A DNA stretch of 64,000 nt, taken from a virus (Duplodnaviria; Caudoviricetes). The notes beneath the pieces were generated by a model, which worked only from the letters and a program-made list of their open reading frames with translations, was not told where the DNA came from and made no database searches. The position numbers were made by a program, and so were the translations under genes. The DNA is taken from positions 1-64,000 of IMG/VR virus record IMGVR_UViG_3300021255_004321; one strand, written 5' to 3'. Of the stretch, positions 1 through 64,000 are shown piece after piece. The first letter of the stretch is position 1, and every line of letters begins with the position of its first letter.

Positions 1-73
1 ACATAAGTTTGCCTGTATGAATTCCATATCTGTAAGAAAGATTCCTAAGCAGTTTTGTATATGTGATGCTCAT
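1..73 (-). CDS. Hypothetical protein, N-terminal part (runs off window)
   Basis: ATG at 73-71 with AAGGAG SD, below a class-1 promoter motif; reads MSITYTKLLRNLL... Confidence 0.6.
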   Translation of the reverse strand, partial: MSITYTKLLRNLSYRYGIHTGKLM

Positions 74-94
74 AATTTGCTCCTTTTACTGTTA

Positions 95-133
95 TTACAA
101 TAATAATATAAAGAAGCAAATATGAAAGTTTAA
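95..133 (-). promoter_or_regulatory. Class-1 (putative early) promoter TTAAACTTT-N12-TTTATATTA-N3-TTGTAA
   Basis: One of 7 fixed-spacing 39-bp copies upstream of genes. Confidence 0.75.
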
Positions 134-164
134 GTTTAACTAATTTTTTATTGAGGATATTATT

Positions 165-854
165 ATGACAGTTGATGAAATATTTAATGCAATCAAAGAT
201 TATAAAGATCTTGATATTTGGGTTGATGATGGTGACAAAATGATGTCATCAGATGGCACATTAGAAACTGCACAATGGATGCTTGACAATATAGAAGACG
301 GCGCCAGAGTTGAAGCAAGAATATATTACGATGAAGAAGGCAACAGAGTTCCTAGTGATGAATATAATTCTGATGTTGATGTAGAAACTGTTTTCGACTC
401 AGATGACTTCATTGTTGATGAATACAATAAAAATGATGATGTAGGCGATACTTCTGAAATGATTAACTTTCCAAGCATTGGAAGAAAATTGGATAAGAAT
501 AACTGGGTTGAGTCTCGTCTTTGTAAAGCATTCTGTGAAAGATTTAATATAGAGTGTCATATAAAAGATTATGATCTTTACGATAAAATTTCTTCAGAAT
601 GTGAAACATCCGACAAAAATATATCTATATTTAATGATGCTTTGCACATCGAAGGCGACGCTGTTAGAAAATATCTTAAAAATGACAAGTACTCTCGTGT
701 TACAGTTTCTATCAGAGATGGTGAATGTGAATTGTTCTTACGCCCAGATGGCAGATGTATTGACTTAGGCTTAAGATGGACATTAAAAACAGATCTTTCA
801 TCATTCTTGCCTAAACTTGTTCAAAAAGTTGTTGATGTTGTAAAAACATTGTAA
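165..854 (+). CDS. Acidic hypothetical protein; N-terminal module similar to C-terminal module of 9563..10186
   Basis: GAGG SD, ACTAATT motif at 139; shared DDG..G.LETAQ...N...G..V.A...Y.E.G..V..DE pattern. Confidence 0.75.
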   Translation: MTVDEIFNAIKDYKDLDIWVDDGDKMMSSDGTLETAQWMLDNIEDGARVEARIYYDEEGNRVPSDEYNSDVDVETVFDSDDFIVDEYNKNDDVGDTSEMINFPSIGRKLDKNNWVESRLCKAFCERFNIECHIKDYDLYDKISSECETSDKNISIFNDALHIEGDAVRKYLKNDKYSRVTVSIRDGECELFLRPDGRCIDLGLRWTLKTDLSSFLPKLVQKVVDVVKTL

Positions 855-859
855 GCAGT

Positions 860-1444
860 TTAAACAATATAAAGATTTTGTGCAATTTGTTTGATATAAG
901 AGTCAATTTCATTTACAACTTGGGAAAGGTGTTTTGTCAAGTGGATTTCTTGATTTTGTAAACCGCCTGAAGCAGCGTGTTTTTCATCCCAAATGCCTTT
1001 TCCTTTTTCGCCTGTAAACTTGTAAATTGATAAGTCGTGTTTTGCAAGTCCTTCCCAACAACCCTGCCAATAAAATGATGGGTCATCACTGTAAAACTTT
1101 ACATCGCAATTGTGAATTACCTGTTTAAGTGCTTGCTCAAGTTGTCCATAACCCATATTCTTTTCATCTTTAAGGTATTGCCCAACTTTATAGAAACGAA
1201 GACACAATGTGTATTGTCCGTTCTTTCCTTGAGGAAGATTTGTTGCAGCTATGTACCCAGTTGCCCCGTAAGTTGAGTTGGCAAAAAATATCAACTCAAG
1301 AAAGTCTTGCTTCCTATAATAAGCGGCTTGGCCCAAGTCAATGTTGAAATCATTTTGATAACGCAAATCAAGATGATGTTGTGTCAAGCCTGAAACTGAA
1401 TTACCTGCTAATGAATCTATAGTTGCCTCAAGGAATAACTGCAT
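860..1444 (-). CDS. Hypothetical protein following portal; degenerate SWIM-like signature
   Basis: Starts 1 nt after portal stop; DVKFYSDDPSFYWQG...LTKHL. Confidence 0.7.
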   Translation of the reverse strand: MQLFLEATIDSLAGNSVSGLTQHHLDLRYQNDFNIDLGQAAYYRKQDFLELIFFANSTYGATGYIAATNLPQGKNGQYTLCLRFYKVGQYLKDEKNMGYGQLEQALKQVIHNCDVKFYSDDPSFYWQGCWEGLAKHDLSIYKFTGEKGKGIWDEKHAASGGLQNQEIHLTKHLSQVVNEIDSYIKQIAQNLYIV

Positions 1445-1445
1445 T

Positions 1446-3656
1446 TTACTCTCCTATTCCACCTGTAAGAATATCTGACGCAATCTGTTCTTCAACTTTT
1501 CTGCGTCTTTCAGCTTCATCTTCAGATGTAAATGAATCTTTAATTTCCTGCATCTTATCGCCTACAGTTTGTTCAGAAAGACGATTGCTGTTTGCAGGTA
1601 CGCCTGTTCTCAATTCATTTAATACTTTTATAGTGTCGTTGAGAACATCGCTTTCTTGAATTTTTGGCATTACATACTTGTGAGAAACAGTTCCGCCCTC
1701 ACCGTTGTAGTTTGGAATCCAATCGTTTCCTGCCCATTCAGTAAGGTGTTGACTTTCAATAAACTTTATAAACAAACCGTCTTTTGCTTCTTTATATCTG
1801 TTTGATACTTCACGGAGTCGTTTCTGCTGCAACTCTGTCATACGAGCTTTTCTTTCACGAAGAAGCTTCTTTGCTTTTGCTGCTTCAATTTTAGCAGATT
1901 CCATAACTGTATCATCTCCGCCGCCCATATCGTCGCCGCCTGTATCATCACCGCCGAAGTCAAAGTCATCTCCGCCATCGTCTCCACCGCTGTCTTCATC
2001 ATCTCCGCCGCCTACAGGCTTTAAGAATGAAGACAAACGCATCCACTTCTGAACGTCTGTTGGGTCAAGGAATGAATACTTTGAAAGAATATCAGTAACA
2101 ACATCTTCAGGAAGAGGTTCTCCTTCTTCAAGTCCTAAAGCTGATGTAATCAATTCCATAATGGACTGAGTCATTTCAAGAGTTGCCATACGAGCTTCAC
2201 GCTTTTCCTGTCCCATCTCTTCGGCAGGGAAACGCATTGAAAGAACGAATGGAGTATTATAATCAAACTCACCTGTGATTGCAAAATGCAATCTTATAAG
2301 TTCACCAATACCATCAAGACAAGCTGATTGAATTGTATAAACGTGGCGAGCGAAAGGTTTGTACTGTTCTGTCAATGAAATACCTGAGTTACCGAAGCCA
2401 CCAAATTCTTGGTCAAGATATGCCTTAGGTACACCTGATGCACGAGCAACACGGTCTTGGTAAAGTTCAATATCCCCTACGAAGTCGATGTCACACTTTG
2501 ACTCTTTTACATCAACATCAATCAAATCCTTAGGAGCCCAGATTTTTGTATTTACAGTGTAAACTTCATTACCAGCATTTGCAGGATTTACACCGATATT
2601 ATCATATTCCTCACGAACTTCATTTACGTGTTCAAAAGCAACATCAGGACCCATACCTTCAGTTCCTTGTACACCGTAAATTGTTACTGGGAATGACATC
2701 TGTCTTGCAAGGCCTTGCAACATAATTGCAGAGAAAGCCAACTTAAATGGTGAAATACAACCTAAAAGAGGTGGACGACCATAAGGATAGAATTCAGAGT
2801 TTTCTGCGTTGTAACGGAAATGTGATACTTCCCAAGGTGGTAAAATGTTTCCATCATACAATTCATATCCCAAAAGTTTAGCATCATAAGAATCTGCAAT
2901 GTTTTCATCAAGGTCCATTGTTTTCTTATCAAGAATTATATCTATAAGTTTTTGTATTTTCTCGGCGCGGTTTTTATTTGCAGAAAGATAACCATTTTTC
3001 TGTGAAAGATATTCTGCCATTCTGATTGGGTTAAACTCAAGTCTTTCCATAACTGAGTTTACTTTGATAGGCTTAATACCTTCAATGCCATTAAGACCTA
3101 CTTTGTGAAGCCAAAATGATTCACCGTAAAGTTCAAGATCGTGGCAAACCTGCTGCAATCTTTGCTGATTGATACCCCATCTTGAAAACAATTCATAACA
3201 CTTTGAAGAGAATGCTGCGTTAGGAGAGTCAACTGTCAAGATACGGTTTTGAACATCAAGCTGTGTTGCTTCTGCAGCACAAAGTTCAACTACACGATAA
3301 CCGAAGTCATCATTGTAATAAAAGAATGACAATTCATTAAGTCTTTGTTGTCTATCCTGAATATCGTTATATGAAAGAGTTGTCTCCTGCATATAAGCAT
3401 CAAAGTATTTTTCAACATTTTCTGTAAGATGTTCTGATTTGAATACTGAACCAAGAGCAGCATTCTTGAAGCGGTATGCATCGTTGTTCAAGTCAACACG
3501 AACAAACTCCATACCATATTTTTTAACTAAAGGGTCATCGCTCTTTTCGTCTCTTTTTGCTCTAAAGCCAAATAATGATGAGAGACGTGAAACATATGAA
3601 CTTTTCAATATGCTTGATTTAGGAGCCTCTCCACTTCTATAAATATCATCTGCCAT
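1446..3656 (-). CDS. Portal protein, T4 gp20-like, with acidic linker and C-terminal extension
   Basis: LELYGESF, VSHFR...YPYGRPPL, DIELYQDRVARASGVPKAYL motifs typical of gp20-type portals; ACTAAAT motif at 3677. Confidence 0.85.
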   Translation of the reverse strand: MADDIYRSGEAPKSSILKSSYVSRLSSLFGFRAKRDEKSDDPLVKKYGMEFVRVDLNNDAYRFKNAALGSVFKSEHLTENVEKYFDAYMQETTLSYNDIQDRQQRLNELSFFYYNDDFGYRVVELCAAEATQLDVQNRILTVDSPNAAFSSKCYELFSRWGINQQRLQQVCHDLELYGESFWLHKVGLNGIEGIKPIKVNSVMERLEFNPIRMAEYLSQKNGYLSANKNRAEKIQKLIDIILDKKTMDLDENIADSYDAKLLGYELYDGNILPPWEVSHFRYNAENSEFYPYGRPPLLGCISPFKLAFSAIMLQGLARQMSFPVTIYGVQGTEGMGPDVAFEHVNEVREEYDNIGVNPANAGNEVYTVNTKIWAPKDLIDVDVKESKCDIDFVGDIELYQDRVARASGVPKAYLDQEFGGFGNSGISLTEQYKPFARHVYTIQSACLDGIGELIRLHFAITGEFDYNTPFVLSMRFPAEEMGQEKREARMATLEMTQSIMELITSALGLEEGEPLPEDVVTDILSKYSFLDPTDVQKWMRLSSFLKPVGGGDDEDSGGDDGGDDFDFGGDDTGGDDMGGGDDTVMESAKIEAAKAKKLLRERKARMTELQQKRLREVSNRYKEAKDGLFIKFIESQHLTEWAGNDWIPNYNGEGGTVSHKYVMPKIQESDVLNDTIKVLNELRTGVPANSNRLSEQTVGDKMQEIKDSFTSEDEAERRRKVEEQIASDILTGGIGE

Positions 3657-3692
3657 CTAAAAGATACCTCTTATATATTTAGTTTTAAAAAG

Positions 3693-3726
3693 AAAAAAGC
3701 GTTCATATTTGTGGTATATGAACGCT
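3693..3726 (-). terminator. Intrinsic terminator
   Basis: 11-bp stem AGCGTTCATAT/ATATGAACGCT plus U tract after 3753..4601. Confidence 0.7.
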
Positions 3727-3752
3727 CAACTATTATATATTAACAGTCGACT

Positions 3753-4601
3753 TTATTCATTAAGAAGTTTATCGAAAAGCTGTTTCTTTGACTCTTCAAG
3801 AGGGTCACCATCAGTAAATCCGTTGTTCTGTGGATTTAATGTTGCATTATTGCCTCTTTCTGGGTCAAACATACTAGGTGAGTCAAGATAATCATCTGTG
3901 TAATTATCAGAGTCTCCACCTAAAAGACCTTTTTTGTAAACAGGCATTGTGTCTGCAATCTCTCTTTCCATATCATCAGAATAATCTGAGTAAGCTTTCT
4001 CTGCAGCGTATGAAGCTTGTTCAATGCCGTCCCAGCCGTCTTTAGGTTCTTCTGGTCTTGTAGGATCATCATCGTCGCTTACACCTGCATCAGGGTTAGT
4101 ATATCCAAGATCATCCCAATCTTCTTCACCGCCATCATAAACAGGTAAACCATTTTCATCATCGTAAAGGTAATCACCTACTGCTTCACGAATTCTTGTC
4201 TCTTCTTCTTTGCTCATTTTTGCCTCGAATAAGCCAAAGCAATCTGCTCTGGAAAGAGCCGAATCCAATGTTGGGAAAGGGCCCATTTTATTATAAAGTC
4301 CATTTGCCAAAGAGAACAAATAAACCTCAAATCCGCCTTCATCATCCTCAGACTTTTTTGTTTTCAAAACAACCAAGTATTTTCTATTACCTGCAAGTGT
4401 TCTTCTAACTTCACCACAAGCAGCAATTGAGCCTTTGCCCTTTATTGCGTCTTTAAGTGCATTATATTCTGGGATTTCTGATGGGATAACATTATCAATG
4501 CAGCCTGAGCCTTTTTCAAGGCCTCTGCAAGAATCGCCTTGAGTATTTGCTTCTTTACGACATTCCATACCAAGACAATAAACATTATCAAAGTTGTTCA
4601 T
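3753..4601 (-). CDS. Acidic hypothetical protein (putative head-internal)
   Basis: GGAG SD, ACTAAAT motif at 4621, IREA/LEES sites, ends KKQLFDKLLNE. Confidence 0.7.
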   Translation of the reverse strand: MNNFDNVYCLGMECRKEANTQGDSCRGLEKGSGCIDNVIPSEIPEYNALKDAIKGKGSIAACGEVRRTLAGNRKYLVVLKTKKSEDDEGGFEVYLFSLANGLYNKMGPFPTLDSALSRADCFGLFEAKMSKEEETRIREAVGDYLYDDENGLPVYDGGEEDWDDLGYTNPDAGVSDDDDPTRPEEPKDGWDGIEQASYAAEKAYSDYSDDMEREIADTMPVYKKGLLGGDSDNYTDDYLDSPSMFDPERGNNATLNPQNNGFTDGDPLEESKKQLFDKLLNE

Positions 4602-4646
4602 TATTTATCTCCACTTTATTATTTAGTTACAATAAACTAATTTATT

Positions 4647-6269
4647 ATGACTGGTATATGTTATTTTGCAAACGATGAGGTTGAATACTTTGCAGAACAG
4701 CAAGTTAATTCAATCGTAAATGATATTGATGACGGCGCAACACTTATAAGAGAAAATGAAGCTTTCTCCCCTGAGCTTGTTGATAACTTAATTGAAGAAG
4801 CTGCAAATAAGAAATGTAATAAATTGGTTTTGATGGTTGAAGGAAAAAAGTATCATCAATACTCAAAAGTAATTCCTGAAGTTTACGGCGATATGTTTGA
4901 GTCAATCGAAGTTGTGCCTGAAAACTTTGTAAGAGTTAGAGAAAGTAACAATTACGATTACTATGACGGGATGGAGGCAGACGCAGTATTCTGGGCGGAT
5001 AAGTATGATGAATACGTTGACGCAGGAATGACTGACCCTGATGATGGCATTGTCGGATTTGTTGCAGGAAAGATTGATGAAGAACATCCTTCTGACAGCC
5101 CAGAACAGTATGCTTCATTGGAAAGATGGGTTATGAGCATCCTTAAAGAAAAAGGATATTTTAAAATGCCGTGGATGACAGAAGCTCTTTTGAGAGAAAA
5201 TGATACTGCTGCAAGAGGCGCTCAAGCTTTACCTCAAAATGGACAAACACAGCAAGTAAAGCCTGTTCAGCAAAATAATCAACAACCATTCAATGATGCA
5301 AGCTCTGTGACATATATTCTTTGTGATGCTGCTCATATCAACCTTGCTAACATTAAAGCTTTTGATAATGATACAAAGCCTCTTATAGGAAAGTTTAAGT
5401 TACAAAATGTAAGAAGATCATTTACAACTGTTGATAGCGCAAGACTTGAAGGAGCGGCTCTTAAAAGCTTGTTGGTTGAATATCCAAAGAAAGTTGCAAA
5501 CCTTGAAACTGTTGCACAGCAAATGTCACCTGATGCTCCTGACTTTTCACTTGAAGCAGACGTGCAAATGACATTACAAGCATTCTTGCAAAAAGCAGGA
5601 ACTGTAACACAAAAAGTAAAAGATGCTCAAGGTAATGAAGTTGAGCAGCAAGTAAATACAGGCACAGGTGCAAATGTAAATATTTTTGCTCCTACAAAGC
5701 AGTATCAATATTTAATGAAAGCTGCAGGTGCTTATCAAAACATCCGTGTATTCAATCTTGGTAAGTCTTATGAAAATCAAAATAACCAAAAGATTAACCA
5801 ACTTATGGAAATTCTTTTGAACACAGATAAAGAACTTGAATACACAGGAAAAGAAGAAGATTGGGTTGCTGCTCAAAAAGAAGGTAAAAACAACCTTGAT
5901 ATGCAGTTTATCAATTATGTTCGTTCAATAATGAAGTTTATGAATGAATATGCAAATTGTGATAGACGCAAGCCACACGATAAGGCAAAACGCGAAAGCG
6001 AATTGATGAAAGCATTGAAAGCTCAACTTATGAAGTGGTCAGGCATTGATAACGCAAAGAAAGAATTAAGTGACAACTCTGCAATCGCAAAGTTTGCTAT
6101 TGAGACTTTCGATAAAGTTAAAGATGCCGCAAAGAAAGATTTACAGGGTAATGAAAAAGATAAGAATAAAGGTATGTTTGATGAAAAACAAGCAAAAGAC
6201 CGCAACCCTAAAAATATCTTTATGTGGAAACATTACGCTGAATTAAGAAAGCTTCTTATTGATAAATAA
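4647..6269 (+). CDS. Hypothetical protein (putative virion/head-internal)
   Basis: 540-aa ORF; ACTAATT 4 nt before ATG; IREN, VRES, LREN sites. Confidence 0.75.
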   Translation: MTGICYFANDEVEYFAEQQVNSIVNDIDDGATLIRENEAFSPELVDNLIEEAANKKCNKLVLMVEGKKYHQYSKVIPEVYGDMFESIEVVPENFVRVRESNNYDYYDGMEADAVFWADKYDEYVDAGMTDPDDGIVGFVAGKIDEEHPSDSPEQYASLERWVMSILKEKGYFKMPWMTEALLRENDTAARGAQALPQNGQTQQVKPVQQNNQQPFNDASSVTYILCDAAHINLANIKAFDNDTKPLIGKFKLQNVRRSFTTVDSARLEGAALKSLLVEYPKKVANLETVAQQMSPDAPDFSLEADVQMTLQAFLQKAGTVTQKVKDAQGNEVEQQVNTGTGANVNIFAPTKQYQYLMKAAGAYQNIRVFNLGKSYENQNNQKINQLMEILLNTDKELEYTGKEEDWVAAQKEGKNNLDMQFINYVRSIMKFMNEYANCDRRKPHDKAKRESELMKALKAQLMKWSGIDNAKKELSDNSAIAKFAIETFDKVKDAAKKDLQGNEKDKNKGMFDEKQAKDRNPKNIFMWKHYAELRKLLIDK

Positions 6270-6494
6270 TTATTTTTCTGTAAGATCTTTTGTGTAAGCT
6301 ATTGTAAGTTGATTGTTTCTGACGAGTTTAAGCAACATTAAAGTTTTTGTCAATTCGTCAGTTATGATTAGTTCATCAGTATTTGTCAAATGACACGGAC
6401 ATATTAAAGGGAAGCCTGCGTTTTTATATTTTTGATAAGCAAGAGTCGTTTCAGTACTTGTGCTAATCTTAAAAACGTGGCTTCCCACTTTCAT
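6270..6494 (-). CDS. Small hypothetical protein
   Basis: TAATG coupling to upstream gene. Confidence 0.55.
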   Translation of the reverse strand: MKVGSHVFKISTSTETTLAYQKYKNAGFPLICPCHLTNTDELIITDELTKTLMLLKLVRNNQLTIAYTKDLTEK

Positions 6495-7246
6495 TACAAT
6501 CTTCCTACTTCAGACCCAACTGCTTTATGAGAAATCTGACAACGAATCTGAAGTTCAGCTGCCTTTGCGATAATCTCTTTTGCATTTGTCAAGTCTTCGA
6601 TAATTACCGAGATACGGTTCTTATCACATTGAGCTGTTTGTGACTCAACATAGTTCTTATAGAACTTTTCAACATCATCAGCATTTTTACAAACACACTG
6701 ACAATTTGAGAAAATGTTCTTTGACATATCAAGGAACGCAAACATATTTTTTGGAGCTTCTGTGTCGCAATCAATCAACACAACGTTGAAGTTTTCGTAA
6801 AACTGTTTGATACCTGAATAATTGATTGGCTTTCCTTTGAAAGCAAATTTTGGTGGCTGCTTACGGAATTCAACAGTCTCCTCATTCTGCAAATCGTGAG
6901 AGATATGAGAAATCATTGCAAAGAGAATCATTGACTCGTCAATACAATTTTTGTTTGCCATATCTTCGCCGATGAAGAAACCATACTTTTTTGAAAGAAG
7001 GAAGTCAACCCAATCATCTTCGAGTCCCTTTTCTTCAAGTTTCTTTTTTACATCTTCAAGAACAGCCTCACATTCTTTTGTAAGATCTTCTCTTGCAGGT
7101 TCTTTCTGTCCATCAGGAATTGTGAATTGTCTCCCATCATCAGAAAATCTGAATACAAGACCATTAAGACCCTGAACCTGTCCTTCTGGGAAGTACTCCC
7201 AATTTAAGTCGTCCAACTTAAGCATTCTGTTTCCTCCAATCGTCAA
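6494..7246 (-). CDS. Hypothetical protein (likely start at internal MLKL)
   Basis: Long ORF in operon; GGAGG precedes MLKL. Confidence 0.7.
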   Translation of the reverse strand: MTIGGNRMLKLDDLNWEYFPEGQVQGLNGLVFRFSDDGRQFTIPDGQKEPAREDLTKECEAVLEDVKKKLEEKGLEDDWVDFLLSKKYGFFIGEDMANKNCIDESMILFAMISHISHDLQNEETVEFRKQPPKFAFKGKPINYSGIKQFYENFNVVLIDCDTEAPKNMFAFLDMSKNIFSNCQCVCKNADDVEKFYKNYVESQTAQCDKNRISVIIEDLTNAKEIIAKAAELQIRCQISHKAVGSEVGRL

Positions 7247-7589
7247 TCTCTTCTTTCATACCTTCAATTGCTGCTTGATATTCCATTGAACCACGGTCTC
7301 TTAATGGGAACTTAAGTTCAAGAATGATTACATTCTTGTCGTCCTTTTTGTAAGCCAACGAAATCTGGTCAGTATCAAAGCAGCGGAATACATCGAGATT
7401 ATATCTTTCCTTACAATAAGCAGTAAGGTCCTCAAATACATTGTTCTCAATATCAATTAAATTATCGTGTTGTTTGAATAATGTGTTCTTCTTTTTCTTA
7501 TCCAAAACTTTTGATGTCACAATGAGATTTGCAAATCCTATGACAATGTTAAGAACAAGTAATACACTTATTAACATTAAAACCTCCAT
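7218..7589 (-). CDS. Hypothetical protein with N-terminal membrane anchor
   Basis: Hydrophobic N-terminus LISVLLVLNIVIGFANLIV. Confidence 0.65.
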   Translation of the reverse strand: MEVLMLISVLLVLNIVIGFANLIVTSKVLDKKKKNTLFKQHDNLIDIENNVFEDLTAYCKERYNLDVFRCFDTDQISLAYKKDDKNVIILELKFPLRDRGSMEYQAAIEGMKEEIDDWRKQNA

Positions 7590-7596
7590 TTATAAA

Positions 7597-9495
7597 TTAG
7601 ATTGTTTGGCCTTTTTGCAAGCTGAAGAGCTTTTTCCAAATACCTTCACTAATGTACTTTTGATTGAATAATGAGTTAAGAGTCTCACCTTTTGTTGCCA
7701 AGTTCAATTCCTGTAAGTTGTCGATTGAATTATCATATCTTAAAGAATATGTTCTTGTAACTTCAGTTTGTCCTGGGCGGAAGATACGGCCTCTTGACTG
7801 AGTGTACTCAACAAAGTTGTAAGTCTTTTCAACATATACTTCATATTTACATTCAACACAAGTAACTGATGTGTTCATAACTTTAATGGAAGCAATCAAA
7901 AGTTTTTGCTTAGGATCTTTTAAGAACTTCTTAACTAAAGGAATACGGTCGTCCATAGGAACATCAGCCGAAATAATACAAGGATTATATTTCTTATATC
8001 TTTCTTTCAAAGCTTCCATTGTTTCTGGGTGGAAATACCAAATGATTCCTTTTTGGTCATCAACATCAGTTCGTTCTTCAATAATTTCATCAACAATTTT
8101 AATCTTATTATAATCTTTGTTATAATCAAACTTATTGATGTCATCTTGTAAGTCTTGTGGGAAGTACTGAAACTTTTTATTATTCTTTAACGCTGTTGGG
8201 TTATCAACACAAGTTTGGAAATATTGGAATAAGTTCTTCATTCTTTCAGAGAAGCTCTGTCCACCTTCACTTGCAATGTTTGCCTGTTCAGCAGCAGTAA
8301 AGTTGCTGAAGCGTTCATATATTTTTCGATGCAATGGCGACATTTCCATAAACATCGTAGGTACTTCATAATTTAATGGCAAGTCAAGACAATCAACCAT
8401 AAGACGCTTTGCACAATAATACTTCAGCATCTTTTTATTGAACTCTTCGATTAAGTCAAGTCTCCAACCATTAGGATTGATTGCATAAGCACTGTAAGAA
8501 TTACCAATATCATTATACTTTGCACACCAAGTTTGATAGTCCATACCATCAACTAAAGCAGGGTCAAGTATCTTTGAAGGCTCATACAACTTTTCATACT
8601 TATCTGCAAGAGTTCCTGTAAACTCAAATCTCTGTTCAAAGAATGGGACAATAAAGTTCATAATCTTTGTTCGTCTTGAAGTAGGTGAACTTAAGTAATG
8701 ATTTTCATCAAGAAACAAACCACCTGGGCGGCCGTCAAGCCATTCTTTGATAGGCATTGGATTTTTAGTATAGGCTGTACTTGTAGAAGGATGCTTATTC
8801 TTTTTTGTGGCAAACTTAATATCGTAATAATAATTACTTACTGACTTCAAAGCATCATAAGAAAGGATGATAATTGTTTGAGGATATTTTTCGGTATTGA
8901 AAATATCACGGTCCTCAAACTTTACTTTTGCCATTGAAGTAATCGTAAGAATATCTTCGTCTCTCATATTCTTACCGTGTAACAATAATTCACCTTTAAC
9001 ATTACGAGTACCGATTGATGAAGAAAATATCAAACATTTATTTATGTCGCCATAATATCTTTTATGTTCGATTAAACCTGTAAGAATCCAAGATTTACCT
9101 AAACCCATTTCGTGGTGATACAAAAATCTGTTCTGGCAAAGTCCTCTTAATAAGTCTTGTATTTGATAACTTTCATAAGGATGCTTTCCTACAAGAGGCG
9201 GATAGTTCATCAATTCTTGTCGATAAGTTCGACGATATATTTTAAGTTCTTTTAAGTTTTCGTGATAAAGTTTTATCTCTTCTTCAGTAAGTAAATCAAC
9301 TTCAGGTTGCTCACCAAAGTCTACACAAGATTTATAAAAATCTTCATATCTTGTTACATTAAGAGTCCATCTTTTTAATGTGGCATTCCATCGACAACCT
9401 TCTTCTTTCAAAAAATCAACAAGGTCACGGAAATTATCGCCGCCAATCTTAATAAGAAGATTTTTATCAGATGAGTCATATTCTATAGCAACCAT
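7597..9495 (-). CDS. SNF2-family (SF2) helicase/ATPase
   Basis: HEMGLGKS (I), LDENH (II), TGT (III), QSRGRIFRPGQ (VI); start moved to MVAIEY because 9514-9538 is a terminator and a promoter motif lies at 9506. Confidence 0.9.
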   Translation of the reverse strand: MVAIEYDSSDKNLLIKIGGDNFRDLVDFLKEEGCRWNATLKRWTLNVTRYEDFYKSCVDFGEQPEVDLLTEEEIKLYHENLKELKIYRRTYRQELMNYPPLVGKHPYESYQIQDLLRGLCQNRFLYHHEMGLGKSWILTGLIEHKRYYGDINKCLIFSSSIGTRNVKGELLLHGKNMRDEDILTITSMAKVKFEDRDIFNTEKYPQTIIILSYDALKSVSNYYYDIKFATKKNKHPSTSTAYTKNPMPIKEWLDGRPGGLFLDENHYLSSPTSRRTKIMNFIVPFFEQRFEFTGTLADKYEKLYEPSKILDPALVDGMDYQTWCAKYNDIGNSYSAYAINPNGWRLDLIEEFNKKMLKYYCAKRLMVDCLDLPLNYEVPTMFMEMSPLHRKIYERFSNFTAAEQANIASEGGQSFSERMKNLFQYFQTCVDNPTALKNNKKFQYFPQDLQDDINKFDYNKDYNKIKIVDEIIEERTDVDDQKGIIWYFHPETMEALKERYKKYNPCIISADVPMDDRIPLVKKFLKDPKQKLLIASIKVMNTSVTCVECKYEVYVEKTYNFVEYTQSRGRIFRPGQTEVTRTYSLRYDNSIDNLQELNLATKGETLNSLFNQKYISEGIWKKLFSLQKGQTI

Positions 9496-9513
9496 AATAT
9501 AGAATATATTAAC

Positions 9514-9538
9514 AAAAAAGGGTACCATTACGGTACCC
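9514..9538 (-). terminator. Intrinsic terminator
   Basis: GGGTACC/GGTACCC stem plus U6. Confidence 0.7.
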
Positions 9539-9562
9539 ATATATTTTTAACTTTTTATTTTG

Positions 9563-10186
9563 TTATTCTTCGTAACCTTCTGGGATATAGCAGAACAAAT
9601 CTTCTTCATCTTCCCAAGGCTCATCGCCTGAAACTTCATCTCCATCTTCGTTATAGAAAACAGTTGCCTGAACTTTTCTTCCACCTTTAAGATTGTTAAA
9701 AGCTATTTGTGCAGTTTCTAAATCACCTTCATTGTCAAATGAATATGACTGTCCATCATCATTGTTTATTGTAATGTTATGATGGCCTGAAATATCACGG
9801 AGAATATCTTCAACTGAAATCTCAAAAAGATCTCCGCCTTCATAATCGGTTACTCTTACAACTTCGTTCATTTCACTCTCTTTCAACTTTGTTTTTTCTT
9901 TTACAGAAGTACATTCATCAAAAACACAATGCTCGCCAAGATACTGAGAAATTGCGTCATCAATAACTGCAACTGTAAGAGGACCTTCGTAATGTTTAAT
10001 TACGCTGTCTCCGCCATCTTTATAAACTTCAACTACTGGGCAATCTTTATGAATTTTTACAAGAATGCCTTCAACGCCATCAATTTCATCAAGTTCAATT
10101 ATTGAATTGTTGATACCTAAGAAACAGTAAGAAGAGCTGTCCATCATATCAGCAATTTCATCATCACTTAAACCAATTTCGTTCAT
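9563..10186 (-). CDS. Acidic hypothetical protein (putative head-internal)
   Basis: LKES/MNE sites; C-terminal module similar to 165..854. Confidence 0.7.
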   Translation of the reverse strand: MNEIGLSDDEIADMMDSSSYCFLGINNSIIELDEIDGVEGILVKIHKDCPVVEVYKDGGDSVIKHYEGPLTVAVIDDAISQYLGEHCVFDECTSVKEKTKLKESEMNEVVRVTDYEGGDLFEISVEDILRDISGHHNITINNDDGQSYSFDNEGDLETAQIAFNNLKGGRKVQATVFYNEDGDEVSGDEPWEDEEDLFCYIPEGYEE

Positions 10187-10187
10187 T

Positions 10188-10868
10188 TTACTCTCCCATT
10201 ACTTTTTCGTATTCGTCATAATCATCTGAATCCAACCAAGACTCAAATCCGTCATCAGGAGCTTTGCCGTTTTCATCTCTCTGTTCGATTTTGATAAAAG
10301 CACCGCCCATTCCGAGAGTTTGCTCAACAACTTCAAGTCCCATCCCTGGAGCTGCAGTATCAAGGAACTGCTGAAGCTTGTTTACGAAATCAATAAAGTT
10401 TATTTGTGCACTCTTGAATTTACCTTCTTTCAACAACTTTTTGCTTTCTGATATTCTTTCCATTGTTTTAAGATTTTCAAAAAGAAAGCCTTGTCCTGCA
10501 GAAAGGTCCTCAAGTCTTTTAAGTTCTGCATCATCAATGTAAACTCTGTCTTCCATTTCAGATACATCTGAAGCCATTTCAAACAAACCTTTGATAGCTT
10601 GTTTCAAATCACCGCCCATATTCATCTCGCCAATCTCATCTTCGTATTGTTGAGAAACATAAAAGCAAACTTTACCTGCTGCATCAGGATCTTCATAACC
10701 TGTAGCAGTAATACCTACATTGAAGCCCGCGCCACAATAAACAGTTATAGCAACTTCTTCGTGAACAGGGTCATCTGAAGTTTTTGCTTTTGCTCTATAT
10801 GCTGCTCTTAAAAGGTCGGCAACTTTTGCGTATGTAAGTGTTTGCTCACCTTCAGTTAATTTACTCAT
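10188..10868 (-). CDS. Acidic hypothetical protein (putative head-internal)
   Basis: MSKLTEG, ISES, LKEG sites; ACTAAAT motif at 10885. Confidence 0.7.
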   Translation of the reverse strand: MSKLTEGEQTLTYAKVADLLRAAYRAKAKTSDDPVHEEVAITVYCGAGFNVGITATGYEDPDAAGKVCFYVSQQYEDEIGEMNMGGDLKQAIKGLFEMASDVSEMEDRVYIDDAELKRLEDLSAGQGFLFENLKTMERISESKKLLKEGKFKSAQINFIDFVNKLQQFLDTAAPGMGLEVVEQTLGMGGAFIKIEQRDENGKAPDDGFESWLDSDDYDEYEKVMGE

Positions 10869-10886
10869 TTGTCATTCCTCTAATAT

Positions 10887-11702
10887 TTAGTTCAACATTT
10901 CAAGGAATGCCTCAGGCGAGATAATTGCTGTTCCAAACTTCTTTGCTTTTTCTGACTTTGAAGAAGTTGAATTTGGGTCGGCCTGAACAAGATATGTAAG
11001 TGTTTTATTTACTGAGGAAACTGTTCCGCCGTTATCAACAACCATTTTCTCAAGGTCAGCTCGTTTGTAGGCCATTGCGCCTGTGAAGCAGAAACTCATT
11101 CCTGCAAGAACGCCGCCTGCAACCTTTTCTTCTTCACCGATATTGCAAAGTTTTGATACTTCAATCAGGTCCTTTTTGATTTCTGACAAAGCCCGCAAAA
11201 CTTTGATGCCTGACTCCAAAGTCCAACCTTTGATAGTTGATATGTCACGAGGATTTGCTTTTTCAAAGAAACTTTCGATTGTGTTGTAACCTGCGTCAAC
11301 CAAAGACTGCAGACGCTTTTCACCGAAGTCCTCGATGTCAAAAGCAGAGATAAAGTTGGCAAGTGTTCTTTTCTTTGACATTGCTGCCTTAAGATTTTTA
11401 CGGATTTTTTCAGCATTCTTGCCTGCGATTTCATCAAGAATAGGATTGTCAATTTCACGAAGGAACTGTGCAAGAGATTTGATATTTGCTTCTTTTACGA
11501 AGTCTTCAACAACTCGTGGACCGATTTCAAGGACATTCCACTTATTTGACATTTTTATGATTGCGTGTTCAATTTTCTTTGCGCAGGAATCATTTGGACA
11601 AAAAACTTCTCCACTGTCATTGATTTCAAGTTCTGTGCCACAACAAGGGCAGACAGTAGGCATTCCCCAATTATATTTTTTAGCAAGTTCCCAAGCTTTC
11701 AT
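10887..11702 (-). CDS. ligA: C-terminal part of NAD-dependent DNA ligase (Zn finger, HhH, BRCT); no adenylation or OB domain
   Basis: PTVCPCCG...FCPNDSC Zn finger; EIGP and IEDFGEK HhH; LAGMSFCFTGAM...SSKSEKAKKFG BRCT. Confidence 0.85.
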   Translation of the reverse strand: MKAWELAKKYNWGMPTVCPCCGTELEINDSGEVFCPNDSCAKKIEHAIIKMSNKWNVLEIGPRVVEDFVKEANIKSLAQFLREIDNPILDEIAGKNAEKIRKNLKAAMSKKRTLANFISAFDIEDFGEKRLQSLVDAGYNTIESFFEKANPRDISTIKGWTLESGIKVLRALSEIKKDLIEVSKLCNIGEEEKVAGGVLAGMSFCFTGAMAYKRADLEKMVVDNGGTVSSVNKTLTYLVQADPNSTSSKSEKAKKFGTAIISPEAFLEMLN

Positions 11703-11713
11703 ATTTTAACTCC

Positions 11714-11752
11714 TTACAAAAATAATATAAAGAAGTATAATCAAAAGTTTAA
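11714..11752 (-). promoter_or_regulatory. Class-1 (putative early) promoter
   Basis: 39-bp conserved motif upstream of ligase fragment. Confidence 0.75.
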
Positions 11753-12222
11753 TTTTTCTTAGAATATTTTGGCTCAATATAAAAAATAGAATCTTTTACT
11801 GTTTCCATCGGGAACTCAGTAAAGATCTTGTGACGCAAACCTGTATTACCGCCCTTTACTTTGTTTCTGTTATCTTCAACTTCTTCAACTTCTTTTTTAT
11901 CAAAAAATGTTGGAAAGCGGTCAATAATGATTTCGATTGTCTTTTCATCAAGTTCAGCTTTTTCTTTGCCATCATCGCCAAAAACTGCCTTTCTTAAGTC
12001 TTCTTCTGAGTCGTGCTCCCAATCAACTCCACTATAAGGCATTGAAAGACGAACAAGCTTTAACATATTCTCAGGTGTAAATTGACTGAATGATGATGCT
12101 AATTCTTCTTCTGTTTTATTTTTCAAAGCGGCGGCTGATCTTTCAAATATCGACCGCGCGTCAAATCTCCTCAACAACTTCGTACCAATCCTTTCTTTTT
12201 GATATTTCAGCGTCTTTGTCAA
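11749..12222 (-). CDS. Hypothetical protein resembling a short segment of gp23-type major capsid protein (start uncertain)
   Basis: FTPENMLKLVRLSMP...KIFTEFPMETVKDSIFYIEPKYS; paralog of 12325..12975. Confidence 0.55.
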   Translation of the reverse strand: MTKTLKYQKERIGTKLLRRFDARSIFERSAAALKNKTEEELASSFSQFTPENMLKLVRLSMPYSGVDWEHDSEEDLRKAVFGDDGKEKAELDEKTIEIIIDRFPTFFDKKEVEEVEDNRNKVKGGNTGLRHKIFTEFPMETVKDSIFYIEPKYSKKN

Positions 12223-12325
12223 ATCCTGTCAAAGCCAACATTTGTTTATGAGCTGAGTCTTCTGTTGGCCAACTTTCATAATAAGTTCTTTCGCCTGATT
12301 TCGTTACGTGATAAATATTAAACAT
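12161..12325 (-). CDS. 54-aa hypothetical protein (not in ORF track)
   Basis: TAATG overlap with upstream stop; MFNIYHVTKSGERTYYESWPTEDSAHKQMLALTGFDKDAEISKRKDWYEVVEEI. Confidence 0.65.
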   Translation of the reverse strand: MFNIYHVTKSGERTYYESWPTEDSAHKQMLALTGFDKDAEISKRKDWYEVVEEI

Positions 12326-12975
12326 TACTTCTTACCTCTCTTCTTTGGTTTAGTGGGTTTTATATTTTGAATGTATAAATGATCTGATGGTGCAGCCATA
12401 GGTTTTTCTTTGAACAATTTACTTATTCTTTTATCAGAATCGTGGTCAGCAAGCTCCAAGTCCTGTTCATCAAAGAATGTTGGGTACCTATCCAAAATCT
12501 TTTCAATTGTTTCTTCAGTAAGCTCAGCTTTATTACCGTCTCCAAAAACAATTTCCCTTAATTCTTCATAAGTATAATTATCAAGGTTGATGTCTTTTAA
12601 TGAACCGCCTAATACTGCTGTTGGGAATATCGGCCGAACCTGAAGTTGTGATATAGGGTCAGCTAAAGTAATTGCATTCCCTTTATTGCCAATAAAGCCT
12701 GTTGTTACGACAGGAGCAAGAGTACCATACGCAATTGGAGCGTTTGGGTCGGCATTTGGGTCTTTATAAACAGCCATACTATCTTTAGGCATCCCACAAA
12801 CTTTTTCAAGTTTCCTTGTTGCTTTTACAAGTTTATCTGCTTCTTTCTTGAGCTTTTTATTTTCTTTCTCTTTTTCTTTTGTAACATTGCTGCACCAATT
12901 ATTGAACATATTCCATATTGAATGAGCTTCATCATCTTTCATCTCTAAAGAGATACTTCCTTTAGGTCCTAGCAT
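12325..12975 (-). CDS. Hypothetical protein, paralog of 11749..12222
   Basis: Shared LR..VFGD..KAEL.E.TIE.I.DR.PTFFD block. Confidence 0.7.
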   Translation of the reverse strand: MLGPKGSISLEMKDDEAHSIWNMFNNWCSNVTKEKEKENKKLKKEADKLVKATRKLEKVCGMPKDSMAVYKDPNADPNAPIAYGTLAPVVTTGFIGNKGNAITLADPISQLQVRPIFPTAVLGGSLKDINLDNYTYEELREIVFGDGNKAELTEETIEKILDRYPTFFDEQDLELADHDSDKRISKLFKEKPMAAPSDHLYIQNIKPTKPKKRGKK

Positions 12976-12989
12976 ATAATGATATTAAC

Positions 12990-13013
12990 AAAAAAGGCAG
13001 GCCGAAGCCTGCC
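12990..13013 (-). terminator. Intrinsic terminator closing flaB-flaA unit
   Basis: GGCAGGC-TTCG-GCCTGCC plus U6. Confidence 0.85.
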
Positions 13014-13036
13014 AGTAGAGTCCGAGACCCTAGATT

Positions 13037-13849
13037 TTATTTTGCATCTCCTGAAGAATCCATTTTTTCTTTTTCTCTTTCAATCAGCGCAGCCTTAAGT
13101 TTGATTGCCTCTTTTTCTCTTTCTTCAACCTTTGTCTTATCGCCTGACTTCAAATTGAAAGTTTCATCTGTTGACTTAATAATCTCAAGTTCCTGTTCAG
13201 TGTATGCAAGGTCATAAATAACCTTTACATTGCTTATGTAAACAACTGAAACATCATAGCCTGTAATAGGAATTGTTCTTATGCGAATTGCTCTAATATA
13301 AAGTTCATTTGTTGCCTTTCCGCCATAAGCTGGGTAATTCAAAACGTCTCTTTTATTAGGGTCATCAACATATTCAAGATTATCCCATTCAAGAACAACT
13401 TCTCCTATAGTCTGCAAATCACCTTTGAATTTATATTCTTTGCCTACTGGGTCATTTGGGTCAGTTGCTAAAAATATTGATACTTCATCGTTTCTGTTTA
13501 TACCATTAACTGTAATACCAAGTTTCTTTAATGTGCCAACATTTGTCAAGTAGCCAAACTCTTTATCAGCTTCAGTTATAATAGGATTGTATGGCGGCAC
13601 AATGTCATAATACACATAACGATTTTCAGGAATGTTCTGAACACAAACAGCAAGTTTGCCATCAACAATCTTAATCTGATAAGGAACTCCCTTAAGAGAT
13701 GACATTGGGCGAACTTCCCAATTTTCGTAGGAATAACCATCAACTGCGTTTTCGATAAAAGTACTTGCATTAAGGAAAGTCTTTTCCTCAGCAAATGTTG
13801 TAAAACAAATTGCGAATAGCATTGCAAATATCGCAAACAACTTCTTCAT
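13037..13849 (-). CDS. flaA: Spirochete-type flagellar filament sheath protein FlaA
   Basis: Sec signal peptide; GYLTNVGTLKKLGITVNG, LEWDNLEYVDDPNKRD...YPAY, YISNVKVIYDLA match the Treponema FlaA pattern; adjacent to flaB. Confidence 0.8.
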   Translation of the reverse strand: MKKLFAIFAMLFAICFTTFAEEKTFLNASTFIENAVDGYSYENWEVRPMSSLKGVPYQIKIVDGKLAVCVQNIPENRYVYYDIVPPYNPIITEADKEFGYLTNVGTLKKLGITVNGINRNDEVSIFLATDPNDPVGKEYKFKGDLQTIGEVVLEWDNLEYVDDPNKRDVLNYPAYGGKATNELYIRAIRIRTIPITGYDVSVVYISNVKVIYDLAYTEQELEIIKSTDETFNLKSGDKTKVEEREKEAIKLKAALIEREKEKMDSSGDAK

Positions 13850-13951
13850 TTATAATCTCCTCAAATTAAAGTATGGGGAACCGAAGTTCCCCTAGTTAAG
13901 CTCTTTTTTAAATACTAGGCAACTACCCACCCAATTGAGCCTCAGTTGCCT

Positions 13952-14809
13952 CTACTGTAAAAGCTGCAATACATTTTGTGACTGACTGTTTGCCTGTGCA
14001 AGCATTGCAGTTGAAGCCTGCTGAAGGATTGAGTTCTTTGTGAAGTCAACCATTTCTTTTGCCATATCAGCATCGCGAATAATGCTTTCTGATGAAGTCA
14101 TATTCTCTGCTGCAACATTGATACCTTTTGACGCCATCTCCATTCTGTTCTGAACAGCACCAAGGTCAGCTCTCTGTCTGTTTACATTCTTCAATGCTTC
14201 ATCGATTGTTGCAAGTGTACGGTTTGCTTCTTCAGTATCAGAAACTGATACGAGAGCGCCGTCTTCACCATCCTGTCCCTTTCCACGAAGTCCCAAAGAT
14301 TCAGCAGTTGCAGATGCAATGTTAATCTTGATGTTCTGGTCAACATTTGCGCCAACTTGGAAAGTAATTGTATTGTCGGCTTCTTTTGCGAAACGACCTG
14401 TCAACATATTGTAGCCATTGAATTGAGCAGTAGATGCGATACGGTCAACTTCAGCAACGAGCTGTGAAACTTCTACCTGAATCTGCATTCTGTCCTCATC
14501 GCTGTAAACACCGTTTGAAGCCTGAACAGCAAGTTCACGGATACGCTGCAAGATGTCAGTTGTTTCCTGCAAATAACCTTCAGTTGTCTGAATGAATGAT
14601 ATGCCGTTCTGAACATTTTTTGAAGCCTGATTGAGACCACGAATCTGACTTCTCATTTTTTCACTTACGGCAAGATTTGCGGCGTCGTCTCCGGCGCGGT
14701 TGATTTTCTGACCACTTGAAAGTTTTTCCATTGACTTCTGCAAGTCAATTGAATTCAAGTTTTCCTGACGAGCTGCAAAGATTGAGCTCATATTGTGATT
14801 TATAATCAT
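13952..14809 (-). CDS. flaB: Spirochete-type flagellin (filament core FlaB)
   Basis: [71 protein letters not shown]; 285 aa, lacks D2/D3 as in Treponema FlaB. Confidence 0.97.
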
Positions 14810-14833
14810 AGATGTTGCCCCTCCTAAGGCAAA

Positions 14834-14855
14834 AAGGTAGCATCCTTGCTACCTT
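14834..14855 (-). promoter_or_regulatory. CsrA-type binding hairpin in flaB 5' leader
   Basis: AAGGTAGCA-AGGA-TGCTACCTT, perfect 9-bp stem with AGGA loop; second AGGAG in the SD. Confidence 0.75.
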
Positions 14856-14859
14856 ATTA

Positions 14860-14888
14860 TTATCGACATTTTATATAAAAATATTAAC
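14860..14888 (-). promoter_or_regulatory. sigma28-like promoter (TTAA-N16-GTCGATAA) overlapping a class-2 TGTTAATAT motif
   Basis: 1 mismatch to GCCGATAA; positioned just 5' of the hairpin. Confidence 0.6.
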
Positions 14889-14889
14889 A

Positions 14890-15276
14890 CTAATCTGTTG
14901 GGAAGAGAGCAGAAGCGAAAGAATCATCGCCCGAACCATAATAAGGTTTCTTTTCGACTTTACTTTCAACATATTTGAAAATGTCGTAAGCATCTTGGTC
15001 AATTGCCCAAAGACTATCAAGAACTTCATCAGCGTATTTATCAAAGAACTCACAACAGCCGCTTGATGAAGGTTGTCCACCTATTCCACCGCAAGAATAA
15101 TCAAACCATTCCTGCTCAAGTTCATCTTCGTCTTTGTCGCAAACTTTTGTAAGAACCTGTATCATTGCATTTGCGAAGTCACATATTTCGCCTTCATCAT
15201 TTGTATCAAGTACAAGTCTGTTCATCATTCCTGTTTCGCCGACTGACTTCCATTCTGTTCTATAATCGACTGTCAT
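14890..15276 (-). CDS. Acidic hypothetical protein
   Basis: Abuts upstream gene; GAGG SD. Confidence 0.65.
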   Translation of the reverse strand: MTVDYRTEWKSVGETGMMNRLVLDTNDEGEICDFANAMIQVLTKVCDKDEDELEQEWFDYSCGGIGGQPSSSGCCEFFDKYADEVLDSLWAIDQDAYDIFKYVESKVEKKPYYGSGDDSFASALFPTD

Positions 15277-15516
15277 TTACTCAAATACCTCAATAAGCTT
15301 GTGAGCAAGTTTACGAACGATGTCAGAAGGAAGATCTGAATTGTCGAAAACATCAACCATCAACTGAACGAGAGAATCATCATCTGCGCCCATTCTTCTG
15401 TTTCTTTCGTAAAGTTCGTTTACACCAGTAATCATCTTTTCGAAAGCTTCATAATCCCCGTTGCCTTCTTTGATTTTATTTGTTGTGCAAATTGCTTCAA
15501 ATAATTTTTTGTCCAT
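15277..15516 (-). CDS. Small hypothetical protein (KKLFEAI..IKEG family)
   Basis: AGGAG SD; N-terminal motif shared with 17946 and 40944. Confidence 0.65.
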   Translation of the reverse strand: MDKKLFEAICTTNKIKEGNGDYEAFEKMITGVNELYERNRRMGADDDSLVQLMVDVFDNSDLPSDIVRKLAHKLIEVFE

Positions 15517-15525
15517 TGTTATCTC

Positions 15526-15948
15526 CTACAGTATAGCGTTAAGCCAATAAGGCAAAGTTATATTCCATTTTAATTTTAAAATCAATGTTACAATATGAAG
15601 CAAGAAAAAGCCGCCAAGTATTGCAACTGCAATCAAAAGCCACTTAATAAGCAACTTATTTTTTGTTGTCAACTTAATAATTTCAGTTGTCTTTTTAGAG
15701 TCTTCTTCAATAGCATCAGTCCATTTATTTGTTATATCGTCGACTTTAACACGAAGTTCATCAATTGTAACATCTTTGCTGCTGTTTGTTGCACGAAGTT
15801 CTTCAATATAAATTTGCTGTTCTTTGTAGTTGTCTCTTAACTCCTGAACGATTACAGCAGTTGAGCGAGGTGCTTCAGGTGTCTGAGCAAACACAGGTGC
15901 TGTACCTAAACTAAAAAGAATTGCAAGTATCAAAAACAATTTTCTCAT
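15526..15948 (-). CDS. Envelope protein: signal peptide, coiled coil, C-terminal TM (spanin candidate)
   Basis: VFA|Q cleavage site, heptad region, WLLIAVAILGGFFLLHIV. Confidence 0.6.
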   Translation of the reverse strand: MRKLFLILAILFSLGTAPVFAQTPEAPRSTAVIVQELRDNYKEQQIYIEELRATNSSKDVTIDELRVKVDDITNKWTDAIEEDSKKTTEIIKLTTKNKLLIKWLLIAVAILGGFFLLHIVTLILKLKWNITLPYWLNAIL

Positions 15949-16319
15949 TATTCACCTTCCTCTTTATAAAGACCTTGCTTTTTCAATAAATCAATAACAT
16001 CTTCGAGCTTAACATAATCTTCTGTTGCAGCAATCGCATCTTTTTTACCTGCATCGTAACCTTCATTAAATGCTTGCTGTTTTTCGTATGCAATTGATTT
16101 CTCAAGTTCATCAAGTAAGTCAAATCCATAAGTTGTAGCACTATCAAGTTTCTCAAGGATTTCTACTTCTCTTACATTATCTTTTTTAAGCGAGTTAAGT
16201 TGTTCCAAAGTAACTGCTGTTTGAACTTTACCGTCTACCAAAGCGTTGTCAGCAACTTTATTTGAAACACATCCTAAAAATAAAAAACAACTTAATAACA
16301 GTACTGCAAATTTTTTCAT
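15948..16319 (-). CDS. Lipoprotein (o-spanin candidate)
   Basis: MKK, hydrophobic core, lipobox FLGC. Confidence 0.65.
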   Translation of the reverse strand: MKKFAVLLLSCFLFLGCVSNKVADNALVDGKVQTAVTLEQLNSLKKDNVREVEILEKLDSATTYGFDLLDELEKSIAYEKQQAFNEGYDAGKKDAIAATEDYVKLEDVIDLLKKQGLYKEEGE

Positions 16320-16330
16320 TGTATTACTCC

Positions 16331-17131
16331 TTATTCAAATGCAGCTGCAAGTCCTTCACCATAATTATCAAAACCACAATGAGGACAAACATCTTCATCG
16401 CCTCTTACAGGCTGTTCACAGTGTGGGCAGACATTTCCTGAGTTTCCTGACATCTTTGCTTTTTCTTCATCATAGTATTTGAGATACTTTTCATAGTCTG
16501 CTCTGCCGATTTGATAGCCATCATCTTTTGCATAAGCAACAAAGTCAAGGAAACTGTCGATACGAACATCTCTTTCAGCATCGTGTCTTGCCATAATTCT
16601 ACAGTAATCATCATTCTCTGCTGCAACTTTTGAAGCGCCATAAGTAAAGCCTTCATTCATAACAGTAGACTCTGTCTCTGTGCTTTCCTTAAGATTTTCT
16701 TTTACAGTAATGTCCATTTCCCAACGAAGCTTGTCACCAACTTCAGTTTTTGTTTTGAAGTAATGAATGTTATTTATAACAAGACCATCTTTGCAACTTT
16801 CAAATCCTGCCTTATCTTTTACAAGATAACCTCTGTAAGTATCAATCATTACAGGATAAGCATACCCTTTGCTTACTGCTCTTGTGTAAAAGTTATCTGC
16901 CCAAGTAATGTTGCCTGCCTGAACAAAAGCTGACTCAGGACATTCATCAAGCATCTCCTGTGTAACAACAGAAGGAAGAACTTCTTTATCCAAAATTTCA
17001 AAACTACCAAAAATTGGCTTTACACATCTTTTAAGTTCAGTAGTTGTTGGGTATACACATTCAAGAACTTTACCTTCATCAGTTTTAACTGTAAATTTAT
17101 ACCAAGCTCTATATGATTCTACAATTCTCAT
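16331..17131 (-). CDS. Hypothetical protein with C-terminal double CPHC zinc ribbon
   Basis: MRIVES, LKES, MNEG sites; CPHC..CPHC. Confidence 0.7.
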   Translation of the reverse strand: MRIVESYRAWYKFTVKTDEGKVLECVYPTTTELKRCVKPIFGSFEILDKEVLPSVVTQEMLDECPESAFVQAGNITWADNFYTRAVSKGYAYPVMIDTYRGYLVKDKAGFESCKDGLVINNIHYFKTKTEVGDKLRWEMDITVKENLKESTETESTVMNEGFTYGASKVAAENDDYCRIMARHDAERDVRIDSFLDFVAYAKDDGYQIGRADYEKYLKYYDEEKAKMSGNSGNVCPHCEQPVRGDEDVCPHCGFDNYGEGLAAAFE

Positions 17132-17145
17132 TCTTTATCTCCTTA

Positions 17146-17925
17146 TTAACAACAAGTTGCGGCGCCTTTTGTAAAGTAATGTGCTACAGGCTTGATAATG
17201 TCCAAAAGCTTTTCTCTTGGGATATTTTCATCATTACCTGAAACAGCAACATATTTTTTATTTACAAAATCGAACTTACCGTAAGTGTTGTCAATAATAT
17301 ATGTCTTAATTTTTGATAAGTCAATTGTCTTATCTCTGACTTCATTGTAAGAGTCGGGCTCAACAAATGAATCATCTGCAATAAAGCCAACAATTGAAAT
17401 GTAATGTCCTTCTTTTTTCTTAAATGGGTCAACTGACGAAATTACAGGAAGGCCTTTTTTGCAAATCTGCCAAACAAGTTCATATTCATCAAACTCATTA
17501 TAAAAACGAGTTACAGGTCTTCTTTCCATTTTAGCAAGCTGTTCTGCAGTATATCCCATAAATAAATTAACTGCGTATGACATCACATCGTGTACTTCGT
17601 TTGGAGGATAAGAATTGATACAAGCAACTTCCCAATATTTTTTACCTTGAGCTTTTGCGTTTGCTTTGGCTTCCCTCATCCAATTATTATACATTCCGTT
17701 GTAATGTGTTTCATAATACTTAAGAACATCCTTGTTTGTGCGGGTGAAATAAGTAATCTTATCGTCAAGCTGATTGAATTGCGGTGCGATACCCATATCA
17801 GGTTCCCATCCTGCATATCCTAAACATTGTGCAAAATTTGTTGGACCACAAACATTTATTTTATCAATGTCATTGTTTCTTTGAGTAAAATTGTCGTGTC
17901 CTGCAGATACATTGTACTCTTTCAT
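17146..17925 (-). CDS. Peptidase C39-like cysteine peptidase (candidate endolysin)
   Basis: TQRNN..NVCGPT (Cys), GHYISIVG (His), IIDNTYG (Asp). Confidence 0.7.
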   Translation of the reverse strand: MKEYNVSAGHDNFTQRNNDIDKINVCGPTNFAQCLGYAGWEPDMGIAPQFNQLDDKITYFTRTNKDVLKYYETHYNGMYNNWMREAKANAKAQGKKYWEVACINSYPPNEVHDVMSYAVNLFMGYTAEQLAKMERRPVTRFYNEFDEYELVWQICKKGLPVISSVDPFKKKEGHYISIVGFIADDSFVEPDSYNEVRDKTIDLSKIKTYIIDNTYGKFDFVNKKYVAVSGNDENIPREKLLDIIKPVAHYFTKGAATCC

Positions 17926-17945
17926 TACTTATCACCTCTTAAATA

Positions 17946-18584
17946 TTAAAAGAAATTTGTATTATCGTAATACTTTGCAAACTTTGGCGAAAGGCTTACG
18001 ATGTCTTTCCAATTTTCCCTTACCCAATCTTTGTAAGGTCCCCAAGTCGTATTTGCAGCTTTATAAATTGCGCCGATTGAATTGCCGCAATCGTTTGCTT
18101 TATTCATTTCATCAAACTTATTTACAAGAAGCTTTTCCATACTTGGGCCGCTGCCATAATAATCATTGTCCCACTTATCACCGAATCTTTCAGAACAAGC
18201 TTCTGCCAATTTTGATGCTCTTGGGTTTGATGAATAACCCATCTTACCTACATCAAATACGGCACAATACTGACCGATGAACTCGAGTGCAAGTTCAATA
18301 TCAGAATAGCTTGATATTCTTCTGCCTGCTTCTCTAAGAACATTGTCAAATAATTCTTTTTGGCTTTCAGAGATTTCTTTTGTTGATACTTTTGCATTCT
18401 TTGAAATCTTGCCGTCTTTTTTCATTTGATTGATACGTTGTGTAGGCTCAGTTTTTGACTCAAAAGTATCAGCATTCTTTTCTTTATCGGTAAAGCCGTT
18501 TCCTTTAAGCCATTTACCGCCAACTTTTGCTTTATATGATTTGTCAGCTTCAGACAATATGCTTTCGAAAAGTTCTTCTTTCAT
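17946..18584 (-). CDS. Two-module hypothetical protein (ELFESILSEA / ELFDNVLREA)
   Basis: ACTAATT 4 nt before ATG; repeated module-leading motif. Confidence 0.7.
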   Translation of the reverse strand: MKEELFESILSEADKSYKAKVGGKWLKGNGFTDKEKNADTFESKTEPTQRINQMKKDGKISKNAKVSTKEISESQKELFDNVLREAGRRISSYSDIELALEFIGQYCAVFDVGKMGYSSNPRASKLAEACSERFGDKWDNDYYGSGPSMEKLLVNKFDEMNKANDCGNSIGAIYKAANTTWGPYKDWVRENWKDIVSLSPKFAKYYDNTNFF

Positions 18585-18602
18585 ATAAAATTAGTAAACA
18601 AT

Positions 18603-18626
18603 AAAAAAGGAGGCCGAAGCCTCCTT
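18603..18626 (-). terminator. Intrinsic terminator (identical to 30547..30570)
   Basis: AAGGAGGC-TTCG-GCCTCCTT plus U tract. Confidence 0.85.
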
Positions 18627-18655
18627 AGAAAAAATGTTATTTTATTTTGGCTGGT

Positions 18656-19024
18656 TTACTTGCCTTTTGTTGCTTCCTTCAGCTTTTCAGCGATCTCATC
18701 AGCAAGCTTGTCTGGGTCAACTTTTGAAGCAAATTTGCTTGTCAATGCTTCTTTCACAGCTTTGAATGTCTTGAAAAGCAAAGTATAACAAGACTGTGTA
18801 AGACCAACAACAGCAGCAACAAACAAAAATTTAGCAGGAAGAGCAAGAGCTCCAAGCATTCCTGTAAATGCAACAAGTGCAGCAGCACCGCCACCAAGAA
18901 TACCTGCAATAATTGCCATTGCGATTTTGTTTTCCTTCAACTTCTCAGGGAAGAAAGTTTTCAACCACTCTGTGACACCTGCCACAACCATTGCTACAAT
19001 AAATGCTGTAACGAAAAAATTCAT
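18656..19024 (-). CDS. Holin-like membrane protein
   Basis: Three hydrophobic segments, basic C-tail; AGGAG SD precedes MNFF. Confidence 0.6.
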   Translation of the reverse strand: MNFFVTAFIVAMVVAGVTEWLKTFFPEKLKENKIAMAIIAGILGGGAAALVAFTGMLGALALPAKFLFVAAVVGLTQSCYTLLFKTFKAVKEALTSKFASKVDPDKLADEIAEKLKEATKGK

Positions 19025-19109
19025 TTGCAATCTCCTATACATATTATATTAACATAATTTTCAAAGTCAACTGTTTAAACAAATTTATATCCTCATCATT
19101 TTTTTTTAT

Positions 19110-19129
19110 TCCCTCCATTATAGTTCAAA
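19110..19129 (-). repeat. Conserved intergenic element, copy 1 (TTTGAACTATAATGGAGGGA)
   Basis: 20-bp identity to 40260 and 50643. Confidence 0.85.
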
Positions 19130-19212
19130 AATTCGTTTAGGTTACTAAATTTGTTGAGTTAACACTTGACTGTGTTTAGTGTTAATATATATTTATTAAC
19201 AAGGAGATTACA

Positions 19213-19353
19213 ATGGCAGAGAAAATAATTCTTGATGGCAAAGAGGTTACTGCAAAGGAACTTCACGAAGCTCAGCAGAATCCTGCAGTTCGTATCATCG
19301 AAGATAAAAAGAACCCAGGGACATTCAAAACTTTGAAGAAGCTTAACGGCTAA
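19213..19353 (+). CDS. 46-aa hypothetical protein (not in ORF track)
   Basis: AAGGAG SD; MAEKIILDGKEVTAKELHEAQQNPAVRIIEDKKNPGTFKTLKKLNG. Confidence 0.7.
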   Translation: MAEKIILDGKEVTAKELHEAQQNPAVRIIEDKKNPGTFKTLKKLNG

Positions 19354-19373
19354 AAATAAAAACAGAGGTTAAA

Positions 19374-20342
19374 ATGCAATATGATATAATTGCAGTGGAT
19401 ATGTTCAATGTTTTTTATAAAGTAGAACATAATTCACTCGACAAAGATCCTATATCAATTGCTAGGAATATGGTTACCTTTATCAACGACAATGTTAGAA
19501 AGCACCTCGCTGATAAGGGTAAGTTGTTTTTATTATATGACCCAATACCTAAAAATGATTTAGGAATAAGTAAAACTTTCAAGTACACAGAGAGACAGGA
19601 CATTCTTTACGCTTATAAACGTAACCGTACTCACAACAGAAAATGTCTTACTGTTGTTGATACTGTCCGCAAATACTTTTCTCATCGTGGTCCAAATATC
19701 ATAACAGTTATCAGTGATAAATATGAAGCTGATGACTTTATGGAAACAATCATCAAAGAATATAAAGGCAAAGATATTGCAATGGTCACAACAGATAACG
19801 ATTGGTGTCGCTATCTTGAAACTCACAAAGTCGTTATGATTAACGATGATTGGAGAAAGCCATTTACAGCAGAATCATTTGAAGACAAGTATCAATTCAG
19901 ACCATCAATTACAGGTGTATGTGTTTGGAAAGCTTGTTTTGGCGATGGGTCTGACAATATCCGCGGTGCTTTACAACTTAAAGGACTTAAGCAGGCTAAT
20001 CAAATTAAAGTCGCTGCTTTCGAGTATATCAATTATCTCGGAAAACATCCTGATGTTAATATTGATTATATCCTTAAGAAGGAAAGAACAAGCAGTCCGC
20101 TTAAAGAATTGAAAACTCCCGAAGATAAGTTTTTCAATGGTCTTTCCTCTTTCGACCCTAAATATGAAGTCGAGTCTACATTCTTTCAGAATATGAAAGT
20201 CATAATGAGTAGATGCGATGATTATAAGAAGTTCGCTGTTGCGAAAGATGTTGACGATAAATTTAACCTTCTTATTGAAAAGACTTTGGGCTTTAAGGTA
20301 AAAGAAAGTAAGCAGTTCAAGTTTGGTCATATTAAAGGCTAA
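19374..20342 (+). CDS. rnh: 5'-3' exonuclease / flap endonuclease (T4 RNase H-like)
   Basis: AVDMFN, YKRNR, YEADD, TTDND, GDGSDNIRG. Confidence 0.88.
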   Translation: MQYDIIAVDMFNVFYKVEHNSLDKDPISIARNMVTFINDNVRKHLADKGKLFLLYDPIPKNDLGISKTFKYTERQDILYAYKRNRTHNRKCLTVVDTVRKYFSHRGPNIITVISDKYEADDFMETIIKEYKGKDIAMVTTDNDWCRYLETHKVVMINDDWRKPFTAESFEDKYQFRPSITGVCVWKACFGDGSDNIRGALQLKGLKQANQIKVAAFEYINYLGKHPDVNIDYILKKERTSSPLKELKTPEDKFFNGLSSFDPKYEVESTFFQNMKVIMSRCDDYKKFAVAKDVDDKFNLLIEKTLGFKVKESKQFKFGHIKG

Positions 20343-20358
20343 ACACTGCGGAGGTTAA

Positions 20359-21348
20359 ATGCTTTACATTATTGGTGACTTGCATCTTTCTGCAATGAAT
20401 CCTTGGAACTACGAAATAAGTGAAAATTTTATAAAGTGGTTTGAGACTTGGGTTGCGAATATCAAAAAAGAAGATTCCAACCCACATCTTCTTTGGCTTG
20501 GTGATATTACTGAAAAGGATGTCAACCCAGGCGATGTTATCGACCAAGAGTTTCGTATCTTCCAAATATGCTCAAATAACTTCATAACAACCCACGTCAT
20601 AATGGGCAACCACGACATTAAGTTGTATCGCCAAAAAGCACAACATTCTTTGAAGTTCTTACGCAACTTCCCTAATGTAAGTGTCGTTGATAAGCCTATT
20701 GATGTTAATATTTCAAACACAAAAGTAAGAATGCTTCCTCACGTCAGAGTTCAAGGCCGCACTCTTTCAGAATACTATTCTACAATGACTTTCAGAACTG
20801 ATGTTGATTTGGTTGTAGGCCATTGGAATAAATATGACCCAAGCTCACCAATTCAAGGCGGAGTTAAAACAGATAATATGAGAACAAAAGCTTTGTGTCT
20901 TGGCCACGTTCATACAAGAACTGACCCAGATTATACAGGCTCAGTTTTCCCAAATAAAGTTGATGAGATAGGTCAGAGAGTTATAAAAGTTTTCAATGAT
21001 GGCGCTTTTGTAAAAGAGATTGAACTTCCTCAGTTTGTATCTTATGACTCAATTGAATATCCTAAAGAGATTGTTGAACCTCAAGACGGCAAAGTTCATA
21101 TTTATACTGTAGAAGGAATTTCAAACATCACAGCAGCAAAGTCATTTTATAAAGATCACTTCATTCGTGGTGTTCTTTCAAAGAAGATTGATAAAGACCA
21201 AACAACAGGATTTATCTCTGATGATGTCTTTATGTATAAAGATAATTATCAGGCTTTTAATGATTGGCTTAAAGAAACAAAATATCCACTTTCAAGAAAA
21301 GCTGCAGCAATCTTATCTCAAATATTGAAGAAAAATGTTTCTGCTTAA
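20359..21348 (+). CDS. Mre11/SbcD-like metallophosphoesterase nuclease (gp47-like)
   Basis: GDLH, LGD, GNHD, GHW, LGHVH. Confidence 0.8.
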   Translation: MLYIIGDLHLSAMNPWNYEISENFIKWFETWVANIKKEDSNPHLLWLGDITEKDVNPGDVIDQEFRIFQICSNNFITTHVIMGNHDIKLYRQKAQHSLKFLRNFPNVSVVDKPIDVNISNTKVRMLPHVRVQGRTLSEYYSTMTFRTDVDLVVGHWNKYDPSSPIQGGVKTDNMRTKALCLGHVHTRTDPDYTGSVFPNKVDEIGQRVIKVFNDGAFVKEIELPQFVSYDSIEYPKEIVEPQDGKVHIYTVEGISNITAAKSFYKDHFIRGVLSKKIDKDQTTGFISDDVFMYKDNYQAFNDWLKETKYPLSRKAAAILSQILKKNVSA

Positions 21349-21662
21349 TTCCTTTTAAGAATATTCAAAGTGCAGTTAAAATCATAAAGAATTATATCAA
21401 CTGGGAGACCTACTTCTTTCAAAAGATTGCGGTTATCCCAGACTTCTCTTTCAAGTGTTTTACCCATTTGATATATAAGTTTAAGATCTTTTGTATTAAG
21501 TCTTTCAAAAAAGAATTTATATTTCAAAAAAGGATTTTCTTTGTCGTCTTCGTGATAAAAGTTCCAATCATTGATTTTCTTATAACACTGTTCAGCAATT
21601 CGTTGAAAAGTGCCTGAACAAGAGATGATTATAACTTCGTTTACTACACTGCCATCTTTCAC
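21345..21662 (-). CDS. Hypothetical protein
   Basis: 105-aa ORF whose GTG start overlaps a class-1 promoter motif. Confidence 0.55.
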   Translation of the reverse strand: MKDGSVVNEVIIISCSGTFQRIAEQCYKKINDWNFYHEDDKENPFLKYKFFFERLNTKDLKLIYQMGKTLEREVWDNRNLLKEVGLPVDIILYDFNCTLNILKRN

Positions 21663-21697
21663 AATTATAATATAAAAGAAACTGCCGTAAAGTTTAA
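21659..21697 (-). promoter_or_regulatory. Class-1 (putative early) promoter
   Basis: 39-bp conserved motif. Confidence 0.65.
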
Positions 21698-21745
21698 TGT
21701 TAATATATTTTCAAGTATAAGGCAGTTCGGCCTTAGGGAGATATA

Positions 21746-22798
21746 ATGTTAACGATTGATAAGTCAACTGAATTGACTGTCCACGACTTTATTAAAAATA
21801 AAGAGTATAAGCCTTTCAAAGATTGGCGAACAGTTGCAAAAACTGAAAACTTCGGGTTACTTTTCGGTTGTTCAGCAGGACGATTTGCTGTTATGTTGGA
21901 ACAGGCAAACTTTACAGAAGCTGAATGTGAAGAGTATATCAAATTAAAAAATCTTACATCTGTTTATAACGCTGCACTTTCGAACGCAGGTGGTAAAAAT
22001 CCAAAAGACGTTAAATTTGTTGTTGTTGCAGACGATATGCGTGAGTCATTCTTTAAGTCGTATGAAGGCTTGATGGGCCGCATTAAACGAGAACAAATGT
22101 TTGCTCTTGCTCACGGTTATGTTCGAGCTTGGCACGGACCTGTTCGTCATCTTGCTGAACTTCGTTTTATGTCTGTAAATGACCAAGGAAACTTGACAGG
22201 CGCTGACCGTTCTTTATATTCAAAAATGTTTGCCCACTTGTTAAACAACGCTTGTAACTCAACTATTCAATCAATGGAAGCTCGTATCGCTTTCTCAACT
22301 TGGTTGAATACTTCAAAGTATCTTGCTCTTTGGGGATTGAAATCATACTGTTGGAACAACATTCACGACTCTCTTGACTTTTATGTTTGGAAGCCAGAGT
22401 TACAACTTGTTATGTCTTTGGCAAACGCTTGTGCTGCTTGGGACCGTGAACCTGTAAAAGGCATTCATATGTCTTTTGATGGAGAAGTATCTGATGTTCA
22501 GGATTACGAACACCGCTGCAACACATATTATAAAGCGGGTGTAGGTTATGACCCACTTCCAATTGAAGAAGCAATTAAAAACTACAATGCAAAGAATGGC
22601 ACCGACCTTAAGTGGTACGGTTGCGATTGGCTTTATGATAAATATATGCCAAACAGAGATGAATTTTATAAATACTACTGCAATCTTAATGGTAAGTTGA
22701 ATGTTGATGAATTCATCAAATCTTGGGGCGGTGTAATTCCTGAAGGTGTTGAAGTTGTTGAAATGCAAAAGCCTGCTAGGAGAATAATCAATGGATAA
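21746..22798 (+). CDS. polA: Family-A DNA polymerase, C-terminal piece (motifs B and C)
   Basis: RTVAKTENFGLLFG (B), HGYVRAWHGPVR, ACNSTIQS, IHDSLDF (C). Confidence 0.88.
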   Translation: MLTIDKSTELTVHDFIKNKEYKPFKDWRTVAKTENFGLLFGCSAGRFAVMLEQANFTEAECEEYIKLKNLTSVYNAALSNAGGKNPKDVKFVVVADDMRESFFKSYEGLMGRIKREQMFALAHGYVRAWHGPVRHLAELRFMSVNDQGNLTGADRSLYSKMFAHLLNNACNSTIQSMEARIAFSTWLNTSKYLALWGLKSYCWNNIHDSLDFYVWKPELQLVMSLANACAAWDREPVKGIHMSFDGEVSDVQDYEHRCNTYYKAGVGYDPLPIEEAIKNYNAKNGTDLKWYGCDWLYDKYMPNRDEFYKYYCNLNGKLNVDEFIKSWGGVIPEGVEVVEMQKPARRIING

Positions 22799-23030
22799 GA
22801 TACCTCACGAATGTAAAAAAGAATACACTGAAAAAGATGCTTATGCAGATTATGGTCGTCTTCTTGCAATGCGGGATTTGAGAATAAATCATTCTGAACT
22901 TGCTGACGACAAATGGTGCAATGATTACTTTATGGCAATTGTTGAGAATATGAGAAAGAACGGGTATGATGTTGATATGATGCTTTACTTATATAAGAAA
23001 CAGGAAGACGGTTCTTGGGAGGCAATATAA
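22791..23030 (+). CDS. Small hypothetical protein
   Basis: Overlap-coupled, AGGAG SD. Confidence 0.6.
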   Translation: MDKIPHECKKEYTEKDAYADYGRLLAMRDLRINHSELADDKWCNDYFMAIVENMRKNGYDVDMMLYLYKKQEDGSWEAI

Positions 23031-23620
23031 TGGCAACAACACGAAGAAGTAAGGCTGAGATTGAAGCAGAGAAGAAAGCAAAGCTTGAGCGTAAACTCGA
23101 AAGGGAAAGAAAGAAGGCTGAAAAGGAAGCTAAAGCAAAAGCTCGTGAAGAAAAGAAAGCTGCAAAAGAAGCAAAGTTGAAGGCAAAAGAAGAAGCTGCA
23201 AAAGCAAAAGAATTGCAAAAACTTGAAGACGAAAAAATGCAAAAGATTATTGATAAGCTTAAAGTTGGAAAAGAATATGCCCAGCCTAAGCCTATGACAA
23301 TAAAAGAAAAGGATTTGTGCAAAAAGATTTTGGAAGGCGCTGTTCTTTCAATTTGCAGTCAAACTTACGGTCAGCATTCTTTTAATATCTTGTCACATAG
23401 AGGGAATGAATTCGTAATAAGCATTGATAGCGTTTATTACTTTTACAACAAAGCAAAGAATACAGGCATAAATTTCGGAAGTGTTTTTGATACTTGGCTT
23501 GAAAGTTGTAAAAGAATTCCTTGGACAGAGTCGGAGCCTTCAATATTGACTAATCAAGTCATTCAGATAACAGAGGGCGTTAATTTAACTACTACAAAGA
23601 AAAAGAGAGGTAAGAAATAA
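23030..23620 (+). CDS. Hypothetical protein with K/E/A-rich helical N-terminus
   Basis: GGAGG SD, TAATG coupling. Confidence 0.7.
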   Translation: MATTRRSKAEIEAEKKAKLERKLERERKKAEKEAKAKAREEKKAAKEAKLKAKEEAAKAKELQKLEDEKMQKIIDKLKVGKEYAQPKPMTIKEKDLCKKILEGAVLSICSQTYGQHSFNILSHRGNEFVISIDSVYYFYNKAKNTGINFGSVFDTWLESCKRIPWTESEPSILTNQVIQITEGVNLTTTKKKRGKK

Positions 23621-25680
23621 TGGCGTTTACATTTGGCGGCATAAAAGAAAATACAAAGGCAAAGGACTTACTTAAGCCGTCTGACATTCTTGATTATGTT
23701 ATTGAAGATCACTTCGATGAAGATGAAAAAGATTATTTTATTTTCTTACTTGACAAGTTTCCTGCTGAAGATAAAAAGCAGCTTATCCTAAAACGTATCC
23801 GTGATGCGGGTTATCGTTCTTATAAAGTTTTAGTTGCTGTTGACTGCAAATATAAAGAAGATGACTTGAAAGGTGGAAGTATTGTTGAGTTTATGATGAC
23901 TCACCGTTCAGGTTGGAGAAAAGATATTGATTGTGCAGGAACACACTGCCGCGCCATTATGACTTTCGGTTGCGCTATGTATTCAATCAACTGTTCTGCT
24001 GATATTTTGACAGGTGACTTTTATGATGATAAGATGTTAAGACCTTATTATTATATGGGTCACGAAATCTTCAAGTATGATACCTACATATTCCCAGTTG
24101 ATGGCATTGAAGAATTGTACCCAACAATTAAGTCATCATCTAATTCAGTGAATTATAAAACAAAGTTTTTCTACTCACAGGTCTCAAGAATGCGTAAGAC
24201 ACCTTATGAGTGGGAGCCAATGTTTTTATCATCTGACCCAAAGTTTATTTCAGTCAATTCAAAAGAAGAAGCAGACAAAGTATTCAAAGACAATATGGAC
24301 AAGTACTTGGTTGCGTTCGATACTGAAACAAACGGTTTGAAGTTTTATGAAAATCATATTCATTGTCTTACAATCTGTTGGGACGGCCTTAAGGGATATT
24401 TCATTCCTTGGAAATATGTTGATGTAAAGTTGTTTGAAGAAAATGTTATGTCTTGTCAGCATCGCACAGGTGCCAACCCTAAGTTCGATATTAAGTTCTT
24501 TTGGAAACACGGTGTATCAAGACGAGTAAATGTTACAGATGCAACTGACCGTTTGGCCCACTGTATTACATCTGAAGTTAGGTCAGGTTTGAAGCCACTT
24601 GCATATCGTTACTCTCCTTTTGGCGGTTATGATATTAAACTTGATAAGTGGAAGAAACAAACAAAGTGTGATGACTACACAAAGATTCCTAATGACATCC
24701 TTGCCCCTTATGCAACAATGGATGCTTTGGTTACTTGGAGAATTCAGTGTGAGTTGTGGACACTTGTTGATGAAATCGACAGAAACTTCCCTAACGAAAA
24801 ATATCCTGAGTGGACAATTCGCCGTTGGTATGAAACACAGATGATGGAAATTTACAAAGAGATTTGTAATGTTGAATATCGCGGTATTTATGTTAACTGG
24901 GATTTGATGGAAAAGTATCGTTGTGAAATGGTTGAAGACTTGCGAAAGAAAGATGAAGAGCTTCGTAAGATATGGGGTGTTGATAACAACTTCAACATTT
25001 CATCAACAACTGAAGTAGGTAAGTTGTTTGAAAAACTTGGATGGACTTGCTGCGGTCGTAATGAAGCAGGTGTTTATCTTACAGGTGATGAAGCTATGGG
25101 TACTTGGTCAAGAGAGAAACGCCCAGGAGTTGATTTACTTGCTGAATATCGAACTGAGAAAACTTCACTTGGTTCTTTCGTAGGGCTCGATCCTGCTATG
25201 TGGGAAACTCACAAAGATTGGCCTGAATGGTTGAAGCCTAAAGAAACTACGGGTTGGCTTCAGTACATATATCACGATGAAAACGATGGTAACCCAGAAG
25301 AAGGTGGTTCATATCGAGTTCAGCAGTCTTATCTTGTAATGGGGACAGAAACTTATCGTTTTATTGGTAAAGATCCAAACTTCCAAAACATTCCTACACG
25401 TAATAAATATGCAGGTTATGTAAAGAAGTGTATTGATACTCCGCCTGCTGATTTGTACACAATCGTAGGCAGTGACGGCAAGGAATATAATCTTGCAGAG
25501 TTTGAGCTTGTTTACACAAACGAAGGCTATAAAACTGCAAAAGAATGTTTCTCAAAAATGAGAAGTTTGCAATTTATTGATAAAGACCCAGAGCATCCTG
25601 CAGTTTTGAGATGTGGATTTGATAAACAAGAGGACGGATCTTTCAAAAAACCAGACCCAAAAATTTGGTTTGAAGCATAA
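23620..25680 (+). CDS. polA: Family-A DNA polymerase, N-terminal piece (3'-5' exonuclease and thumb), ends before motif A
   Basis: AFDTETNGL (ExoI), NPKFDIKF (ExoII), YATMDA (ExoIII), GTETYRFIGKDPNFQNIP. Confidence 0.9.
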   Translation: MAFTFGGIKENTKAKDLLKPSDILDYVIEDHFDEDEKDYFIFLLDKFPAEDKKQLILKRIRDAGYRSYKVLVAVDCKYKEDDLKGGSIVEFMMTHRSGWRKDIDCAGTHCRAIMTFGCAMYSINCSADILTGDFYDDKMLRPYYYMGHEIFKYDTYIFPVDGIEELYPTIKSSSNSVNYKTKFFYSQVSRMRKTPYEWEPMFLSSDPKFISVNSKEEADKVFKDNMDKYLVAFDTETNGLKFYENHIHCLTICWDGLKGYFIPWKYVDVKLFEENVMSCQHRTGANPKFDIKFFWKHGVSRRVNVTDATDRLAHCITSEVRSGLKPLAYRYSPFGGYDIKLDKWKKQTKCDDYTKIPNDILAPYATMDALVTWRIQCELWTLVDEIDRNFPNEKYPEWTIRRWYETQMMEIYKEICNVEYRGIYVNWDLMEKYRCEMVEDLRKKDEELRKIWGVDNNFNISSTTEVGKLFEKLGWTCCGRNEAGVYLTGDEAMGTWSREKRPGVDLLAEYRTEKTSLGSFVGLDPAMWETHKDWPEWLKPKETTGWLQYIYHDENDGNPEEGGSYRVQQSYLVMGTETYRFIGKDPNFQNIPTRNKYAGYVKKCIDTPPADLYTIVGSDGKEYNLAEFELVYTNEGYKTAKECFSKMRSLQFIDKDPEHPAVLRCGFDKQEDGSFKKPDPKIWFEA

Positions 25681-25685
25681 AAAAT

Positions 25686-25781
25686 GGGCAATATCCATCA
25701 GAGAAGATATTAAAATATCTAAGGAGATATTCTGAGGATTACCCCTCCTCAAGGGTTTCTTTCTGACTGGTTTAATTGCCC
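25686..25781 (-). ncRNA. Candidate ~96-nt structured RNA
   Basis: GGGCAAT/ATTGCCC closing stem, internal helices, two hairpins, ACTAAAT motif 4 nt upstream, U run downstream. Confidence 0.45.
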
Positions 25782-25816
25782 GATTATTTAGTAAAGATTA
25801 TTTGATAAAGTTTAAT

Positions 25817-25842
25817 AAAAAAAGGAGCCTTTCGGCTCCTTT
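25817..25842. terminator. Bidirectional intrinsic terminator
   Basis: AAAGGAGCC/GGCTCCTTT stem with A/T tracts between convergent genes. Confidence 0.8.
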
Positions 25843-25863
25843 ACTTTTTTAACTTATTTATTA

Positions 25864-27174
25864 TTAAATTGCTTTGTAAGTTGCAACGATACTCAGAAGA
25901 ACCTGAGGGTCAAGGCTGCTACTGTAAGAACTGAACATTTCAAGGAAAGGCCACTTTTCAGCATCAATCTTGATTGTCTCTTCTGCAGCAGTGCTAATCT
26001 GGAAGCCAGCAACGCGAGCAACACATTCAATCTTGCGAAGATTGTCTCTTGCAGTCCAAGAATTGTTATCTTTTTCTGCATTTTCAACAACTTTCATAAA
26101 CTCTTTGATTCTTTCCATTTCATCAGGTGCTGCTTCAAGGTTGAGACGGCTTGCATTTGCATTCCAATAATTGATAATCTTGTCACGAACAGAGCTTGAA
26201 GAAAGAACTCCGATACGGCCTTCAATGTTTGTAATCTTGTTCTGTGAAGCAAGGTTTTCGTAATACTTCAGACCCTGCTTTTTAGCAAACTCAATGAAAG
26301 TATTCAACTTCTTGTAAGCTTCACCTTTCTGAAGGCGCTTCCAATCGCCGTAGTTGATTTTCAAAGCCTTTCTTTTAGGGAAGACAACTTTAAGGTAGTC
26401 TTCAAAACCGTAAAGATATTTTGAAGGTGTAGTCTTGCAAGTATTCAAATCAGCAGAGTAATAATCACTACGATTGCGGGCGATGAAGATGATTGCATCC
26501 TTAAGGTTTGCATCAGCCAAGATTTGGTTTGCGCTGTAAAGTTTATCAGCATCATATTTTCCAATTCCGCCGAAAAGCTTTTCGTCGTCAACGCGGCCTG
26601 CAAGTCGAGTAACAACCTTCTTTTCTGCTTTACCGTTTACATCAACCTCAACGTAATCGTCGAAGTTGAAAACTCTTGGGCTTGCATACCCAACTTTCTT
26701 TACAAGATCTTCAATATTAGGACCCATAATTGTGATTGGGTAATCACCTGTAAGTTTGTTTTTTGCAAGGATGTCGTCAAGAACCATTGCAGAACCGTTA
26801 GGGAACCAACGGAAGTCAGCAGAGTCCATAAACTTGTCATACTTTTTCTGAGAAATGTTTACAAAGATTATTGACTTTTCTTTGTTTTCAGAGAAGAAGT
26901 ATCCGATCTTCTGTTCAGTTGTGTTGAACTTTGCAATGTAAGAAGGTCCTGCGTACTTGTGAACCTGACGATTGTTGTTGTTTCTGTAAGTTGATACTTC
27001 GATAAAAGGAAGACTGAAAATATCATTGATTTTATTTTCAATCTTTGACTGCTTTTCAGCCTGAACCTTGACGATGTCAGAAATATCGTCTTCAAGCAAG
27101 TCCTGATACTTTTCAACGATTTTTGTAAGCTTTCCGATACGCTTGCAAGTGTTGTAAGACTGTTTGATATTCAT
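25864..27174 (-). CDS. Hypothetical protein, possibly separated C-terminal part of rIIA
   Basis: Follows short rIIA-like ATPase; own class-1 promoter and SD. Confidence 0.6.
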   Translation of the reverse strand: MNIKQSYNTCKRIGKLTKIVEKYQDLLEDDISDIVKVQAEKQSKIENKINDIFSLPFIEVSTYRNNNNRQVHKYAGPSYIAKFNTTEQKIGYFFSENKEKSIIFVNISQKKYDKFMDSADFRWFPNGSAMVLDDILAKNKLTGDYPITIMGPNIEDLVKKVGYASPRVFNFDDYVEVDVNGKAEKKVVTRLAGRVDDEKLFGGIGKYDADKLYSANQILADANLKDAIIFIARNRSDYYSADLNTCKTTPSKYLYGFEDYLKVVFPKRKALKINYGDWKRLQKGEAYKKLNTFIEFAKKQGLKYYENLASQNKITNIEGRIGVLSSSSVRDKIINYWNANASRLNLEAAPDEMERIKEFMKVVENAEKDNNSWTARDNLRKIECVARVAGFQISTAAEETIKIDAEKWPFLEMFSSYSSSLDPQVLLSIVATYKAI

Positions 27175-27198
27175 ATAAGTTACTCCTTTCGATTGATT

Positions 27199-27237
27199 TT
27201 ACAAATATAATATAAAGAAGTTGCCGGAAAAGTTCAG
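27199..27237 (-). promoter_or_regulatory. Class-1 promoter overlapped by GCCGGAAAA/TTTTCCGGC hairpin
   Basis: 39-bp motif; hairpin 27223-27246. Confidence 0.7.
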
Positions 27238-27255
27238 TTTTCCGGCATTTTTTCT

Positions 27256-28296
27256 TTACGCTGTTGCGAGTTCTTCGTAAGCTTTTCTTGAGTAGAAGTT
27301 TACGATTGATCTTTTCAAGGCATTTTTTGTTGCTTCTGTGTAATTTAACTTTTCACGAGAAGCCTGAAAGTTCAAAGAACCGATTGGGAAGTGAAGAACC
27401 AAAGTATGATTGTGTGAGTCTTCTTTGAAGAAAGAAATTGCATCGTAATCTCCATCGAAAACCTGTGCAATATCAACATCGTAAGGAACTCCGCCCATAT
27501 CAACGATTGTTCCTGAGAAACGGCCTGCAATCTTTGTGATAAACTTGTTTGCAGCCATCATATCAGCGTCAGTGGCATCGTAAGCATCTGAATACTTGTC
27601 GGTCTTTACAATAAGGCGGTTTTCTCCCTTCAAAAGCTTGCGAATATTGTTGAACTGCTCAAGGCTTTCAACTTCAGCCTGCTGCAGGAATTTGTCAACT
27701 CCATTGAGAAGTTCAGGCATCTGCTGTGCAAAAGCAAGAACAGGAATTGCTTCGTAAATGTAGTTGAAATGCTTGTCAGAAGGAACTGCAAAGTAAACTT
27801 TTGTTCCTGTTTCGTTTGAAGGCTCTTCACCGATAAACTTAAAACGTGGCTTTCTGTCAGGACCGCGGTAACAAAGAGCTGTTCTCTTAATACCGTCTTT
27901 TGAACTTTCAACTGTCCAAGTATCAGCAACAGAGAACGGAGATTTTGCTCCAACTCCAAGGCCACCAATCTGGTCGTTTGTATCACGCTTGTCAGAACCG
28001 CCGTAAGTGAAGACATTACGCATTTTTGCGGCATCCATTCCTATACCGTAATCACGAACCCAGAAAGTTGGGTCAATTTCGTTAGGAAAGTGTATCTGCA
28101 CAGGATTTTCAACTCCTGCAGCGATATTTGCGTCAATTGCGTTTGAAAGAACTTCGCGAATTACTGACTGAATTGGGTTTGAATAGAGCTTTGTCGAAAG
28201 AATGTCGAACAAGCCTGCATCGTTTGAATTGAGTGAAAATACTTCACCGTCGTCGATATTTGACTGAATGTCGGCTGCATTTGCATTGATTACCAT
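27256..28296 (-). CDS. rIIA: rIIA-like GHKL ATPase (N-terminal part)
   Basis: FDILSTKLYSNPIQSVIREVLSNAIDA, RDYGIGM, IGGLGVGAKSPF, ETGTKV. Confidence 0.85.
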   Translation of the reverse strand: MVINANAADIQSNIDDGEVFSLNSNDAGLFDILSTKLYSNPIQSVIREVLSNAIDANIAAGVENPVQIHFPNEIDPTFWVRDYGIGMDAAKMRNVFTYGGSDKRDTNDQIGGLGVGAKSPFSVADTWTVESSKDGIKRTALCYRGPDRKPRFKFIGEEPSNETGTKVYFAVPSDKHFNYIYEAIPVLAFAQQMPELLNGVDKFLQQAEVESLEQFNNIRKLLKGENRLIVKTDKYSDAYDATDADMMAANKFITKIAGRFSGTIVDMGGVPYDVDIAQVFDGDYDAISFFKEDSHNHTLVLHFPIGSLNFQASREKLNYTEATKNALKRSIVNFYSRKAYEELATA

Positions 28297-28320
28297 AGAT
28301 TTTACTCCTTTTGTTTCAAA

Positions 28321-28359
28321 TTACAATAATAATATAAAAGGAGTAAAGTAAAAGTTTAA
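28321..28359 (-). promoter_or_regulatory. Class-1 (putative early) promoter
   Basis: 39-bp conserved motif. Confidence 0.75.
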
Positions 28360-28363
28360 AAAA

Positions 28364-28819
28364 TTATGTAGGAATTTGCACAGAAGCGTCTTTTCCGTAA
28401 ATATAGTCATCTGCGGCAAATAAACCTGTGATTTTGTCCCTAACTGCAACTTTGACATACCAATAAGGTTTTGGTGCCATACATTTGACTTCGCATTGAA
28501 TAATCTCAGCTTGAGGAAATTCTGCTGCTGCTTGTTTGATAAGCTCTGATTTTATAAGAGGTTCTGAGTCAGCATTAAAAGGATATTCGTGGATAGTCTC
28601 TGTTAAGAATCCGCCGTAACCTGCGTTACGAATATAAGAGGTACTTCTTGATTGCAACCACATTTTTAAGGCATTAAGTACAGGTGAGCCTTTTCTTAAT
28701 TCAATGTTCTCAGGATTGCTTGCATCAACACCTTCATAGTTTAAGTCTTGATAATCAATATTCTTTTGTAAAGATTTTTCAAGTTGTTTTAAGTTTCTTA
28801 AAATTACTGAACTTGCCAT
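28364..28819 (-). CDS. Baseplate wedge subunit, gp25-like
   Basis: VLNALKMWLQS..YIRNAGYGGFL...EFPQAEIIQCEV pattern; adjacent tube-like genes. Confidence 0.6.
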   Translation of the reverse strand: MASSVILRNLKQLEKSLQKNIDYQDLNYEGVDASNPENIELRKGSPVLNALKMWLQSRSTSYIRNAGYGGFLTETIHEYPFNADSEPLIKSELIKQAAAEFPQAEIIQCEVKCMAPKPYWYVKVAVRDKITGLFAADDYIYGKDASVQIPT

Positions 28820-28829
28820 TTGTTACCTC

Positions 28830-29474
28830 TTAGAATAAACGAAGCTTTTTAGCAGAACCCCAGAAATCGTCTTCACTAATCTCTGTGATTGCTGATGTTA
28901 CGTTTTGATAATCAATACGAACAACTTTATATGTTACTGTAACTGTTTTAATATCTCCGCCACCTGCAGAATCATATTTAATTTCGCCAATACTTATAGG
29001 TTGCAAGCCTTTCATAAAACAGTAACCTGTCTGCTTTGGAACTGGGAGAGAGTCAAAAGGTGACTCTAAACTTTCATTGCCTTCAACAAAAGCATACTTC
29101 ACAACATTCATATCAATCATAGGTGGGTGTCCGACTGCCCAAATGCCTGTGCCAAAATCAACGGCGCGGCTCATTAAAGCAAGATGATACTTTTGAATTG
29201 AGTCGAAAGCATCTTCATACCAGTTGATTGTGACTGTATCGTTGATAGTTGCTTTCTTTGGAAATGAAGCTCTTAATTGGTCGTCATATTCATACTCAAG
29301 TGTAGGCGGAGTTATTGTAATATCTTTAATACGAAATCTTGCATTCTTAACTCCTGCTGTTCCTATCAAGTCTGCAATAAACAAAGAGTCATTGGCTACA
29401 GGCATAACACCATAAAGGTAGTCTAATGATTGAGATTGAAAATCTAAAAATTCATTCTGAGTTGTGTCTGCCAT
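28830..29474 (-). CDS. Tail-tube-fold protein (gp19/gp54-like)
   Basis: DITITPP, TVTINWYED, GLQPISIGEIKYD..IKTVTVTY. Confidence 0.65.
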   Translation of the reverse strand: MADTTQNEFLDFQSQSLDYLYGVMPVANDSLFIADLIGTAGVKNARFRIKDITITPPTLEYEYDDQLRASFPKKATINDTVTINWYEDAFDSIQKYHLALMSRAVDFGTGIWAVGHPPMIDMNVVKYAFVEGNESLESPFDSLPVPKQTGYCFMKGLQPISIGEIKYDSAGGGDIKTVTVTYKVVRIDYQNVTSAITEISEDDFWGSAKKLRLF

Positions 29475-29484
29475 AAAAAATTAG

Positions 29485-30531
29485 TTAATATTTACCATCA
29501 GCGGTAATGTGAGCAAGTTTTCGATATACGAATGGGAATGTTGCAGAAAGTGGGTCTGCACTGTCGTTCTTAAACTGTATACTTGAACTTCTTCCTAAGA
29601 AGCGGCAATCGTGGAAAATATATCTTTGAACTCTGTCAGTCTTAAATGATTCTGTAGGCGACTTTACAATCTTTACATCAGTTTCACCAAACCCAACTGT
29701 TCCCATAAGGTCGTGATAACGAGAGAATGTAAAGTAGTCAGCATCATATTCAACGACAATGTCCAAGAGTTTACCTTTGCCATTTACTTTACGCATTGCA
29801 ATACCTAAAAAGTTGTAGAAGTTTTTTCCTTCAAGTGGGTGCAGTGGAGAATTTTCTATGAAGTCTTTTCTTTTTCTTTCTGCTGCCCAACAATCTGCAT
29901 TAAGAGCGTGGAAAGCATCAAGAACATACATATTTTGGTCAAGTCTTATTGTAAGGTCCAACTTTGTGTTTCTTTCATAACGGCCTACGACTTTATTTAT
30001 TGTGTGGCCTGCATATTGAATTGTGCCTGTGCTTTGTTTCTTTTGAGGAAACTCTATCCCATCAATTCTTGTGCCTATCAAAGACCATCTTTGCTCAAAA
30101 GGAGTTGAGAGAATGTTGCGTCCTGAGTCGTATGTTACTCTTTCAATGTTTTTTGATACATCAACATCAGTAATGTCTTTTCCGTTATCAACTAATATGA
30201 AATAAACATTATACATATTAGGCATAAAGTCAGGTTCTTGCGACATTAAAACTTCAATAGGTGTTATAGAATCTTCAATCTTTGTAACATCTTTTAAGTT
30301 CTTAATCCAATTTATTTCGTATTGTTCTTGTCCTTCGATAGGAGAAAGTGTTGGCTGAAAATTATCAATCTCTTTTATGTCAGTATAGTCAACTTCAGTA
30401 TTAAGCTTGTGCTCAGTGAGATCATCATTATCTATACGAGTTGTCTTTTTTGTATTTGTTACATCTTCCAATGTATATTCTTGTGAAACATCATCAAGAT
30501 GAACTTCATTGATTTGAGTGTAGTCAACCAT
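29485..30531 (-). CDS. Tail-tube-fold protein with N-terminal extension
   Basis: IDGIEFPQ..IQYAG, LDLTIRLDQ, YIFHDCRF..IQF..PLSATFPFVY. Confidence 0.55.
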   Translation of the reverse strand: MVDYTQINEVHLDDVSQEYTLEDVTNTKKTTRIDNDDLTEHKLNTEVDYTDIKEIDNFQPTLSPIEGQEQYEINWIKNLKDVTKIEDSITPIEVLMSQEPDFMPNMYNVYFILVDNGKDITDVDVSKNIERVTYDSGRNILSTPFEQRWSLIGTRIDGIEFPQKKQSTGTIQYAGHTINKVVGRYERNTKLDLTIRLDQNMYVLDAFHALNADCWAAERKRKDFIENSPLHPLEGKNFYNFLGIAMRKVNGKGKLLDIVVEYDADYFTFSRYHDLMGTVGFGETDVKIVKSPTESFKTDRVQRYIFHDCRFLGRSSSIQFKNDSADPLSATFPFVYRKLAHITADGKY

Positions 30532-30546
30532 AATCTAATTAGTCAT

Positions 30547-30570
30547 AAAAAAGGAGGCCGAAGCCTCCTT
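30547..30570 (-). terminator. Intrinsic terminator after recA
   Basis: C(UUCG)G hairpin plus U tract. Confidence 0.85.
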
Positions 30571-30602
30571 GGAGTTTATTATGTCTACATTATGAATGTA
30601 TT

Positions 30603-31793
30603 CTACGCTTCATCTGCTGCTTCGTTTTCCTCAGCCTGAGCAACAAGTTTCTCGTATTCTTCTTTAGAGAAGTTCTGTTCTGCCCACTGTTCTTCGTCAG
30701 CAGTATTTTCCATACCTTCAATCTCATTAGAGATGATGTCCATAATTACATTCTTAATTGCATCCCATTCTTCAGGTTTTACTTCACCTGACTGAATTGC
30801 TTTTACGAAAGCGTCTTTTCCGTGGTAATTCCAACCAAAGTTATTCTTTGAATTGTAGTAACCCTTTGAGCGGCAGTCAACAAGTTTAAGTAATCTTGGG
30901 TCTTCTGCAAAGTCATACAAGAAGTCAACATATTCTCCATCAGAATTGAAGCCGCCTTTGTAGTAAAGGTCCATTTCACATTCACGGAATGGAATACCTG
31001 TCTTGTTCTTCATATTGCGGACCTGCATATGAATACCTACAACTTTTGAGCCTTCTGTAAGGTTTTCAATCTTACGAACACGGTTAAGAGTTGAAGCAAC
31101 ATATTTCAAAGCGTATCCACCAGTTGTTGCGATTGCGTGAGACATTGTATTCATCTGAGCACGCTCTTGTGAAATAACAAACATTGTTGTGTGGTAGTTG
31201 GCACAAAGAATGTTGAAACGATTACAGAAGTCTTTCAAAGCTTTTGCATTGTTACCGAAGTTTGCTTTGTTGAATTCATCATCAAGAACTGTCTTTGTTA
31301 CTGACATTGACTCAGAGTCAAAAATAACACAAGCAACTGTGTTTGACTTAATCATCTGCTCGAGAGCAAAAGCGCCTTCTTCAAGGTTATCAGGTTGCAA
31401 CAATGTAAAGTGAGCATCTTTGTTGATTGAGCCATCTGGGTTTACCAAAGATGTTACATCAAGACCGTTTTCTTTTGCGTGGTCTGGGTCGAAAGAACGC
31501 TCAAAGTCCATATAAACAACCATATCGTGGTCAGCAAGTTCTGGGAACTGTTCTCCCAAGTGTTTCTGAAACTGACCTGCAATATAAGTACAAATTGTAG
31601 ACTTACCGCCCGACTCAGGTCCAATGTAACGGTGAACTGCTCCGATCTTAATACCGCCACCATACATAAAAGAAAGACGAGGAGAATCAAGTCTCAACAT
31701 CTTTTTAAGAGTATTTGAATCTGCAGGCTTAATTGCGTTTGCACATTTCTTCTGAACTGCAGCAACCGCCTTCAAAAAATCTGGACTAGCCAT
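30603..31793 (-). CDS. recA: RecA/UvsX recombinase
   Basis: GPESGGKST, YMDFERSFD, VIFDS, ISQER, TTGGYALKY, KNKTGIPFR. Confidence 0.93.
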   Translation of the reverse strand: MASPDFLKAVAAVQKKCANAIKPADSNTLKKMLRLDSPRLSFMYGGGIKIGAVHRYIGPESGGKSTICTYIAGQFQKHLGEQFPELADHDMVVYMDFERSFDPDHAKENGLDVTSLVNPDGSINKDAHFTLLQPDNLEEGAFALEQMIKSNTVACVIFDSESMSVTKTVLDDEFNKANFGNNAKALKDFCNRFNILCANYHTTMFVISQERAQMNTMSHAIATTGGYALKYVASTLNRVRKIENLTEGSKVVGIHMQVRNMKNKTGIPFRECEMDLYYKGGFNSDGEYVDFLYDFAEDPRLLKLVDCRSKGYYNSKNNFGWNYHGKDAFVKAIQSGEVKPEEWDAIKNVIMDIISNEIEGMENTADEEQWAEQNFSKEEYEKLVAQAEENEAADEA

Positions 31794-31880
31794 TTTTCCT
31801 CCATAAATATAAAGGCCATATCAAAAGTTGATTGCTCTATTTATAGAGGACACCTTGTAATAAAAATATATTAACAGTTA

Positions 31881-32558
31881 TTAAAAACCATCAAGCAAGG
31901 CGTTGAATTCATCTTCAATCCAATTGCCACTTAAAGTACGATGCATTGTTAAATTCATACGAGGCTGTGTTCTTGGCTGAGGCACATAAGTTCCATTTGC
32001 TTTTTGTTCTTCAATCTTTTTCTGCCACTCAGGTTTCTCAGACTTTGCTTCATAAGGTGACAACTTTATGCCATCTTCACGAAGCTTTTGTCCTACGGGT
32101 TTAACTTCTGCGCCTGCTTCTTCAAACTTTTTTATAAAATCTGGCTTCCCAGGCTGATGTGGGTCTGTAACTTCAAAGTTGTGGTCACCAAAAAGACCAA
32201 TCTTTGCATCGTATTTATTCAAGAAAGCAATTGTCTTATAGTTGCCACGAATAATCATACCTTCATTTTTTGGGTTATGACATTCACCATAAATAAACTT
32301 TATATAGCCTTCTTCAGGTGTGTTACCCATTCCTTGAAAGTACTGCATATCATCAATGTCAACATCAATATAGTTGCCTCTGTTTTTTGCAACTGTAATG
32401 TGTGGCATTATTGCACCATCTTTTGTAACAGCTTCTCTTTCAGTATCTGGGTTATCTTCAACAGGCTTTGCCTCTTCCTCAACCAAGTCTTTATCAATAA
32501 GACCTAATGCTTTGAGTGCTTCAAGCTCTGTTTCTGAATATCCTTCAATGTCAACCAT
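31881..32558 (-). CDS. Hypothetical protein
   Basis: TAATG coupling to kinase stop (start MVDIEG). Confidence 0.7.
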   Translation of the reverse strand: MVDIEGYSETELEALKALGLIDKDLVEEEAKPVEDNPDTEREAVTKDGAIMPHITVAKNRGNYIDVDIDDMQYFQGMGNTPEEGYIKFIYGECHNPKNEGMIIRGNYKTIAFLNKYDAKIGLFGDHNFEVTDPHQPGKPDFIKKFEEAGAEVKPVGQKLREDGIKLSPYEAKSEKPEWQKKIEEQKANGTYVPQPRTQPRMNLTMHRTLSGNWIEDEFNALLDGF

Positions 32559-33118
32559 TACATCCCTCCAAAGATAAACGGGTAAACGTCTTGTTCCCAA
32601 ATCTCTTCAGGTGTTCTTCCGTTCAAATGAATAAGCTTCTTATCCAAAGAAGACATTTCATATGCTCTTTCGAAAGCAGCAAGTTCTTGCTTCTTCTTAT
32701 CAATGTCAAGTGAGAACGACAAACCATCGCCTCTTTTCTTGTCTCTTTCAATAACTGCTTCAGGAGTATCTGTAAACACAATCAACTTTGTTACTGGGTT
32801 ATTATGCTTTACATAATCTTTTTCATAATCGAAAACAAAGTCACCTGAATAATTACGATATATAGGTGAGTAAACTGTTTCACCAAGATGTGCACGGTCA
32901 AATATCAAAACATTTTGATTTGGAACAACTGACATCAAGCGGAACATTTCACGATAACGAATCTGTGAAGCAACTTTAATTGCATCATTTGTTTCAAGTT
33001 TAATGTTTGAATAATGAACAATGTGAACAGCTTTTGCAAGCTTCTCAAATTCTTTTTCAATAAGAGCTATCTGGGTGCCTTTACCCATAGCATCGCATCC
33101 CTCAATAATTACATTCAT
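32558..33118 (-). CDS. tmk: Thymidylate/dNMP kinase
   Basis: IIEGCDAMGKGT P-loop; IFDRAHLGETVY. Confidence 0.88.
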   Translation of the reverse strand: MNVIIEGCDAMGKGTQIALIEKEFEKLAKAVHIVHYSNIKLETNDAIKVASQIRYREMFRLMSVVPNQNVLIFDRAHLGETVYSPIYRNYSGDFVFDYEKDYVKHNNPVTKLIVFTDTPEAVIERDKKRGDGLSFSLDIDKKKQELAAFERAYEMSSLDKKLIHLNGRTPEEIWEQDVYPFIFGGM

Positions 33119-33133
33119 AAATAAATATTAACC

Positions 33134-34471
33134 TCAGTCTTTGATAATTCTGCGACCTACAGGCGCAGTTGTAGTCCCATTCAATTCTTTTTCACGAGCA
33201 TCAATAACAGGACCAAATGTATCACAAATGAAATCACCGTTAAAGTATTTGTCTTCAAGGATGTCATAAAATTGTTTCAACAACTTTGCATATTCATCAC
33301 GGTGTTCATACAAATAATCAATCTTTTCCCACATTTCTTTAGGAGAAGAAACTTTTACATAGTCTGGGAACTCTTTGAAGTAGCCATCAGTGTCATAAGA
33401 GTTCTTGTCATAAAATGGAATAATACCATAATAAACCATTTTCCAAGGCTTCTGTGTTACAAAGTTTGGAAGACGATGGTCAAATGCAGGAACATAAGTA
33501 AACATTGTTTCCCACATCTCAGGCTGCATCTGCACAATACCTTTTTCGATAAAAGTATTAGGATGCTTCTGCTTTGCTTCATCACCCCACTTTCCGTAAA
33601 CCTTTTCCTCAGGATGAATATCAAGAACCCACTTTTCAAGATAAGACAAACGGTCAGTACCATCATTCAAAGTAAGAACAAACTTTCTCTTTTTCTGATA
33701 AACATTTCCGTTTACTTCAATGTGGTCAGGATTGCTGAAATCAATCTTTGGCATATTTGCCATAAACATTCTTTCAAGTCCTGCATATTTGAAATGCAAC
33801 TTGTGTTCAACATACTCACCTGAGTTGTATCTTACAAGACGCTTTACAGAATACTTGTCACTTTCAATCTGGGAGAATGTAAAGATTTCGTGATTGATAA
33901 TATCTTTATGATTTGATGGCACATATCTTGGGTCTTCATTGATATTATACCAAGGGAAGCCCTGCTTATTCAAAAGATGTATCATCGGTCCACAATAATT
34001 TGCTGCCATCTGCATTGGGATTGCTTCAGTTGGTTTTGTTGCACAAATAATACCTTCACCACCGACTGATACTGAAGCATCAGGTCCTTGCATAAAAAGA
34101 CCTAAGTCGAACTTCAAACCAAGATGGTCAACATACTCATCAAGTGTTCGCCAAGCTTCACATCCTTTCTTATGTGTATCAGTTCTTTCCTTACATTTTT
34201 CTTTTCCTGCGAACTCTCTTGCCTGAGCGTGTAAGTCAATAATGTTACTTGGGATGTCAACTTTCTTAAAGACGTTTCCAAACCCGATTGCACTGTTCTT
34301 CTTTTTGAAATCAGCAAAGTCAGATGCACCTACAATATAAAACTTATGCTGCGGGTATCTTTTTGCAAGAGTAAAATAAAATATTTTTGGGCTGTCATCA
34401 CCTGCATAAATCGACCAAGACTTTTCATCAAAGTACATTGAACGACCAAATTTTCCAATCGCAATATTCAT
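33134..34471 (-). CDS. GT-B glycosyltransferase, resembling phage DNA glycosyltransferases
   Basis: MNIAIGK start, INEDPRY, VYGKW, VTQKPWKMVYYGIIPF, VSSPKEMWEKI; gene context. Confidence 0.6.
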   Translation of the reverse strand: MNIAIGKFGRSMYFDEKSWSIYAGDDSPKIFYFTLAKRYPQHKFYIVGASDFADFKKKNSAIGFGNVFKKVDIPSNIIDLHAQAREFAGKEKCKERTDTHKKGCEAWRTLDEYVDHLGLKFDLGLFMQGPDASVSVGGEGIICATKPTEAIPMQMAANYCGPMIHLLNKQGFPWYNINEDPRYVPSNHKDIINHEIFTFSQIESDKYSVKRLVRYNSGEYVEHKLHFKYAGLERMFMANMPKIDFSNPDHIEVNGNVYQKKRKFVLTLNDGTDRLSYLEKWVLDIHPEEKVYGKWGDEAKQKHPNTFIEKGIVQMQPEMWETMFTYVPAFDHRLPNFVTQKPWKMVYYGIIPFYDKNSYDTDGYFKEFPDYVKVSSPKEMWEKIDYLYEHRDEYAKLLKQFYDILEDKYFNGDFICDTFGPVIDAREKELNGTTTAPVGRRIIKD

Positions 34472-35028
34472 TAGTTGTAACCTCTTACGATATAATAATT
34501 TATTCCTGCAGCCATTGCTGCTTCAATACCTGTCTTTGAATCTTCAAACACAATACAAGTTGAAGGTATCTCATCGAAGTGTTGCATAGTTTTAATGTAG
34601 CACTCAGGTGATGGCTTTGTTTCAACAACATCTTCCTGTCCTACAATAATATCAAACACATCAGTAATCTTGAAGTATTCCAAGATATTATTTATATTAA
34701 CTTTCGATGCTGCAGACACCAAAGCAATTTTCCACTTTCTTGACTTAAGGCCTTTAAGCATTTCAATCAACGGAGTATTAAGGGCACCATTTTTGATATA
34801 CTTTTTATAAAGTTCCTTTTTCTCATCGTGTATCTGCTGCATAACTTCGGGCGTTATTCTAGGGTCAAGCTGTTTCAAAAAGATTTTATAATTAAGCCCG
34901 TTCCATTCTTTGCAATACTGTTCGTAACCAACATCATACCCGTGCTTTTCGCAGGCTTCTTTGTAAGCAAAGTAATTTATGTTATTTGTGTTGACGAGTG
35001 TACCGTCTAAATCAACCATTGCAAGCAT
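34471..35028 (-). CDS. HAD phosphatase (beta-PGM-like)
   Basis: DLDGTLVN, VSAA, KPSPECY, FEDSKTGI. Confidence 0.9.
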   Translation of the reverse strand: MLAMVDLDGTLVNTNNINYFAYKEACEKHGYDVGYEQYCKEWNGLNYKIFLKQLDPRITPEVMQQIHDEKKELYKKYIKNGALNTPLIEMLKGLKSRKWKIALVSAASKVNINNILEYFKITDVFDIIVGQEDVVETKPSPECYIKTMQHFDEIPSTCIVFEDSKTGIEAAMAAGINYYIVRGYN

Positions 35029-35031
35029 TCT

Positions 35032-35946
35032 TTATTCTCTCCAAAAATCATTTAAGTTAACATACTGTGAATAGTATCCGTTATCTTTAGGCTCAGGTAA
35101 ACAATCGAAAAGACTCTTGACATATTTTATATTATCACTGCACCAACGTTTTGTAACATCATCTTTTGCATAAGGCACAATACGATAGATTTTGAAAAGT
35201 AAGAAAATCAAAATCTTTTTCATCCTAGTGCGATTATTACCGCCAACTCTTTCCAAAAATTCTTGAGAGAATCTTCTTAAGTATTTTTTGTCATCTTCGT
35301 CGAGTTCAGTGTAACGATAAGACCAATGACATAAGCTGTCCTGAAGAACTGTTGCAATATCAATGTAAGGTGTATCAATGAATGAGTCAAGAAAGTCAAT
35401 AAGGTATAGAACTCTCGCGGCAGTAGAATATGTTTCTTTATGTCCTACGATGATATTTTCAAGAGTAAGATCTCCGTGACAGTAACCACCTTTTATGTCT
35501 CCAAGATCTTGTTCAAACTCTTTCAAGAATTCTCGAAGTTCACTCTGAAGTTCAGGAGTCTTTTTAATCATATCATCAATCTTATTTTTGAAAATTACTT
35601 TAGAATTCCAAACCTTTCCAAAAGTAAAGTTGCTTGATATAAAAGCGCCGAGGTCTTCTGCTGAAGAAATACCTTTATGTTTAAGCAACTCTTCTGCAAG
35701 TGTATCACCTTCAATAAACGGCATCGTTACTGTAACTTTCAAATCATTACCAACCAAGTCTTCTTTAATGTTCAAGACAGGCGTCCCTTCGATTGAGTTA
35801 CGAGTACCACTCCAACTTGTTGCACAATACTGTTTTTGTGCCTGTTCACGAAGTCTTGGTGCATAAGAGCCAATTGCAGTCTTTACAACCTTATCGCCCT
35901 GCTGCTCAATGTTACAACCCGAGTTTCCCTTTAAGTTCATTCTCAC
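35032..35946 (-). CDS. APH/choline-kinase-fold phosphotransferase (sugar kinase-like)
   Basis: GNSGC, VVK, CHGDLTLENI, LIDFLD. Confidence 0.85.
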   Translation of the reverse strand: MRMNLKGNSGCNIEQQGDKVVKTAIGSYAPRLREQAQKQYCATSWSGTRNSIEGTPVLNIKEDLVGNDLKVTVTMPFIEGDTLAEELLKHKGISSAEDLGAFISSNFTFGKVWNSKVIFKNKIDDMIKKTPELQSELREFLKEFEQDLGDIKGGYCHGDLTLENIIVGHKETYSTAARVLYLIDFLDSFIDTPYIDIATVLQDSLCHWSYRYTELDEDDKKYLRRFSQEFLERVGGNNRTRMKKILIFLLFKIYRIVPYAKDDVTKRWCSDNIKYVKSLFDCLPEPKDNGYYSQYVNLNDFWRE

Positions 35947-36643
35947 TTACCTCTGATTTTAATTCTTTAAGTTCATCAGGTGTTCCAAACTCAAAGTGTT
36001 CTTTAACATCAATTCGTTTCACATTGAGTAAGTAATTGTATAAGCCTGACATATAATATTCTTTTTGTGTGCCGTCATTAAAATAAAGAACTGCAGCTTT
36101 TGCAAAAATGTCCGCATTCTTAAAATAATAACAACCAAAGATTGCATAGTTTGAAACAGGATTTTTCTCAACAGTTCCTGCATACTGTGTATCTTTTCCG
36201 CCGATGTATTTGATGTAACCGAAGTGTGGCTCTCTTGACTTAAACGACATAATCGCAGCTTCAACATCTTCACTTATATCAAAGTTTTCGCAACTCATCG
36301 CGTGGTCACAATCCTGAAATACAATTGGGTCACCATCAGCAAACTGTGATATTCCTGACAAAGCAGTATACACAGGGCCGTTTAACTGATAAGGGAGAAC
36401 AGAAATTTTAGCACCTGGGAAATACTCATAAATCTTTTTATCAATCTGCCATTCATCAATATGTTCTTGAAGAACAATGAATGTTATGTCTTTCATTGGG
36501 AAAGCTCTGATTGCTGACTGCGCAGCCCACCAAAAGAATGGCTTTCCGTAAAGTTCAATAAGTGGCTTTGGTACAGTTATGTCGTCTTTCTTAAATCTTG
36601 AACCTGCGCCACCGCAAGGTATAACAATATGCACTTTGTTCAT
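35912..36643 (-). CDS. Sugar-phosphate nucleotidyltransferase (NTP transferase)
   Basis: IPCGGAGSRF, PKPLI, DCD, EKNPVS, FGTPDEL. Confidence 0.88.
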   Translation of the reverse strand: MNKVHIVIPCGGAGSRFKKDDITVPKPLIELYGKPFFWWAAQSAIRAFPMKDITFIVLQEHIDEWQIDKKIYEYFPGAKISVLPYQLNGPVYTALSGISQFADGDPIVFQDCDHAMSCENFDISEDVEAAIMSFKSREPHFGYIKYIGGKDTQYAGTVEKNPVSNYAIFGCYYFKNADIFAKAAVLYFNDGTQKEYYMSGLYNYLLNVKRIDVKEHFEFGTPDELKELKSEVSENELKGKLGL

Positions 36644-36673
36644 AAAATGATATTAACATCCTATATAAAAATT

Positions 36674-36700
36674 AAGAGGAACTTGCGTTCCTCTTTTTTT
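36674..36700. terminator. Intrinsic terminator
   Basis: AAGAGGAAC/GTTCCTCTT stem with T tracts. Confidence 0.7.
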
Positions 36701-36714
36701 GATAAAGTTCTTAA

Positions 36715-37236
36715 TTAAAGCTCAGGAGCATTTAAGATGTCATTATCAAGTTTCTCGAAAGCCTTCTTACGGAATTCGATAATGTCTTTATAATGCTCTT
36801 TATACTTTCTGATAGCAGCATTAGTTGCGGCAACCTGAATGTTGTAGTACTGGTCGTCAAGCTCTTTCTGCTTTGCTTCGATTTCAGTCTTTTCTTTTAC
36901 TTCTTTCTGTGCGCCTTCGCAGTCGCAAGAGAATGTAATTGAATCCTTACCTACAAGAACAGCTTCACCCTCAACCTTTGCTTTCTTTCCACAGTAAGGG
37001 CAATAAACAGCATCTTCGTAAATAGTTTTGATTTCTTTTGCGAAGTCTGTAAGTTCCTTTTCCTGTTCAGGAGCAGGCTGTCTTCCATTAAGCTGCTTCT
37101 TTACATTACGCCAATTTCTTAACTTGGCTTCCTGATCTTCGTTAATGCAAAGTGCAAATGTTGAAGCACCCGACTTTGCAATAACTTTGCCCAAAAGTTC
37201 CTTCTGAGCATCTGTCAAAATAGTATCTTTTGCCAT
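36715..37236 (-). CDS. Hypothetical protein with CPYC/CDC Zn motif and coiled coil
   Basis: GGAG SD; ORF in operon. Confidence 0.7.
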   Translation of the reverse strand: MAKDTILTDAQKELLGKVIAKSGASTFALCINEDQEAKLRNWRNVKKQLNGRQPAPEQEKELTDFAKEIKTIYEDAVYCPYCGKKAKVEGEAVLVGKDSITFSCDCEGAQKEVKEKTEIEAKQKELDDQYYNIQVAATNAAIRKYKEHYKDIIEFRKKAFEKLDNDILNAPEL

Positions 37237-37239
37237 TTG

Positions 37240-37557
37240 TTAAACTCCCATTAAAGTTGCTTGTTCAGACTCGGCATCTTCAGGAAGAACAAAACCAAAT
37301 GAGTTTTCGATTGTCTTCCAACCTGTCTTTTCTGTAACAGCTGCGATAACTTCTTCTTTAGCTTTCTTGCCAATTGAAGGAGCATCAATAAGAATGAACT
37401 TATCATTGATAGCTTTCATTCCTCTTTTCTTGTTCTGAAATGTTTCTCCGCTTTCGATAGGAGCATTCAAAACGTCACGAATTACTTCGTTTGCAGAAGG
37501 TGTGTTCTCATATCTGAGAAAAAGTTCACCTTTGCAAAAATCTTCATACATTACCAT
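37240..37557 (-). CDS. Hypothetical protein
   Basis: GAGG SD. Confidence 0.65.
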   Translation of the reverse strand: MVMYEDFCKGELFLRYENTPSANEVIRDVLNAPIESGETFQNKKRGMKAINDKFILIDAPSIGKKAKEEVIAAVTEKTGWKTIENSFGFVLPEDAESEQATLMGV

Positions 37558-37626
37558 TAAGATAACCTCTGAAATATTGTTTAGACAACAATCAACGATT
37601 GTGCCGCATATATTGCGGCAACATCT

Positions 37627-38226
37627 TTATTTTGCTTTCGTTCCAGTCGAGCCGAATCCGCCCGCGCCGCGATTGTTATATTTGAAGTCCTTATAGAATT
37701 CATTCTCTGAAATCTTGTTGTCAGCTTCAACATCAACTTTCTCTTCAGTATAAATGCGGGCTTCCTCAGTGCAGTAAACACGAGGCGCAAGCTGTGTTAT
37801 TTTATCGTCTTCATAGATGTAAAGATAATCATCAGAAGTGTTTGTCAAAGACAAATGAATTTCACCCTGATAGTTTGGGTCAATTTCACAAGCTCCCACA
37901 TCAAGACCTTTCTTTGTTGCAATGCCTGACTTGTTTTCAACATACAAGTCCATCTGTAAACCGTAAGAGATAAGCGGCATCGAAAGTTCAAGATATGATT
38001 TAATTCCTGATGGAATACAAACTCTTTCGTGTGGACCAACCATAATGCATTCTTTACCTGCATCATCTTTTGTAATGTTTACTGCTGCCTTTGGATTCTT
38101 TTCAGCTTCCTCAGCGCAAGTCTTTTTGAATGCATCATTGAACTTAGGGACAAAGAAATCAAATCCTACATTACCGTCTTCACGATAAGGGTCTGCAACA
38201 TCCCTAACTTTAAGAAACTTTATCAT
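37627..38226 (-). CDS. dut: Trimeric dUTPase
   Basis: GFDF, NKSG, EIDPNYQGEI, ITQL, RGAGGFGSTG. Confidence 0.92.
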   Translation of the reverse strand: MIKFLKVRDVADPYREDGNVGFDFFVPKFNDAFKKTCAEEAEKNPKAAVNITKDDAGKECIMVGPHERVCIPSGIKSYLELSMPLISYGLQMDLYVENKSGIATKKGLDVGACEIDPNYQGEIHLSLTNTSDDYLYIYEDDKITQLAPRVYCTEEARIYTEEKVDVEADNKISENEFYKDFKYNNRGAGGFGSTGTKAK

Positions 38227-38257
38227 TATTCCATAACCTCCAAGTTATAGAATAATA

Positions 38258-38650
38258 TTAACACTGTTGTTGATTAGGGCCCTCTTCGTAATTAAGCCAC
38301 TGCCAATCAGCAGAAATCATTTCAAAAGTTTTATCAAGGTCCGACTCTAAAGGAGAAAGTCGGCCGAGCAAGTTAATTCTGTATTTCATCCAAAGATTAT
38401 AATACTCAATTGCAATATCAAAGAAGGCGACTGGGTTTTCACCCCAAGTGTTCACAACATATCTGTCTTCAGTCAACTTGAGAAACTCTTTAAGTTCTTT
38501 ATAAAAGTTGCGAACATCAGCCGCAGCAAGTTCCCAATCGAAATCTTGCTTTTTATATATTATTCTTGTTGCGGCTTCCTTAAATCGTTGTAAGTGTCTT
38601 TTGACCCTTAATCTTAAATCTTGTATTTCATTGTCTTTAAGCTGTCTCAT
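38258..38650 (-). CDS. Tandem paralog family member 4
   Basis: WGENPVAFFDIAIEYY. Confidence 0.7.
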   Translation of the reverse strand: MRQLKDNEIQDLRLRVKRHLQRFKEAATRIIYKKQDFDWELAAADVRNFYKELKEFLKLTEDRYVVNTWGENPVAFFDIAIEYYNLWMKYRINLLGRLSPLESDLDKTFEMISADWQWLNYEEGPNQQQC

Positions 38651-39020
38651 TTTCTTCTCCACTTTCAAAAGGGTTTGTTAAAAAATACTTAAAAAAGACA
38701 TCTCTTACTTCTTGTGTTTGTTGATAACCACTCCAAAGTGTTGCATCAACAGGCTGCCCAACCTGAGAAAGGTGTTCTCTGTATAAATCATTTATTTTTT
38801 CAAACCAAGCTTCAGAAAAAGCAATTACAACATCATAATAAGATCTTGGGTTTTTAAGAAATTGAAAAAAGTTGTATGTGTCACTAATTGTTTCATAAAG
38901 AGGAACAAGGATTTCTTGAGCAAACGTATAAAATGGCTCATCGATGCTTTGAGCAAAATAAGAATGGAGTTTTGTCTTCAGGACTTCATTGATGCCTGTA
39001 ATCTTATTTCGTATATCCAT
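38637..39020 (-). CDS. Tandem paralog family member 3 (divergent)
   Basis: KNPRSYYDV; AGGAG SD before MDIRN. Confidence 0.6.
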   Translation of the reverse strand: MDIRNKITGINEVLKTKLHSYFAQSIDEPFYTFAQEILVPLYETISDTYNFFQFLKNPRSYYDVVIAFSEAWFEKINDLYREHLSQVGQPVDATLWSGYQQTQEVRDVFFKYFLTNPFESGEENETA

Positions 39021-39384
39021 AAGCGCTCCTATAAAGATCTGCTTTATGATGTACATACGCAATCGACTGATGAAAAAATAATTCATCATCAGTCAAACCA
39101 CTAATATATTCTTCATAAAAAGGCAACCAAACTTGTTTGTAATAAGCATCACAAACATCATAAAAAGAAACAACATTGTGTTTCCATTCATTTATCTCTC
39201 TTGGGCTCTGAAGCAATTCAAGGAACTCTTTCAAAGCTTCATATGTTTCTTTTATAAAATCTTCAGGGTCAGTACACTTAAGATAAAATCTAACGCAAGG
39301 ACGAAGTGTTTTTATAAGGCTTTCACGAAGCTTGTTTTCTACTGAAAAAGTCAGTGCGTTTTTGAGCAATTGCATCTTTCTCAA
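39004..39384 (-). CDS. Tandem paralog family member 2
   Basis: WKHNVVSFYDVCDAYY. Confidence 0.7.
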   Translation of the reverse strand: MRKMQLLKNALTFSVENKLRESLIKTLRPCVRFYLKCTDPEDFIKETYEALKEFLELLQSPREINEWKHNVVSFYDVCDAYYKQVWLPFYEEYISGLTDDELFFHQSIAYVHHKADLYRSAYGYTK

Positions 39385-39739
39385 TCTCCTCTATTTTATC
39401 AAGCTTTGTATCAAGCACATAATTGTAATGTATTTTCTTAAAAGTTTCTGTGAGCCAAATTTCCTCACGAACTAAGTTGTGTTCATTTTTATAAGGGATC
39501 CATATCTGTTCCCAATAAGCATTGCAGATGTCAAGAAAAGCAATTGGGTTTTCCCTCCATCCATCTATGCAGTTCATATTATTAAAAAGATTAACAAGTT
39601 CTTGTAAATTGTCAAATACTTCAACAACATCTTTATCAAGAGTGTCCCTTTTATCACGATAGTTGAATACGCGGAACACGCTTGAGATATGAACTTGAAG
39701 TTCATAAAGTAAATGAAATGCTTCTTTCCATTCAATCAT
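39323..39739 (-). CDS. Tandem paralog family member 1
   Basis: WRENPIAFLDICNAYW; GAGG SD before MIEWK. Confidence 0.7.
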   Translation of the reverse strand: MIEWKEAFHLLYELQVHISSVFRVFNYRDKRDTLDKDVVEVFDNLQELVNLFNNMNCIDGWRENPIAFLDICNAYWEQIWIPYKNEHNLVREEIWLTETFKKIHYNYVLDTKLDKIEEIEKDAIAQKRTDFFSRKQAS

Positions 39740-39754
39740 ATTCAACCTCAAAGC

Positions 39755-39780
39755 AAAAGCCCGCACTCGAAGCACGGGCC
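39755..39780 (-). terminator. Intrinsic terminator
   Basis: GCCCGTGC/GTGCGGGC stem plus U4. Confidence 0.6.
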
Positions 39781-39800
39781 TTTGTTACTACTTATGGAGA

Positions 39801-40157
39801 TTAAGCAGTTTCTACTGCTGCATCTTTCTTTGCTTTGTTGCGCTTTACAGCGGCTTTCTTTGCCTTAGGTTCTTTAGGCAGGTCGGAAAAGATGTCGAAA
39901 GTATCAACATTTACGTCTCCAACGCGGCGGCGGACTGTGCGGGCGATTCCTTCAGCGTAAGTACCCATATCAGCGTATTCTGACTTGCGGAAGCCTTTTA
40001 CATAAGATCCGTCAGCAGACCAAACAAAAGTCAGAATGTCGTCGTTGTCCTTGTGAACTTCGATTTTTCCGCCATTTGGAAGATTTACAACTGCATCAAC
40101 ATCTACGCGAGCAATCATCTTGCGTACCTTAGAAAATGTAAAATTGTGTTTTGCCAT
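39801..40157 (-). CDS. Hypothetical basic protein under class-1 promoter
   Basis: GGAGG SD. Confidence 0.75.
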   Translation of the reverse strand: MAKHNFTFSKVRKMIARVDVDAVVNLPNGGKIEVHKDNDDILTFVWSADGSYVKGFRKSEYADMGTYAEGIARTVRRRVGDVNVDTFDIFSDLPKEPKAKKAAVKRNKAKKDAAVETA

Positions 40158-40182
40158 ATTTCGGCCTCCTGTTCTGTTTGAA

Positions 40183-40221
40183 TTACAATAATAATATAAA
40201 AAGTTGACTGTAAAAGTTTAA
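40183..40221 (-). promoter_or_regulatory. Class-1 (putative early) promoter
   Basis: 39-bp conserved motif. Confidence 0.75.
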
Positions 40222-40259
40222 ATTTTTATATAAATTTATTCTTTTTTTTTCATATTTAT

Positions 40260-40312
40260 TCCCTCCATTATAGTTCAAATTTTATTTTGACAGATTTCAA
40301 GAAAATGTCAAA
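40260..40312 (-). repeat. Conserved intergenic element, copy 2
   Basis: 33 bp identical to 50630..50662 plus TTTGACA/TGTCAAA inverted repeat. Confidence 0.85.
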
Positions 40313-40348
40313 ATATGCAGATTTAAGTGGTTTTTTGACTAAATAAAA

Positions 40349-40921
40349 ATGACTTATCAAAATACGGAGGATTATATAAAAAGACATATTGAAAGGGTCC
40401 GTAAGCATCTTTTGACATTTATTCTGCTCTTGCAAGTTCGTGCTCAACGCCACGACTACTCTAAATTACAGGAGCCTGAATTAAGTTGGTGGAAAGATAT
40501 GGACAAGGAGCCTCGTTATCCCTATGGGTCCCCTCAGTATGTTGCAAAAATGAGAAGATGGAAATATGTGTTTGACCATCATTATAAGTGCAACCGCCAC
40601 CACCCAGAACACTTTGAATTTGGCATTCAAGGAATGAACTTAGTCGACGTTATTGAGATGCTTTGTGATTGGATTGGGTATAAAGATTACATATCAATTA
40701 CTGAAGCGATTTCAACAGTTGAGCAACAAATGAAAAGATACGGCTTTTCAGATGACTTAAGTTACATTATCAAAAATACTTTAATTGATTACTTCTCAAT
40801 TATGGGAGGCTTCCATAAAGGTGAAATGGACCTCCCAGGCGGCTTAGTTGAAGAATTAGGTTATCATAGAGAAAAAGTTAAAGAAGTTGAAGACATACAT
40901 CATATCGACATCTTGGCATAA
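40349..40921 (+). CDS. HD-like hydrolase (DUF5662-type)
   Basis: HI..V, HDYSKL, HHYKCNRHHPEH, EMLCDW. Confidence 0.75.
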   Translation: MTYQNTEDYIKRHIERVRKHLLTFILLLQVRAQRHDYSKLQEPELSWWKDMDKEPRYPYGSPQYVAKMRRWKYVFDHHYKCNRHHPEHFEFGIQGMNLVDVIEMLCDWIGYKDYISITEAISTVEQQMKRYGFSDDLSYIIKNTLIDYFSIMGGFHKGEMDLPGGLVEELGYHREKVKEVEDIHHIDILA

Positions 40922-40943
40922 CTAATTATAAAAGGAACCGACT

Positions 40944-41633
40944 ATGGAAAAGAAACAACTTTTTGAAAATATCTTAAAAGAGAATGTTGAACTTGATGAT
41001 GCTTTCTCACGCTTTAGAGAAGCATTCCTTGACAATATGAAATCTTATATTGATGAGGAAACAATTGACAACATTTTAAGTTCAGTTTCAGGACGCTGGG
41101 CTTTAAGAAGTTATCGCGACTATTATGTTGTGTTGAATGTAAAAGGTAAAGGTTGGGGCAACTTCGATCTTTACAATAAAGACAACAGAGCAGCAAGTTG
41201 GAAACTTGCCTCAGCAGGATATGAAAGTATTATGCAGCACCATCAAGATGATTTCTATCAAGATTGGAATGAAACTTTCAAAGAAGAGTTTGGCGTTGAT
41301 ATTTATGTTTTAGGCCGCAGTGGCGGATGGTGGGGATTCAAAGAAGATGACTTCCTTGACGAACTTACAGTTGACAATGACAAACTTAGAGAAGTCTTTG
41401 ACTCAAGATATGCAACATTGTTCGCAGGTACAGAAGACTCTGACGATGAAGAAGATGTTGCAGTTGAAGTTCTTGAAGATGATTCAGTAAACTTGGCAGA
41501 GATTATCAAAATCAACCCTGAGTTTAAATCTTATATGGAAGACTTTGCAGCATCAGTTGATAAGACATCTGATTACTGGGAGTCTGAAGAGTTCAACGAT
41601 GAACAGTACAAAGCTGACTTCTTGCTTAACTAA
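40944..41633 (+). CDS. Acidic hypothetical protein (KKQLFENILKEN family)
   Basis: ACTAATT motif at 40921; LGRSGGWWG. Confidence 0.7.
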   Translation: MEKKQLFENILKENVELDDAFSRFREAFLDNMKSYIDEETIDNILSSVSGRWALRSYRDYYVVLNVKGKGWGNFDLYNKDNRAASWKLASAGYESIMQHHQDDFYQDWNETFKEEFGVDIYVLGRSGGWWGFKEDDFLDELTVDNDKLREVFDSRYATLFAGTEDSDDEEDVAVEVLEDDSVNLAEIIKINPEFKSYMEDFAASVDKTSDYWESEEFNDEQYKADFLLN

Positions 41634-41728
41634 ATAGCTCTCGAAAACAACATTATATATGCAAGGGATTTCGTAAGAGGTCCCTTGTATAGTTTTAAAC
41701 CGACTAACTAATAATACGAGGTATTTTA

Positions 41729-44700
41729 ATGGATGCAAGTGATATTGCTGCTCTTGTAAGTGGAAAAGGCGGCTTATCTCCAGAAGATTCAAACAATTTA
41801 GAAAATCTCTCAACAAACAGCAAAGGCTTTCTCGATGGTATCAATGAGACAAAGTCAATTGCTCAGAAGCAACTTAACTATGTCTCTGACATTGCAGTTG
41901 ATGTAGGTACTAAAGGTTGGTTTGCTGAAACATTAGGAAAACTCGTAGATAACTTTGAAGAAAACACTGTAAAAGAAGATGAAGGTAGAACACTCTCTGA
42001 AGAGATTAAAGATATATTGTCTGATATGAAAATCTTCGAAGAGACAACAAACACTGATAATAAAGAAAAGAAAAAGAAAAGAGGTAAAGTTTCAGATAGA
42101 ACAAAGCTTGATGACTTGAAATCTTTGCCATACGAGTTCGCAACACTCGGTGCTGTATTGGCAAATGCCCTTACAAATAAAGATGAAAAGAAAGACAAGA
42201 AAGGCGGCATTTCAGGATTCTTTAAAGGCCTTCTTGAAGGCGTAGGTGGAATCGCTGCTCTCGGTGTAGCTTTGTTCGCATTTGCAGGTGCAACTTTAAT
42301 ATTCAATTTCGTTGACTGGGGCAAGGCAGTTGTAGGTATGCTTGCATTTACAGTATTCACTATCGGTATAGTTGCGCTTGCCAAAGCTTTGAAACAAGAT
42401 GAGAAAGATTTAACGAGTTTTGCAAAAACATCTCTAATGTTGTCAGCGGCTCTTGGAGTGTTTGCTGTTTCATTGTATCTTGTATCTGCTGTCGTAGGTT
42501 CAGAAGGCGTTACAATTGCAGGTAAAGAAATCGTTCCTCCTTTTAGTTTGGGAAATGCAATTGCAGGCACTTTGTTATTCTTAGGATTCTTGACAGGAGT
42601 TGCACTTATATCACATATCGTTGCAAAAGAAAATAAAAGCTTTGTTGAATTCGCAAAAGCTTCATTAGTTCTTTCAGCTGCATTAGGTGTATTCGCAATT
42701 TCATTGTATGTAGTTTCTGCTGTTGTAGGATCACAAGGCGTCATAATTGGTGGAAAGCAAATTGTTCAGCCATTTGACTTAAGTGACGCAATAAAAGGAA
42801 CTGGGTTGTTCTTAGGATTCTTATTAGGCGTTGCAATAATCAGTAATGTAGCAAGTCAAAGTGAAGATGACTTTACAAAGTTTGCAGCTGCATCAATGTT
42901 GATGTCAGTTTCATTGGTTTTGTTCTCATTCTCACTTGCAATCGTTTCAGCTATGTACAGCTCAAAAGAATTAAAGATTGGTGAGTTTGAAGTCCCTAAA
43001 GTTGACATCCCAGGTGCTATGATTGGCCTCGGCTTATTCTTAGGTTTTATTCTTGCATTTACAGGTATCGCAATTTTAGCAAACTCATTTGGCGGTAACA
43101 TACTCGCATTCACTGGCGTTTCATTGCTTATGTCAGTTTCTTTGATAACATTCTCTGTTGCAATGGCAATTACTGCAGGTGTTGTAAGTGGGCAAGGTGT
43201 TTCATTTGGCGATATAAAGTTTACACCTCCACAGGATGTTGCAAAAAATGCTTTAATTGGTATTGCTGAGATGGCTGCATTTATGGTAGCATTTGCAGGA
43301 TTAGGTGCACTCTTCTTAATCCCATTTGCAGGACAAGCAATGTTAGCAGGTATCGCAATGGCATCAGGTGCATTACTTGCAATTGCAGGAACAACAATTT
43401 TATTCTCAAAAGCTATGATGCTTGCAGGCCTCGCAATGACAGGTGGTGAAGCTGAAATTGGTGGGGAAACATATAAGCTTCCAAAATATAATGAAGCAGC
43501 AACAGAAGCAATGTTTGATTTGATGGCAGACTTTATTGATATGTTTGCCGACCTTGCTGATGATATTGGTAAGAAAGGGATGAAGGCTGTTGAAAAACTT
43601 GGTAAGTCAGTTATTCCTATCATCAATGCAATGGACAAAATGGTTGATGTTGTTATTAAAGCAGGAGAAAATTACGATAACATTATAAAGATTGTAAACG
43701 GCGACTCAAACGCTCTTGACCATTTAATGGACCCAGTTATGTATGTAATCTTGGGCCATAAGCTTGATGGCGAAGGTGGTTTGATGTATGTTGCAAACAA
43801 TATGAGCAAGTACAGTGCAAAGGTTCTTAAACTTGTTGGTGAAGCACTTGTTCCTGTTACAGATGCAATGCTCAATATGATTGATGTTGTTATCAAAGCA
43901 GCAGACAATAAGCAAAAGATTGAAGATATAATGTCATCTCAGGGCGGAATGGATATGCTTGACCATTTGATGGACCCTGTTCTTTGGATGATTCTTGGCC
44001 ATAATATAGACGGTGCAGGTGGCTTAATGTATGTTGCAACTTATATGAGTTCTTGGAGCGCAAAAACATTAAAGCTCGTAATTGAGTCTATGGTTCCTCT
44101 TACAGAAGCAATGAGCAATATGATTGACATTGTCTTGAAGGCTGCAACACTTTCTGCAGAAGGTATGACAACAGAAGAACTTGTTGCCCTCGCAATGAAC
44201 AACCTTAATTTAATTATGGTAGGAAATGGTGCAATCTCAGGATTCCTTCCAATGTTTGTTGCTACTGCAAGTAAATTAGACGATACATCAAAAGATGCGA
44301 TAGAAGCAATCAACTCAATGCCTCCTATGGTACAAGCACTCGGTGATATGATTGGTGTTGTTGCAAAAGCAGGTGAACTTGACCCAGCAAAAATTGATGC
44401 AGGTATTTATGGTTTGACTGCAGCATCAAACTTCTTAAGAACATTCATTAAAACAATTGCTGATATTATCCCAGGCGGAGTTGGCGGCTTCTTTACAAGT
44501 ATGTTTGAAGGTGACCCACTTGAAAAAGTTAAAGAAGCTCACAAGTACTTACAGCCGGGCGGTATCTTCTATAACATCTTTGAAGACTTGGCAAATATTG
44601 CAAAGAACTTTGATGGAAAAGGTTTTGAAAATCTTGGTAAAGTATCAATCGTAGGTTCATTTACAACTGATATGCTTAAGGGTTCTGATAACTTCAAAGA

Positions 44701-45139
44701 CATAATGAAGAACATCCAAAAAGGTATTGATAATCTTTCAAAGCCTCAGTCTATGACAACTGTTGCAAATGCTCTTGAGACAATTTCAAATGCAGGTGAC
44801 ATCAGCCATAAGTTCGACCCAATCTATGAACTTATTGAAAAGTCAGTAAGTATTCACTCAACTGCTCAGGACCTCGAAAGTATTGCTAATTCATATAACA
44901 AGATCGCCGCTGCAGAAAAGATTGGCGATATGAGTTCAAGATTTAAAGGTGTATTTGGTATTAAGAGTTCAACACCTACAACAGCAGCAGCTCCTGCTGC
45001 CGCAGCCGATAATATGAACAGCGGAATGACTGTTGAAGAGATACTTAATGATTGGTATAAGAACGGCGTTAAGATTAAACAGAATCTTGAAAATGTAAAA
45101 GAAGAACCTAAACCTGTTAATCTTTTAAGCATCGACTAA
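41729..45139 (+). CDS. Tape-measure-like protein with hydrophobic repeats
   Basis: 1136 aa, Ala/Gly-rich helical repeats, heads baseplate operon. Confidence 0.65.
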   Translation: MDASDIAALVSGKGGLSPEDSNNLENLSTNSKGFLDGINETKSIAQKQLNYVSDIAVDVGTKGWFAETLGKLVDNFEENTVKEDEGRTLSEEIKDILSDMKIFEETTNTDNKEKKKKRGKVSDRTKLDDLKSLPYEFATLGAVLANALTNKDEKKDKKGGISGFFKGLLEGVGGIAALGVALFAFAGATLIFNFVDWGKAVVGMLAFTVFTIGIVALAKALKQDEKDLTSFAKTSLMLSAALGVFAVSLYLVSAVVGSEGVTIAGKEIVPPFSLGNAIAGTLLFLGFLTGVALISHIVAKENKSFVEFAKASLVLSAALGVFAISLYVVSAVVGSQGVIIGGKQIVQPFDLSDAIKGTGLFLGFLLGVAIISNVASQSEDDFTKFAAASMLMSVSLVLFSFSLAIVSAMYSSKELKIGEFEVPKVDIPGAMIGLGLFLGFILAFTGIAILANSFGGNILAFTGVSLLMSVSLITFSVAMAITAGVVSGQGVSFGDIKFTPPQDVAKNALIGIAEMAAFMVAFAGLGALFLIPFAGQAMLAGIAMASGALLAIAGTTILFSKAMMLAGLAMTGGEAEIGGETYKLPKYNEAATEAMFDLMADFIDMFADLADDIGKKGMKAVEKLGKSVIPIINAMDKMVDVVIKAGENYDNIIKIVNGDSNALDHLMDPVMYVILGHKLDGEGGLMYVANNMSKYSAKVLKLVGEALVPVTDAMLNMIDVVIKAADNKQKIEDIMSSQGGMDMLDHLMDPVLWMILGHNIDGAGGLMYVATYMSSWSAKTLKLVIESMVPLTEAMSNMIDIVLKAATLSAEGMTTEELVALAMNNLNLIMVGNGAISGFLPMFVATASKLDDTSKDAIEAINSMPPMVQALGDMIGVVAKAGELDPAKIDAGIYGLTAASNFLRTFIKTIADIIPGGVGGFFTSMFEGDPLEKVKEAHKYLQPGGIFYNIFEDLANIAKNFDGKGFENLGKVSIVGSFTTDMLKGSDNFKDIMKNIQKGIDNLSKPQSMTTVANALETISNAGDISHKFDPIYELIEKSVSIHSTAQDLESIANSYNKIAAAEKIGDMSSRFKGVFGIKSSTPTTAAAPAAAADNMNSGMTVEEILNDWYKNGVKIKQNLENVKEEPKPVNLLSID

Positions 45140-45151
45140 TAAGAGGATATA

Positions 45152-46120
45152 ATGGCAAACGATAAATTTGATAGAAGACAAACAAGCAGTGAAACATTCT
45201 TAGAGAATAAAGAAAATCCTGTTCCTCTTAGACTCGTAGGTCCTTATGGAAAAGTTCCTAATTGGAAATGCATTGACTTTTGGATGGGAGGATTTGAAGG
45301 CAAAAATCCAGTAGGTGAGTCTCTTGTTAAAAGACAAAATTGGCGCAGCAATGCTTACGGTAATATCGATTTCACAAAACACCCTGTAAATGATAACATA
45401 TTACTTATACCTGAAGGAATGACGCTTGAGGTTTCAGGTGGACAAAATCTTGCTGATGTGAATGAGTCATTAGGTAAAAGCGATGACTTCTTGGCGATCT
45501 TGTCTGAAGCTACTGCAATTATTACAGGCTCAATGTCTGTTCCTCAATGGAAACCTAAAGTTCTTGAGGGCCTTAATCCTCTTAAGCTTGCACAAGGATT
45601 TAAATTTAATTTTCACTATGGAGCGGGCGGACTTTATGATGCTTTTGAAGAAGTAGTTAAACCTATCTTTGCTCTTGTAGGTTTCTTTGGTGTTAAAACA
45701 ACAAATGGAGCAGCAAGCCCAATCATATCAACAAGTGACCTTCCATATCCTACAAAAGGTTTGTTTATGTTTAATAAATTAAAGGGAGCAGTATCAGGTG
45801 TTTCTGATTTATTAAAAAATGGATTGGAAGGGAAGTCTGGAGCAGAGAAACTTGCAGATGCAAATGCAAAACTTCAAGCTGCTTTGGCAAGTGGCGCTCT
45901 TGGAATCGCATCAAGCTCAAGATACCACAACTTATGGATTTCTTGGGGCCGTTTTACACTTGGTCCTTTCCAATATTCAGAGATTAAGTATTCTTTTGAT
46001 ATGAGTATGTTCGACTCAAACGGTTGGCCGATGAATGGCACTTTTGAAATAAGTGGTTTGGAATCTATGCGTGTATCTTCTTCAAGCGCAATGGTTTCAC
46101 CTGTTATTGTAGGAGCTTAA
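45152..46120 (+). CDS. Baseplate/tail-tube initiator-like protein
   Basis: C-terminal YSFD..FDSNGWPMNG motif; position after tape measure. Confidence 0.5.
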   Translation: MANDKFDRRQTSSETFLENKENPVPLRLVGPYGKVPNWKCIDFWMGGFEGKNPVGESLVKRQNWRSNAYGNIDFTKHPVNDNILLIPEGMTLEVSGGQNLADVNESLGKSDDFLAILSEATAIITGSMSVPQWKPKVLEGLNPLKLAQGFKFNFHYGAGGLYDAFEEVVKPIFALVGFFGVKTTNGAASPIISTSDLPYPTKGLFMFNKLKGAVSGVSDLLKNGLEGKSGAEKLADANAKLQAALASGALGIASSSRYHNLWISWGRFTLGPFQYSEIKYSFDMSMFDSNGWPMNGTFEISGLESMRVSSSSAMVSPVIVGA

Positions 46121-46122
46121 AA

Positions 46123-46449
46123 ATGAAAAGTAGATACGATTATTATGAAAGTTCACAACAAACTGATGTCGATGGCGAACAGTGGCCTGACCCACTTTCA
46201 GTATCTTTCAATGATGTTCAATTGACAAAAGCACCTACGCTCATTCAAATCACAGATGCTGATATTACAAAGTTTTGGCTTTTTATGAAAGATCATTATG
46301 GTTTGCAAGAGATGGACGACATCTTACTAAATTTAAACGCCATTCCGTTTTTAGGTATGGAACGCCCAGGTGATAAGATATATCTTGTTGACATCAATGA
46401 TATGGAAAAATTCAATACACAGAAGTTGGGTGAGTCGGAGGATTACTAA
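46123..46449 (+). CDS. Baseplate wedge protein, gp53/LysM-like
   Basis: KSRY, HYG...DDILLNLNAI...PGDKIYL. Confidence 0.6.
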   Translation: MKSRYDYYESSQQTDVDGEQWPDPLSVSFNDVQLTKAPTLIQITDADITKFWLFMKDHYGLQEMDDILLNLNAIPFLGMERPGDKIYLVDINDMEKFNTQKLGESEDY

Positions 46450-47780
46450 TGGCTAAGAAAGCCCCAAACATTGAACTCCCAGAACTTAATGTCCGTTTAG
46501 GAGAATTTAATATATTGGGTTCAGACGCATATCGTTCTTTTGACTTTATTGCAGATGAAGATGCGTTTTTACCAAGATGTGTTATCCGTTTGAGTGATAA
46601 AGGCGGAGATGTATTCCGCTCATTTTTGAACTTAAGTATTGGAACAAAAGTTGAAGTAACAATAACAGAAGGTTCAGACACAAAGGAAAGAAAAAGTGGC
46701 TCAAAAGATAATTACAGTATGAACTTAACCAACCTTGCTATAGGTGCAGTATATTCAAACAGTAAGGTCCTTGGCTTCGGTGACGGCGGACTTGAAATTC
46801 TTTGTGAGCATCCTTGGTCTATCGCTCAAGACTTTAGTCCTCACGCATACGCAGGTAAATCAAATTCAGAAATCATTAAATCTTTAGTTCAAAATACTTC
46901 ATCAAGAGGCTTTGGCTTTGAAAAGATTGATAGGGAAATCTTTCAATCAACAGATGAAGACGGCACTACACCAAGATATAACTGCGGTGAAGGCGACCTC
47001 AACTTTATTGTAAACAAATTACTCCCTTACACAACAGTAAACAACAACCCAGTTGTGTTCTTTGTTGATGATAAGAATAATGTTCACCTTGAGTCGTTTC
47101 AGTCAATGTTTTCAAGAGATGCAAAGTTGTTAGTTATTGGCGGCAATGAAGAAGACGTTGATGATGAGATAAGAGCAAAAGCAAAGTCTTTAGGCGGTCT
47201 TGCTATAAGTTCTAATCTTCTTGCAAAAATTGGAGATAAGAGACCTGATAGGTTTACAAAGATACTTAAAAGAGAAATTGCAATGGACGATTGTTCCGCT
47301 TTATTGACATACACAGGTAAATTACTTCCTAAAGTTGCAATCGCTAAATACTCACAAGGTAAATCATCAAAAGGCTACATCCCTGTAAACTTTGGAAGAA
47401 TGATAACATCTGATGCTACGGATAAAGTTTATTATACAAATCATATGTATAATGACCTTAAAGCTGCTGCACTTAATGAACAAAAAGATTTTAATTCTTT
47501 ATTCAAAATTGATATTGATGTTTCATTCTGTGGTCATTTGGTTTCAGTAGGCGATAATGTTGAAATAAAAATCCCAATAGCAAAAGATGAAAATAATGAA
47601 ACTGTAAATCACTGGATGGATGGTAAGTGGCACATTAAAGCAATCAAGTATAAATGGGACCCATCATCAGGAGTCCCAGGGATGACACTTACATTAACAA
47701 GGCCTTCATTCGTATTTAACTCGACTACAACAATCGCAAATCGTGATGAGTTTTACGGTGTAGGTATGACAATAATTTAA
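46449..47780 (+). CDS. Baseplate hub protein (gp27/VgrG-N-like)
   Basis: KSNSEIIKSL, GDLNFIV, FFVD, VGDNVEI, GKWHIKAIKY. Confidence 0.6.
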   Translation: MAKKAPNIELPELNVRLGEFNILGSDAYRSFDFIADEDAFLPRCVIRLSDKGGDVFRSFLNLSIGTKVEVTITEGSDTKERKSGSKDNYSMNLTNLAIGAVYSNSKVLGFGDGGLEILCEHPWSIAQDFSPHAYAGKSNSEIIKSLVQNTSSRGFGFEKIDREIFQSTDEDGTTPRYNCGEGDLNFIVNKLLPYTTVNNNPVVFFVDDKNNVHLESFQSMFSRDAKLLVIGGNEEDVDDEIRAKAKSLGGLAISSNLLAKIGDKRPDRFTKILKREIAMDDCSALLTYTGKLLPKVAIAKYSQGKSSKGYIPVNFGRMITSDATDKVYYTNHMYNDLKAAALNEQKDFNSLFKIDIDVSFCGHLVSVGDNVEIKIPIAKDENNETVNHWMDGKWHIKAIKYKWDPSSGVPGMTLTLTRPSFVFNSTTTIANRDEFYGVGMTII

Positions 47781-47789
47781 GAGGTTGAT

Positions 47790-48524
47790 ATGATTGAAGC
47801 ACATAAGTTTGATGGCAGCTTAAAACTTTACAGAGCAAATATCTACGCAAATGTTAAAAAAGGTGATGACCGTTTACAAGTAAGGATTATGCCTTATATG
47901 GCAGGCATCACAGGAGAAGATGAAGCAAACTTACCTAAATATCCGCCTCTTTATAAAGGCCACGTTATTCGTGGATATGCTGAAACAGATTCACAATCAA
48001 ATGGTGGTAAAGTTACTTCGATATTTGTTCTTGCTAACGATGACTTTACTGTAGGATATTGTCTTGACCCGATAAATGAGTTTAATGGTGCTCTTAAAGG
48101 CGCACTTAAAACATCTTGGAATTATCAAGAGACGAAATCAGTTTTGCAAAGATGCGGCTTTATGCCTCAAGAGTTTACTTATGAAAACATTACTTGTGAT
48201 ATGAATGAAAATGGTTCACTCATTGAACTTGGAGCATATAATCAACCATTCAAAATTATTATGACTTCAACAGGTGATGTTATTGGTGTTATGGCTCATC
48301 GTTGTTTCTTGATGGCTCGTTCAGGTCCAAAGTCAGGTACCGACTCTTCATACATTGATATAAGACCGACAAGAGTTGAAATTAAATCAAAAGTTGTAGA
48401 CTTATCAAAATCAGATGCAGTTATTTTGGGACACCGTGGTATGAATGTTGTTGCAACATTTGCTGAAAGTGCTGTTCCTTGTGAGGGTGTTAATCTTGCG
48501 CCGTGTAAAACAATCAAAGTCTAA
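47790..48524 (+). CDS. Baseplate spike (gp5/gpV OB-fold-like)
   Basis: YRANI..RLQVRI N-terminus, beta-rich C-terminus; follows hub. Confidence 0.5.
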   Translation: MIEAHKFDGSLKLYRANIYANVKKGDDRLQVRIMPYMAGITGEDEANLPKYPPLYKGHVIRGYAETDSQSNGGKVTSIFVLANDDFTVGYCLDPINEFNGALKGALKTSWNYQETKSVLQRCGFMPQEFTYENITCDMNENGSLIELGAYNQPFKIIMTSTGDVIGVMAHRCFLMARSGPKSGTDSSYIDIRPTRVEIKSKVVDLSKSDAVILGHRGMNVVATFAESAVPCEGVNLAPCKTIKV

Positions 48525-48843
48525 AAAGAAAACTGCTGCAGCAAAAATGAAAGAAGAGTTTCGTATGACACCTGAATGGTGGGCAATGCGAAAAGAGTTG
48601 ATTGCTGAACAAAAGAAAGACCCAGTTACAAATGCCAAACTTTCTCCTAAAGCAAACTGCCATCATCTTGACCAACGAACTGAAAACTATACAAGCACCG
48701 ACAAAAGACGGTATCTTATGTTGCAACCGCTTACACACAAGGTTATTCATTTTCTTTACCGCTTGTATAAAAAACAAGGAGAGCATCTTTTCGACACTCT
48801 CCGTAACATTTTCAAATTGATGGATAAGTATTCAAACGATTAG
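48445..48843 (+). CDS. HNH-like nuclease (true start probably near 48547)
   Basis: FR.TPEW..R, CHHLD, L...THKVIH. Confidence 0.55.
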   Translation: MLLQHLLKVLFLVRVLILRRVKQSKSKKKTAAAKMKEEFRMTPEWWAMRKELIAEQKKDPVTNAKLSPKANCHHLDQRTENYTSTDKRRYLMLQPLTHKVIHFLYRLYKKQGEHLFDTLRNIFKLMDKYSND

Positions 48844-50537
48844 TTTGGGTACTTTTTCCAGAATGAAGCAGGTGTATTTGCTGCCCAAGCAAACTTTTTC
48901 TGCTGTGCTGCATTGTAAATTATTCCGATGTCAACTCCCAAATCTTTACAGAAGCTGTATGCAACTTTTGGTGAACTGTAATTCAACTTTGCAGTACCAA
49001 GGGCGATGTTCTTTGTTGCCTTTTTAAGGTCTTTATTTGCTTCAAGTTTCTGAACTCTCAATTCTGCTTTTTCAACCTGAGCCTTGATTTTGTTTTCTCT
49101 TTCAGCAATTACATCCAAGAGACCTTTAAGTTCTTCACCTGAGTACTTCTTTTTGCAAGCTGCCTTCTGCTTTTTGAGTTTTGCAAGCTGAACTTTTGCT
49201 TTTGCAGCGCGGGCTTTTTCTGTTTCTTTTGCCTTCTTAATTGTTTCGTCAGTCTTATCCATCTGAGTTGCGAAGTTCTTTGCAACATTTTTCTGATGAT
49301 TAAGTTTTGTTGATACAACCAAGCAAGCATTGTCGTAAATTGAACGGATTTTCCATTCAGGCATTCCCTTCTTAACTTCAGCTTTCTGAAGTTCCTCAGC
49401 AAGAAGCTTTGTTCCGTAAGTTGTGCGGAAAAGTTTTCCTGTTACATAAGACAGGCAATCTGAAAGGAACTTGTTTACTGTTCCTGCAGAAGCTTTATCA
49501 AAAACTCTGTCATTTGGTTTTTTGTTTGCAACAAAAGTCTTCAAAGCTTTTTCAACATTTGCTGGGATTTCAACTGTGTTGTGGTATCTTACGGTATCTT
49601 TTCCAAGGAAGTCAAGTTCCAAGGTTCCGTTTCCAACCTTGATGTTCTTTACGAGGAGCTGGGAAGCGCCTACTGTTCCGTTTTCAAACTTATCAAGCTT
49701 TTCAGTGCCAATACGAATACCTGTGCGAAGTATCAACCAAGAAACAACGGCTTCCTGCTTGTTTGCGTTTACTCCGTCTTCGATATATTTTTCCATTATC
49801 GGCCAATCTTTTGCAAGCTGCTGAGCTTTTTCATACTTGTGTTTGTCAGCATCCTGCTTTACTGTTGAAGTTGCCCCGAAGCCATACTTCTTTTTAAGAG
49901 TTGCATAACCTTCTCCGATATGAACATCAAAATAAGTTGCAACATAAGCTTCACGGTTTTCAACAACTGCCTTCCACTTGTGTCCTGCAGGAGGCTGAGG
50001 GATTTTTGATTTGTCACCGATGTAATTGATTGTGACATCTTCAGGCTGAATTGCCCACTTCCACATTCCGTTCATTGGGCATTTGCCGCGGCCAACATAC
50101 ACTCCTTCAGGCTCAAGAACATATCCGCCGATCTGCTGTTCAACACCATCAAGATAAATTACACCGTATTCTTTTTTGATTTTTTCGTTTTCGAGTTTCT
50201 TTGCTTCACGGGCTTCTTTTGTATTTGCAAGCTTCTTTGCTTCTTTAATCAATTCGTTTTCTGTCCGCATTGCTTCGATTGTCTTTTCGTATCCTTCAGG
50301 GAAAGTCTGAGGCATTCCTGCAGGAACATTCTTGAGGAATGTTTTTGCAAAGTTTTTCTGAAAGTCGGTACGATTTCGATAGTCGTCGCCAAGAACTGCC
50401 CAGTGCCAAAGCATATCTTCAGAAAGATAATCAAGCTTTATTCCATTGACAAAAAACTTGCCTTTATATTCATAAGGTTTTGGGAAAAGTGGTCCCTTGT
50501 GTTCGATTGTCTTAAATTTTGCAGCTTTTTTAGCCAT
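48840..50537 (-). CDS. top1: DNA topoisomerase IB, long eukaryotic/thaumarchaeal type
   Basis: HKGPLFPKPY, EPEGVYVGRG, IQPEDVTIN, PPAGHKWK, IRIGTEK, FLGKD, KLFRT, LNHQK, coiled-coil linker, LGTAKLNY. Confidence 0.95.
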   Translation of the reverse strand: MAKKAAKFKTIEHKGPLFPKPYEYKGKFFVNGIKLDYLSEDMLWHWAVLGDDYRNRTDFQKNFAKTFLKNVPAGMPQTFPEGYEKTIEAMRTENELIKEAKKLANTKEAREAKKLENEKIKKEYGVIYLDGVEQQIGGYVLEPEGVYVGRGKCPMNGMWKWAIQPEDVTINYIGDKSKIPQPPAGHKWKAVVENREAYVATYFDVHIGEGYATLKKKYGFGATSTVKQDADKHKYEKAQQLAKDWPIMEKYIEDGVNANKQEAVVSWLILRTGIRIGTEKLDKFENGTVGASQLLVKNIKVGNGTLELDFLGKDTVRYHNTVEIPANVEKALKTFVANKKPNDRVFDKASAGTVNKFLSDCLSYVTGKLFRTTYGTKLLAEELQKAEVKKGMPEWKIRSIYDNACLVVSTKLNHQKNVAKNFATQMDKTDETIKKAKETEKARAAKAKVQLAKLKKQKAACKKKYSGEELKGLLDVIAERENKIKAQVEKAELRVQKLEANKDLKKATKNIALGTAKLNYSSPKVAYSFCKDLGVDIGIIYNAAQQKKFAWAANTPASFWKKYPN

Positions 50538-50549
50538 ATTTTCGACTCC

Positions 50550-50588
50550 TTACAGTAATAATATAAAGAATTATTGGTAAAAGTTTAA
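50550..50588 (-). promoter_or_regulatory. Class-1 (putative early) promoter of topoisomerase IB
   Basis: 39-bp conserved motif. Confidence 0.75.
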
Positions 50589-50609
50589 AATAAATTAACT
50601 AAAATTTGC

Positions 50610-50662
50610 TTTGACAAAATGACAAAAAATGTCAAAATAAAATTTGAACTATAATGGAGGGA
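50610..50662 (+). repeat. Conserved intergenic element, copy 3
   Basis: TTTGACA..TGTCAAAATAAAATTTGAACTATAATGGAGGGA. Confidence 0.85.
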
Positions 50663-50770
50663 TAGAATATTAAGAATTGAAGGTAAATTTATTATAAAGT
50701 TAATATATCTTTATAAAACTAATTATTTTGAAATACACTTAAACGGTAAATTTACCTGTGGAGAAAAATA

Positions 50771-52546
50771 ATGAAATTGAAATCAAAAAAGAAAACACTT
50801 CCATTTAAAATTAAATGGAGAACACGCAAAGATGAAGGCGCACTTGAACGCCCAACAATAAAAACAACTGAAGTTCTTATCAGCGGAAAGATTTTATGTT
50901 GTATCTTGCTCTCAATAATCTCAGCATTTATTGATATTGTATTCTTTAGTGGATTGTCAAAGTCGGGTTATCCATTTTTCGGAGTATATGTTCCTGCTGC
51001 AATAATTCTTTCTATTATGTCAATCGGTTTCTCAGGAAGCAAGTTCTTTGTTGCGATGCAACTTGCTGCAATAAAAGAAATCGGCGGTCGTTTGAAAGAT
51101 ATGCTTGGTGAAAACTACAAGCATCGTCTTGTGTGGTTAAAATTAAAATGGAATCTTATTCATAAGTTTTTGATAACTATTTCAATCATAACTTCTATTT
51201 CATTGTCAGTTATCACAATCGGAAACGGTGTTCGTCAGATGGAGCAGAACATCAAAAATCAAACAATTGATGCGCAGTATTTGATTGATTTGAAAACATC
51301 AATGAGAACAAATACAACTGACAAACGAGAAGCGGCGAAAGCAAATATCGAAGGCGCAAAGTCAGCACAATCTTCAGCAAAAGAAGCAGTAGATAAGTAT
51401 TGGACTTTACTTGATGATTACCAAACTAAGATAAGAGCAGTTAGAACAGATGACTCATTGACAGACGAAGATAAAGATGCTCAAATTGCAAAGATTAAAA
51501 AAGAAGCAGTAAATTCTTTACCTGTAGTTACAAGCAAGAATGTTGAGTATATTTCAAAGCCTGAATTTGAAAGAGAGTTTGCAAAAATTACAAAAGCAAA
51601 TGAAACTATTGATACATCTTCTTTATATGAAGAAGCAATTGCATACGATGAAGCTGAACTTAATTCTTATATCATAGCTTTGCAGGATAAAGAGTATCGT
51701 ACTCCTGATGGACAACTTATTCAGTTTATCAATGAAGACGGCACACCTGTAAACAGAGAACTTGCCATAGCTCGTTTGCAAAACTCAATTATGGCTTGGC
51801 AGTCAGATACAGGAGACGCAGGTCCTTCTTCAAAAGTATTTACTTTAGTTGCAACATATCTTAAGACTGATGAAAAAGCAGGCGGTATGGGAACATCAGA
51901 AGTTATTATGATGGTTCTTATTATGGTCTTTGGTATTGTTCAGGAATTTATTATTGCTGCATTTACTCCAAGAGCAACAATAAGTCGTAAGATGCTTTCT
52001 CAGTTTAGCGAATATCTTTACGGTGTTGACATCAACAGATTTATGCTTAAGACTTATAAAGATTACTATGACTTAGGTTTGTTGAAGTCTGATGAATATG
52101 AAAGAAAATGTAAGAAAGCAGTAGGACTTCTTGATAACAATGTTGATGCAATTATCGCAAAATATAAAGGTGAAGATGTTGAGAATCCTGAAGTCGTAAG
52201 ACTTGAAGCAGAAGTTGATAAGTATAAACAGCAGGCAGAAGGTTATTTAGCAACATCTGCAGACTTTCACAACAAGCTTATGAAAGAAACAGAAAAGAAT
52301 GAACAGTTGACAAATGATATGTTGGCAAAAGACGACCTTGTTCAGGATTTGAAGTATAAGCTTGCTCAAAAAGAAAATGAAATTGCAAACCTTAAAGTTG
52401 TCGAAGCGCCTGCAGTTGTTGAGGCAAAGGTTGAGCCAGTAAAAGTTGAAAGAAAGATTGAAAGAAAGATTGTAAAAGAGCCAAAAGAACAGGAATTCTC
52501 ATCAGCAGTCGATGAGAAAGCAAAAGAAGTAGAGGCATTGTTGTAA
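50771..52546 (+). CDS. Multi-pass membrane protein with coiled coils
   Basis: Three N-terminal TM segments, large loop, fourth TM, C-terminal coiled coil. Confidence 0.75.
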   Translation: MKLKSKKKTLPFKIKWRTRKDEGALERPTIKTTEVLISGKILCCILLSIISAFIDIVFFSGLSKSGYPFFGVYVPAAIILSIMSIGFSGSKFFVAMQLAAIKEIGGRLKDMLGENYKHRLVWLKLKWNLIHKFLITISIITSISLSVITIGNGVRQMEQNIKNQTIDAQYLIDLKTSMRTNTTDKREAAKANIEGAKSAQSSAKEAVDKYWTLLDDYQTKIRAVRTDDSLTDEDKDAQIAKIKKEAVNSLPVVTSKNVEYISKPEFEREFAKITKANETIDTSSLYEEAIAYDEAELNSYIIALQDKEYRTPDGQLIQFINEDGTPVNRELAIARLQNSIMAWQSDTGDAGPSSKVFTLVATYLKTDEKAGGMGTSEVIMMVLIMVFGIVQEFIIAAFTPRATISRKMLSQFSEYLYGVDINRFMLKTYKDYYDLGLLKSDEYERKCKKAVGLLDNNVDAIIAKYKGEDVENPEVVRLEAEVDKYKQQAEGYLATSADFHNKLMKETEKNEQLTNDMLAKDDLVQDLKYKLAQKENEIANLKVVEAPAVVEAKVEPVKVERKIERKIVKEPKEQEFSSAVDEKAKEVEALL

Positions 52547-53283
52547 TGAAAGAAAGTGAAGTATTAGAAAAGTTTGAGCTCTTCAAGAATGGACTTATCA
52601 AAAAGAATACAAGAATTGGAGAACTTGAGCAAGAAGTAAGTAACTTAAAACAGGAATGCAGCGACAAGTCTTTATCAATCAATCAACTTGTTCTGCAAAA
52701 TGAAGAAAAGGCGAACGCAATTGAGCAGTTGCGTTCAGATTATAACAACCGCGCCACTGAGCTTGAAAATAAATATAACGACTTGAAAGAAAAGACTTAT
52801 AAAACAATCAAGCATTTGGTTGAGGATGTTATCGAAGCTCAAGAAAAGAAGATTGCAGACTTACAAAAAGAAATTATGCGGCTTGAAAACAGAAAAGAAA
52901 AACACGACACAACTGAAGATGTTGATGTTATGATGACAAAAATTCATACGACTGATGTTGATAAGTCAGCAGTTGATGAAACAATGGAGTCCATAAAAAG
53001 AGGTGAAAAACTTTTCAAGCAGTATTCGTTTGGTGTTGCAAACAAAGAAACTGTAAAAATGTTTGAAACATTTATTCATAATATATATGAACAAGCGCCT
53101 TTAATCGGTAGATTTTACATTCTTAATAACCCATTCAACTGTATGAATGGGCTTGATAAAGACGCTTGTGCCTCTTTACTTCAGCATTTAATTCAAGAAA
53201 GGATTGTTGAAACAAGAGGTGATGAATATATATCACAATACCTTGAAGAAGACGTTATCAAAGAAATCACAAAAGAGTGTTAA
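52546..53283 (+). CDS. Coiled-coil hypothetical protein
   Basis: TAATG coupling; heptad pattern. Confidence 0.75.
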   Translation: MKESEVLEKFELFKNGLIKKNTRIGELEQEVSNLKQECSDKSLSINQLVLQNEEKANAIEQLRSDYNNRATELENKYNDLKEKTYKTIKHLVEDVIEAQEKKIADLQKEIMRLENRKEKHDTTEDVDVMMTKIHTTDVDKSAVDETMESIKRGEKLFKQYSFGVANKETVKMFETFIHNIYEQAPLIGRFYILNNPFNCMNGLDKDACASLLQHLIQERIVETRGDEYISQYLEEDVIKEITKEC

Positions 53284-53292
53284 TATCTTTAT

Positions 53293-53652
53293 ATGGAAAA
53301 ATTAGCAATGGATAGAGACACAAAAGAACTCCTTGAAGACGTTTGTTCTTTGTTTGGTGTCAAAGCTGATATTATAAAAGACGTTTGGGAATATACAATG
53401 ATTGTTTGGCTATTAAAGCTTGCCGACTCAAACGCAAACTTGAAAAGAATAAAAATTCCTTATGTAGGCTCTGTTGGTCTTCGTTTCCTTGGAGAAAAAA
53501 TGGGAGATGAAAAGATTGATGCCGATTATGATGCATTTCTTGCATTAAATGAGAACTTTAAGGACGTTCTTAAAACAATCAAAAACAACGGTTCAGATGA
53601 GCTTACTGAACTTATTCAACAAAAAATTAAAAAATTAGCCTCTCAAGTATAA
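53293..53652 (+). CDS. Hypothetical protein, weak HU/IHF-like pattern
   Basis: Two helices then RIKIPYVGSV; TGTTAATAT 6 nt before ATG. Confidence 0.55.
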   Translation: MEKLAMDRDTKELLEDVCSLFGVKADIIKDVWEYTMIVWLLKLADSNANLKRIKIPYVGSVGLRFLGEKMGDEKIDADYDAFLALNENFKDVLKTIKNNGSDELTELIQQKIKKLASQV

Positions 53653-53691
53653 CGCATTGTCTTCCTTAACTAATTATTTAAGGAAGACACA

Positions 53692-56070
53692 ATGGCACAA
53701 GACAACGAAAGATACGAAAAGAAATATACATTCCAAAAGAAACCTTGGAAAGTTTGGATGTCATCTGCTCCAAACCCAACTGCTGTATTAGTATCAGCAA
53801 GACAACTTCTTGAAGGAACTTCGCTCGGTCACAACATTCTTATTTATAACGGAAATCTCTATTCAAACGGCGTTTTCTCAGGAACGTCATTCCTTGATTT
53901 TTACAGATATTGTCTTGATGTTGAGCCAGCACTTTTTGATAGAAGAAGTAAGTTTGGTACTTATGAATATGATTTAGGCTCAAGTCTTTATGATGTTCTT
54001 CATAGAGACAAAATTACAGTAAACTTACATAATAAAGATGCTGCGTTATATCCTGAAGATATTAAAGCATTCTTTGGTGTAAACTCAACTTGGGCACCTT
54101 GGTTCCATAAGAACTCAAATATGATACAGGACAACTTTGGTGTTTCATATAATGCCGGTGACTGTTTCACTGCTGAAGCAACAAATCAGGAAATTTCTTA
54201 TGCCAACCTCGAGTCAGATATTATCTGTTACCAAAAAGATGATATTTTCTCAAACACAATGGCGTTTGAAGATGGTAAAGTTGCTTACACAAAGATCCAA
54301 CTTAATCAAAGAAAAACAATGGTTATGAAGTTGATTGTAGGAGCAATCCTATTCAACTCAAATGAGCCATCACTTATAACAGAAATCAATGACCAGAATG
54401 TAACATCAGTATTCTCAAAGTTTTCAAACGATGATAAAACAAATCATTTATTTGATTATATTTACTTCTGGGTTAAAGCTCCATTCTGTGCTGATTACAT
54501 TGACCCTGATGACTTCAATCAGAACTTAAATCAGGATGCTGATGTTGTTCACAGAAACTTATTGATTTCATCACAGTATGTTGACAAAATCAGAAACAAC
54601 TTCAACCGTTTTAATGAAGCTTTTGATTATCAGAAAAGTGAAGATGAAGATACTTCTTCATTAACAGAATTCCTTGAACAGTTCTCTCGTCCATACATTC
54701 CAACAAACTCACCTCTTAAAGACTTTGTTTCAAACAAGTTGTTAGGCGCTGAAGCAATTACTGATTATGATTATGATGAACACTCTAATGTGGTATCAAC
54801 TGCAGAAGAGTTGATAAAAAGATCATACATAATGGACGAAAAGTATGAGATTGAAGACCTTCCTAATGCAAATGTATTGGGTTCTGTTTATTCTCTTCCT
54901 GTTCGTAAGGTAAATGGTGAGTTACAAAGAATCACTCCTTTCAACTTCTACGACCCAGACAGTAGAGAAGATTCTGAATACTATCGTCTTCTTGGTAGAC
55001 TTCCTACCCTTATCGGTAAAGAAGGTAACATTACAACTGATGGCCGTATTATGTCGCCAACAATTGACGAACTTTGGTACATCGTTAAAAAGATTATTTC
55101 AGGTGAGCCAATTCACGGTTCAATTCCATCAAACATTGCTTTGCCTAATAATGAAGTTGCAGAAGATACAACTTTGAAAGAAGCCATTATGGCTCAGTAC
55201 AAGCAGTCTTTTGATGGCGTTAGCAAAGCTATTGACCCAATTGATTTTGCGTATGAATACGATGAAAATGGCAAAATAAATAAAGTAAGTGTTAAAGAGT
55301 ATGTCGTTCAACCTGAAAACATTACTCACAAAATATACACATTACTTGCCGCAGTATCAACAAGACTTAATAAGTTCTATAATGAAAATGTTGCATTGAA
55401 CGATGAGTTTACAACTGATGAAGAAAGCGGCATTGTAACATACACAGGTAATTCAAGAGCTCTTAATCGTGTAGGCGATTATATTCTTGGCACAACAAAA
55501 ATGGAAACAGCATCAAATGCTGACAAAGAATATGGTCCTCGTGCAAGCGCTCCGTTATCTCTCCGTGAACTTGAAGCTGCAATTCTTGGTAACAAGTACA
55601 ACATTGAAAACAACTTTGTATTTGCTTCAAAGACTTATGCAGTTACAGGTAAGTTTGGTAAGAGATTAGTTGACGAAGAAAACAACATCTTGTCAGGCGG
55701 TTCATTGTATCAAATGCACCGTGATTACAACGCTGATGTTGAAAATCCAAATACTTACTTTGAACTTGGCGGAAAAAGAGATGGTGCAAGCGGTTACGAT
55801 ATTACTGCAGGTGACTTGAATGGCGAGCAAGAAGTAAACACAGAAGGCCCAAGTCCTATCCCAGTTTATATCTTGGACAAAAATCTTAAGAGAACTAAAG
55901 TAACAAATATAACACAACTTCCTATAATGGTTTCAAATTACGGCAAATCTGAATTGTTGTCTGCAGAACAAGGAAAGTACACAGGCGCTGATGTTTATAT
56001 GGCAGCAGACGGTACTTGGCGTTACAAAGCAGAACATATGAGATTGCCGATATTAAGAAGCCGTTACTAA
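53692..56070 (+). CDS. Putative virion structural protein
   Basis: 792 aa, ACTAATT motif at 53669, precedes giant fibre gene. Confidence 0.7.
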   Translation: MAQDNERYEKKYTFQKKPWKVWMSSAPNPTAVLVSARQLLEGTSLGHNILIYNGNLYSNGVFSGTSFLDFYRYCLDVEPALFDRRSKFGTYEYDLGSSLYDVLHRDKITVNLHNKDAALYPEDIKAFFGVNSTWAPWFHKNSNMIQDNFGVSYNAGDCFTAEATNQEISYANLESDIICYQKDDIFSNTMAFEDGKVAYTKIQLNQRKTMVMKLIVGAILFNSNEPSLITEINDQNVTSVFSKFSNDDKTNHLFDYIYFWVKAPFCADYIDPDDFNQNLNQDADVVHRNLLISSQYVDKIRNNFNRFNEAFDYQKSEDEDTSSLTEFLEQFSRPYIPTNSPLKDFVSNKLLGAEAITDYDYDEHSNVVSTAEELIKRSYIMDEKYEIEDLPNANVLGSVYSLPVRKVNGELQRITPFNFYDPDSREDSEYYRLLGRLPTLIGKEGNITTDGRIMSPTIDELWYIVKKIISGEPIHGSIPSNIALPNNEVAEDTTLKEAIMAQYKQSFDGVSKAIDPIDFAYEYDENGKINKVSVKEYVVQPENITHKIYTLLAAVSTRLNKFYNENVALNDEFTTDEESGIVTYTGNSRALNRVGDYILGTTKMETASNADKEYGPRASAPLSLRELEAAILGNKYNIENNFVFASKTYAVTGKFGKRLVDEENNILSGGSLYQMHRDYNADVENPNTYFELGGKRDGASGYDITAGDLNGEQEVNTEGPSPIPVYILDKNLKRTKVTNITQLPIMVSNYGKSELLSAEQGKYTGADVYMAADGTWRYKAEHMRLPILRSRY

Positions 56071-56088
56071 TTTTTATAACAGAGGAAA

Positions 56089-59000
56089 ATGATGAAAGAA
56101 GGTCTTACATTTATAAGTGAAAGAACAGGTCAGCTTAGATATTCTGACATTGCGACAGAAGAACAGTGGATTCAGCAAACAAGTACATACATTCCAATTC
56201 AAACTATCAAAAGAGGACAGCCTGTTTCAATTGCAACAAAAGAAGACTTGGAAATTGTTGCAAATGGTGATGAAGCTTTGTATGAAGCACTCCTTAATTC
56301 ATCAGACTCTTATGTAGTTTTAACAAACCCAACAAGACATACAAACACAATCGGTCTTGCTTTGGAATATACTGACGGACATCACGAGCTTGTTGATGGA
56401 AAACTTGAAACTGCTCCAAAGATTCATATTATCAACAATGGTAAATACATTGAAGATGCCAACTATTATGCACAGGCTTTTACAGAAGAAGATTCTTATA
56501 CAGTTGCAGGTGATGCCGACTCAGAATATGAGGAATACTGGCCGCCATTCTTTGATGATTATGAAAACTCAATTGGTAAGAAAATCTATGTAAAAGGTTC
56601 AGCTGACGGTGAACTTACACTTGTAAAAGAAGAAGCATACCTCGCTCACAACAATGTTATCGTTCTCGGTTTCGTAACAGACGCTAAACTCAAAGATAAA
56701 GAAAATGAAAAAGATGTTGGCGCAATCGAAGTTCAGGTACAAGGCGATGACCGCGGCCTTATTGATGCAACAATCTTTGAAGCTGTTGTAGGTGAAGACT
56801 TTGTTATAGGTGATACAAAAGTTCAAGCAAACGGCGAAACAAACTGTAAGACAAAAGTATTTGCTTTAGGTTCAGAAGATGATGAAACATTTGAGTTCTC
56901 ATTCAACATCAATCAGCTTGTTAATACTCCAATGCCTAAAGGTTTTATCGCTCTTCAAAGAATTGACGGTAAAACATACATCATTCAGACAAATGGCGAA
57001 ATAAGTGAAAGCCTTCTCAATGAAGGTGAAGCTTATGATTATAATGACCGCGCCTTCTATCAAGTTGCAAAGTATTATGCTGCAAATTATAATGAGTCAA
57101 TCGAAAAAGTAGACCTTGCTGTTACTGAAGCATCAGCAACAAACTTGATTTCAAAGTTGGAAGCTGAACTTAAAAATGCAATGGCTTACATCTCACAAGG
57201 CGAAAATGTTTCATTAAAAGATGGCCATACATCAAACATTACAGACCTTGATTTTGATGAGTCTGAACTTGGCACAAAGCATCGTCTTATTTGTAGAGCA
57301 AACGACATTGGTGGTTACTTTGATGTTTATGTTTCATCAAACTTAACAGGTATTTTATCTGACCTCAATATCAAGTCACACGGTTCATTCTTCAACAGAG
57401 GATATGCTGTTCTTGCAGACATTCGTAATCCTAAGAGACAGAACATTATTGGTATTTACAACTCAGGACATACTGGACTTGTAAAGAAAGGTGAAAATGC
57501 AATTTTCTTAAAGCAGGGTCTTTTCAGAGATGACTCAAATCCTTTTGAAGTAGGTGAAAGATACTATCTCGGTTCACACGGTAACATTTTCAAAGTTCCT
57601 CAAGAATACTACAACTCAATCATCTCAATCGGTTATGCACAATATAAAGATGCTTTAATTGTCGATTGTTGTGATGTAAGACAATATAACAATGGTGACC
57701 TTCCTGTAGGCTATATGAAGCCTTCTATCAAAGGTGAAGCTGAATTCGGCTTCTTGTTGATGAACGGTCAGCCTGTAGAATATGAAGGACACGAACTTCT
57801 TTATAAGAGACTTAAGAACTGGTATGATGAAGCTGACTTGAAGCTTGGTTCATATTCTTTCGGTGAAGTAGAGAAAGCAGGATTTATTATCCCAAAAGTT
57901 CAGTATCAAAAACATACAGGTGAAGAAGAGTCTTATACTCCTGCACAGATTAAGTGGCTTGCAGAAGGCGTTTATAAAGAAATGCCAAGAACACCTTTTG
58001 TTCGTCGCTTCGTTGATATTGATTATCCAAAGCAAGTTGTTGATAACAACGGAGAAGAAGAGGAAATCATCTTAGCACATCAGGCAAGAATACCTGACAT
58101 TGACATTACTCCTCTTATGATTTATGGTCCTGAGGAAGACCGTTTGCAAATCCCAGATTTGGAGAATCTTGACATCAAGTTCTTCGCTGACTTGTCAGAT
58201 GGCAATGTTCCTGAATGGGTACAAATTGACCCAGGCTTCCATTCATTTGATGCACTTACATACTTTGGTTATAAATGGACTGTAACACAAACTAATGAGC
58301 CTTCTGACTCAAATCCTTACGGAACTTGGGTATTGAGAGCAGCTTATAACGGAACACAGGGTCCTAACGAAGTTGATAACGATGATACTGCTATGGGTAT
58401 TTGTTATCAAGCTGACCCATTCTCTCCACCTGTTTCACTTGCAGGTCGTCGTGCAAGAATCTTTGTTGTAAAACACGATTACTACTCAAGACAGTTTGAT
58501 GTTGAAGCTCTTTTCAAAGATTATGTAAAAGAGTCTTTGGTTGATGCAACTGACCAACCTTGGGTAAGCCACGCAATCTCAGGTAACGCTGTTCGTCAGG
58601 ACCTTTACAGAAGAGTTTACACAAAAGACTTATTACTTGGTTCAACTGAAAGAAGAGCTGATGTAAATGGTTATATTCAGTCAATCAGATTGAACGGTGA
58701 AGCTCTTGAGAACGAAGATGAGTTGGCTGCATATACTCTCAACACAAATCTTCGTTTGAAGAATCCTGCAGCTGCAAACGGCGCATTCCTTGATTACTAT
58801 AACGGAATATTAAAGTATTATTATCAGAATGAAACTGAAGATAGCGCAATCTCACATAAAGCAGACTTACAAAAAGACATCTTAAATGAGCCTTACGCAT
58901 TGCTTCCTTCTTATATGTTCAAAGCTCATAAAGAGTTGTTGGTTAAAAATGCAACAGCAAAAGACTTTACAGATCATCCTCACGGAATTGTAAATGATGG

Positions 59001-62000
59001 TTATGAAGGCAACCTTAATGCAAAAACTTTACAATCTGCAAACTTGGGTTACCCACAGCATATCTTGTCAAACAATGTAACAGAAGATGTAAATGAAGTT
59101 TATGTTGAAAAAGAGAATGCTGCAATTGCAATCACAATCCCTTATACACAAAAGACTACTACAGGTGATTACAGAACTCGTCTTGGTAACTTGACAGAAT
59201 ACAGAGACGCAGACGGTAACCTTATAAGACATACAATCAAAACTTATGGTAACACATCTGAACTTGTAGAAGATATTGATATTCGTAATGGCTTTGATTA
59301 CGTTCAGAGAATACGCGGTGGTGTTGGCAGCAACAAGTCAATGAATATCAAGTATGGGTTCTCTGACGACGAACACGATATAACTTTTGAAGATGATAAC
59401 GGAAACCCATTAAGCTTGTATGGTAACTTTGTTCAAACATCTTCAATTAAAAAGAAGTATGTTCTTTCAAGATTTGAAGGTAAGAACTCTCCTGCTATCG
59501 GAAGTGAGTTCTCAGATAAATATATCGGTGACGGTGAAGAGCAAGTATTAAATGAAGCTTTGCAGGCAATTTATGAAATGCCTCTTGCAACATTCAAGTA
59601 TAACAGAGAATACTTATCTGAAGACCCTTGGTACAAGAGATACTTCGGTATTATCGTTGAAAGAATTGCTGCAACAAAAGAAAACTTTGCAAGTGATGCA
59701 GAGTTGACAAACAAGACTGCATTAGACGAAGTTGAGTATACTTATACTGATGAAGAGAAAGCTTCTATTGCAGAATACCTCAAACTTGTAACTGACAACC
59801 CAGAACAGGGTATGCGTGAGTCAACTGTTATTGGTATTCTTTTGAAAGCTGCAAAAGAAACACAGGAAAGATTGCTCAACCTTGAAGTATCAACATACGG
59901 TAAGGATTCTCCTACACTCCCAGGTGAGGACGAAAAGAATCCAAACTTTACAGCAAATGACCAAAAGTCAACAATCGCAGGTCTTAACCGTTTGGTTAAA
60001 GCATTGTGTCGTGAAGTGTTCCAAAATGCTGACCCAACAAATATCAATGAACTTGGCGGTTGGTCTGAAGATGGCGAAAACTATTCACGCCTTGACTTGA
60101 TTGATAAAGAAGTAAACGGTGAAGCTGCAAAGGATGATAACCAAGAAAGAATCTTCCTTACAAAGGATATTGGTAAAACATATCCTGATGTTGCAGATAT
60201 TACAGAAGAAGCTACACCTAATGAGGCGCTTGTTCCTGATACTGCAAATGATAACGACTTCGGCGGCAAAGATGCAGTTAAGTACCCAACAGATACAACA
60301 TATACTTCAAACCCAGAAGATATTGATGACTTTGATGGTATTAACGATGCAATCAACAGAATCGTAGCTAAACTCAATCAACTCACAATTAACATCAACG
60401 GTGAGGACGACATCAAAAAGAATCCAAAGAAACTTGATTACATTCGTGGAACTTTGGTAACACTTCTTCGTGATGTTTACTCTGATGGTTCAGTTGATGA
60501 TGTTGAAAATGGCATATATGTTAAGAAAGGCCTTTCAAGAATTGATAAGATTCTTCAGGACCTTTACAACTTCGATTTAACTTACGGTGCAACAAGAGCA
60601 AAAGTAAATACATACAACGGCAAAGACTTGTATGGTGTAGAAAATAATGAGTCAGCAAGTACAGAAATGATTGACTCATTCAGTTCTCGTTCACCTGAAA
60701 AGATTGAAGATATTTTTGGCAAGGCATCAATTCTTGATGTTATAATTGAACTTCTCTCAGGTAATGAAAACAACTTGGTTAAGACAAAGTTGACACCTTG
60801 GAAAGACCTTGCAAACAATGAAAACAATTGGAAAATAAACGCAGACAACACAGTAGCAACAACATACGATAATACTGCAGAACTTGAAAACAATAAAAAC
60901 TCTCGTAATCATTATACTGTTCTTCAGAGACTTGACGACATTGAAAAAGCATTGACTTTGATGTTCTCAAGATTTGCAAACAAAACTGATTTCACAAAAG
61001 ATGCTCCTCGTATCGGTGAAGGCGCTTATGACGGTGTAACATCAGTTGATGATTATATGAAGTTCTTGAGACGCAACTCAGGACTTTGTTTCCACAGCGC
61101 AGGCTTGTATGCAGATAAAGTTGAAAACGATGAAAGAACTTCTGCAGCCAAAGCAATTACTGCTGAAGATTGGGTAAGACCTGTTCACGACACAGTAGAC
61201 AACTTCGATGTTTACGATACAATCTATGATGCAATCAAACGTATTAAGAACAGTGAAATGAACTTGGGCTACAACAATGCTAAGCTCGGTACTGATTACG
61301 ATACATATAAGAACGGTAACGCAAGAATTACAAAAGATGCTTACGAAACTCTTGCTCCAAACGGTGAGGTTCCAACTCCTGATTATACTGTAACATCTGA
61401 TATGAGAGCAGTTCTTAAATTGCTCTACGGTTCTGACTTGGCAAATGCAGATGCTTCAGATAACAAGACAGGTTCAGTACACTTCAATGTTACTGATGAA
61501 GCAAGTGACAACTTCAAGAACTCTCCTAACGGTGTTTCAGTAATTGATGCATTATATAAGATGTTATATAATGTGCCTCAAGCTTACAACTATGATGCAG
61601 GCGCAGGTACATCATCAAGATTATCAGGAACAGTTGATGCTATATTTGAAAATGCAAAAGGCTTTGACCCAGCAGTTCCAAAAGCTCATATTGCTGTAGG
61701 TGAAAGTGAGTCTCCTGTAGCAGACGGACATCGTAAAGGCTTCATCTTGCAAAATAAAGATGGTAACGCTTACAGAAAGAATCGTATTGATGTTCTTGAA
61801 GATTGGGTAAAAGCTATTTATAGATATGTTGGCTTTGGTAGCACAGAAGATCCATATTACTTCATCGGTGACCTTCACCTTACTTTCGAAGATAGAGATG
61901 ATGGCGATAAAGATGTATTCGTAAATGGAAAACAGTACTGCACAACAGCTTACAACAAGAAGTACATCACAACTTCTGGTAACTATACACTTGCAGAGAT

Positions 62001-63123
62001 TGCTTTACAATCTTACTACAACACACTTAAACTTGAAAAAGTATTAGGTGATGATCCTAACAATTACCCAGTTGATTGGAACTATGTAATCCCTGCAGAA
62101 AGCGAAGACTTCAAGATTAAGTCAAAAGTTGAAACAGACCCAGATAAGGTTAAAGCAACAGGTGTACACGCTGCTCTTAATAAGCTCTACTCATATATCA
62201 ATAAACTTGATGTTGCAGCAATTGATATTGATGAAAGACTTCAGCAATATGCAAGAGACAACGATAAAGAAGTTAAAGATATTAAAGATGAAATTGGAGC
62301 TATCAAAGATGAGATGGGCACAAAGACTGCAGAGTCACCTATCGAAGCAGAAACTCTTTGGGGAGCAATTGAAGAGACAAATGTTGCAAACCGTTTGGTT
62401 GGCGATGTTGATACAGACCTTAAAGAAAAAGATGGCGATACTGTTCTCAAAGACGACGGAAAGCAACAGCCTGACAATAAAGTTGTAACACCTGCTGCTA
62501 TGAAAGCTTATGTTGCAGACATCGTAGAACAGTTGAGAAAAGAATACGATGAAAAGTGTCAGCAAGTAAAAGAACAAGCAATTATCCTTGCATACCTCAA
62601 ATGTAGTAACATTACAGTAATCTCAGATAAGGCAATTCAAATTGACCATAACGGCGAAAATGAGGACTTCATTTGGGAAGAAGGACATACACCTAATGTA
62701 GGTACTCTCGAAGTTGTAGGTCCTGTATCAAAGAGATTCGGTAAAAAGATGTGCAAGATCCGCATCATCGATAATGAAGATAACATTACCTATGAAGCTT
62801 GGTTTGATTATGTTGAAAAAGAATATAGCAACAGCTCATCTTACAAGCAAAACTTCCTCTTAGGAACAATTGATGTAGGTAACCGCTTAACTCCGGTTAT
62901 TACAGAAGATGACATCCAAGGAAATAACTTGAATCCTGTTGTAGAGGAAACTGTTGAGACTGCAAATAACTTGTCAAGCGTTATCACAGATGATGTTGAA
63001 AAAGCTAATAACTTGACTCCTGTTATTACTGAAAACAATCTCACGGTGAATAACTTGACTGTAGGCGATGATAGTGCGACAGATAATTCAACAGGTAGCG
63101 AAGATAGCAGTTCAGGAGAATAA
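56089..63123 (+). CDS. Giant tail fibre-like protein with collar-like and internal S74 chaperone-like domains
   Basis: LPVG...GFLLMNGQ...LLY collar pattern; TSSIKKK...ALQAIYEM..ATFKY...FGIIVE...LLKAAKETQERL. Confidence 0.7.
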   Translation: MMKEGLTFISERTGQLRYSDIATEEQWIQQTSTYIPIQTIKRGQPVSIATKEDLEIVANGDEALYEALLNSSDSYVVLTNPTRHTNTIGLALEYTDGHHELVDGKLETAPKIHIINNGKYIEDANYYAQAFTEEDSYTVAGDADSEYEEYWPPFFDDYENSIGKKIYVKGSADGELTLVKEEAYLAHNNVIVLGFVTDAKLKDKENEKDVGAIEVQVQGDDRGLIDATIFEAVVGEDFVIGDTKVQANGETNCKTKVFALGSEDDETFEFSFNINQLVNTPMPKGFIALQRIDGKTYIIQTNGEISESLLNEGEAYDYNDRAFYQVAKYYAANYNESIEKVDLAVTEASATNLISKLEAELKNAMAYISQGENVSLKDGHTSNITDLDFDESELGTKHRLICRANDIGGYFDVYVSSNLTGILSDLNIKSHGSFFNRGYAVLADIRNPKRQNIIGIYNSGHTGLVKKGENAIFLKQGLFRDDSNPFEVGERYYLGSHGNIFKVPQEYYNSIISIGYAQYKDALIVDCCDVRQYNNGDLPVGYMKPSIKGEAEFGFLLMNGQPVEYEGHELLYKRLKNWYDEADLKLGSYSFGEVEKAGFIIPKVQYQKHTGEEESYTPAQIKWLAEGVYKEMPRTPFVRRFVDIDYPKQVVDNNGEEEEIILAHQARIPDIDITPLMIYGPEEDRLQIPDLENLDIKFFADLSDGNVPEWVQIDPGFHSFDALTYFGYKWTVTQTNEPSDSNPYGTWVLRAAYNGTQGPNEVDNDDTAMGICYQADPFSPPVSLAGRRARIFVVKHDYYSRQFDVEALFKDYVKESLVDATDQPWVSHAISGNAVRQDLYRRVYTKDLLLGSTERRADVNGYIQSIRLNGEALENEDELAAYTLNTNLRLKNPAAANGAFLDYYNGILKYYYQNETEDSAISHKADLQKDILNEPYALLPSYMFKAHKELLVKNATAKDFTDHPHGIVNDGYEGNLNAKTLQSANLGYPQHILSNNVTEDVNEVYVEKENAAIAITIPYTQKTTTGDYRTRLGNLTEYRDADGNLIRHTIKTYGNTSELVEDIDIRNGFDYVQRIRGGVGSNKSMNIKYGFSDDEHDITFEDDNGNPLSLYGNFVQTSSIKKKYVLSRFEGKNSPAIGSEFSDKYIGDGEEQVLNEALQAIYEMPLATFKYNREYLSEDPWYKRYFGIIVERIAATKENFASDAELTNKTALDEVEYTYTDEEKASIAEYLKLVTDNPEQGMRESTVIGILLKAAKETQERLLNLEVSTYGKDSPTLPGEDEKNPNFTANDQKSTIAGLNRLVKALCREVFQNADPTNINELGGWSEDGENYSRLDLIDKEVNGEAAKDDNQERIFLTKDIGKTYPDVADITEEATPNEALVPDTANDNDFGGKDAVKYPTDTTYTSNPEDIDDFDGINDAINRIVAKLNQLTININGEDDIKKNPKKLDYIRGTLVTLLRDVYSDGSVDDVENGIYVKKGLSRIDKILQDLYNFDLTYGATRAKVNTYNGKDLYGVENNESASTEMIDSFSSRSPEKIEDIFGKASILDVIIELLSGNENNLVKTKLTPWKDLANNENNWKINADNTVATTYDNTAELENNKNSRNHYTVLQRLDDIEKALTLMFSRFANKTDFTKDAPRIGEGAYDGVTSVDDYMKFLRRNSGLCFHSAGLYADKVENDERTSAAKAITAEDWVRPVHDTVDNFDVYDTIYDAIKRIKNSEMNLGYNNAKLGTDYDTYKNGNARITKDAYETLAPNGEVPTPDYTVTSDMRAVLKLLYGSDLANADASDNKTGSVHFNVTDEASDNFKNSPNGVSVIDALYKMLYNVPQAYNYDAGAGTSSRLSGTVDAIFENAKGFDPAVPKAHIAVGESESPVADGHRKGFILQNKDGNAYRKNRIDVLEDWVKAIYRYVGFGSTEDPYYFIGDLHLTFEDRDDGDKDVFVNGKQYCTTAYNKKYITTSGNYTLAEIALQSYYNTLKLEKVLGDDPNNYPVDWNYVIPAESEDFKIKSKVETDPDKVKATGVHAALNKLYSYINKLDVAAIDIDERLQQYARDNDKEVKDIKDEIGAIKDEMGTKTAESPIEAETLWGAIEETNVANRLVGDVDTDLKEKDGDTVLKDDGKQQPDNKVVTPAAMKAYVADIVEQLRKEYDEKCQQVKEQAIILAYLKCSNITVISDKAIQIDHNGENEDFIWEEGHTPNVGTLEVVGPVSKRFGKKMCKIRIIDNEDNITYEAWFDYVEKEYSNSSSYKQNFLLGTIDVGNRLTPVITEDDIQGNNLNPVVEETVETANNLSSVITDDVEKANNLTPVITENNLTVNNLTVGDDSATDNSTGSEDSSSGE

Positions 63124-63144
63124 CTAAATATTAGGAGATAGAAA

Positions 63145-63492
63145 ATGGCAAAAAGATATGAGGCAACACAGGAGACTTTAACAGATGCTTCTTATGAAGT
63201 AAGATTGGAAGGCAGCACAATTGATATAAAAAACATCACAGGTATAGACCCAGGCACATTGTATGCAAAGAAAGGCGACACTCCTGTTATGGTTAATGGA
63301 ACTTCTAAAAGCCTTGCTATTTCAGGCAGCATAACAAGTATTGAAGCTGCAGCTACAGCAATTAAGTCAATCTTGTATGTTTTGAAAGGAGCTTCTGACC
63401 ATACTACTGAAGCAATCACTGGTGCACAAAATATCGCAGGTGATCCTGCCCCAGCAGACCTTACATTCGGACAACTTATAGCAATAAACTAA
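63145..63492 (+). CDS. Hypothetical (probably structural) protein
   Basis: AGGAG SD, ACTAAAT motif at 63123. Confidence 0.7.
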   Translation: MAKRYEATQETLTDASYEVRLEGSTIDIKNITGIDPGTLYAKKGDTPVMVNGTSKSLAISGSITSIEAAATAIKSILYVLKGASDHTTEAITGAQNIAGDPAPADLTFGQLIAIN

Positions 63493-63500
63493 TATAACTT

Positions 63501-64000
63501 ATGTCAAACAACTTATATGGCGAACAGTATGATAGCTGTTCGCCTGTAGCACAAACAATATCTTTAACTCTTCAGCATCTTACGATAGATGGCAAAACTT
63601 TAGCAGGTGAACAAGCCGACTATTCAAGTTTCTTTTCAGGCGGTATAACTGAGAAGTTTTTGTTACTTATTAAAGCCCCGTTAAAATATACTTTGTGGTT
63701 TGATTACGATTATAATAAAAAAGACGCTAACGGCGTAAAAGAGCCTAACGGACTTTTTGAAGGTTTGATTTTCAACGTTGATGGTTCTTCAGATGCAAAT
63801 TGTGAAATACTTCCTATGTTTGTTGATGATGATGGAAATCCTATTAGGGTGTTTGCAACATTCAAAATGTATCGTAATTTGAATTATGATGCAAACTCAG
63901 GTGAAAGCTGGAGAACCGACTTATTTAATTTCTTAAAGCAACATTTATATCTTCTTGACAGCATAGTTGATGACAACAATAATGATTTAAAATCCGACTT
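63501..64000 (+). CDS. Hypothetical protein, truncated by window end
   Basis: ATG 63501, MSNNLYGEQYDS..., frame appears open to the end. Confidence 0.6.
   Translation, partial: MSNNLYGEQYDSCSPVAQTISLTLQHLTIDGKTLAGEQADYSSFFSGGITEKFLLLIKAPLKYTLWFDYDYNKKDANGVKEPNGLFEGLIFNVDGSSDANCEILPMFVDDDGNPIRVFATFKMYRNLNYDANSGESWRTDLFNFLKQHLYLLDSIVDDNNNDLKSD

Follow-up and report, generated by a model that had tools for sequence, protein, structure and literature searches.

Flagellin genes carried by phages have been known until now from temperate enterobacterial phages, where they were explained by the exposed surface of the filament, that is, by immunity and phage receptors. Enterobacter prophages, for example, carry a flagellin that replaces that of the host (fliCP-tldR; FRphi; PMC10705468, PMC13418256). 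According to the accessible portions of these reports, the phage isoform has conserved assembly domains and host-type (sigma28) promoter logic, and is built into the host flagellum, changing its properties, while host fliC is repressed by RNA-guided TldR. The variation of fliCP sits in the exposed D2-D3 domains of an external flagellum, for which immunity and flagellotropic phages matter, and those portions describe no sheath gene with the system. The filament of Treponema is periplasmic. In Treponema denticola it consists of a FlaB1/FlaB2/FlaB3 core and a FlaA sheath, and its contact and glycosylated residues are named in the available part of a recent structural study (PMC13439194; PDB 9pil, 9pim, 9pin). 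A FliW-CsrA switch acts on flagellin in Bacillus subtilis, Borrelia and Campylobacter (cited in PMC9481697); the accessible text of the same source reports fliW-csrA in Treponema, with CsrA sites near flaB Shine-Dalgarno sequences.

In this study, a core flagellin gene and a sheath protein gene of spirochete type were analyzed in a 64,000-nucleotide stretch of viral DNA (positions 1 to 64,000 of IMG/VR record IMGVR_UViG_3300021255_004321; hereafter the window). Both lie on the minus strand, flaB at 13952..14809 (285 aa) and the flaA-like gene at 13037..13849 (270 aa), just where they had been predicted from the DNA alone. We are highly confident that the two products are functional phage-encoded filament proteins. 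Our overall account, mechanism included, is that a Treponema phage of about 300 kb feeds the host endoflagella from long-resident core and sheath genes; its chance of being right is judged slightly better than even.

Phage FlaB has the length and domain plan of the T. denticola core flagellins, i.e. D0-D1 only; spirochete FlaB lacks the D2-D3 domains in which fliCP varies. The Pfam domains Flagellin_N (2.6e-42, residues 3-139) and Flagellin_C (2.2e-26, residues 200-284) both scored far above their cut-offs; neither FlaB nor the FlaA-like protein was named above cut-off by NCBIfam. Alignment with the solved T. denticola flagellins ran from end to end, residues 1-285 matching 9pil_Fd (285 aa; E 7.7e-111) and residues 1-284 matching 9pim_CJ (286 aa; E 2.8e-105), which bears out the claim of a full-length Treponema-type flagellin. 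At ten positions (Q88, R91, E92, D106, S115, S126, T137, D157, R222 and E224), 19-20 of the 20 phage rows retain the residue. Among them, D157 equals D162 of T. denticola FlaB1, a FlaA contact. The longitudinal contacts are kept. Of the seven FlaB1 inter-subunit contacts counted (Q88, R91, E92, D106, E225, R223 and R244), all but R244 are present in 19-20 of the 20 phage rows, a tally that leaves out N277 for want of a confident mapping. The O-glycosylated Ser/Thr residues of the D1 loops are S115, S126, T137, S152 and T171, according to the accessible part of the structural report. The first three are retained in phage FlaB, and S152 is absent together with its 4-residue insert, as in FlaB3.

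Two sites depart systematically from the T. denticola pattern. At the R244 position, which makes a lateral contact, 124 of 142 bacterial rows have R, and 16 of 20 phage rows have I or V. At the glycosylated T171/T167 position, T stands in 139 of the 142 bacterial rows, and the phage rows divide into 13 with S, 5 with A and 2 with T; the residue that follows it (M172 of the T171-M172 pair) is M in all 142 bacterial rows, and 18 of the 20 phage rows have A instead. Phage flagellins thus differ consistently at one lateral-contact residue and at one site of glycosylation, and their sheath partner is stripped-down and fast-evolving. These changes could mean that phage subunits poison or cap the filament, altering its supercoiling, detaching the sheath or stalling the flagella, so that the cell stops swimming or changes shape; the phage might gain by staying in a host-rich spot or by easier lysis. 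The loss of several FlaA-FlaA lattice residues from the FlaA-like protein and the long branches separating its lineages (0.3-1.8) point the same way. However, the majority of assembly residues remain and dN/dS values are low, as would equally be expected of a working subunit; one poison gene would suffice, yet two are carried; and the Enterobacter phage flagellin improved motility, according to PMC13418256. Poisoning of the filament is therefore considered unlikely.

The partner of FlaB is a compact homolog of the flagellar sheath protein. Pfam FlaA (PF04620) matched residues 98-215 only (3.4e-10; 40.4 bits, above the cut-off of 25), and the family profile of the FlaA-like protein matched the solved T. 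denticola FlaA at 7.2e-38. An AlphaFold2 model (pLDDT 83.6, pTM 0.81) retrieved chains of the FlaA1 sheath protein 9cyn as the top three Foldseek matches (E 4e-9 to 1e-8, TM 0.46-0.60). The protein begins, as judged by eye, with MKK, a hydrophobic run and FA|EE, a signal peptide present in 16 of 17 family members, and this leader and its A|EE junction align with the leader of T. denticola FlaA; with the Pfam, profile and fold matches, this supports the predicted sheath protein with a signal peptide. Like T. denticola FlaA, it has a jelly-roll body and C-terminal helices. It differs in size (270 against 349 aa), with about 50-80 residues missing from its N-terminal part, and the minor sheath protein solved in 9pin is only a remote match to it (E 0.4).

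The original prediction described FlaB as conserved and FlaA as diverged, and this holds. Identity to Treponema FlaB is 72-74%, whereas the match of the FlaA-like protein to Treponemataceae FlaA is confined to its C-terminal two thirds, in the range of roughly 30% identity for the longer representatives. A foreign N-terminus was considered for the compact FlaA and ruled out: FlaAs of 305-320 aa from spirochetes outside the Treponemataceae match profile positions 1-268 (best E 1.4e-47), which makes the phage protein a full-length FlaA in shortened form. Among the matches listed from Treponemataceae (201 genomes) and Spirochaetota (401 genomes), none had a length of about 270 aa. Of the T. denticola FlaA contacts, R239, D271, K280 and E328 are kept (4 of 8 alignable) and D293 is replaced by E; D220, R292, R306 and K317 are not kept, although the alignment is of low confidence in its helical part, and S86, R104 and K109 fall where the alignment is not confident. 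A predicted complex of phage FlaB with FlaA-like residues 20-270, with alignments as input, scored 0.00 and counts neither way.

Huge phages often have unexplained fibre proteins, and a flagellin and a jelly-roll protein might be imagined as parts of the particle (fibres or decoration) or as serving adsorption or exclusion. Carbohydrate-binding jelly rolls and tailspike modules are also among the fold matches of the FlaA-like protein, ranking below 9cyn at weaker scores, and PHROG 16088 groups flagellin-like proteins of no known function from phage gene catalogues. Against such a use, the Sec signal peptide sends the FlaA-like protein out of the cytoplasm, where virions are assembled; the motif GTTAATAT in front of flaB is common to uvsX and other non-structural genes; and FlaB keeps host-type glycosylation and FlaA-contact residues. 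A role in the virion, or another use outside the flagellum, is therefore very improbable.

The two genes were predicted to form a unit with its own promoter region, ending in a C(UUCG)G terminator like others in the genome. The unit is intact in the window; it is not universal, and in a complete relative of 300,878 bp flaB and the FlaA-like gene are 52 kb apart. The terminator was confirmed by a terminator scan: an intrinsic terminator follows flaA at 12990..13013 (minus strand; hairpin 13013-12996), with a 7-bp stem, GGCAGGC-UUCG-GCCUGCC, and T6. The window contains six C(UUCG)G hairpins against 0.3 in shuffles, three of them with T-rich tails. Another of this type, GGGGAAC-UUCG-GUUCCCC (stem 7, tail ATACTTTAA), stands in the spacer between flaB and flaA (13875..13892, minus strand); it has no T-run, so read-through to flaA is possible, and it may attenuate or stabilize the transcript.

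The promoter region stands at the level of motifs only. The flaB leader (14810..14889, minus strand), to which a regulatory function may be ascribed, holds the phage motif GTTAATAT (14888-14881), which was recognized by enrichment (17 copies in the window against 2.8 expected). Downstream of it lies a sigma28-like -10 box, GTCGATAA (14867-14860), that resembles T. denticola PflaB2 in the published text available. A hairpin scan found a stem with AGGA in its loop at 14855-14834, and the AGGAGG Shine-Dalgarno sequence (14825-14820) lies inside a second small hairpin. The leader folds with an MFE of -19.5 kcal/mol (z -2.78) into these two hairpins, with AGGA or GGAG loops, and similar GGA-loop hairpins were found upstream of Treponema flaB genes. 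With one GGA in a hairpin loop and one in the Shine-Dalgarno sequence, the leader shows the pattern of a flagellin mRNA controlled by CsrA/FliW, and both are candidate CsrA sites by the CsrA consensus. The likeness to the FliW-CsrA switch is one of pattern only. It also differs in that CsrA, FliW and FliS were not found to be phage-encoded, the complete 300,878-bp relative included, and that the leader is dispensable in close relatives: in L002 and L009 an inserted gene stands between leader and flaB, so a CsrA-type leader is not essential.

Such a leader raises the alternative that phage FlaB acts mainly in the cytoplasm and binds host FliW, freeing CsrA, or that the leader RNA itself soaks up CsrA, so that host translation is rewired and filament formation would be beside the purpose. 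The fliW-csrA genes and CsrA sites of Treponema (accessible text of PMC9481697) would supply the targets, the two GGA-loop hairpins would suit the second version, and the C-terminal FlaB segment is as conserved as its bacterial counterpart. The lack of phage CsrA, FliW and FliS agrees with this reading, and any such effect would thus act via host proteins. Yet a CsrA-repressible leader would curb the phage's own FlaB once CsrA was freed, and flaB is severed from the leader in L002 and L009. The polymerization contacts, the three glycosylated Ser/Thr residues and the sheath-contact Asp are kept clade-wide and are not needed for FliW binding alone, and at least four lineages have a Sec-exported sheath protein in addition to FlaB. 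Because the leader looks CsrA-regulated itself, the Sec-exported partner travels with flaB and the polymerization and glycosylation residues are kept, the evidence leans to filament assembly, and a rewiring of host translation is considered quite unlikely.

Contigs from the RNA library of the source sample carry 0-2 differences across flaB, the flaA-like gene and neighboring genes at a depth of 2-6. They are shallow and possibly carried-over DNA, and the tall peaks over flaB are conserved stretches covered by host transcripts too; both genes are covered partly, and uncovered stretches of the flaA-like gene and its neighbors carry no meaning. These contigs give a weak hint that the pair is expressed.

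The window's record is a linear viral contig of 91,822 bp with an estimated completeness of 31%, which corresponds to a phage of about 300 kb. The predicted phage setting is supported: the record encodes a helicase, DNA polymerase, UvsX, RIIA, exonuclease, clamp loader and head maturation protease elsewhere, and the genes adjoining the pair have no family matches. A neighbor of 216 aa gave no usable match in an Atlas search. Phage_integrase and Resolvase had no match in any of four records, among them the complete 300,878-bp genome, which has direct terminal repeats and both flaB and the FlaA-like gene; unlike the temperate fliCP-tldR phages, the huge phage of the window is probably virulent. 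Its host would be an animal-gut Treponema, as assigned from similarity alone. At least part of the stretch is present in runs from 12 studies, labeled as sheep, bovine or unspecified gut metagenomes (labels of the small-share runs X16-X20 left out).

A linear fragment in which 15 of the 20 larger proteins tested had no PHROG match could be suspected of being an assembly chimera, a bacterial plasmid or a phage with a recent, role-less piece of host DNA. A chimeric join or near-identity to a host chromosome had been named beforehand as signs of this, and neither was found. The gene order of the pair recurs in four other assemblies (three IMG/VR contigs and one 306-kb contig) with identical junctions. 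Among the 80 loci retained from species-representative genomes, no cellular FlaB exceeds 74% identity in protein sequence, and the sole 92% match is the 306-kb phage contig, binned into a Firmicute genome. With both genes also in a complete genome with terminal repeats, both proteins in phage-specific clades under purifying selection, and head maturation protease, RIIA and UvsX on the record, an artefact or passenger is largely refuted and has only a minimal chance of being correct.

The trees and the dN/dS check proposed with the original prediction point to long residence. In the FlaB tree, the phage-type FlaBs (16 of 16) group together in a single clade (SH-aLRT 98; 26 rows at 99 in another tree) outside both cellular paralog groups, and there are at least two separate viral FlaB clades. 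Of the compact FlaA-like proteins, 18 of 19 fall in one clade (98), separate from every cellular FlaA. The dN/dS of FlaB among phage copies is 0.11-0.19; the FlaA-like protein is 100% identical to that of L002, with 23 of 23 differences synonymous, and gives an omega of 0.10 against L009. Lineages with FlaBs at 77-78% identity have UvsX proteins that share only 37-40%. Thus flaB and the FlaA-like gene are old phage genes and no recent capture, maintained by purifying selection in several huge-phage lineages that have diverged deeply.

FlaB is widespread: at least 120 metagenome clusters (90% identity) are listed at 75-100% identity, many of them on contigs of 290-460 kb. Genomic context is known for the window, L002-L007, L009, L091, L112/L139, L146 and L147; most metagenome members of the phage clades are known as proteins only. 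As to flaB-flaA pairs in phage genomes, 6 of 18 viral loci, from four lineages, have a FlaA-like gene within 10 kb of flaB, and no such gene was found in one 70%-complete relative. Among 50,697 GenBank phage records, FlaA had no match and flagellin had 12 weak ones, all below 60% identity and mostly in short records.

Taken as a mechanism, our account of filament assembly would run as follows. The flaB gene would be transcribed early or in mid infection from the phage promoter motif, and the host-like sigma28 promoter may act too in some lineages. Its translation would stay under the host CsrA/FliW checkpoint, a coupling proposed because of the host-type GGA hairpins in the leader. FlaB would exit through the host flagellar type III export gate and polymerize, and the FlaA-like protein would leave through Sec. 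Both would join the growing host endoflagella, and the filament would be sustained once host gene expression drops or, the more interesting option, altered, for which the two changed FlaB sites and the reduced, fast-evolving sheath protein speak. The chance that both proteins are incorporated into host flagella, as the fliCP-tldR isoform is, with motility changed or sustained, is about even. Several points count against this account: existing flagella are stable, so maintenance within one infection cycle meets no obvious need; the FlaA-like protein keeps only 4 of its 8 alignable contacts; and the linkage of flaB to the FlaA-like gene is not constant.

Cyanophage psbA is a phage copy of a host protein in high demand. 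In both cases purifying selection conserves a viral copy of a machine part that is abundant in the host, presumably so that the machine keeps working during infection; the Treponema phage genes differ in that the machine serves motility instead of metabolism, that two interacting parts are carried, and that the phage versions have systematic changes. A bolder idea, which we offer tentatively as rather doubtful, is that huge lytic Treponema phages steer host locomotion. A matched, phage-specific core and sheath pair would be inserted into growing endoflagella to give a stretch of filament in which lateral packing and glycosylation are altered; the resulting change in body wave and swimming would benefit the phage, and the sheath protein would evolve rapidly, keeping pace with the host or with rival phages.

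The original prediction had held receptor masking to be unlikely, and the periplasmic position of the filament agrees with this. Since that filament is periplasmic and the phages look lytic, exposed-surface explanations fall away and motility or cell mechanics become the likely target; if true, viruses would manipulate host motility by way of the motor's own building blocks. The prediction also spoke of an undescribed system. This stands for a core and sheath pair in a lytic huge phage, and not for phage flagellin as such, for which the Enterobacter flagellin swap was published before (PMC10705468, PMC13418256). No published report of flagellin or FlaA in huge, jumbo or spirochete phages was found in the literature, though supplementary gene tables could list some; the text of jumbo-phage papers held no mention of flagellin, Treponema or spirochaete, and one review spoke of flagella, but solely as a receptor for phages and among its references. 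As far as the searches reach, the FlaA-like protein is the first virus-borne spirochete sheath protein. For a large group of huge gut phages not yet in culture, the finding supplies a host marker, and the natural variants (the R244 position, the T171-M172 pair and the minimal FlaA) are ready probes of core-sheath coupling in flagellar curvature, a question opened by the 2026 filament structures.

The pair resembles fliCP-tldR in its phage flagellin, whose assembly domains are conserved, and in the sigma28-like box before flaB; the regulatory half of fliCP-tldR has no counterpart here. The window's record is without a TnpB/TldR-like gene, and no Cas12f1-like TNB domain was found in it or in the complete relative. 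TnpB-like genes do occur in relatives, as multi-copy insertion elements (three each in two records). In L007 one of them stands beside flaB; it was considered as a TldR-like regulator and ruled out, since it has full IS605 OrfB domains and is one of three copies in that record. Guide-length matches to host flaB loci came down to a single 15-mer without extension, where about 0.5 would be expected by a rough estimate. The protein keeps, by eye, the D/E/D motifs, presumably the RuvC active-site triad, and would fit an active nuclease.

The flaB ORF (13952..14809, minus strand; 285 aa), which adjoins the flaA-like ORF, encodes a complete flagellin. The FlaB of the window matched Flagellin_N (2.6e-42) and Flagellin_C (2.2e-26) in Pfam, and aligned end to end with the solved flagellins of Treponema denticola (285-286 aa; 9pil_Fd, E 7.7e-111; 9pim_CJ, E 2.8e-105). 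Individual residues were surveyed in 20 phage-clade and 142 bacterial FlaB rows, using alignments and the positions given in the 2026 T. denticola filament paper (PMC13439194). The phage clade retains the longitudinal contacts Q88, R91, E92, D106, and E225, the lateral contact R223, the glycosylated positions S115, S126, and T137, and the FlaA-contact residue D162. The four-residue insert with S152 in T. denticola FlaB1 is absent from phage FlaB, as it is from FlaB3. The lateral-contact position R244 is I or V in 16 of the 20 phage rows, and the glycosylated T171 position is occupied by S (13 rows), A (5), or T (2). The residue that follows T171 is M in all 142 bacterial rows, but 18 of the 20 phage rows have A there; L16E and Q238T are two more changes diagnostic of the phage clade. 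Pairwise dN/dS was 0.11-0.19 for phage FlaBs, compared with 0.09-0.13 for bacterial FlaB pairs.

The flaA-like ORF (13037..13849, minus strand; 270 aa) encodes a sheath homologue. Its score with the Pfam FlaA model, 40.4 bits, exceeds the cut-off of 25, with a match confined to residues 98-215, and a profile of its family matched the solved T. denticola FlaA at 7.2e-38. A Foldseek search with the AlphaFold2 model (pLDDT 83.6, pTM 0.81) returned the solved FlaA1 sheath protein as the best match (E 4e-9, TM 0.46-0.60), with carbohydrate-binding jelly rolls behind it. The N-terminus, composed of MKK, a hydrophobic run, and FA|EE, aligns with the T. denticola FlaA leader and reads as a putative Sec signal peptide. 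A search of 1.8 billion representatives yielded 67 matches, about 17 of which are proteins of about 270 aa that align over the whole length at 24-63% identity. In a 49-row FlaA tree, 18 of the 19 compact proteins fell into one clade (98) with long branches, separate from all cellular FlaAs. Among the Treponemataceae, 190 of 201 genomes contained a FlaA match; these FlaAs are 340-410 aa long and match profile positions 95-269 only. The FlaAs of other Spirochaetota are 305-320 aa long and match from profile position 1 (best E 1.4e-47), which makes the phage protein a shortened full-length FlaA rather than a chimera. Relative to T. denticola FlaA, R239, D271, K280, and E328 are retained and D220, R292, R306, and K317 are lost, the alignment being weak in the helical part. 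All 23 sites that differ between flaA-like and its copy in the close relative L002 are synonymous, and omega against L009, another close relative, is 0.10.

The original prediction described the two genes as one unit with its own promoter region and terminator, and these boundaries were borne out. The region upstream of flaB carries the motif GTTAATAT, the box GTCGATAA, a hairpin of 9 bp whose loop includes AGGA, and an AGGAGG ribosome site; after flaA-like, a terminator with a UUCG loop and T6 is located at 13013-12996 (minus strand). The spacer between the genes contains a UUCG-loop hairpin without a T-run. C(UUCG)G hairpins occur six times in the window (0.3 in shuffles), and GTTAATAT has 17 copies, compared with an expectation of 2.8 from shuffles (e.g., 14881-14888, 12982-12989, and 31868-31875). 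Its copies stand directly upstream of flaB, the gene after flaA-like, uvsX, and others, and the motif is probably a phage promoter element. The flaB leader folds into two small hairpins whose loops present AGGA and GGAG (-19.5 kcal/mol, z -2.78). In several Treponema genomes, comparable GGA-loop hairpins with different stem sequences, followed by a CCAAGGAGG ribosome site, precede flaB. The T. denticola flaB2 promoter is reported in PMC9481697 as sigma28-dependent with a -35 TTAA and a -10 CCGATAA. The window contains TTAA-N16-GTCGATAA, and the complete 300-kb relative described below contains TAAA-N16-GCCGATAA.

The window covers the opening 64 kb of a viral contig of 91,822 bp, whose estimated completeness of 31% corresponds to a full genome of about 300 kb. 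PHROG matches were obtained for 5 of 20 proteins tested in the window, among them helicase, DNA polymerase, UvsX-like recombinase, and RIIA, and for 3 of 10 in the remainder of the record (exonuclease, clamp loader, and head maturation protease). The flaB/flaA-like gene order recurs in three further IMG/VR contigs of 53-189 kb as well as one contig of 306,108 bp; the pair is unlikely to be an artefact. The last contig (L009; JAZNWZ010000130.1), whole and of huge-phage size, is binned in a metagenome genome of the Firmicute Candidatus Fimenecus, which is likely an error and could mislead host assignment. The putative phage host was assigned by similarity. A distant complete relative of 300,878 bp with direct terminal repeats has its FlaB gene near 100.5 kb and encodes a FlaA-like protein of 277 aa at 48.1-48.9 kb. 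Searches of four records detected neither integrase nor resolvase, an absence that fits a virulent phage.

The closest cellular FlaBs among species-representative bacterial genomes belong to uncultured gut/rumen Treponema (74%) and T. bryantii (72-73%); the best 120 metagenome clusters all have FlaB identities of 75-100%, many on contigs of 290-460 kb. In a 78-row IQ-TREE analysis, all 16 phage-type FlaBs, five with verified phage context, formed one clade (SH-aLRT 98, stem 0.16) outside both cellular groups, the Treponema tandem pair and the solitary paralogue. FastTree recovered the same clade from 168 rows (26 rows, support 99). All trees described here were quick searches without bootstraps, and the clade's attachment in the 78-row tree has a support of 82 that does not fix its placement. 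Within the clade, UvsX is 37-40% identical between lineages whose FlaBs share 77-78%. Taken together, these comparisons are evidence of a long residence of flaB in phage genomes. A scan with a FlaB alignment detected 18 viral loci, of which one (a 259-kb contig) fell in the window's FlaB clade in a 96-row tree. Four others, including two contigs (386 kb and 240 kb) that both carry a FlaA-like gene 2-3 kb downstream of FlaB, formed a second viral clade (support 96), and a 329-kb viral contig has a lone FlaB on a long branch. This separate clade and the lone branch point to more than one entry of flagellin into huge phages. In 6 of the 18 loci, drawn from four lineages, flaB has a FlaA-like gene no more than 10 kb away, at spacings of 100 nt to 3 kb.

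The simplest account is that these phages would make working filament subunits: FlaB may be exported via the host flagellar gate and FlaA-like via Sec, after which both could be incorporated into the host endoflagella. The retention of assembly, glycosylation, and sheath-contact residues in FlaB, the accompanying secreted sheath partner, a flaB leader like the host's own, and an upstream promoter motif common to non-structural genes all point towards a role in assembly rather than a purely cytoplasmic one. Use of the two proteins in the virion is unlikely. A hijack of FliW/CsrA by the phage flagellin is possible: T. denticola has fliW-csrA, and CsrA sites near its flaB ribosome sites are reported in PMC9481697. 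The hijack is less well supported than assembly. None of CsrA, FliW, and FliS is encoded in any of four phage records. For an assembly role, a lateral contact and a glycosylated position are systematically changed and the sheath protein is minimal and fast-evolving, which suggests that the filament may be remodelled more than merely supplied, whether swimming is helped or crippled.

Replacement flagellins are already known in phages. In temperate Enterobacter phages with fliCP-tldR, the phage flagellin replaces that of the host (PMC10705468 and PMC13418256). The Treponema-type case differs in that it appears lytic, lacks TldR, concerns a periplasmic filament, includes a sheath gene, and is of large scale. 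A spirochete-type phage flagellin with a sheath protein was not found in the main texts of the literature searched, jumbo-phage papers included.

Public runs that contain the stretch, at least in part, come from 12 studies and carry the labels sheep, bovine, or unspecified gut metagenome. An RNA library of the probable source sample holds contigs (0-2 differences, depth 2-6) that match portions of flaB, of flaA-like, and of phage genes next to them. An RNA library of another study yielded a contig of 606 nt (92% identity, depth 19.6) that spans flaB and the phage-specific spacer up to the flaA-like start. These contigs are compatible with transcription, though they may also stem from DNA carry-over.

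The flaB leader and flaB are separated by an additional gene in both L002 and L009. The 286-aa ORF inserted in L002 (7119-7979) has no Pfam match; by eye it contains HNH-like and repeated GKHWFNNG motifs and looks like an HNH homing endonuclease. The L009 insertion is at the matching place, between its 5153 and 6076. Beside the insertion, the first ~250 nt of flaB share 65-67% nucleotide identity with the window, compared with 92-100% for the rest of the flaB/flaA-like pair, a mosaic that looks like homing-endonuclease-associated gene conversion within the flagellin gene. In L007, a 219-kb relative, a 454-aa TnpB with IS605 OrfB domains (9160-10524) lies 300 nt downstream of flaB; this record and another relative have three TnpB copies each. 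The spacer upstream of the L007 TnpB matches Treponema flaB over 15 nt in its AVSEKM-coding part; this match, which goes no further, was taken as chance.

The two genes downstream of flaA-like (12325-12975 and 11749-12222, minus strand) have a C-terminal segment in common, to judge from tblastn cross-hits of 31-41% identity. A '...PTFF-D/E...' motif, seen by eye, is common to both and to the genes downstream of FlaA-like in the 259-kb contig (L112, 8893-10212); no family, Atlas, or PHROG match was obtained. Directly upstream of the flagellar pair, two small proteins are encoded at 15526-15948 and 15948-16319 (minus strand), one with a signal peptide plus a membrane helix at its C-terminus and the other with an LGC motif resembling that of lipoproteins. 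The two, each conserved in L002 (81% and 92%), may form, with flaA-like, a cluster of envelope-directed proteins. In the complete 300,878-bp relative (L091), the FlaA-like gene is flanked at 814-1488 and 2385-3221 by genes for a DNA/RNA non-specific endonuclease with a signal peptide (Pfam 2.4e-33) and a microbial-type PARG (3.7e-35).

Follow-up and report, generated by a model that had tools for sequence, protein, structure and literature searches.

A giant phage of gut Treponema carries a flagellin gene whose leader appears to combine host-type CsrA sites with a phage promoter

The window, by which we mean the whole stretch of DNA analyzed here (64 kb), is the first part of a 91.8-kb viral record. 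CheckV puts the completeness of this record at 31%, from which we estimate a genome of roughly 300 kb. A complete relative, G001, measures 300,878 bp, has terminal repeats and contains one of the other phage flaB loci (L005), while the other relative records measure 219 kb and 189 kb. A further 306-kb contig (L009) is filed in a Bacillota MAG, and shares neighboring genes with the window at 81–94% protein identity; it appears to be a misplaced phage contig. Among the nearby open reading frames are matches to DNA helicase and polymerase families of phages. The window belongs to a giant phage (~300 kb) of gut Treponema, and on its minus strand it carries a flagellin gene, flaB, with a flaA-like gene directly behind it. 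The flaB leader, defined as positions 14810–14889 of the minus strand, is the 80-nt spacer ahead of flaB. The features of the locus, listed from 5' to 3' on the minus strand, are the following:

14890–15276, minus strand: upstream ORF of 128 aa with no known family; its stop codon TAG (14892–14890) abuts the promoter motif.
14881–14889, minus strand: phage promoter motif TGTTAATAT, of the extended -10 form TG-n-TAATAT (here TG-T-TAATAT); predicted transcription start near 14874.
14860–14887, minus strand: degenerate sigma28-like box, TTAA-N16-GTCGATAA; should it be used, the start is predicted near 14853.
14834–14855, minus strand: hairpin 1, a perfect AAGGTAGCA-AGGA-TGCTACCTT with a 9-bp stem and an AGGA tetraloop; proposed upstream CsrA site.
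14815–14832, minus strand: hairpin 2, TTGCCTT-AGGA-GGGGCAA, with the Shine-Dalgarno GGA in its loop; proposed ribosome-blocking CsrA site.
13952–14809, minus strand: flaB, encoding a 285-aa spirochaete core flagellin (Pfam Flagellin_N, 2.6e-42; Flagellin_C, 2.2e-26).
13037–13849, minus strand: flaA-like gene of the flagellar sheath protein family (Pfam FlaA PF04620, 3.4e-10), directly 3' of flaB.
12996–13013, minus strand: terminator-like hairpin plus T-run that closes the flaB-flaA unit; another copy of TGTTAATAT comes right after it.

Four of the leader elements, namely the sigma28-like box, the perfect hairpin, the Shine-Dalgarno GGA and the phage motif, had been pointed out in a sequence-only reading of this DNA; all of them lie where that reading had placed them, and all are non-random. 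A quick maximum-likelihood tree of 83 FlaBs groups those of the five phage loci as a single clade (SH-aLRT 100), nested within the Treponemataceae FlaBs. The FlaB of the window is 78% identical to those of L005 and L006, and 77% identical to that of L007. FlaA-like genes also occur in two of the relatives: in G001 (G001:C1:48313-48747) the gene lies ~50 kb from flaB instead of adjoining it, and another is present in G003, while none was found in G002. The spacer between flaB and flaA in the window (13850–13951, minus strand) holds two more hairpins, one of which reads GGGGAAC-TTCG-GTTCCCC, and both are without a T-run.

The two hairpins of the flaB leader are adjacent to one another, and both have AGGA loops. 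The GGA of hairpin 1 (14845–14843) lies at position -36 from the flaB ATG, which is at 14809, and the Shine-Dalgarno GGA (14824–14822, within AGGAGG) at position -15, giving a GGA-to-GGA spacing of 21 nt. The second, Shine-Dalgarno-containing hairpin was absent from the earlier description of the leader, and was found here on folding. A 101-nt region folds into both hairpins with a free energy of -24.7 kcal/mol (z = -3.2), and none of 200 shuffled sequences folded equally well; hairpin 1 by itself has a free energy of -11.6 kcal/mol. Across both strands of the 91.8-kb record, hairpin 1 is the sole hairpin with at least 8 Watson-Crick pairs and a GGA in a loop of 4–6 nt, and when at least 7 pairs are required, the record has 2 GGA-loop hairpins compared with a shuffled mean of 1.1. 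No Rfam family matches the leader: at E ≤1 across 15 loci, the search returned only TD-1, MicX and Termite-flg, all of them elsewhere and below threshold.

We then compared the leader with those of 78 spirochaete flaB loci. Two loci were set aside from this comparison: L009, the phage contig, and L058, where the match begins at residue 3 and upstream DNA is lacking. An upstream hairpin was counted when it had at least 5 bp, a GGA in a loop of at most 7 nt, and a position between -28 and -46, and 200 dinucleotide shuffles served as the background. By this definition, an upstream GGA-loop hairpin occurs in 51 of the 78 host leaders (shuffled mean 2.9). A Shine-Dalgarno hairpin with GGA in its loop occurs in 50 (shuffled mean 3.2), and both hairpins together occur in 42 (shuffled mean 0.11). 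The upstream hairpins of the hosts are built from 38 distinct stems around a constant GGA, with AGGA as the commonest loop (22/51). Their GGA-to-GGA spacing ranges from 21 to 30 nt, and the 21 nt of the phage falls within this range. At the level of predicted structure, this comparison finds the layout of two GGA hairpins to be widespread among the flaB leaders of spirochaetes.

For covariation analysis, an alignment was made of the 42 host leaders with both hairpins, which a script had picked for having them, and 3 phage leaders. Both sides of helix 1 change in 7 of its 8 pairs in this alignment. Its covariation score is 0.524, compared with 0.221 for shuffled alignments (0/500 reached 0.524) and 0.04–0.26 for slid controls; considering that the rows were preselected for hairpins, the frequency test on the 78 loci is the unbiased one. 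An alignment with Treponema flaB leaders had been suggested by the sequence-only reading as a check on a host-type leader, and the comparison made here favors one. In addition, a covariance model was built from the 42 host rows only and run without filters. Its best match in the window is the flaB leader (14807–14861, 22.3 bits), but since the runner-up (20.9 bits, 53185–53232, plus strand), a GGA-loop hairpin inside a coding region that we took as a chance match, is only 1.4 bits lower and the model is low in information, it is the position of the top match that counts here and not its score or E-value. The top matches of the same model in L005 and L007 are likewise their flaB leaders. The 17 host loci nearest to the phage FlaB clade have NGA, not GGA, in the corresponding loop, as well as a long structured leader, which indicates that the display of a GGA is not obligatory.

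Among the phages, the GGA pairs are located at -36/-15 from the ATG in the window, at -32/-11 in L005/L006, and at -30/-9 in L007, with a spacing of 21 nt in all three lineages. The leader sequences of L005/L006 and L007 are quite different from that of the window, yet both GGAs are kept. In L005 and L007, hairpin 1 is a weak one of 3–5 bp that is missing from the minimum-energy folds. In the closest relatives of the window, L002 and L009, an ORF resembling an HNH homing endonuclease lies between the conserved leader and flaB. The promoter motif and hairpin 1 are consequently found ~0.9–1.3 kb from flaB in these two loci; from the motif through hairpin 1 their sequence is nearly identical to that of the window, and their flaB has a new proximal Shine-Dalgarno sequence. 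The sequence-only reading had offered, as one possibility, that the phage gene stays wired into host flagellin homeostasis, and the endonuclease insertion in L002 and L009 speaks against a tight form of such wiring. The endonuclease-like ORF (L002:1800-3000 and L009:700-1500) has different junctions in the two loci, which lie behind hairpin 1 in L009 and behind the Shine-Dalgarno sequence in L002.

A terminator scan also flags hairpin 1, on account of its 9 pairs (4 of them G-C) followed by TTTTTG, at a position 3' of the promoter motif. Hairpin 1 could accordingly be read as a plain RNA structure, either a 5' stabilizer or a terminator or attenuator of readthrough from upstream, in which the GGA was inherited but is idle. 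Seven T residues follow hairpin 1 in L002, and hairpins also follow other TGTTAATAT promoters of this phage (for example at 3745 and 21698), both of which fit such a role. However, hairpin 1 comes after its own promoter, and a T-run is missing behind it in L009, as it is behind the equivalent host hairpins in the examples that we inspected by eye. Moreover, a plain structure leaves the constant GGA, the second GGA hairpin and the fixed 21-nt spacing unexplained, and we consider it an improbable account of the leader.

The account that we prefer, control of phage flaB by CsrA of the host, calls for the corresponding host genes. In all five Treponema-type genomes that were reached via the flaB loci, which are candidate hosts, csrA lies directly after fliW. 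In the four phage records, three of which are incomplete, searches with Pfam and NCBIfam profiles detected no CsrA, FliW, FliA-like sigma factor, Sigma70 region 2 or RNA polymerase beta domain. The sequence-only reading had proposed a two-site GGA leader of the CsrA type, and this proposal has gained in strength: the layout is that of spirochaete flaB leaders, the 21-nt spacing recurs in three phage lineages, and the putative regulators, fliW and csrA, are found in the candidate hosts and were not detected in the phage records. As an inference from sequence, CsrA control of phage flaB is well supported.

In Bacillus subtilis, the leader of the flagellin gene hag has two CsrA sites, BS1 and BS2, one with its GGA in a hairpin further upstream and the other with its GGA in the Shine-Dalgarno sequence, and FliW acts as the antagonist. 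The placement of the GGAs in the phage leader is the same, although B. subtilis belongs to a different phylum, and the likeness noted here is one of layout. The CsrA partner switch of this hag-type control is described in PMC12327847 and PMC6529632. Borrelia burgdorferi is similar to the phage in that its flagellin is a spirochaete FlaB; there, CsrA is reported to bind the flaB 5' UTR and to block translation through it, working together with FliW by FliW/FliS partner switching, and fliW adjoins csrA (PMC12327847). While binding of CsrA has been shown by experiment in Borrelia, it is predicted for the phage leader, and Borrelia is further described as having no sigma28 and using a sigma70 promoter instead (PMC11607428). 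In Treponema denticola, CsrA sites are reported near the Shine-Dalgarno sequences of flaB1 and flaB2, and flaB2 is reported to have a sigma28 promoter with TTAA as its -35 and CCGATAA as its -10 (PMC9481697). The -10 of the phage box reads GTCGATAA instead, and the phage leader is shorter (~45–65 nt) than those of T. denticola flaB2 (124 nt) and the gut Treponema loci (~150 nt or more).

A further parallel is the flaA mRNA of Campylobacter jejuni, which like the phage leader has two adjacent GGA stem-loops at a spacing of 21 nt, reported as CsrA-protected and as near the 18-nt optimum, and which is described as being targeted by CsrA and as titrating it (PMC4894983). The C. jejuni leader is chromosomal, has hexaloops and is transcribed from a sigma28 promoter, whereas the leader described here is phage-borne, has tetraloops, and has the Shine-Dalgarno sequence itself as its second loop. 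Given that the C. jejuni mRNA, with the same two-loop arrangement, titrates CsrA (PMC4894983), the phage leader might be mainly a decoy, in which case phage flaB mRNA, present in large amounts, would sequester the CsrA of the host and thereby derepress host flagellar genes and other CsrA targets. L002 and L009 keep the promoter and hairpin 1 unchanged though flaB no longer adjoins them, as a decoy would allow, but this conservation may merely reflect a recent insertion. Each transcript, moreover, offers only one site of the size of a CsrA dimer, and we give this reading a slim chance. A similarly slender prospect attaches to its extension, in which the decoy would keep infected Treponema motile while the same sites hold the synthesis of phage FlaB in step with export. 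If true, this would be the first case of a phage-borne RNA that antagonizes CsrA.

Phage-encoded flagellins have a precedent, as prophage flagellins were first reported in Enterobacter prophages (PMC13418256). In the FliC-P/TldR system of these prophages the phage brings a flagellin, as it does here, and the make-up of the host filament is altered (PMC13418256). There, the RNA-guided repressor TldR silences the host gene, whereas here the phage gene appears to carry the translational control sites of the host itself. Our literature search found nothing on a Treponema phage flagellin. CsrA-controlled flagellin leaders are already known in bacteria, and the one proposed here would be on a phage.

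As to the promoter, the sequence-only reading had noted that a phage motif is overlaid on the leader, and the distribution of this motif bears it out. The window contains 13 copies of TGTTAATAT, compared with 1.22 expected, and the highest count among 100 shuffles was 4. Across the full record, 12 of the 15 exact copies precede, by at most 100 nt, a crudely called gene start in the same orientation. The motif is also enriched over its reversed control in the related phages, with 56 versus 9 copies in G002, 26 versus 6 in G003 and, more weakly, 13 versus 7 in G001. At four gene starts (12975, 33118, 36643 and 53293) the ATG is found exactly 15 nt past the start of the motif and has no Shine-Dalgarno sequence; three of these genes follow an exact TGTTAATAT, and the one at 33118 follows the one-mismatch variant GGTTAATAT. 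Considering that +15 is also the expected transcription start, this arrangement suggests leaderless mRNAs. Judging from these counts, TGTTAATAT is a genuine promoter motif of the phage, of the extended -10 type, and it is probably the main driver of flaB. We also considered a generic sigma70 promoter at the leader, TTAATA-17-GATAAT, and rejected it, as such matches are no more frequent than chance would give (6 versus 7.1 expected). RNA contigs from four runs contain host Treponema flaB transcripts mixed with phage pieces. Exact phage RNA pieces occur at depth 2–3 in the run from the same sample, none of them spanning 14836–14868, and these are contigs from which transcription starts are not readable.

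The leader had also been said to contain a sigma28-like promoter, and this part of the sequence-only reading is only partly supported. The pattern TTAA-N16-GTCGATAA has its sole match in the window at this place (0.03 in shuffles). For comparison, we collected sigma28 sites from the hosts with the pattern TAAA-N17-CCGA[TA]A, which gave one site in each of 22 loci, 150–220 nt upstream of flaB, and built a matrix from the 21 unique sites; since the pattern fixed TAAA, CCGA and the spacing, this matrix is strict. With it, the window box scores 4.4 bits, compared with 19.3–30.3 bits for the host sites, and ranks 9th among the ~183,600 positions of the record. The box differs from the host consensus at two letters that are fixed in 22/22 host sites, both of them letters that the collecting pattern demanded. 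Its -10 reads GTCGATAA and not GCCGATAA, which is a C-to-T change at the second letter (C in 22/22 host sites, as the pattern required), and its -35 reads TTAA and not TAAA, at the host spacing that the pattern had likewise fixed. In L005/L006 the canonical TAAA-N16-GCCGATAA is present (20.1 bits), and TAAA-N17-CCGATA has a single match in the complete 300-kb genome of this lineage, at the flaB leader; the other three phage records have no match to it. The box starts at -58 from the ATG in the window, at -55 in L005, and at -57 in L007, where it is further decayed and reads TCCAATAA. L007 keeps GTTAATAT upstream of its decayed box, which suggests replacement of the sigma28 promoter rather than its use. 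Since its place is that of the canonical site in L005/L006, the window box is probably a relic in decay or else a promoter of low strength.

Alternatively, the box could be functional as a FliA promoter and account for most flaB transcription, which would make the phage gene a class III gene of the host cascade and leave TGTTAATAT a secondary role. The high rank of the box, its host-like spacing (given that the pattern set that spacing) and the lone canonical counterpart at the same place in the L005/L006 genome are all compatible with this. So is its -35, which equals the TTAA reported for T. denticola flaB2 (PMC9481697). On the host side, T. bryantii has a FliA (294 bits), and locus L076 carries GTCGAAA where the box would be expected. 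What weighs on the other side is the distance between its score and the at least 19.3 bits of the host sites, the change of a letter common to all 22 of them (and required by the pattern), and the further decay in L007, where GTTAATAT is retained. On balance, we regard a FliA-driven phage flaB as rather unlikely.

In the reading that we favor, in which flaB is driven from the phage motif, the three related lineages appear to be stages of a promoter swap: L005/L006 has the canonical sigma28 promoter alone, the window has a degenerate one together with the phage promoter, and L007 has a decayed one together with the phage promoter. An ancestral phage flaB would have had a FliA promoter ~55 nt upstream, which was kept in L005/L006, weakened in the group of the window and lost in L007. 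The window group and L007 would have gained the phage motif in exchange. Taken at the level of sequence, this is a Treponema phage with flaB and flaA that keeps the translational control sites of its host and swaps the promoter.

We therefore propose, with moderate confidence, that the phage flaB leader is a compact spirochaete flagellin leader that combines a phage promoter with translational control by CsrA and FliW of the host. Transcription would most likely start near 14874, at the phage-wide extended -10 promoter TGTTAATAT, which is probably read by the RNA polymerase of the host. The degenerate sigma28 box, 21 nt further on, would be what remains of the ancestral FliA promoter, from which FliA may still drive weak initiation near 14853. 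With either start, both hairpins would stay in the mRNA. Because these two GGA hairpins are arranged as on the flagellin mRNAs of the spirochaetes themselves, the CsrA flagellin brake of the host probably acts on phage flaB as well. One host CsrA dimer would bridge both GGAs and block the ribosome, and host FliW would relieve this block during flagellin export. Synthesis of phage FlaB would in this way proceed only in step with the export apparatus of the host. In this scheme, CsrA binding, repression, the choice of promoter and the benefit to the phage are what we infer from the comparisons above. The locus lends itself to testing how the control of a captured host gene is refitted to a phage programme, and whether the CsrA-FliW flagellin checkpoint is open to use or disturbance by a phage.

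Two observations on the host loci stand apart from the phage leader. Downstream of a host flaB, at L028:2566-2665, there is a weak Rfam match to Termite-flg (28.2 bits, compared with a threshold of 40). Upstream of one flaB paralogue of gut and rumen Treponema (loci L010-L021, L023, L027, L032, L035, L040, L048 and L063), a long conserved multi-helix leader extends from about -240 to -1. This leader has no Rfam match at E ≤1 in the three loci L010, L013 and L018. RNAalifold predicts 38 pairs in it, 25 of which show compensatory changes, and one of the helices closes on the Shine-Dalgarno region; we consider it a candidate for an undescribed cis-regulatory RNA.

Follow-up and report, generated by a model that had tools for sequence, protein, structure and literature searches.

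A family A DNA polymerase of a large uncultured gut phage is encoded in pieces. We put the probability at roughly 0.8 that it is a scrambled, three-gene enzyme whose subunits associate without covalent joining and which arose by duplication and loss. Two of the genes lie in the 64,000-nucleotide stretch of viral DNA that we analyzed (the window), and the third was found in a close relative. Family A polymerases are textbook single-chain replicases, and we found no published description of a scrambled three-gene layout for this family.

Two polymerase pieces in permuted order

The first-pass annotation, which was made from the window's letters alone, had described two polymerase pieces in reversed order with two other genes between them. 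ORF calls and Pfam matches confirmed this arrangement (Table 1). The upstream ORF (C-piece) corresponds to the C-terminal third of a family A polymerase, with motifs B and C, and the downstream ORF (N-piece) contains the exonuclease and thumb. Purine-rich Shine-Dalgarno-like sites precede the ATG of each, as had been noted.

Table 1. Features of the polymerase region, in window coordinates
Feature	Position	Strand	Content
FEN-like gene (context; free-standing 5'-3' exonuclease)	19374..20342	+	Pfam 5_3_exonuc_N, E 2.2e-9
SbcD-like phosphoesterase gene (context; follows the FEN-like gene)	20359..21348	+	Metallophos, E 1.8e-8
Promoter-like motif GTTAATATA	21699..21707	+	39 nt upstream of the C-piece ATG
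C-piece, 350 aa	21746..22798	+	Last strand of fingers insertion domain, motif B, N171/Q175/E178 motif, motif C, clade-specific C-terminal tail
ORF of 79 aa, function unknown	22791..23030	+	Outside the conserved layout
ORF of 201 aa, function unknown	23015..23620	+	Lys/Glu-rich N-terminal half and C-terminal domain
N-piece, 686 aa	23620..25680	+	N-terminal domain (~1-200), 3'-5' exonuclease, thumb, palm to DPNFQNIP, vestigial motif A strand, beta-rich tail

The C-piece matches the Pfam DNA_pol_A profile at positions 237-355 of 381 (E 2.5e-9), with a weaker match at 204-242, and has 277 relatives at E<=1e-3. Motif B (RxxxKxxxFGxx[YF]G) begins at residue 28, leaving ~27 residues ahead of it, close to the ~26 estimated earlier. 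Its R28 and K32 are invariant among 26 sequences, and F36 and F40 are nearly so. Motif C, HD[ES] with the second catalytic Asp, is formed by H207, D208 and S209; the first two are invariant and the third nearly invariant. Both C-piece alignments, A3 and A4, contain invariant residues. The first-pass annotation had tied the 'LLFG' of motif B to modified nucleotides. We found no support for this idea: Phe occupies the position that is usually Tyr in 98 of 108 representatives with a recognizable motif B, in fused and split forms alike, and is the norm of the clade.

The N-piece matches DNA_pol_A_exo1 (PF01612) over residues 211-383 (E 2.5e-9) and DNA_pol_A (PF00476) at profile positions 4-151 of 381. 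Proofreading exonucleases of this type are recognized by Exo I (DxE), Exo II (Nx2-3[FY]D) and Exo III (Yx3D). The N-piece has all three (D234/E236, N286/F289/D290 and Y364/D368), and every one of these residues is invariant in 22 sequences. A DPN[LF]QNIP motif is also present, as DPNFQNIP at residues 585-592, with P586, N587, F588, Q589, N590 and P592 invariant. The earlier statement that the N-piece ends soon after this motif was right about the motif but understated the remainder, which is 94 residues long. The AlphaFold2 model of the N-piece has a mean pLDDT of 84.1, and its best structural matches (Foldseek) are family A polymerase structures (E 2e-12). Its nearest relatives by tblastn are T5-like and N4-like phage polymerases, at 21-27% identity. 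The extra N-terminal domain of ~200 residues is folded in the model (pLDDT mostly >85), and a Pfam search of the whole ORF gave no match to any UDG family at E<=0.01.

Neither piece contains a canonical motif A, as the first-pass annotation had observed. The motif A strand and Asp of Klenow align (phmmer) to '...YTIVGSD' in the N-piece. Among 22 relatives, 16 have Asp or Glu in one column at this place, four have an acidic residue in the next column and two have none, so no acidic residue there is invariant. Past DPNFQNIP, the N-piece keeps a motif A strand as a vestige (~612-619) and closes with a beta-rich tail that is conserved (~620-686); strands are modeled at 613-616, 622-625, 630-633 and 636-639. 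This tail resembles the fingers insertion domain of relatives and the tail of the middle piece described below (hhalign probability 82.9%, E 9e-6, 35 columns). The C-piece tail is likewise found in both fused relatives inspected, P0059 and P0060. Because the tails have counterparts inside fused relatives, we regard them as parts of the enzyme and not as excised elements, and the earlier description of them as non-polymerase sequences did not hold up.

A third gene carries motif A

The first-pass annotation had predicted a third gene, with motif A, outside the window. We built an HMM from 47 segments of related polymerases that run from motif A to DxHSxT and searched 7214 six-frame ORFs of G000, G001 and five related loci. 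The search gave a single match (E 1.9e-14; runner-up 0.055), a 141-aa ORF on the minus strand of G001 (G001:38958-39383, equivalent to L021:958-1383 (-)). G001 is a 188.7-kb record that is ~94% identical to the window's record and co-linear with it at 87-96% nucleotide identity. The ORF, which we call the middle piece, carries DFASLQAR and DLHSMT. Motif A, taken as a beta strand ending in the catalytic Asp and followed by ...[EQ]xR, is present in this ORF and in neither window ORF. The predicted third gene was thus found in the relative. The window's own record, a 91.8-kb fragment (31% complete), ends ~33 kb short of the gene; going by co-linearity, the middle gene of the window's phage would be on the other strand, ~33 kb ahead of the window's first position, and its presence there is extrapolated from the ~94%-identical relative.

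A homologue of the middle piece (77% identical) is encoded on a 259-kb contig that also bears C- and N-pieces at 73% identity. The middle gene lies 54 kb and 107 kb from the C- and N-piece genes in the 188.7-kb and 259-kb records, on the opposite strand, and a DnaB-like helicase gene adjoins it. We found 41 middle-piece clusters (90% identity) of 84-141 aa, and none has a precomputed Pfam domain. In an alignment of 21 middle pieces (A2), the motif A residues D23, S26, L27 and R30, the catalytic Asp among them, are invariant, as are D72, H74, S75, T77 and G78. At the position of the sugar-discriminating Glu of Klenow, 11 of the 21 have Gln and 10 have Glu. Four further pairs of N-piece and middle-piece clusters have equal longest contigs (264136, 23047, 30230 and 5723 bases), which we take as suggestive. 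The exonuclease and polymerase domains are therefore not on one polypeptide but divided among three ORFs that start and stop independently. This polymerase is a split variant of the family A (Pol I type) enzymes, not a canonical member.

Conservation, selection and alternative explanations

The permuted C-then-N order occurs on four more IMG/VR contigs (L004/L011, L005/L012, L006/L015 and L007/L013) and on L038 and L040. The contigs with this order come from separate IMG/VR data sets and have protein identities of 99%, 77%, 73% and 42%. Relatives also keep clean gene boundaries, with the stop, ribosome-binding site and ATG conserved. The clade is not tiny. The N-piece forms 34 clusters (90% identity), 32 of them of 658-711 aa, beside the 41 of the middle piece, and 52 of the 150 top-ranking relatives of the C-piece (representatives at 50% identity) are free-standing C-pieces. 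The clade contains fused, two-gene permuted and three-gene forms side by side. In L040 the C-piece gene is followed after 12 nt by a 707-aa fusion of N-piece and middle piece; P0036 is a fusion of C-piece and middle piece, and P0059 and P0060 are fully fused. Where the N-piece and middle piece are separate, they share a homologous overlap of ~20 residues. All three pieces are under purifying selection, with dN/dS of 0.07-0.18 (0.18 for the N-piece, 0.066 for its residues 614-686, 0.13 for the C-piece against L006 and 0.13 for the middle piece; dS is saturated and the values are rough).

The pieces could be decaying or repurposed remnants, such as an exonuclease-only protein, in a phage that encodes an intact, different polymerase elsewhere in its ~290-kb genome. 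The loss of motif A from the N-piece fits this explanation, and the ligase and rIIA genes in the window also look partial. However, the conservation of all three pieces over many clusters, their low dN/dS and the invariance, within its own piece, of every catalytic residue checked make decay improbable. The window genes around the polymerase pieces are also replication genes (FEN, SbcD, UvsX and helicases), as is the DnaB-like helicase gene beside the middle gene. The first-pass annotation had named an intact polA elsewhere as evidence against its reading; we found no PolB, Pol III alpha or further PolA in G000 or G001 (188.7 kb + 91.8 kb), a search that leaves ~35% of the genome of the G001 relative and 69% of the window's own unseen.

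Protein trans-splicing, in which the tails would be split-intein halves that ligate the three pieces after translation, is very unlikely. Inteins are often located in polymerase catalytic motifs, the N-piece tail is beta-rich, and by eye the beginning of this tail and the N-terminal residues of the C-piece bear a loose resemblance to Hint blocks. None of the pieces, however, has a Hint or intein match in Pfam at E<=0.01. Inteins are marked by Cys or Ser at position 1, a TxxH block and a terminal HN followed by Cys, Ser or Thr, and such defining residues are not among the invariant junction columns of alignments A1, A2 and A3. The candidate halves are also far too short (the N-piece has ~66 residues beyond its vestigial strand, and the middle piece has 15 ahead of its motif A strand), and the counterparts of the tails within fused relatives speak against excision.

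Joining at the RNA level through trans-splicing introns, ribosomal bypass or frameshifting would yield one reading frame, and we give this even less credence. Group I introns are frequent in phage polymerase genes, and the first-pass annotation had offered a trans-spliced PolA as the alternative to a multi-subunit one. Against this, the pieces are permuted, with the third 54-107 kb away on the opposite strand, so the layout is not that of a group I or II intron, a ribozyme between same-strand exons in natural order. Rfam searches of the 15.4 kb that surround the three genes (L001, L002 and L032) gave no intron family at E<=1. Contigs from three RNA libraries, which may contain DNA, are co-linear over the C-piece/orf79, orf79/orf201 and orf201/N-piece boundaries, and no joint is listed. 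The multi-subunit half of the earlier proposal is favored over the trans-spliced half: every piece has a ribosome-binding site, start codon and stop codon of its own, the searches gave neither intein nor intron signatures, and the RNA-library contigs are co-linear and joint-free.

Misassembly as the source of the permuted order or the distant third gene can be set aside almost entirely: the records all come from metagenome assemblies, without a closed one among them, yet the order recurs across data sets with clean, conserved gene boundaries, and Logan contigs of one DNA run (perhaps the source sample itself, and so not independent) tile the entire 5-kb stretch, overlapping and joint-free.

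Predicted assembly and proposed mechanism

The first-pass annotation had suggested multimer structure prediction as a check. A three-chain model with the middle piece as partner scored 0.86 (runs of 0.86, 0.89 and 0.86), compared to 0.59 for the best control, in which the N-piece was replaced, and 0.00 with two unrelated partners. When the tool was calibrated, 116 of 157 solved complexes but 2 of 215 mismatched pairs attained this mark; the calibration was not made for three chains or user alignments. At least 84% of contacts agree across runs, and partner pLDDT is at least 68. The tightest contacts are predicted between middle-piece residues 16-21 and C-piece residues 211-216 and 249, next to motif C, and between N-piece residues 610-612 and middle-piece residues 6-13. 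In the model, the strand of motif A lies against the hairpin of motif C. The score may derive from solved single-chain family A structures that the model remembers, and it is a measure of likeness and not of binding. The 0.59 control narrows its margin, though contact of the middle piece with the C-piece as well would be expected to give such a value.

Because its three genes are separate and scrambled, the polymerase probably assembles its catalytic centre from three proteins. We infer that the polypeptides are made separately and associate without covalent joining into an active enzyme. In the composite active site, the middle piece would supply the motif A strand with its catalytic Asp, DxHSxT and most of the small fingers insertion domain, and the C-piece would supply the motif C carboxylate and the O-helix residues. 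The N-piece would provide primer/template contacts and proofreading. Strand complementation appears to hold the junctions: the first ~25 residues of the C-piece may pack on the middle-piece tail, and the middle piece's N-terminus may receive the N-piece's vestigial strand and tail in a similar way. A fused enzyme is the most likely starting point, from which the layout would have arisen stepwise. A first step could have given the two-gene permuted form, C-piece followed by N-piece plus middle, that is still present in L040. Duplication of the middle segment and internal loss of the N-piece's own copy would then have left the overlapping vestiges.

A more speculative extension, which we consider doubtful, is that the 141-aa motif A subunit acts as an exchangeable or regulated catalytic cassette. 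The N- and C-pieces would then form an inactive, proofreading-competent scaffold that synthesizes DNA only upon docking of the cassette, and the Glu/Gln variation would tune the nucleotides accepted. If so, a small active-site module acting in trans would set the activity or the substrate choice of a naturally three-part replicase.

Comparison with other split polymerases

We found a single published fission of a PolA gene, and there the cut falls between the exonuclease and polymerase domains. This split, in T7-like cyanophage PolA (S-SBP1-like), is described as the first in PolA, gives adjacent genes in natural order and came from a 1-nt deletion (Czernecki et al. 2023, PMC10201439). Both enzymes are phage family A polymerases divided into separately translated, presumably interacting proteins. 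In our phage, by contrast, two cuts fall within the polymerase domain itself and flank the segment with motif A and DxHSxT. The genes are out of order and dispersed, the two metal-binding catalytic carboxylates are on different proteins, and the O helix is separated from motif A.

PhiKZ-type phages have a split family B polymerase (DNAP-N and DNAP-C) that forms a stable non-covalent complex according to cryo-EM and activity assays (Basu et al., bioRxiv 10.64898/2026.09.30.755723). Both cases concern a jumbo-phage replicative polymerase made of separately encoded polypeptides; ours is family A, has three pieces instead of two and is known from sequence and models. The group 2.2 jumbo phages have a split Pol III alpha with distantly located stand-alone genes that are predicted to reconstitute (Iyer et al. 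2021, PMC7824862). That enzyme resembles ours as a jumbo-phage catalytic module from separate, distant genes. It is a two-piece family C polymerase that accompanies a PolB replicase, whereas no other replicase was found here in the 188.7 kb + 91.8 kb searched. OM43 phages MEP401 and MEP402 have a two-gene DNA polymerase for which the authors considered an intron possible (PMC10580990). Its two pieces are apparently in natural order and the consulted portion describes no dispersed third gene, in contrast to the three scrambled genes here.

UDG-PolA/N4-like and T5-like phage polymerases are single chains. UDG-PolA (N4-like cluster 17) has an N-terminal family 4 uracil-DNA glycosylase-like domain (Czernecki et al. 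2023, PMC10201439). The fused relatives within the clade (P0059, 1071 aa; P0060, 1065 aa; P0082, 863 aa) are also single chains. They share with the split form the D[YFA]xx[LF]Q[LM]R, DxHSxT, RxxAKxxNFGxxFG and HDS motifs, the extra N-terminal domain and the C-terminal tail.

The coexisting fused, two-gene and three-gene forms offer a natural series for studying the fragmentation of an essential enzyme by duplication and loss. This series could also show which interfaces allow fragments to reassemble, which is of use for engineered split polymerases, and may guide the search for hidden subunits of other 'incomplete' viral enzymes. Since the smallest piece, predicted to be catalytically essential, has no Pfam match, annotation pipelines would call such phages 'motif A-less' or polymerase-defective.

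Neighboring genes and a candidate promoter

Matches to PHROG 107 and PHROG 100 were found in the FEN-like and SbcD-like genes, whose order is the same in L006. Two other window genes have a partial look: the ligase, seen as a C-terminal part, and rIIA, seen as an N-terminal part. The 79-aa ORF has no Pfam or PHROG match and is missing between the polymerase pieces in L006 and L040. The 201-aa ORF probably starts at the ATG at 23030. Its sole match is a weak one to PHROG 3793 (function unknown), and the neighbors of its Atlas entry (from residue 6) are uninformative. Its counterpart in L006 is 243 aa long (dN/dS 0.18, a rough value with dS saturated), and it is missing in the two-gene relative L040.

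The 9-mer GTTAATATA may be a promoter, judging from its distribution. Eight exact copies are present in the window, where 0.52 are expected, and none of 100 shuffles reached eight. There are no copies between the C-piece and N-piece genes. The 9-mer is also found upstream of the middle-piece gene (G001, L034) and of the C-piece in L006.

A family A DNA polymerase encoded by separate genes

Two pieces of a family A DNA polymerase lie in permuted order at the ends of four tightly packed plus-strand ORFs, downstream of a free-standing 5'-3' exonuclease gene and an SbcD-like gene (table). The upstream C-piece carries motifs B and C and matched positions 237-355 of the 381-position Pfam DNA_pol_A profile (E 2.5e-9). 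The downstream N-piece carries the exonuclease and thumb and matched DNA_pol_A_exo1 and DNA_pol_A positions 4-151. PHROG 17 (DNA polymerase) agreed with these assignments, and purine-rich ribosome-binding sites precede both genes. When the entire 91.8-kb record to which the window belongs was searched for families, the start of the C-piece weakly matched DNA_pol_A positions 204-242, and nothing matched positions 152-203, the motif A region. The C-piece had no tblastn match (E<=1e-5) among 50,697 phage records and no phmmer match among PDB sequences. A protein Atlas query with the intervening 201-aa ORF was uninformative.

Positions of the polymerase pieces and of other features discussed in the text (L021, locus excerpt from the related record G001; L044, a related locus)
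Feature	Sequence	Position	Strand	Basis
C-piece, 350-aa ORF	window	21746..22798	+	ORF call
79-aa ORF	window	22791..23030	+	ORF call
201-aa ORF	window	23015..23620	+	ORF call
N-piece, 686-aa ORF	window	23620..25680	+	ORF call
Middle piece, 141-aa ORF	L021	958-1383 (G001 38958-39383)	-	segment HMM
310-aa ORF	L021	2352..3284	+	
894-aa ORF, cut by contig end	L044	3..2684	+	
GTTAATATA 9-mers	window	3736, 9505, 19045, 19181, 21699, 31867, 34693, 50699		
Hairpin-like stretch, C-piece gene	window	21715..21745		
Hairpin-like stretch, middle-piece gene	L021	~1384..1415	-	
Ligase-like ORF, 271 aa	window	10887..11702	-	PHROG, Pfam
FlaA-matching gene	window	13037..13849	-	PF04620
Flagellin gene	window	13952..14809	-	Flagellin_N, Flagellin_C
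436-aa ORF	window	25864..27174	-	
rIIA-like ORF, 346 aa	window	27256..28296	-	rIIA profile
2344-aa ORF	window	56089..63123	+	

The first-pass annotation held that motif A is missing from both pieces. Phmmer aligned '...YTIVGSD' in the N-piece to the Klenow strand-plus-Asp, and we considered this Asp as the catalytic residue of motif A. It was dropped on inspecting 22 N-piece homologues (45-83% identity), in which the acidic residue drifts or is lost: D/E occupies one column in 16 sequences, the next column in four, including the window, and neither in two. Both the alignment and a structural model place a beta hairpin after this strand instead of the motif A helix. What remains of the motif A strand in the N-piece is thus vestigial, and the original observation stands. 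The truncation is family-wide: of 34 homologous clusters, 32 measure 658-711 aa and two consist of shorter fragments. No motif A was found by eye in the two intervening ORFs or the C-piece tail. We also rejected 'TVHD' in the C-piece as the DxH motif, because alignment places the N-terminal end of the C-piece beyond the insertion domain, and DxHSxT lies further upstream in fused relatives.

A third gene carries motif A in close relatives

An exhaustive phmmer search recovered 277 relatives of the C-piece at E<=1e-3. The 12 that we inspected share a clade-specific motif A, D[YFA]xx[LF]Q[LM]R, together with DxHSxT, motif B RxxAKxxNFGxxFG and motif C HDS. An HMM built from 47 segments spanning motif A to DxHSxT was run with filters off over 7214 six-frame ORFs from the window's record, G001 (a ~94%-identical record of 188.7 kb) and five related loci. 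It returned a single match (E 1.9e-14; runner-up 0.055). This middle piece is encoded in G001 with its own ribosome-binding site and contains DFASLQAR and DLHSMT. It has no Pfam match, and tblastn (E<=0.01) against the 50,697 phage records found none. Over the whole 91.8-kb record of the window the same HMM gave nothing better than E 3.9, and tblastn with single segments produced only noise (E>=1).

The middle gene of G001 lies 54 kb from the C-piece gene on the opposite strand and adjoins a DnaB-like helicase gene. The window's record aligns co-linearly with G001 (87-96% nucleotide identity), which puts window position 1 at G001 position 72291. By this co-linearity, the window phage's own middle gene should lie about 33 kb before the window, past the end of a fragmentary IMG/VR record estimated to be 31% complete. 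The earlier proposal of a motif-A gene outside the window is therefore borne out by a close relative, not by the window's own record. A 310-aa ORF lies between the middle-piece and helicase genes of G001. It matches NUMOD3 weakly (E 0.0014, below the Pfam cut-off) and contains a histidine-rich stretch that we read as HNH-like. This ORF may encode a homing endonuclease and, if so, could be relevant to the movement of the middle segment.

The three pieces are conserved and under selection

At 90% identity the middle-piece family falls into 41 clusters of 84-141 aa, and precomputed Pfam domains are absent from all of them. D23, S26, L27, R30, D72, H74, S75, T77 and G78 are invariant in 21 aligned middle pieces. 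The exonuclease and polymerase residues that we checked are all invariant or nearly so, each in its own piece. For the exonuclease motifs, the intein motifs and the Klenow residue numbers, we used what we take to be the accepted definitions.

All three genes occur on a 259-kb contig. A 77%-identical middle gene is located at ~110.5 kb, and 73%-identical C- and N-pieces are located at 217.4 and 219.2 kb on the opposite strand. Four more pairs of N-piece and middle-piece clusters have longest contigs of equal size, which hints at co-occurrence without proving it. Between the window and the 259-kb contig, dN/dS was 0.13 for the C-piece, 0.18 for the N-piece and 0.066 for the N-piece tail, and between G001 and that contig it was 0.13 for the middle piece; dS exceeds 1, which makes these values rough.

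Related polymerases show several gene architectures

Fully fused enzymes among the relatives inspected are ~850-1070 aa long. The best 150 C-piece relatives (50%-identity representatives) divide into 63 fused or long proteins, 52 free-standing C-pieces with a complete N-terminus, 15 N-truncated fragments, 11 unclassified proteins and one without a C-piece match. Motif A precedes the C-piece in seven others and follows it in one. Two relatives, P0046 and P0071, are C-pieces with motif A at the N-terminus, and in P0036 the segment with motif A and DxHSxT is fused behind the C-piece.

In L040, a locus on a 143-kb contig, the C-piece is 42% identical, and 12 nt separate its gene from a downstream 707-aa gene. 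The latter fuses the N-piece with the middle piece, and motif A, DxHSxT and the insertion domain are all present in it. This two-gene form already has the permuted order, as would be expected if a tandem duplication had been followed by loss of the outer halves. In the window's clade, the middle-piece N-terminus overlaps ~20 homologous residues of the N-piece, and the N-piece tail resembles the middle-piece insertion domain (hhalign probability 82.9%, E 9e-6). This overlap and resemblance suggest that the middle segment was first duplicated and that the N-piece copy would later have been removed by internal deletion.

At L044, the locus of a distant relative, a 28%-identical free-standing C-piece of 279 aa is followed by an SMC/SbcC-like gene, and the 12.7 kb examined yielded neither an N-piece nor a middle piece. 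Two genes upstream of this C-piece is the 894-aa ORF, which has a LAGLIDADG homing-endonuclease domain (E 3.4e-6).

The pieces are predicted to form a composite active site

The N-piece alone was predicted to fold confidently (mean pLDDT 84.1) with a four-stranded tail, and its best structural matches were family A polymerases. In the multimer prediction suggested by the first-pass annotation, N-piece residues 200-686 and the C-piece, with the middle piece as the scored partner, gave a score of 0.86 (0.86, 0.89 and 0.86 in three runs). Two unrelated partners each scored 0.00, and replacing the N-piece gave 0.59. In the tool's calibration, which contains neither three-chain cases nor user-made alignments, 116 of 157 solved complexes attain its mark, as do 2 of 215 mismatched pairs. 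At least 84% of contacts were common to the runs, and middle-piece pLDDT was at least 68.

The tightest contacts join middle-piece residues 16-21, the strand just before Asp 23, to C-piece residues 211-216 and 249 beside motif C; in the model this is the canonical palm sheet. The junctions would be held by two sets of contacts, one between N-piece residues 605-616 with parts of its tail and the middle-piece N-terminus, and the other between the first ~25 residues of the C-piece and the middle-piece tail. As modelled, the insertion domain would be completed by the N-piece tail (~620-686) and the first C-piece strand. Because many structures of single-chain family A polymerases exist, the passing score may reflect likeness to those structures and is no proof of binding. 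On our reading, the three pieces probably form a non-covalent heterotrimer with a composite active site.

Four alternatives were weighed against such a heterotrimer. The pieces could be decaying beside another replicase, and about one third of the genome is unseen; this is nevertheless unlikely, as selection and the invariant catalytic residues count against decay, and searches of the window's record and G001 turned up neither PolB nor Pol III alpha nor another PolA. Protein splicing into one chain is very improbable: no Hint or intein family matched in the pieces, alignments of all three lack conserved nucleophiles at the junctions, and the short tails have counterparts inside fused relatives. 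Joining at the RNA level is less probable still, given pieces that are permuted and on both strands and the lack of any intron by Rfam. Contigs of three RNA libraries, which may contain DNA and leave parts of the stretch uncovered (X15-X17), run co-linearly without joints over the boundaries between the C-piece and the 79-aa ORF, the 79-aa and 201-aa ORFs, and the 201-aa ORF and the N-piece. A scrambled order created by misassembly is hardly credible when the same order appears on independent contigs whose proteins are 99%, 77%, 73% and 42% identical.

Comparison with known split polymerases

Published work describes other divided replicases. Czernecki et al. 2023 (PMC10201439) present the exo/pol fission in T7-like phages as the first division observed in a PolA, and other reports describe a polymerase in two genes in OM43 phages (PMC10580990), a split Pol III alpha in jumbo phages (Iyer et al. 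2021, PMC7824862) and a proven two-subunit complex for the PhiKZ family B polymerase (preprint 10.64898/2026.09.30.755723). The full-text literature searched, a body that excludes subscription journals and supplements, yielded no three-gene PolA and no PolA split within the polymerase domain.

The FG of motif B had been read as a possible sign of modified nucleotides, a suggestion that we abandon. F occupies the Y position in 98 of 108 clade members, fused enzymes included. The substitution characterizes the clade and gives no sign of modified nucleotides.

Upstream motifs and other features of the window

The 9-mer GTTAATATA occurs eight times in the window against 0.52 expected copies. It lies ~35-45 nt upstream of the C-piece gene and likewise of the middle-piece gene in G001 and at L034, a further middle-piece locus. 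GTTAATATA is a candidate phage promoter element and could co-regulate the dispersed polymerase genes. Short GC-rich, hairpin-like stretches stand directly before the AGGGAG ribosome-binding sites of the C-piece gene and the G001 middle-piece gene, containing ...GGCAGTTCGGCC... and ...GGCACATTTCGGTGC..., respectively. This resemblance is not kept in L034 or L006, another related locus.

Other genes in the window also appear incomplete. One ORF corresponds only to the C-terminal part of an NAD-dependent DNA ligase (PHROG 3869 positions 386-653 of 656; Pfam BRCT and HhH), and no adenylation domain was found in the neighboring ORFs scanned; it may be another split or partial gene. The rIIA-like ORF covers positions 1-304 of a 725-position profile. 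The 436-aa ORF next downstream has no Pfam or PHROG match and has a 435-aa counterpart in L006 by position and length only. rIIA, too, may be divided between two genes. The 2344-aa ORF and several others of 440-1136 aa between 41.7 and 56 kb had no PHROG match at E<=1e-5.

At least 34% of sampled words were present in 14 DNA runs from nine studies, all labelled as animal gut or faeces metagenomes, one of them possibly the source sample. A full flagellin gene (Flagellin_N E 2.6e-42, Flagellin_C E 2.2e-26) adjoins a gene that matches FlaA (E 3.4e-10), the outer-layer protein of the flagellar filament. FlaA is typical of spirochaetes, and this pair of genes may hint at a spirochaete host.

Follow-up and report, generated by a model that had tools for sequence, protein, structure and literature searches.

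A five-gene cluster of a large rumen phage as a probable DNA hypermodification module that glycosylates 5-hydroxymethylcytosine

The window analysed here is the 64,000-nucleotide stretch formed by positions 1 to 64,000 of the virus record IMGVR_UViG_3300021255_004321. It comes from a large rumen phage and carries a tightly packed five-gene cluster on the minus strand (32558-36643). From the first gene onward, the order is an NTP-transferase, an APH-fold kinase, a HAD phosphatase, a 445-aa GT-B glycosyltransferase (GT) and a thymidylate-kinase-like (Tmk-like) kinase (Table 1). The junction geometry confirmed that the five genes are tightly coupled: the NTP-transferase stop falls 29 nt within the kinase ORF, 3 nt separate the kinase stop from the HAD start, the HAD stop overlaps the GT start in TAATG, and the gap from the GT to the Tmk-like gene is 15 nt. 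The same transcription unit continues with orf239, which had no match in Pfam, PHROG or NCBIfam and was kept only in the two closest relatives, and then with a RecA/UvsX-like recombinase (phrog_97 UvsX-like, E 3e-51), which anchors the synteny with T4 and RB69. One terminator-like hairpin appears to divide the unit from the dUTPase group, and another is its probable end. The dUTPase-family protein (phrog_135, E 3e-14) is a nucleotide-pool accessory, and with RecA and a nearby helicase and polymerase, the surroundings of the operon are replication and recombination genes. Thus, the layout given in the original prediction, with coupled NTP-transferase, APH-like kinase, HAD, GT-B and dNMP kinase genes near dut and recA, was recovered with all five ORFs as placed, and the "dNMP kinase" turned out to be thymidylate-kinase-like. 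RNA-library contigs from two studies touched the cluster, which is a weak hint of its expression. The window also contains a flagellin gene at 13952-14809 (Flagellin_N, E 2e-44).

Table 1 Features of the transcription unit and its borders in the window
Feature	Coordinates	Strand	Size or evidence
Terminator-like hairpin after recA	30551..30570	-	consensus scan only
RecA/UvsX-like recombinase, last gene of unit	30603..31793	-	Pfam RecA E 1.7e-28
orf239, function unassigned, same transcription unit	31881..32600	-	239 aa
Thymidylate-kinase-like nucleotide kinase	32558..33118	-	186 aa
GT-B glycosyltransferase, predicted DNA (5-hydroxymethylcytosine) glycosyltransferase	33134..34471	-	445 aa
HAD-IA (beta-phosphoglucomutase/YqaB-like) sugar-phosphate phosphatase	34471..35028	-	185 aa
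APH/choline-kinase-fold small-molecule kinase	ORF 35032-35946, likely start ATG 35940	-	302 aa from ATG
Sugar-1-phosphate nucleotidyltransferase (NDP-sugar pyrophosphorylase), first gene of unit	35912..36643	-	243 aa
Terminator-like hairpin just upstream of NTP-transferase start	36674..36695	-	consensus scan only
dUTPase-family protein, neighbouring upstream unit	37627..38226	-	199 aa; Pfam dUTPase E 4e-7

The first three genes form a sugar-activation triad. The NTP-transferase has an N-terminal GGxGxR signature and matched phrog_3980 (E 3.1e-31) and the NDP-sugar pyrophosphorylase of PDB 4evw (E 8e-9), and its Pfam matches were both barely above the cut-off (NTP_transf_3, E 5.3e-6; NTP_transferase, E 1e-4). 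The kinase (Pfam APH, E 1.3e-6) has HGDxxxxN and IDF motifs that were invariant in 35 homologues, and the best folds for its structure model (pLDDT 92) were tied among maltokinase (Z 17.6), methylthioribose kinase (17.2) and glucosamine kinase (16.7); it is probably an anomeric sugar kinase. The HAD protein (Pfam HAD_2, E 3.2e-33) carries a DxDGT motif at residues 6-10 and matched the NCBIfam PGMB-YQAB subfamily at E 2.6e-30, under the equivalog cut-offs. At the other end of the cluster, the Tmk-like kinase scored slightly below the Pfam cut-off of 27 bits (Thymidylate_kin, 26.4 bits, E 6.3e-6), but it matched phrog_761 (E 1.6e-12) with an intact GxxxxGKGT P-loop. Its place beside the GT is that of RB69 gp45 and DLP3 gp78, and it is predicted to turn 5hm-dCMP into 5hm-dCDP.

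The GT had no Pfam, PHROG or NCBIfam match, and at the sequence level it lies outside the T4 beta-glucosyltransferase (BGT) Pfam family, which counts against a DNA substrate. Its AlphaFold model (pLDDT 92.3, pTM 0.90) has a GT-B fold, and in the structural search against T4 AGT and BGT that the original prediction had proposed, the closest solved structure was T4 BGT, whose entries took Foldseek ranks 1-6. VIA-align gave Z 21.1 for T4 BGT (rmsd 3.8, 313 residues aligned, 14% identity), followed by BshA as the next family (Z 18.1), the DNA arabinosyltransferase of phage HY126 (Z 16.8) and T4 AGT (Z 16.1); GT-B enzymes of diverse function scored Z 15-18, which also weighs against the DNA reading. 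The second BFVD match was annotated as "DNA beta-glucosyltransferase" (E 9.5e-24). Profile comparison with T4 BGT by hhalign reached E 4.6e-4 over 232 columns, yet the probability was just 33%; the two profiles have a common NF[IV]T..[RK].W stretch.

GT homologues were collected from 79 viral loci, which were merged at 70% GT identity into 27 lineages, and neighbours were searched in the fetched flanks of ±10 kb around each homologue. A gp42-like gene was found within this range in 50 of the 79 loci by tblastn and in 49 by HMM. At the level of lineages, 19 of the 27 had a T4 gp42-like dCMP hydroxymethylase within 10 kb and linked the GT to dCMP hydroxymethylase, dCMP deaminase and nucleotide kinase genes. 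PF00303 was present in 18 of 22 whole records, and the remaining four were 25-38% complete. In Enterococcus phage Planchet, for example, the GT homologue sits amid a nucleotide kinase, a pyrimidine hydroxymethylase, a dUTPase and two further GTs. Since many independent phage lineages show this combination of genes around their GT homologues, its co-occurrence is not due to chance.

A thymidylate-synthase-family hydroxymethylase, for which a search had been suggested, was not found in the phage's own 91.8-kb record, but it was present in both close relatives. In the colinear relative G001 (88-96% nucleotide identity), this is a T4 gp42-like enzyme, which matched PDB 1b49 at E 3.4e-38 and retains the catalytic Cys and the Asp equivalent to T4 D179. 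The second relative, a contig of 306 kb, matches the window at 85-92% identity and bears the cluster as well as a hydroxymethylase with 97% identity to that of G001. In both, the gene lies about 60 kb from the cluster, past the end of the present fragment. From these relatives we infer that this exact phage also has the enzyme; its absence from the phage's own record counts against the reading. Asp was found at the position of E. coli ThyA D169 in 49 of 49 linked hydroxymethylases and in the G001 enzyme, whereas RB69 gp48, a 5-hydroxycytosine (5hoC) synthase, has Asn there. By the Asp/Asn criterion for this position described in section 28 of PMC13326640, the conserved Asp indicates that the modified base would be 5-hydroxymethylcytosine (5hmC) rather than 5hoC. 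No MazG-type dCTPase was found in G000 or G001, so full replacement of cytosine is unproven, which also counts against the reading.

Among the other explanations, the one that survives best, unlikely as we consider it, is that the GT glycosylates 5hmC with a nucleotide sugar taken from the host (UDP-glucose, for instance, as in T4), and that the triad, as an auxiliary metabolic module, is unrelated to this and merely shares the operon; it might, for example, remodel host capsule precursors. Judged from sequence, the triad is homologous to an uncharacterised one in capsule and exopolysaccharide loci of gut bacteria (NTP-transferase 41-45%, HAD 42-49% and kinase 29-34% identical), and all three genes occurred together in 25 of 79 bacterial loci, as separate ORFs like those of the phage. 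The bacterial neighbours are a Wzx-type flippase, GT1 glycosyltransferases and an acyltransferase. The nearest relatives of the triad serve surface polysaccharides and not DNA, a point against the DNA reading; the BGT-like GT and the Tmk-like kinase were absent from these loci except for the phage-like contig L085. The GT can also occur without an NTP-transferase in the fetched flanks (lineages L005/L009, L030 and L079). However, an NTP-transferase-domain gene lay next to the GT, in the same orientation, in 21 of the 27 lineages, often 0-700 nt away and mostly fused to a kinase, and the TAATG overlap joins HAD and GT directly. In a sister lineage, a non-orthologous HAD and NTP-transferase/kinase hold the equivalent position, and this points to selection for their function beside the GT.

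It is less likely still that the donor is a CDP-alcohol or phospho-alcohol (choline-, glycerol- or ribitol-phosphate type) and that the GT-B enzyme adds a phospho-group to hydroxymethylated DNA in the manner of TagF. Choline/ethanolamine kinase families matched the kinase as well, the NTP-transferase had weak IspD-type/cytidylyltransferase matches, and TagF was among the Foldseek matches of the GT at rank 47. But the best NCBIfam and PDB matches of the NTP-transferase were sugar-1-phosphate transferases, anomeric sugar kinases were among the tied top folds of the kinase, and the GT was much nearer to BGT than to TagF. The least credible reading is that the acceptor is a glycan of the host envelope or a protein, either the phage flagellin or one of the virion. 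The flagellin gene exists, and the protein O-glycosyltransferases Gtf3, GtfC and OGT matched the GT at Z 15-17, but T4 BGT was about 3 Z units ahead of other folds, the GT family tracks hydroxymethylases and the operon sits among replication genes; the flagellin-glycosylation alternative raised originally is thus not favoured.

We therefore regard the NTP-transferase, APH-fold kinase, HAD, GT-B and Tmk-like kinase genes, possibly with orf239 and RecA, as probably a DNA hypermodification module that glycosylates 5hmC. In the proposed mechanism, the gp42-like hydroxymethylase outside the fragment would make 5hm-dCMP, and the Tmk-like kinase would help to lift it to the di- and triphosphate, so that 5hmC could be incorporated into phage DNA. 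The triad would produce an NDP-sugar from a sugar of the host or its phosphate, by one of two routes. In the first, the kinase would phosphorylate C1 of a sugar-phosphate, HAD would strip its distal phosphate, and NMP would be added by the transferase. In the second, HAD would free the sugar before the kinase makes the sugar-1-phosphate. Within double-stranded DNA, the GT would then attach the sugar to 5hmC at its hydroxymethyl group. If this is true, the sugar would shield the phage genome against restriction and CRISPR nucleases. The earlier proposals of a phage-made NDP-sugar and of its attachment to DNA bases gain support from the triad homology and its parallels below and from the BGT-like fold and hydroxymethylase linkage, respectively, and the base can now be named as 5hmC; the sugar isomerase sought with them was not found in G000-G002 or the 306-kb relative.

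Like the uvsX/beta-gt/42 region of T4 (glucosyl-5hmC; BGT of family GT63), this locus has a BGT-like GT adjoining a UvsX-type recombinase, and it agrees in order and strand with uvsX/segA/beta-gt/42 of T4. By eye, about half of the approximately 170 aligned residues are identical between T4 gp42 and the enzyme of this lineage. However, T4 BGT is about 95 aa shorter, T4 has its hydroxymethylase gene adjacent, and T4 draws on host UDP-glucose where this phage brings its own sugar-activation genes. The RB69 order, uvsX/tmk/GT/thyA-homologue/.../HAD/kinase/NTP-transferase, matches the present one in order and strand. According to Lee et al. (2026, PMC13326640), a kinase, a HAD phosphatase and a pyrophosphorylase supply the DNA glycosyltransferase of RB69/HY126, and the triad would be a functional parallel of the AfhE/AfhF enzymes. 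The kinase domains are homologous to those of the RB69/DLP3/HY126 arabinosyl-5hoC cluster (hhalign probability of 89% with the RB69 gp52 domain), but in pairwise phmmer comparisons the NTP-transferase, HAD and GT did not match those of RB69. RB69 has the kinase and NTP-transferase fused, a GT4-like GT and a different HAD subfamily. A further difference is that G000-G002 and the 306-kb relative gave no arabinose-5-phosphate isomerase. The metavirome "subclass III" contig 53 (Pyle et al. 2023, bioRxiv 10.1101/2023.12.21.572611) makes 5hmC post-replicatively with a cytosine methyltransferase and a TET-like dioxygenase, unlike the gp42-type synthesis at the nucleotide level predicted here, and has HAD and APH fused. 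It combines a T4-betaGT-like GT-B with HAD, APH-like kinase and nucleotidyl(cytidylyl)transferase functions, and in E. coli the formation of heptosyl- and diheptosyl-5hmC depended on the HAD-APH, the cytidylyltransferase and the GT-B together. Sugar on 5hmC is a known type of anti-restriction armour, and the parts that would build it in this phage are unusual.

Coupled genes for an NTP transferase, an APH-like kinase, a HAD phosphatase and a glycosyltransferase (GT), followed by a dNMP kinase, had been described in the original prediction, and this was confirmed: five ORFs fill the block, with family matches for all but the GT, and the last of them is thymidylate-kinase-like (Tmk-like). The junctions are tight: the ORFs overlap by 29 nt at the first and as TAATG at the third, and are only 3 nt apart at the second and 15 nt apart at the fourth. 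The window covers the opening 64 kb of a 91.8-kb IMG/VR record with a completeness rating of 31%, which means that the record is a fragment of a phage of roughly 300 kb; the source is an uncultured rumen jumbo phage. By a consensus terminator scan only, two terminator-like hairpins enclose a unit with the NTP transferase at one end, a RecA/UvsX-like gene at the other and orf239 between them, and the dUTPase gene belongs to the unit that adjoins it upstream. A helicase and a DNA polymerase were the sole products recognised by a PHROG scan among ten other large ORFs nearby; as these ORFs are nearly without matches, the phage is distant from characterised phages.

Features of the cluster and its surroundings (window positions unless marked)
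Feature	Position	Strand	Size	Remark
NTP transferase	part of 32558-36643 block	-	243 aa	
APH-fold kinase	part of 32558-36643 block	-	302-304 aa	
HAD hydrolase	part of 32558-36643 block	-	185 aa	
GT	part of 32558-36643 block	-	445 aa	without any family match
Thymidylate-kinase-like protein	part of 32558-36643 block	-	186 aa	
Terminator-like hairpin	36674-36695			bracket of unit, NTP-transferase side; consensus scan only
Terminator-like hairpin	30551-30570			bracket of unit, RecA side; consensus scan only
ORF directly upstream of cluster	36715-37236	-	173 aa	weak Lar-like matches
Four ORFs resembling paralogues	38258-39775	-	126-150 aa	consecutive, partly overlapping
Flagellin gene	13952-14809	-	285 aa	Flagellin_N E 2e-44; about 19 kb from cluster
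Very large ORF	56089-63123	+	2344 aa	
Very large ORF	genome 70553-82285	+	3910 aa	
Divergence hotspot versus G001	35050-36450			kinase and NTP transferase

The ORF directly upstream of the cluster had weak zinc-ribbon matches to Lar-like restriction-alleviation families (Pfam E 0.008, PHROG E 0.007, both below any threshold), and a Lar-like match adjoining a putative DNA-modification operon would be suggestive. The four ORFs that resemble paralogues are flanked by the dUTPase on one side and by a 118-aa basic protein on the other, and their translations share a W..NP.AF.D....Y...W-type stretch. Contigs covering window positions 30000-38500 came entirely from ruminant or other animal gut metagenomes; they include RNA-library contigs from two studies, which cover parts of recA and orf239, of the Tmk-like, GT and kinase genes and of the dUTPase group, and for which DNA carry-over is possible. 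A search of sequencing runs for raw or long reads listed 20 runs, all of them assembled contigs without base-level signal.

The GT was modelled with AlphaFold from a 40-sequence alignment, and the confident model (pLDDT 92.3, pTM 0.90) had a GT-B fold of two Rossmann domains. The original prediction had proposed a comparison with the T4 glucosyltransferases, and entries of the T4 DNA beta-glucosyltransferase (BGT) filled ranks 1 to 6 in a Foldseek search of the PDB (E 4.8e-8 to 1.4e-6). Alignment to BGT by VIA-align gave Z 21.1 (rmsd 3.8, 313 residues, 14% identity), versus 18.1 for the next family, BshA, 16.8 for the DNA glycosyltransferase of phage HY126 and 16.1 for the T4 alpha-glucosyltransferase, and an annotated DNA beta-glucosyltransferase took rank 2 in BFVD (E 9.5e-24). 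No Pfam family matched the GT at E <= 0.01, and hhalign of the GT family profile with T4 BGT gave E 4.6e-4 at a probability of only 33%, over the C-terminal domain only. There the NFVTQKPW stretch of the GT is paired with NFITLRVW of BGT, the nearly invariant R274 with a BGT Arg, and the invariant K341/W343 with the R.W stretch. BGT has UDP-binding Arg residues and, in the N domain outside this alignment, a catalytic Asp. On sequence comparison the GT is probably not a sequence-level member of the BGT family, but the model suggests that it is a remote relative and probably works like BGT, as a predicted DNA glycosyltransferase. A search of 1.84 billion proteins gave 612 cluster representatives of its family (E <= 1e-3), but of 50,697 deposited phage records only 5 contain it, so the locus defines a glycosyltransferase family nearly absent from isolated phages.

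We then come to the base that such an enzyme would glycosylate. No thymidylate synthase (PF00303) or ThyA homologue was found in the window's own 91.8-kb record, because this fragment stops before the gene is reached. In the close relative G001, a 188.7-kb record, the ThyA homologue and the GT are about 63 kb apart, with the ThyA homologue on the upstream side; as G001 and the window are colinear (88-96% nucleotide identity), this places the gene some 30 kb outside the left end of the window. The thymidylate-synthase-family hydroxymethylase that the original prediction had asked for was recovered in two relatives, as a gp42-like enzyme. The enzyme of G001 matched T4 dCMP hydroxymethylase (gp42, PDB 1b49) at E 3.4e-38, the catalytic Cys and the Asp matching T4 D179 are both conserved, as expected of the gp42 type, and a dCMP deaminase gene lies nearby. 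In gp42 itself C148 is presumably catalytic and D179 cytosine-specifying; PDB mutant entries of the T4 enzyme differ exactly at these two positions. The other relative is a contig of 306,108 bases (G023:C130, loci L085 and L165), which is 85-92% identical to the window and carries the whole cluster, and its hydroxymethylase, 97% identical to that of G001, is on the cluster's own contig. This contig was binned in a bacterial 'Candidatus Fimenecus' MAG, but it is probably a near-complete relative of the window's phage rather than bacterial DNA, and the binning is at best a weak hint to the host. According to Lee et al. 2026 (PMC13326640), 5-hydroxycytosine synthases have Asn at the position of E. 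coli ThyA D169. RB69 gp48 has this Asn, whereas all 49 of the 49 GT-linked hydroxymethylases and that of G001 have Asp, as in T4, and on this residue the acceptor is predicted to be 5-hydroxymethylcytosine (5hmC). No MazG-type dCTPase was found in G000-G002, the fragmentary records of the window's phage lineage.

The linkage between GT and hydroxymethylase was analysed across the family. An IMG/VR scan gave 143 relatives of the GT, and the best 80 of these were kept (79 loci); a gp42-like gene was in the fetched flanks of 50 of the 79 loci by tblastn and 49 by HMM. So that near-identical phages were not counted repeatedly, the GTs were merged at 70% identity into 27 lineages. Hydroxymethylase was found within 10 kb in 19 lineages, an NTP-transferase-domain gene in 21, a dCMP deaminase in 13, and a kinase recognised by the profile of the window's kinase in 8; these partners are all on the strand of the GT, most of them within 0-4 kb. 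Several of the eight lineages in whose flanks no hydroxymethylase was found are short or truncated loci, and PF00303 was present in 18 of 22 whole records, the other four being 25-38% complete. Most partner NTP transferases are fusions of about 500 aa with a C-terminal APH domain, which is the AfhE architecture of arabinosylating phages as given in PMC13326640. In the Enterococcus phage Planchet, the GT homologue has as its neighbours a nucleotide kinase, a thymidylate synthase/pyrimidine hydroxymethylase, a dUTPase and two further glycosyltransferases. In many lineages, then as a rule, members of the family are accompanied by gp42-type hydroxymethylases and by enzymes of sugar activation.

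This linkage bears on the alternatives. The GT might use a host UDP-sugar, with the NTP transferase, kinase and HAD (the triad) unrelated to it, but donor genes adjoin the GT in 21 of the 27 lineages and we consider this unlikely. A phospho-alcohol as the donor is likewise improbable, and we give it little weight. Phage-borne flagellin is unusual cargo. That the cluster glycosylates a protein such as this flagellin is very improbable in view of the family-wide hydroxymethylase linkage and the BGT-like fold.

For glycosylation of DNA, the triad would make the donor. The HAD has the DxDG[TV] motif I nucleophile (VDLDGTL, residues 5-11) of a phosphatase and matched Pfam HAD_2 at E 3.2e-33; as a beta-phosphoglucomutase it scored 88 bits against an equivalog cut-off of 189 and was not filed as a mutase. 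The kinase matched Pfam APH above cut-off, with fold Z of 16-17.6 to sugar/aminoglycoside kinases, and H157, D159, N164 (HxDxxxxN loop) and D184 (DFG-like Asp) are invariant in 35 sequences. Its family is large (1355 matches), a kinase 100% identical to the window's is carried by a 301-kb contig, and tblastn against the 50,697 phage records gave just one weak match. A scan of bacterial genomes gave 80 loci, one of them on the phage-like 306-kb contig, and close homologues of all three enzymes occurred together in 25 of the remaining 79. These are separate ORFs, as in the window, with identities to it of 41-45% (NTP transferase), 42-49% (HAD) and 29-34% (kinase), and sampled neighbours included a Wzx-type flippase, a GT1 glycosyltransferase and an acyltransferase. 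These surface-polysaccharide loci come from gut Lachnospiraceae, Prevotella/Bacteroidaceae, Akkermansia and others, and the phage would combine a predicted DNA glycosyltransferase that is BGT-like with a triad for sugar activation of the capsule type. The tie to capsule loci suggests a source of new DNA sugars for phages.

The donor-making genes differ between related phages. In a sister lineage (L006-L010), the GT is 53% identical to that of the window and Tmk, RecA and dUTPase are 70-85% identical, while the position of the triad holds a Hydrolase_3-type HAD, a 133-aa ORF and a 542-aa NTP-transferase/kinase fusion. In the hotspot between the window and G001, the kinase retains 67-80% and the NTP transferase 78-85% nucleotide identity, with flanks of 95-99%. 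Together, the replacement set and this divergence suggest that the donor-making genes turn over. Mobile elements were also seen in the relatives. An IS200/IS605 element (Y1 transposase TnpA, 142 aa; TnpB/Cas12f-like protein, 405 aa) is inserted just downstream of recA in G001 (L003 14069-15708, corresponding to window ~30574-30580, where the window has none); T4 has the homing endonuclease segA at the matching spot, and a second TnpB-like gene was seen in L082 (13183-14529).

Which sugar is activated was approached through the kinase and the isomerases. Fold matches of the kinase model (pLDDT 92) were tied within 1 Z among maltokinase, methylthioribose kinase, glucosamine kinase, choline kinases and APH(2''), so the sugar cannot be named. 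No SIS/SIS_2 isomerase was found in G000-G002 (fragments) or on C130, and the substrate of the triad is thus probably a host sugar or sugar-phosphate. Neither a GT1-family gene nor a second copy of the GT family was found in about 212 kb of the phage lineage (G000-G002, fragments), and a single GT without GT1 fits a mono- or homo-oligosaccharide. In a distant family member (L043 6661-13866 of G013, 262 kb, 97% complete), the order is HAD, SIS isomerase, ribulose-phosphate 3-epimerase, NTP-transferase-APH fusion, GT, C5 cytosine-methylase-like gene, Tmk-like gene and gp42-like hydroxymethylase. Such a set looks like a complete pentose (arabinose-type) pathway of its own, combined with a 5hmC-type enzyme, and its HAD, isomerase and epimerase point to a pentose in G013. 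A 259-kb viral contig of a sister phage (L007 and L030) has two GT paralogues at opposite ends, 53% and 30% identical to that of the window, which hints at two-step or alternative glycosylation. For the window's phage, it is possible, although we hold it only tentatively as a whole, that 5hmC carries a capsule-type sugar or derivative new to DNA, other than glucose, arabinose, heptose, Kdo or HexNAc, that the triad was captured from gut bacteria, and that sister phages swap such cassettes, their diversification being driven by host-defence pressure.

Phage DNA that contains glycosylated hydroxymethylcytosine is protected against restriction enzymes and CRISPR nucleases, and type IV defences are directed specifically at this modification. 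Each new DNA sugar is of interest for arms-race biology and might also yield an enzymatic tool for 5hmC labelling. The DNA hypermodification pathway of the original prediction is supported and sharpened by a predicted 5hmC acceptor, a BGT-like transferase and a capsule-derived donor module. The locus offers a concrete candidate set of one GT, three donor-making enzymes and one nucleotide kinase, and its interest would rise if the sugar proves new.

Compared with known systems, the window has the order RecA, orf239, Tmk-like, GT, HAD, kinase, NTP transferase, and order and strand are as in RB69 (uvsX, tmk-like gp45, GT gp46:47, ThyA homologue gp48, further genes, HAD gp51, kinase+NTP-transferase gp52:53, arabinose-5-P isomerase gp55) and T4 (uvsX, segA, beta-gt, 42). 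A clear sequence relation to RB69 was seen for the kinase domain only (hhalign probability 89%); by phmmer, no relation to the RB69 arabinosylation proteins was detected for the NTP transferase, HAD or GT, and the match of the Tmk-like kinase to RB69 proteins (E 3.5e-4, tiny database) was not convincing. The Afh system, the arabinosyl-5-hydroxycytosine enzymes of RB69, DLP3 and HY126, has a ThyA homologue with Asn at D169, unlike the Asp of the window's lineage, and a phage arabinose-5-phosphate isomerase (SIS), which was not found in G000-G002 or on C130, the window's own genome being incomplete. The functions of its bifunctional AfhE (NTP transferase and kinase) and its phosphatase AfhF (HAD) are on three separate ORFs in the window. 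Like T4 BGT, the GT may transfer its sugar to 5hmC in duplex DNA, on the genomic association with a gp42-like gene within 10 kb in 19/27 lineages. Pyle et al. (bioRxiv 10.1101/2023.12.21.572611) describe a metavirome cluster of HAD-APH, cytidylyltransferase and betaGT-like GT that gave heptosyl-5hmC upon reconstitution. Literature searches, whose scope stopped short of the supplements of two key papers that possibly hold related clusters, found no published description of the window's gene combination. The kind of system is already known from T4, RB69/DLP3/HY126 and the clusters of Pyle et al., and the locus would add to it a member with a distinctive part list.
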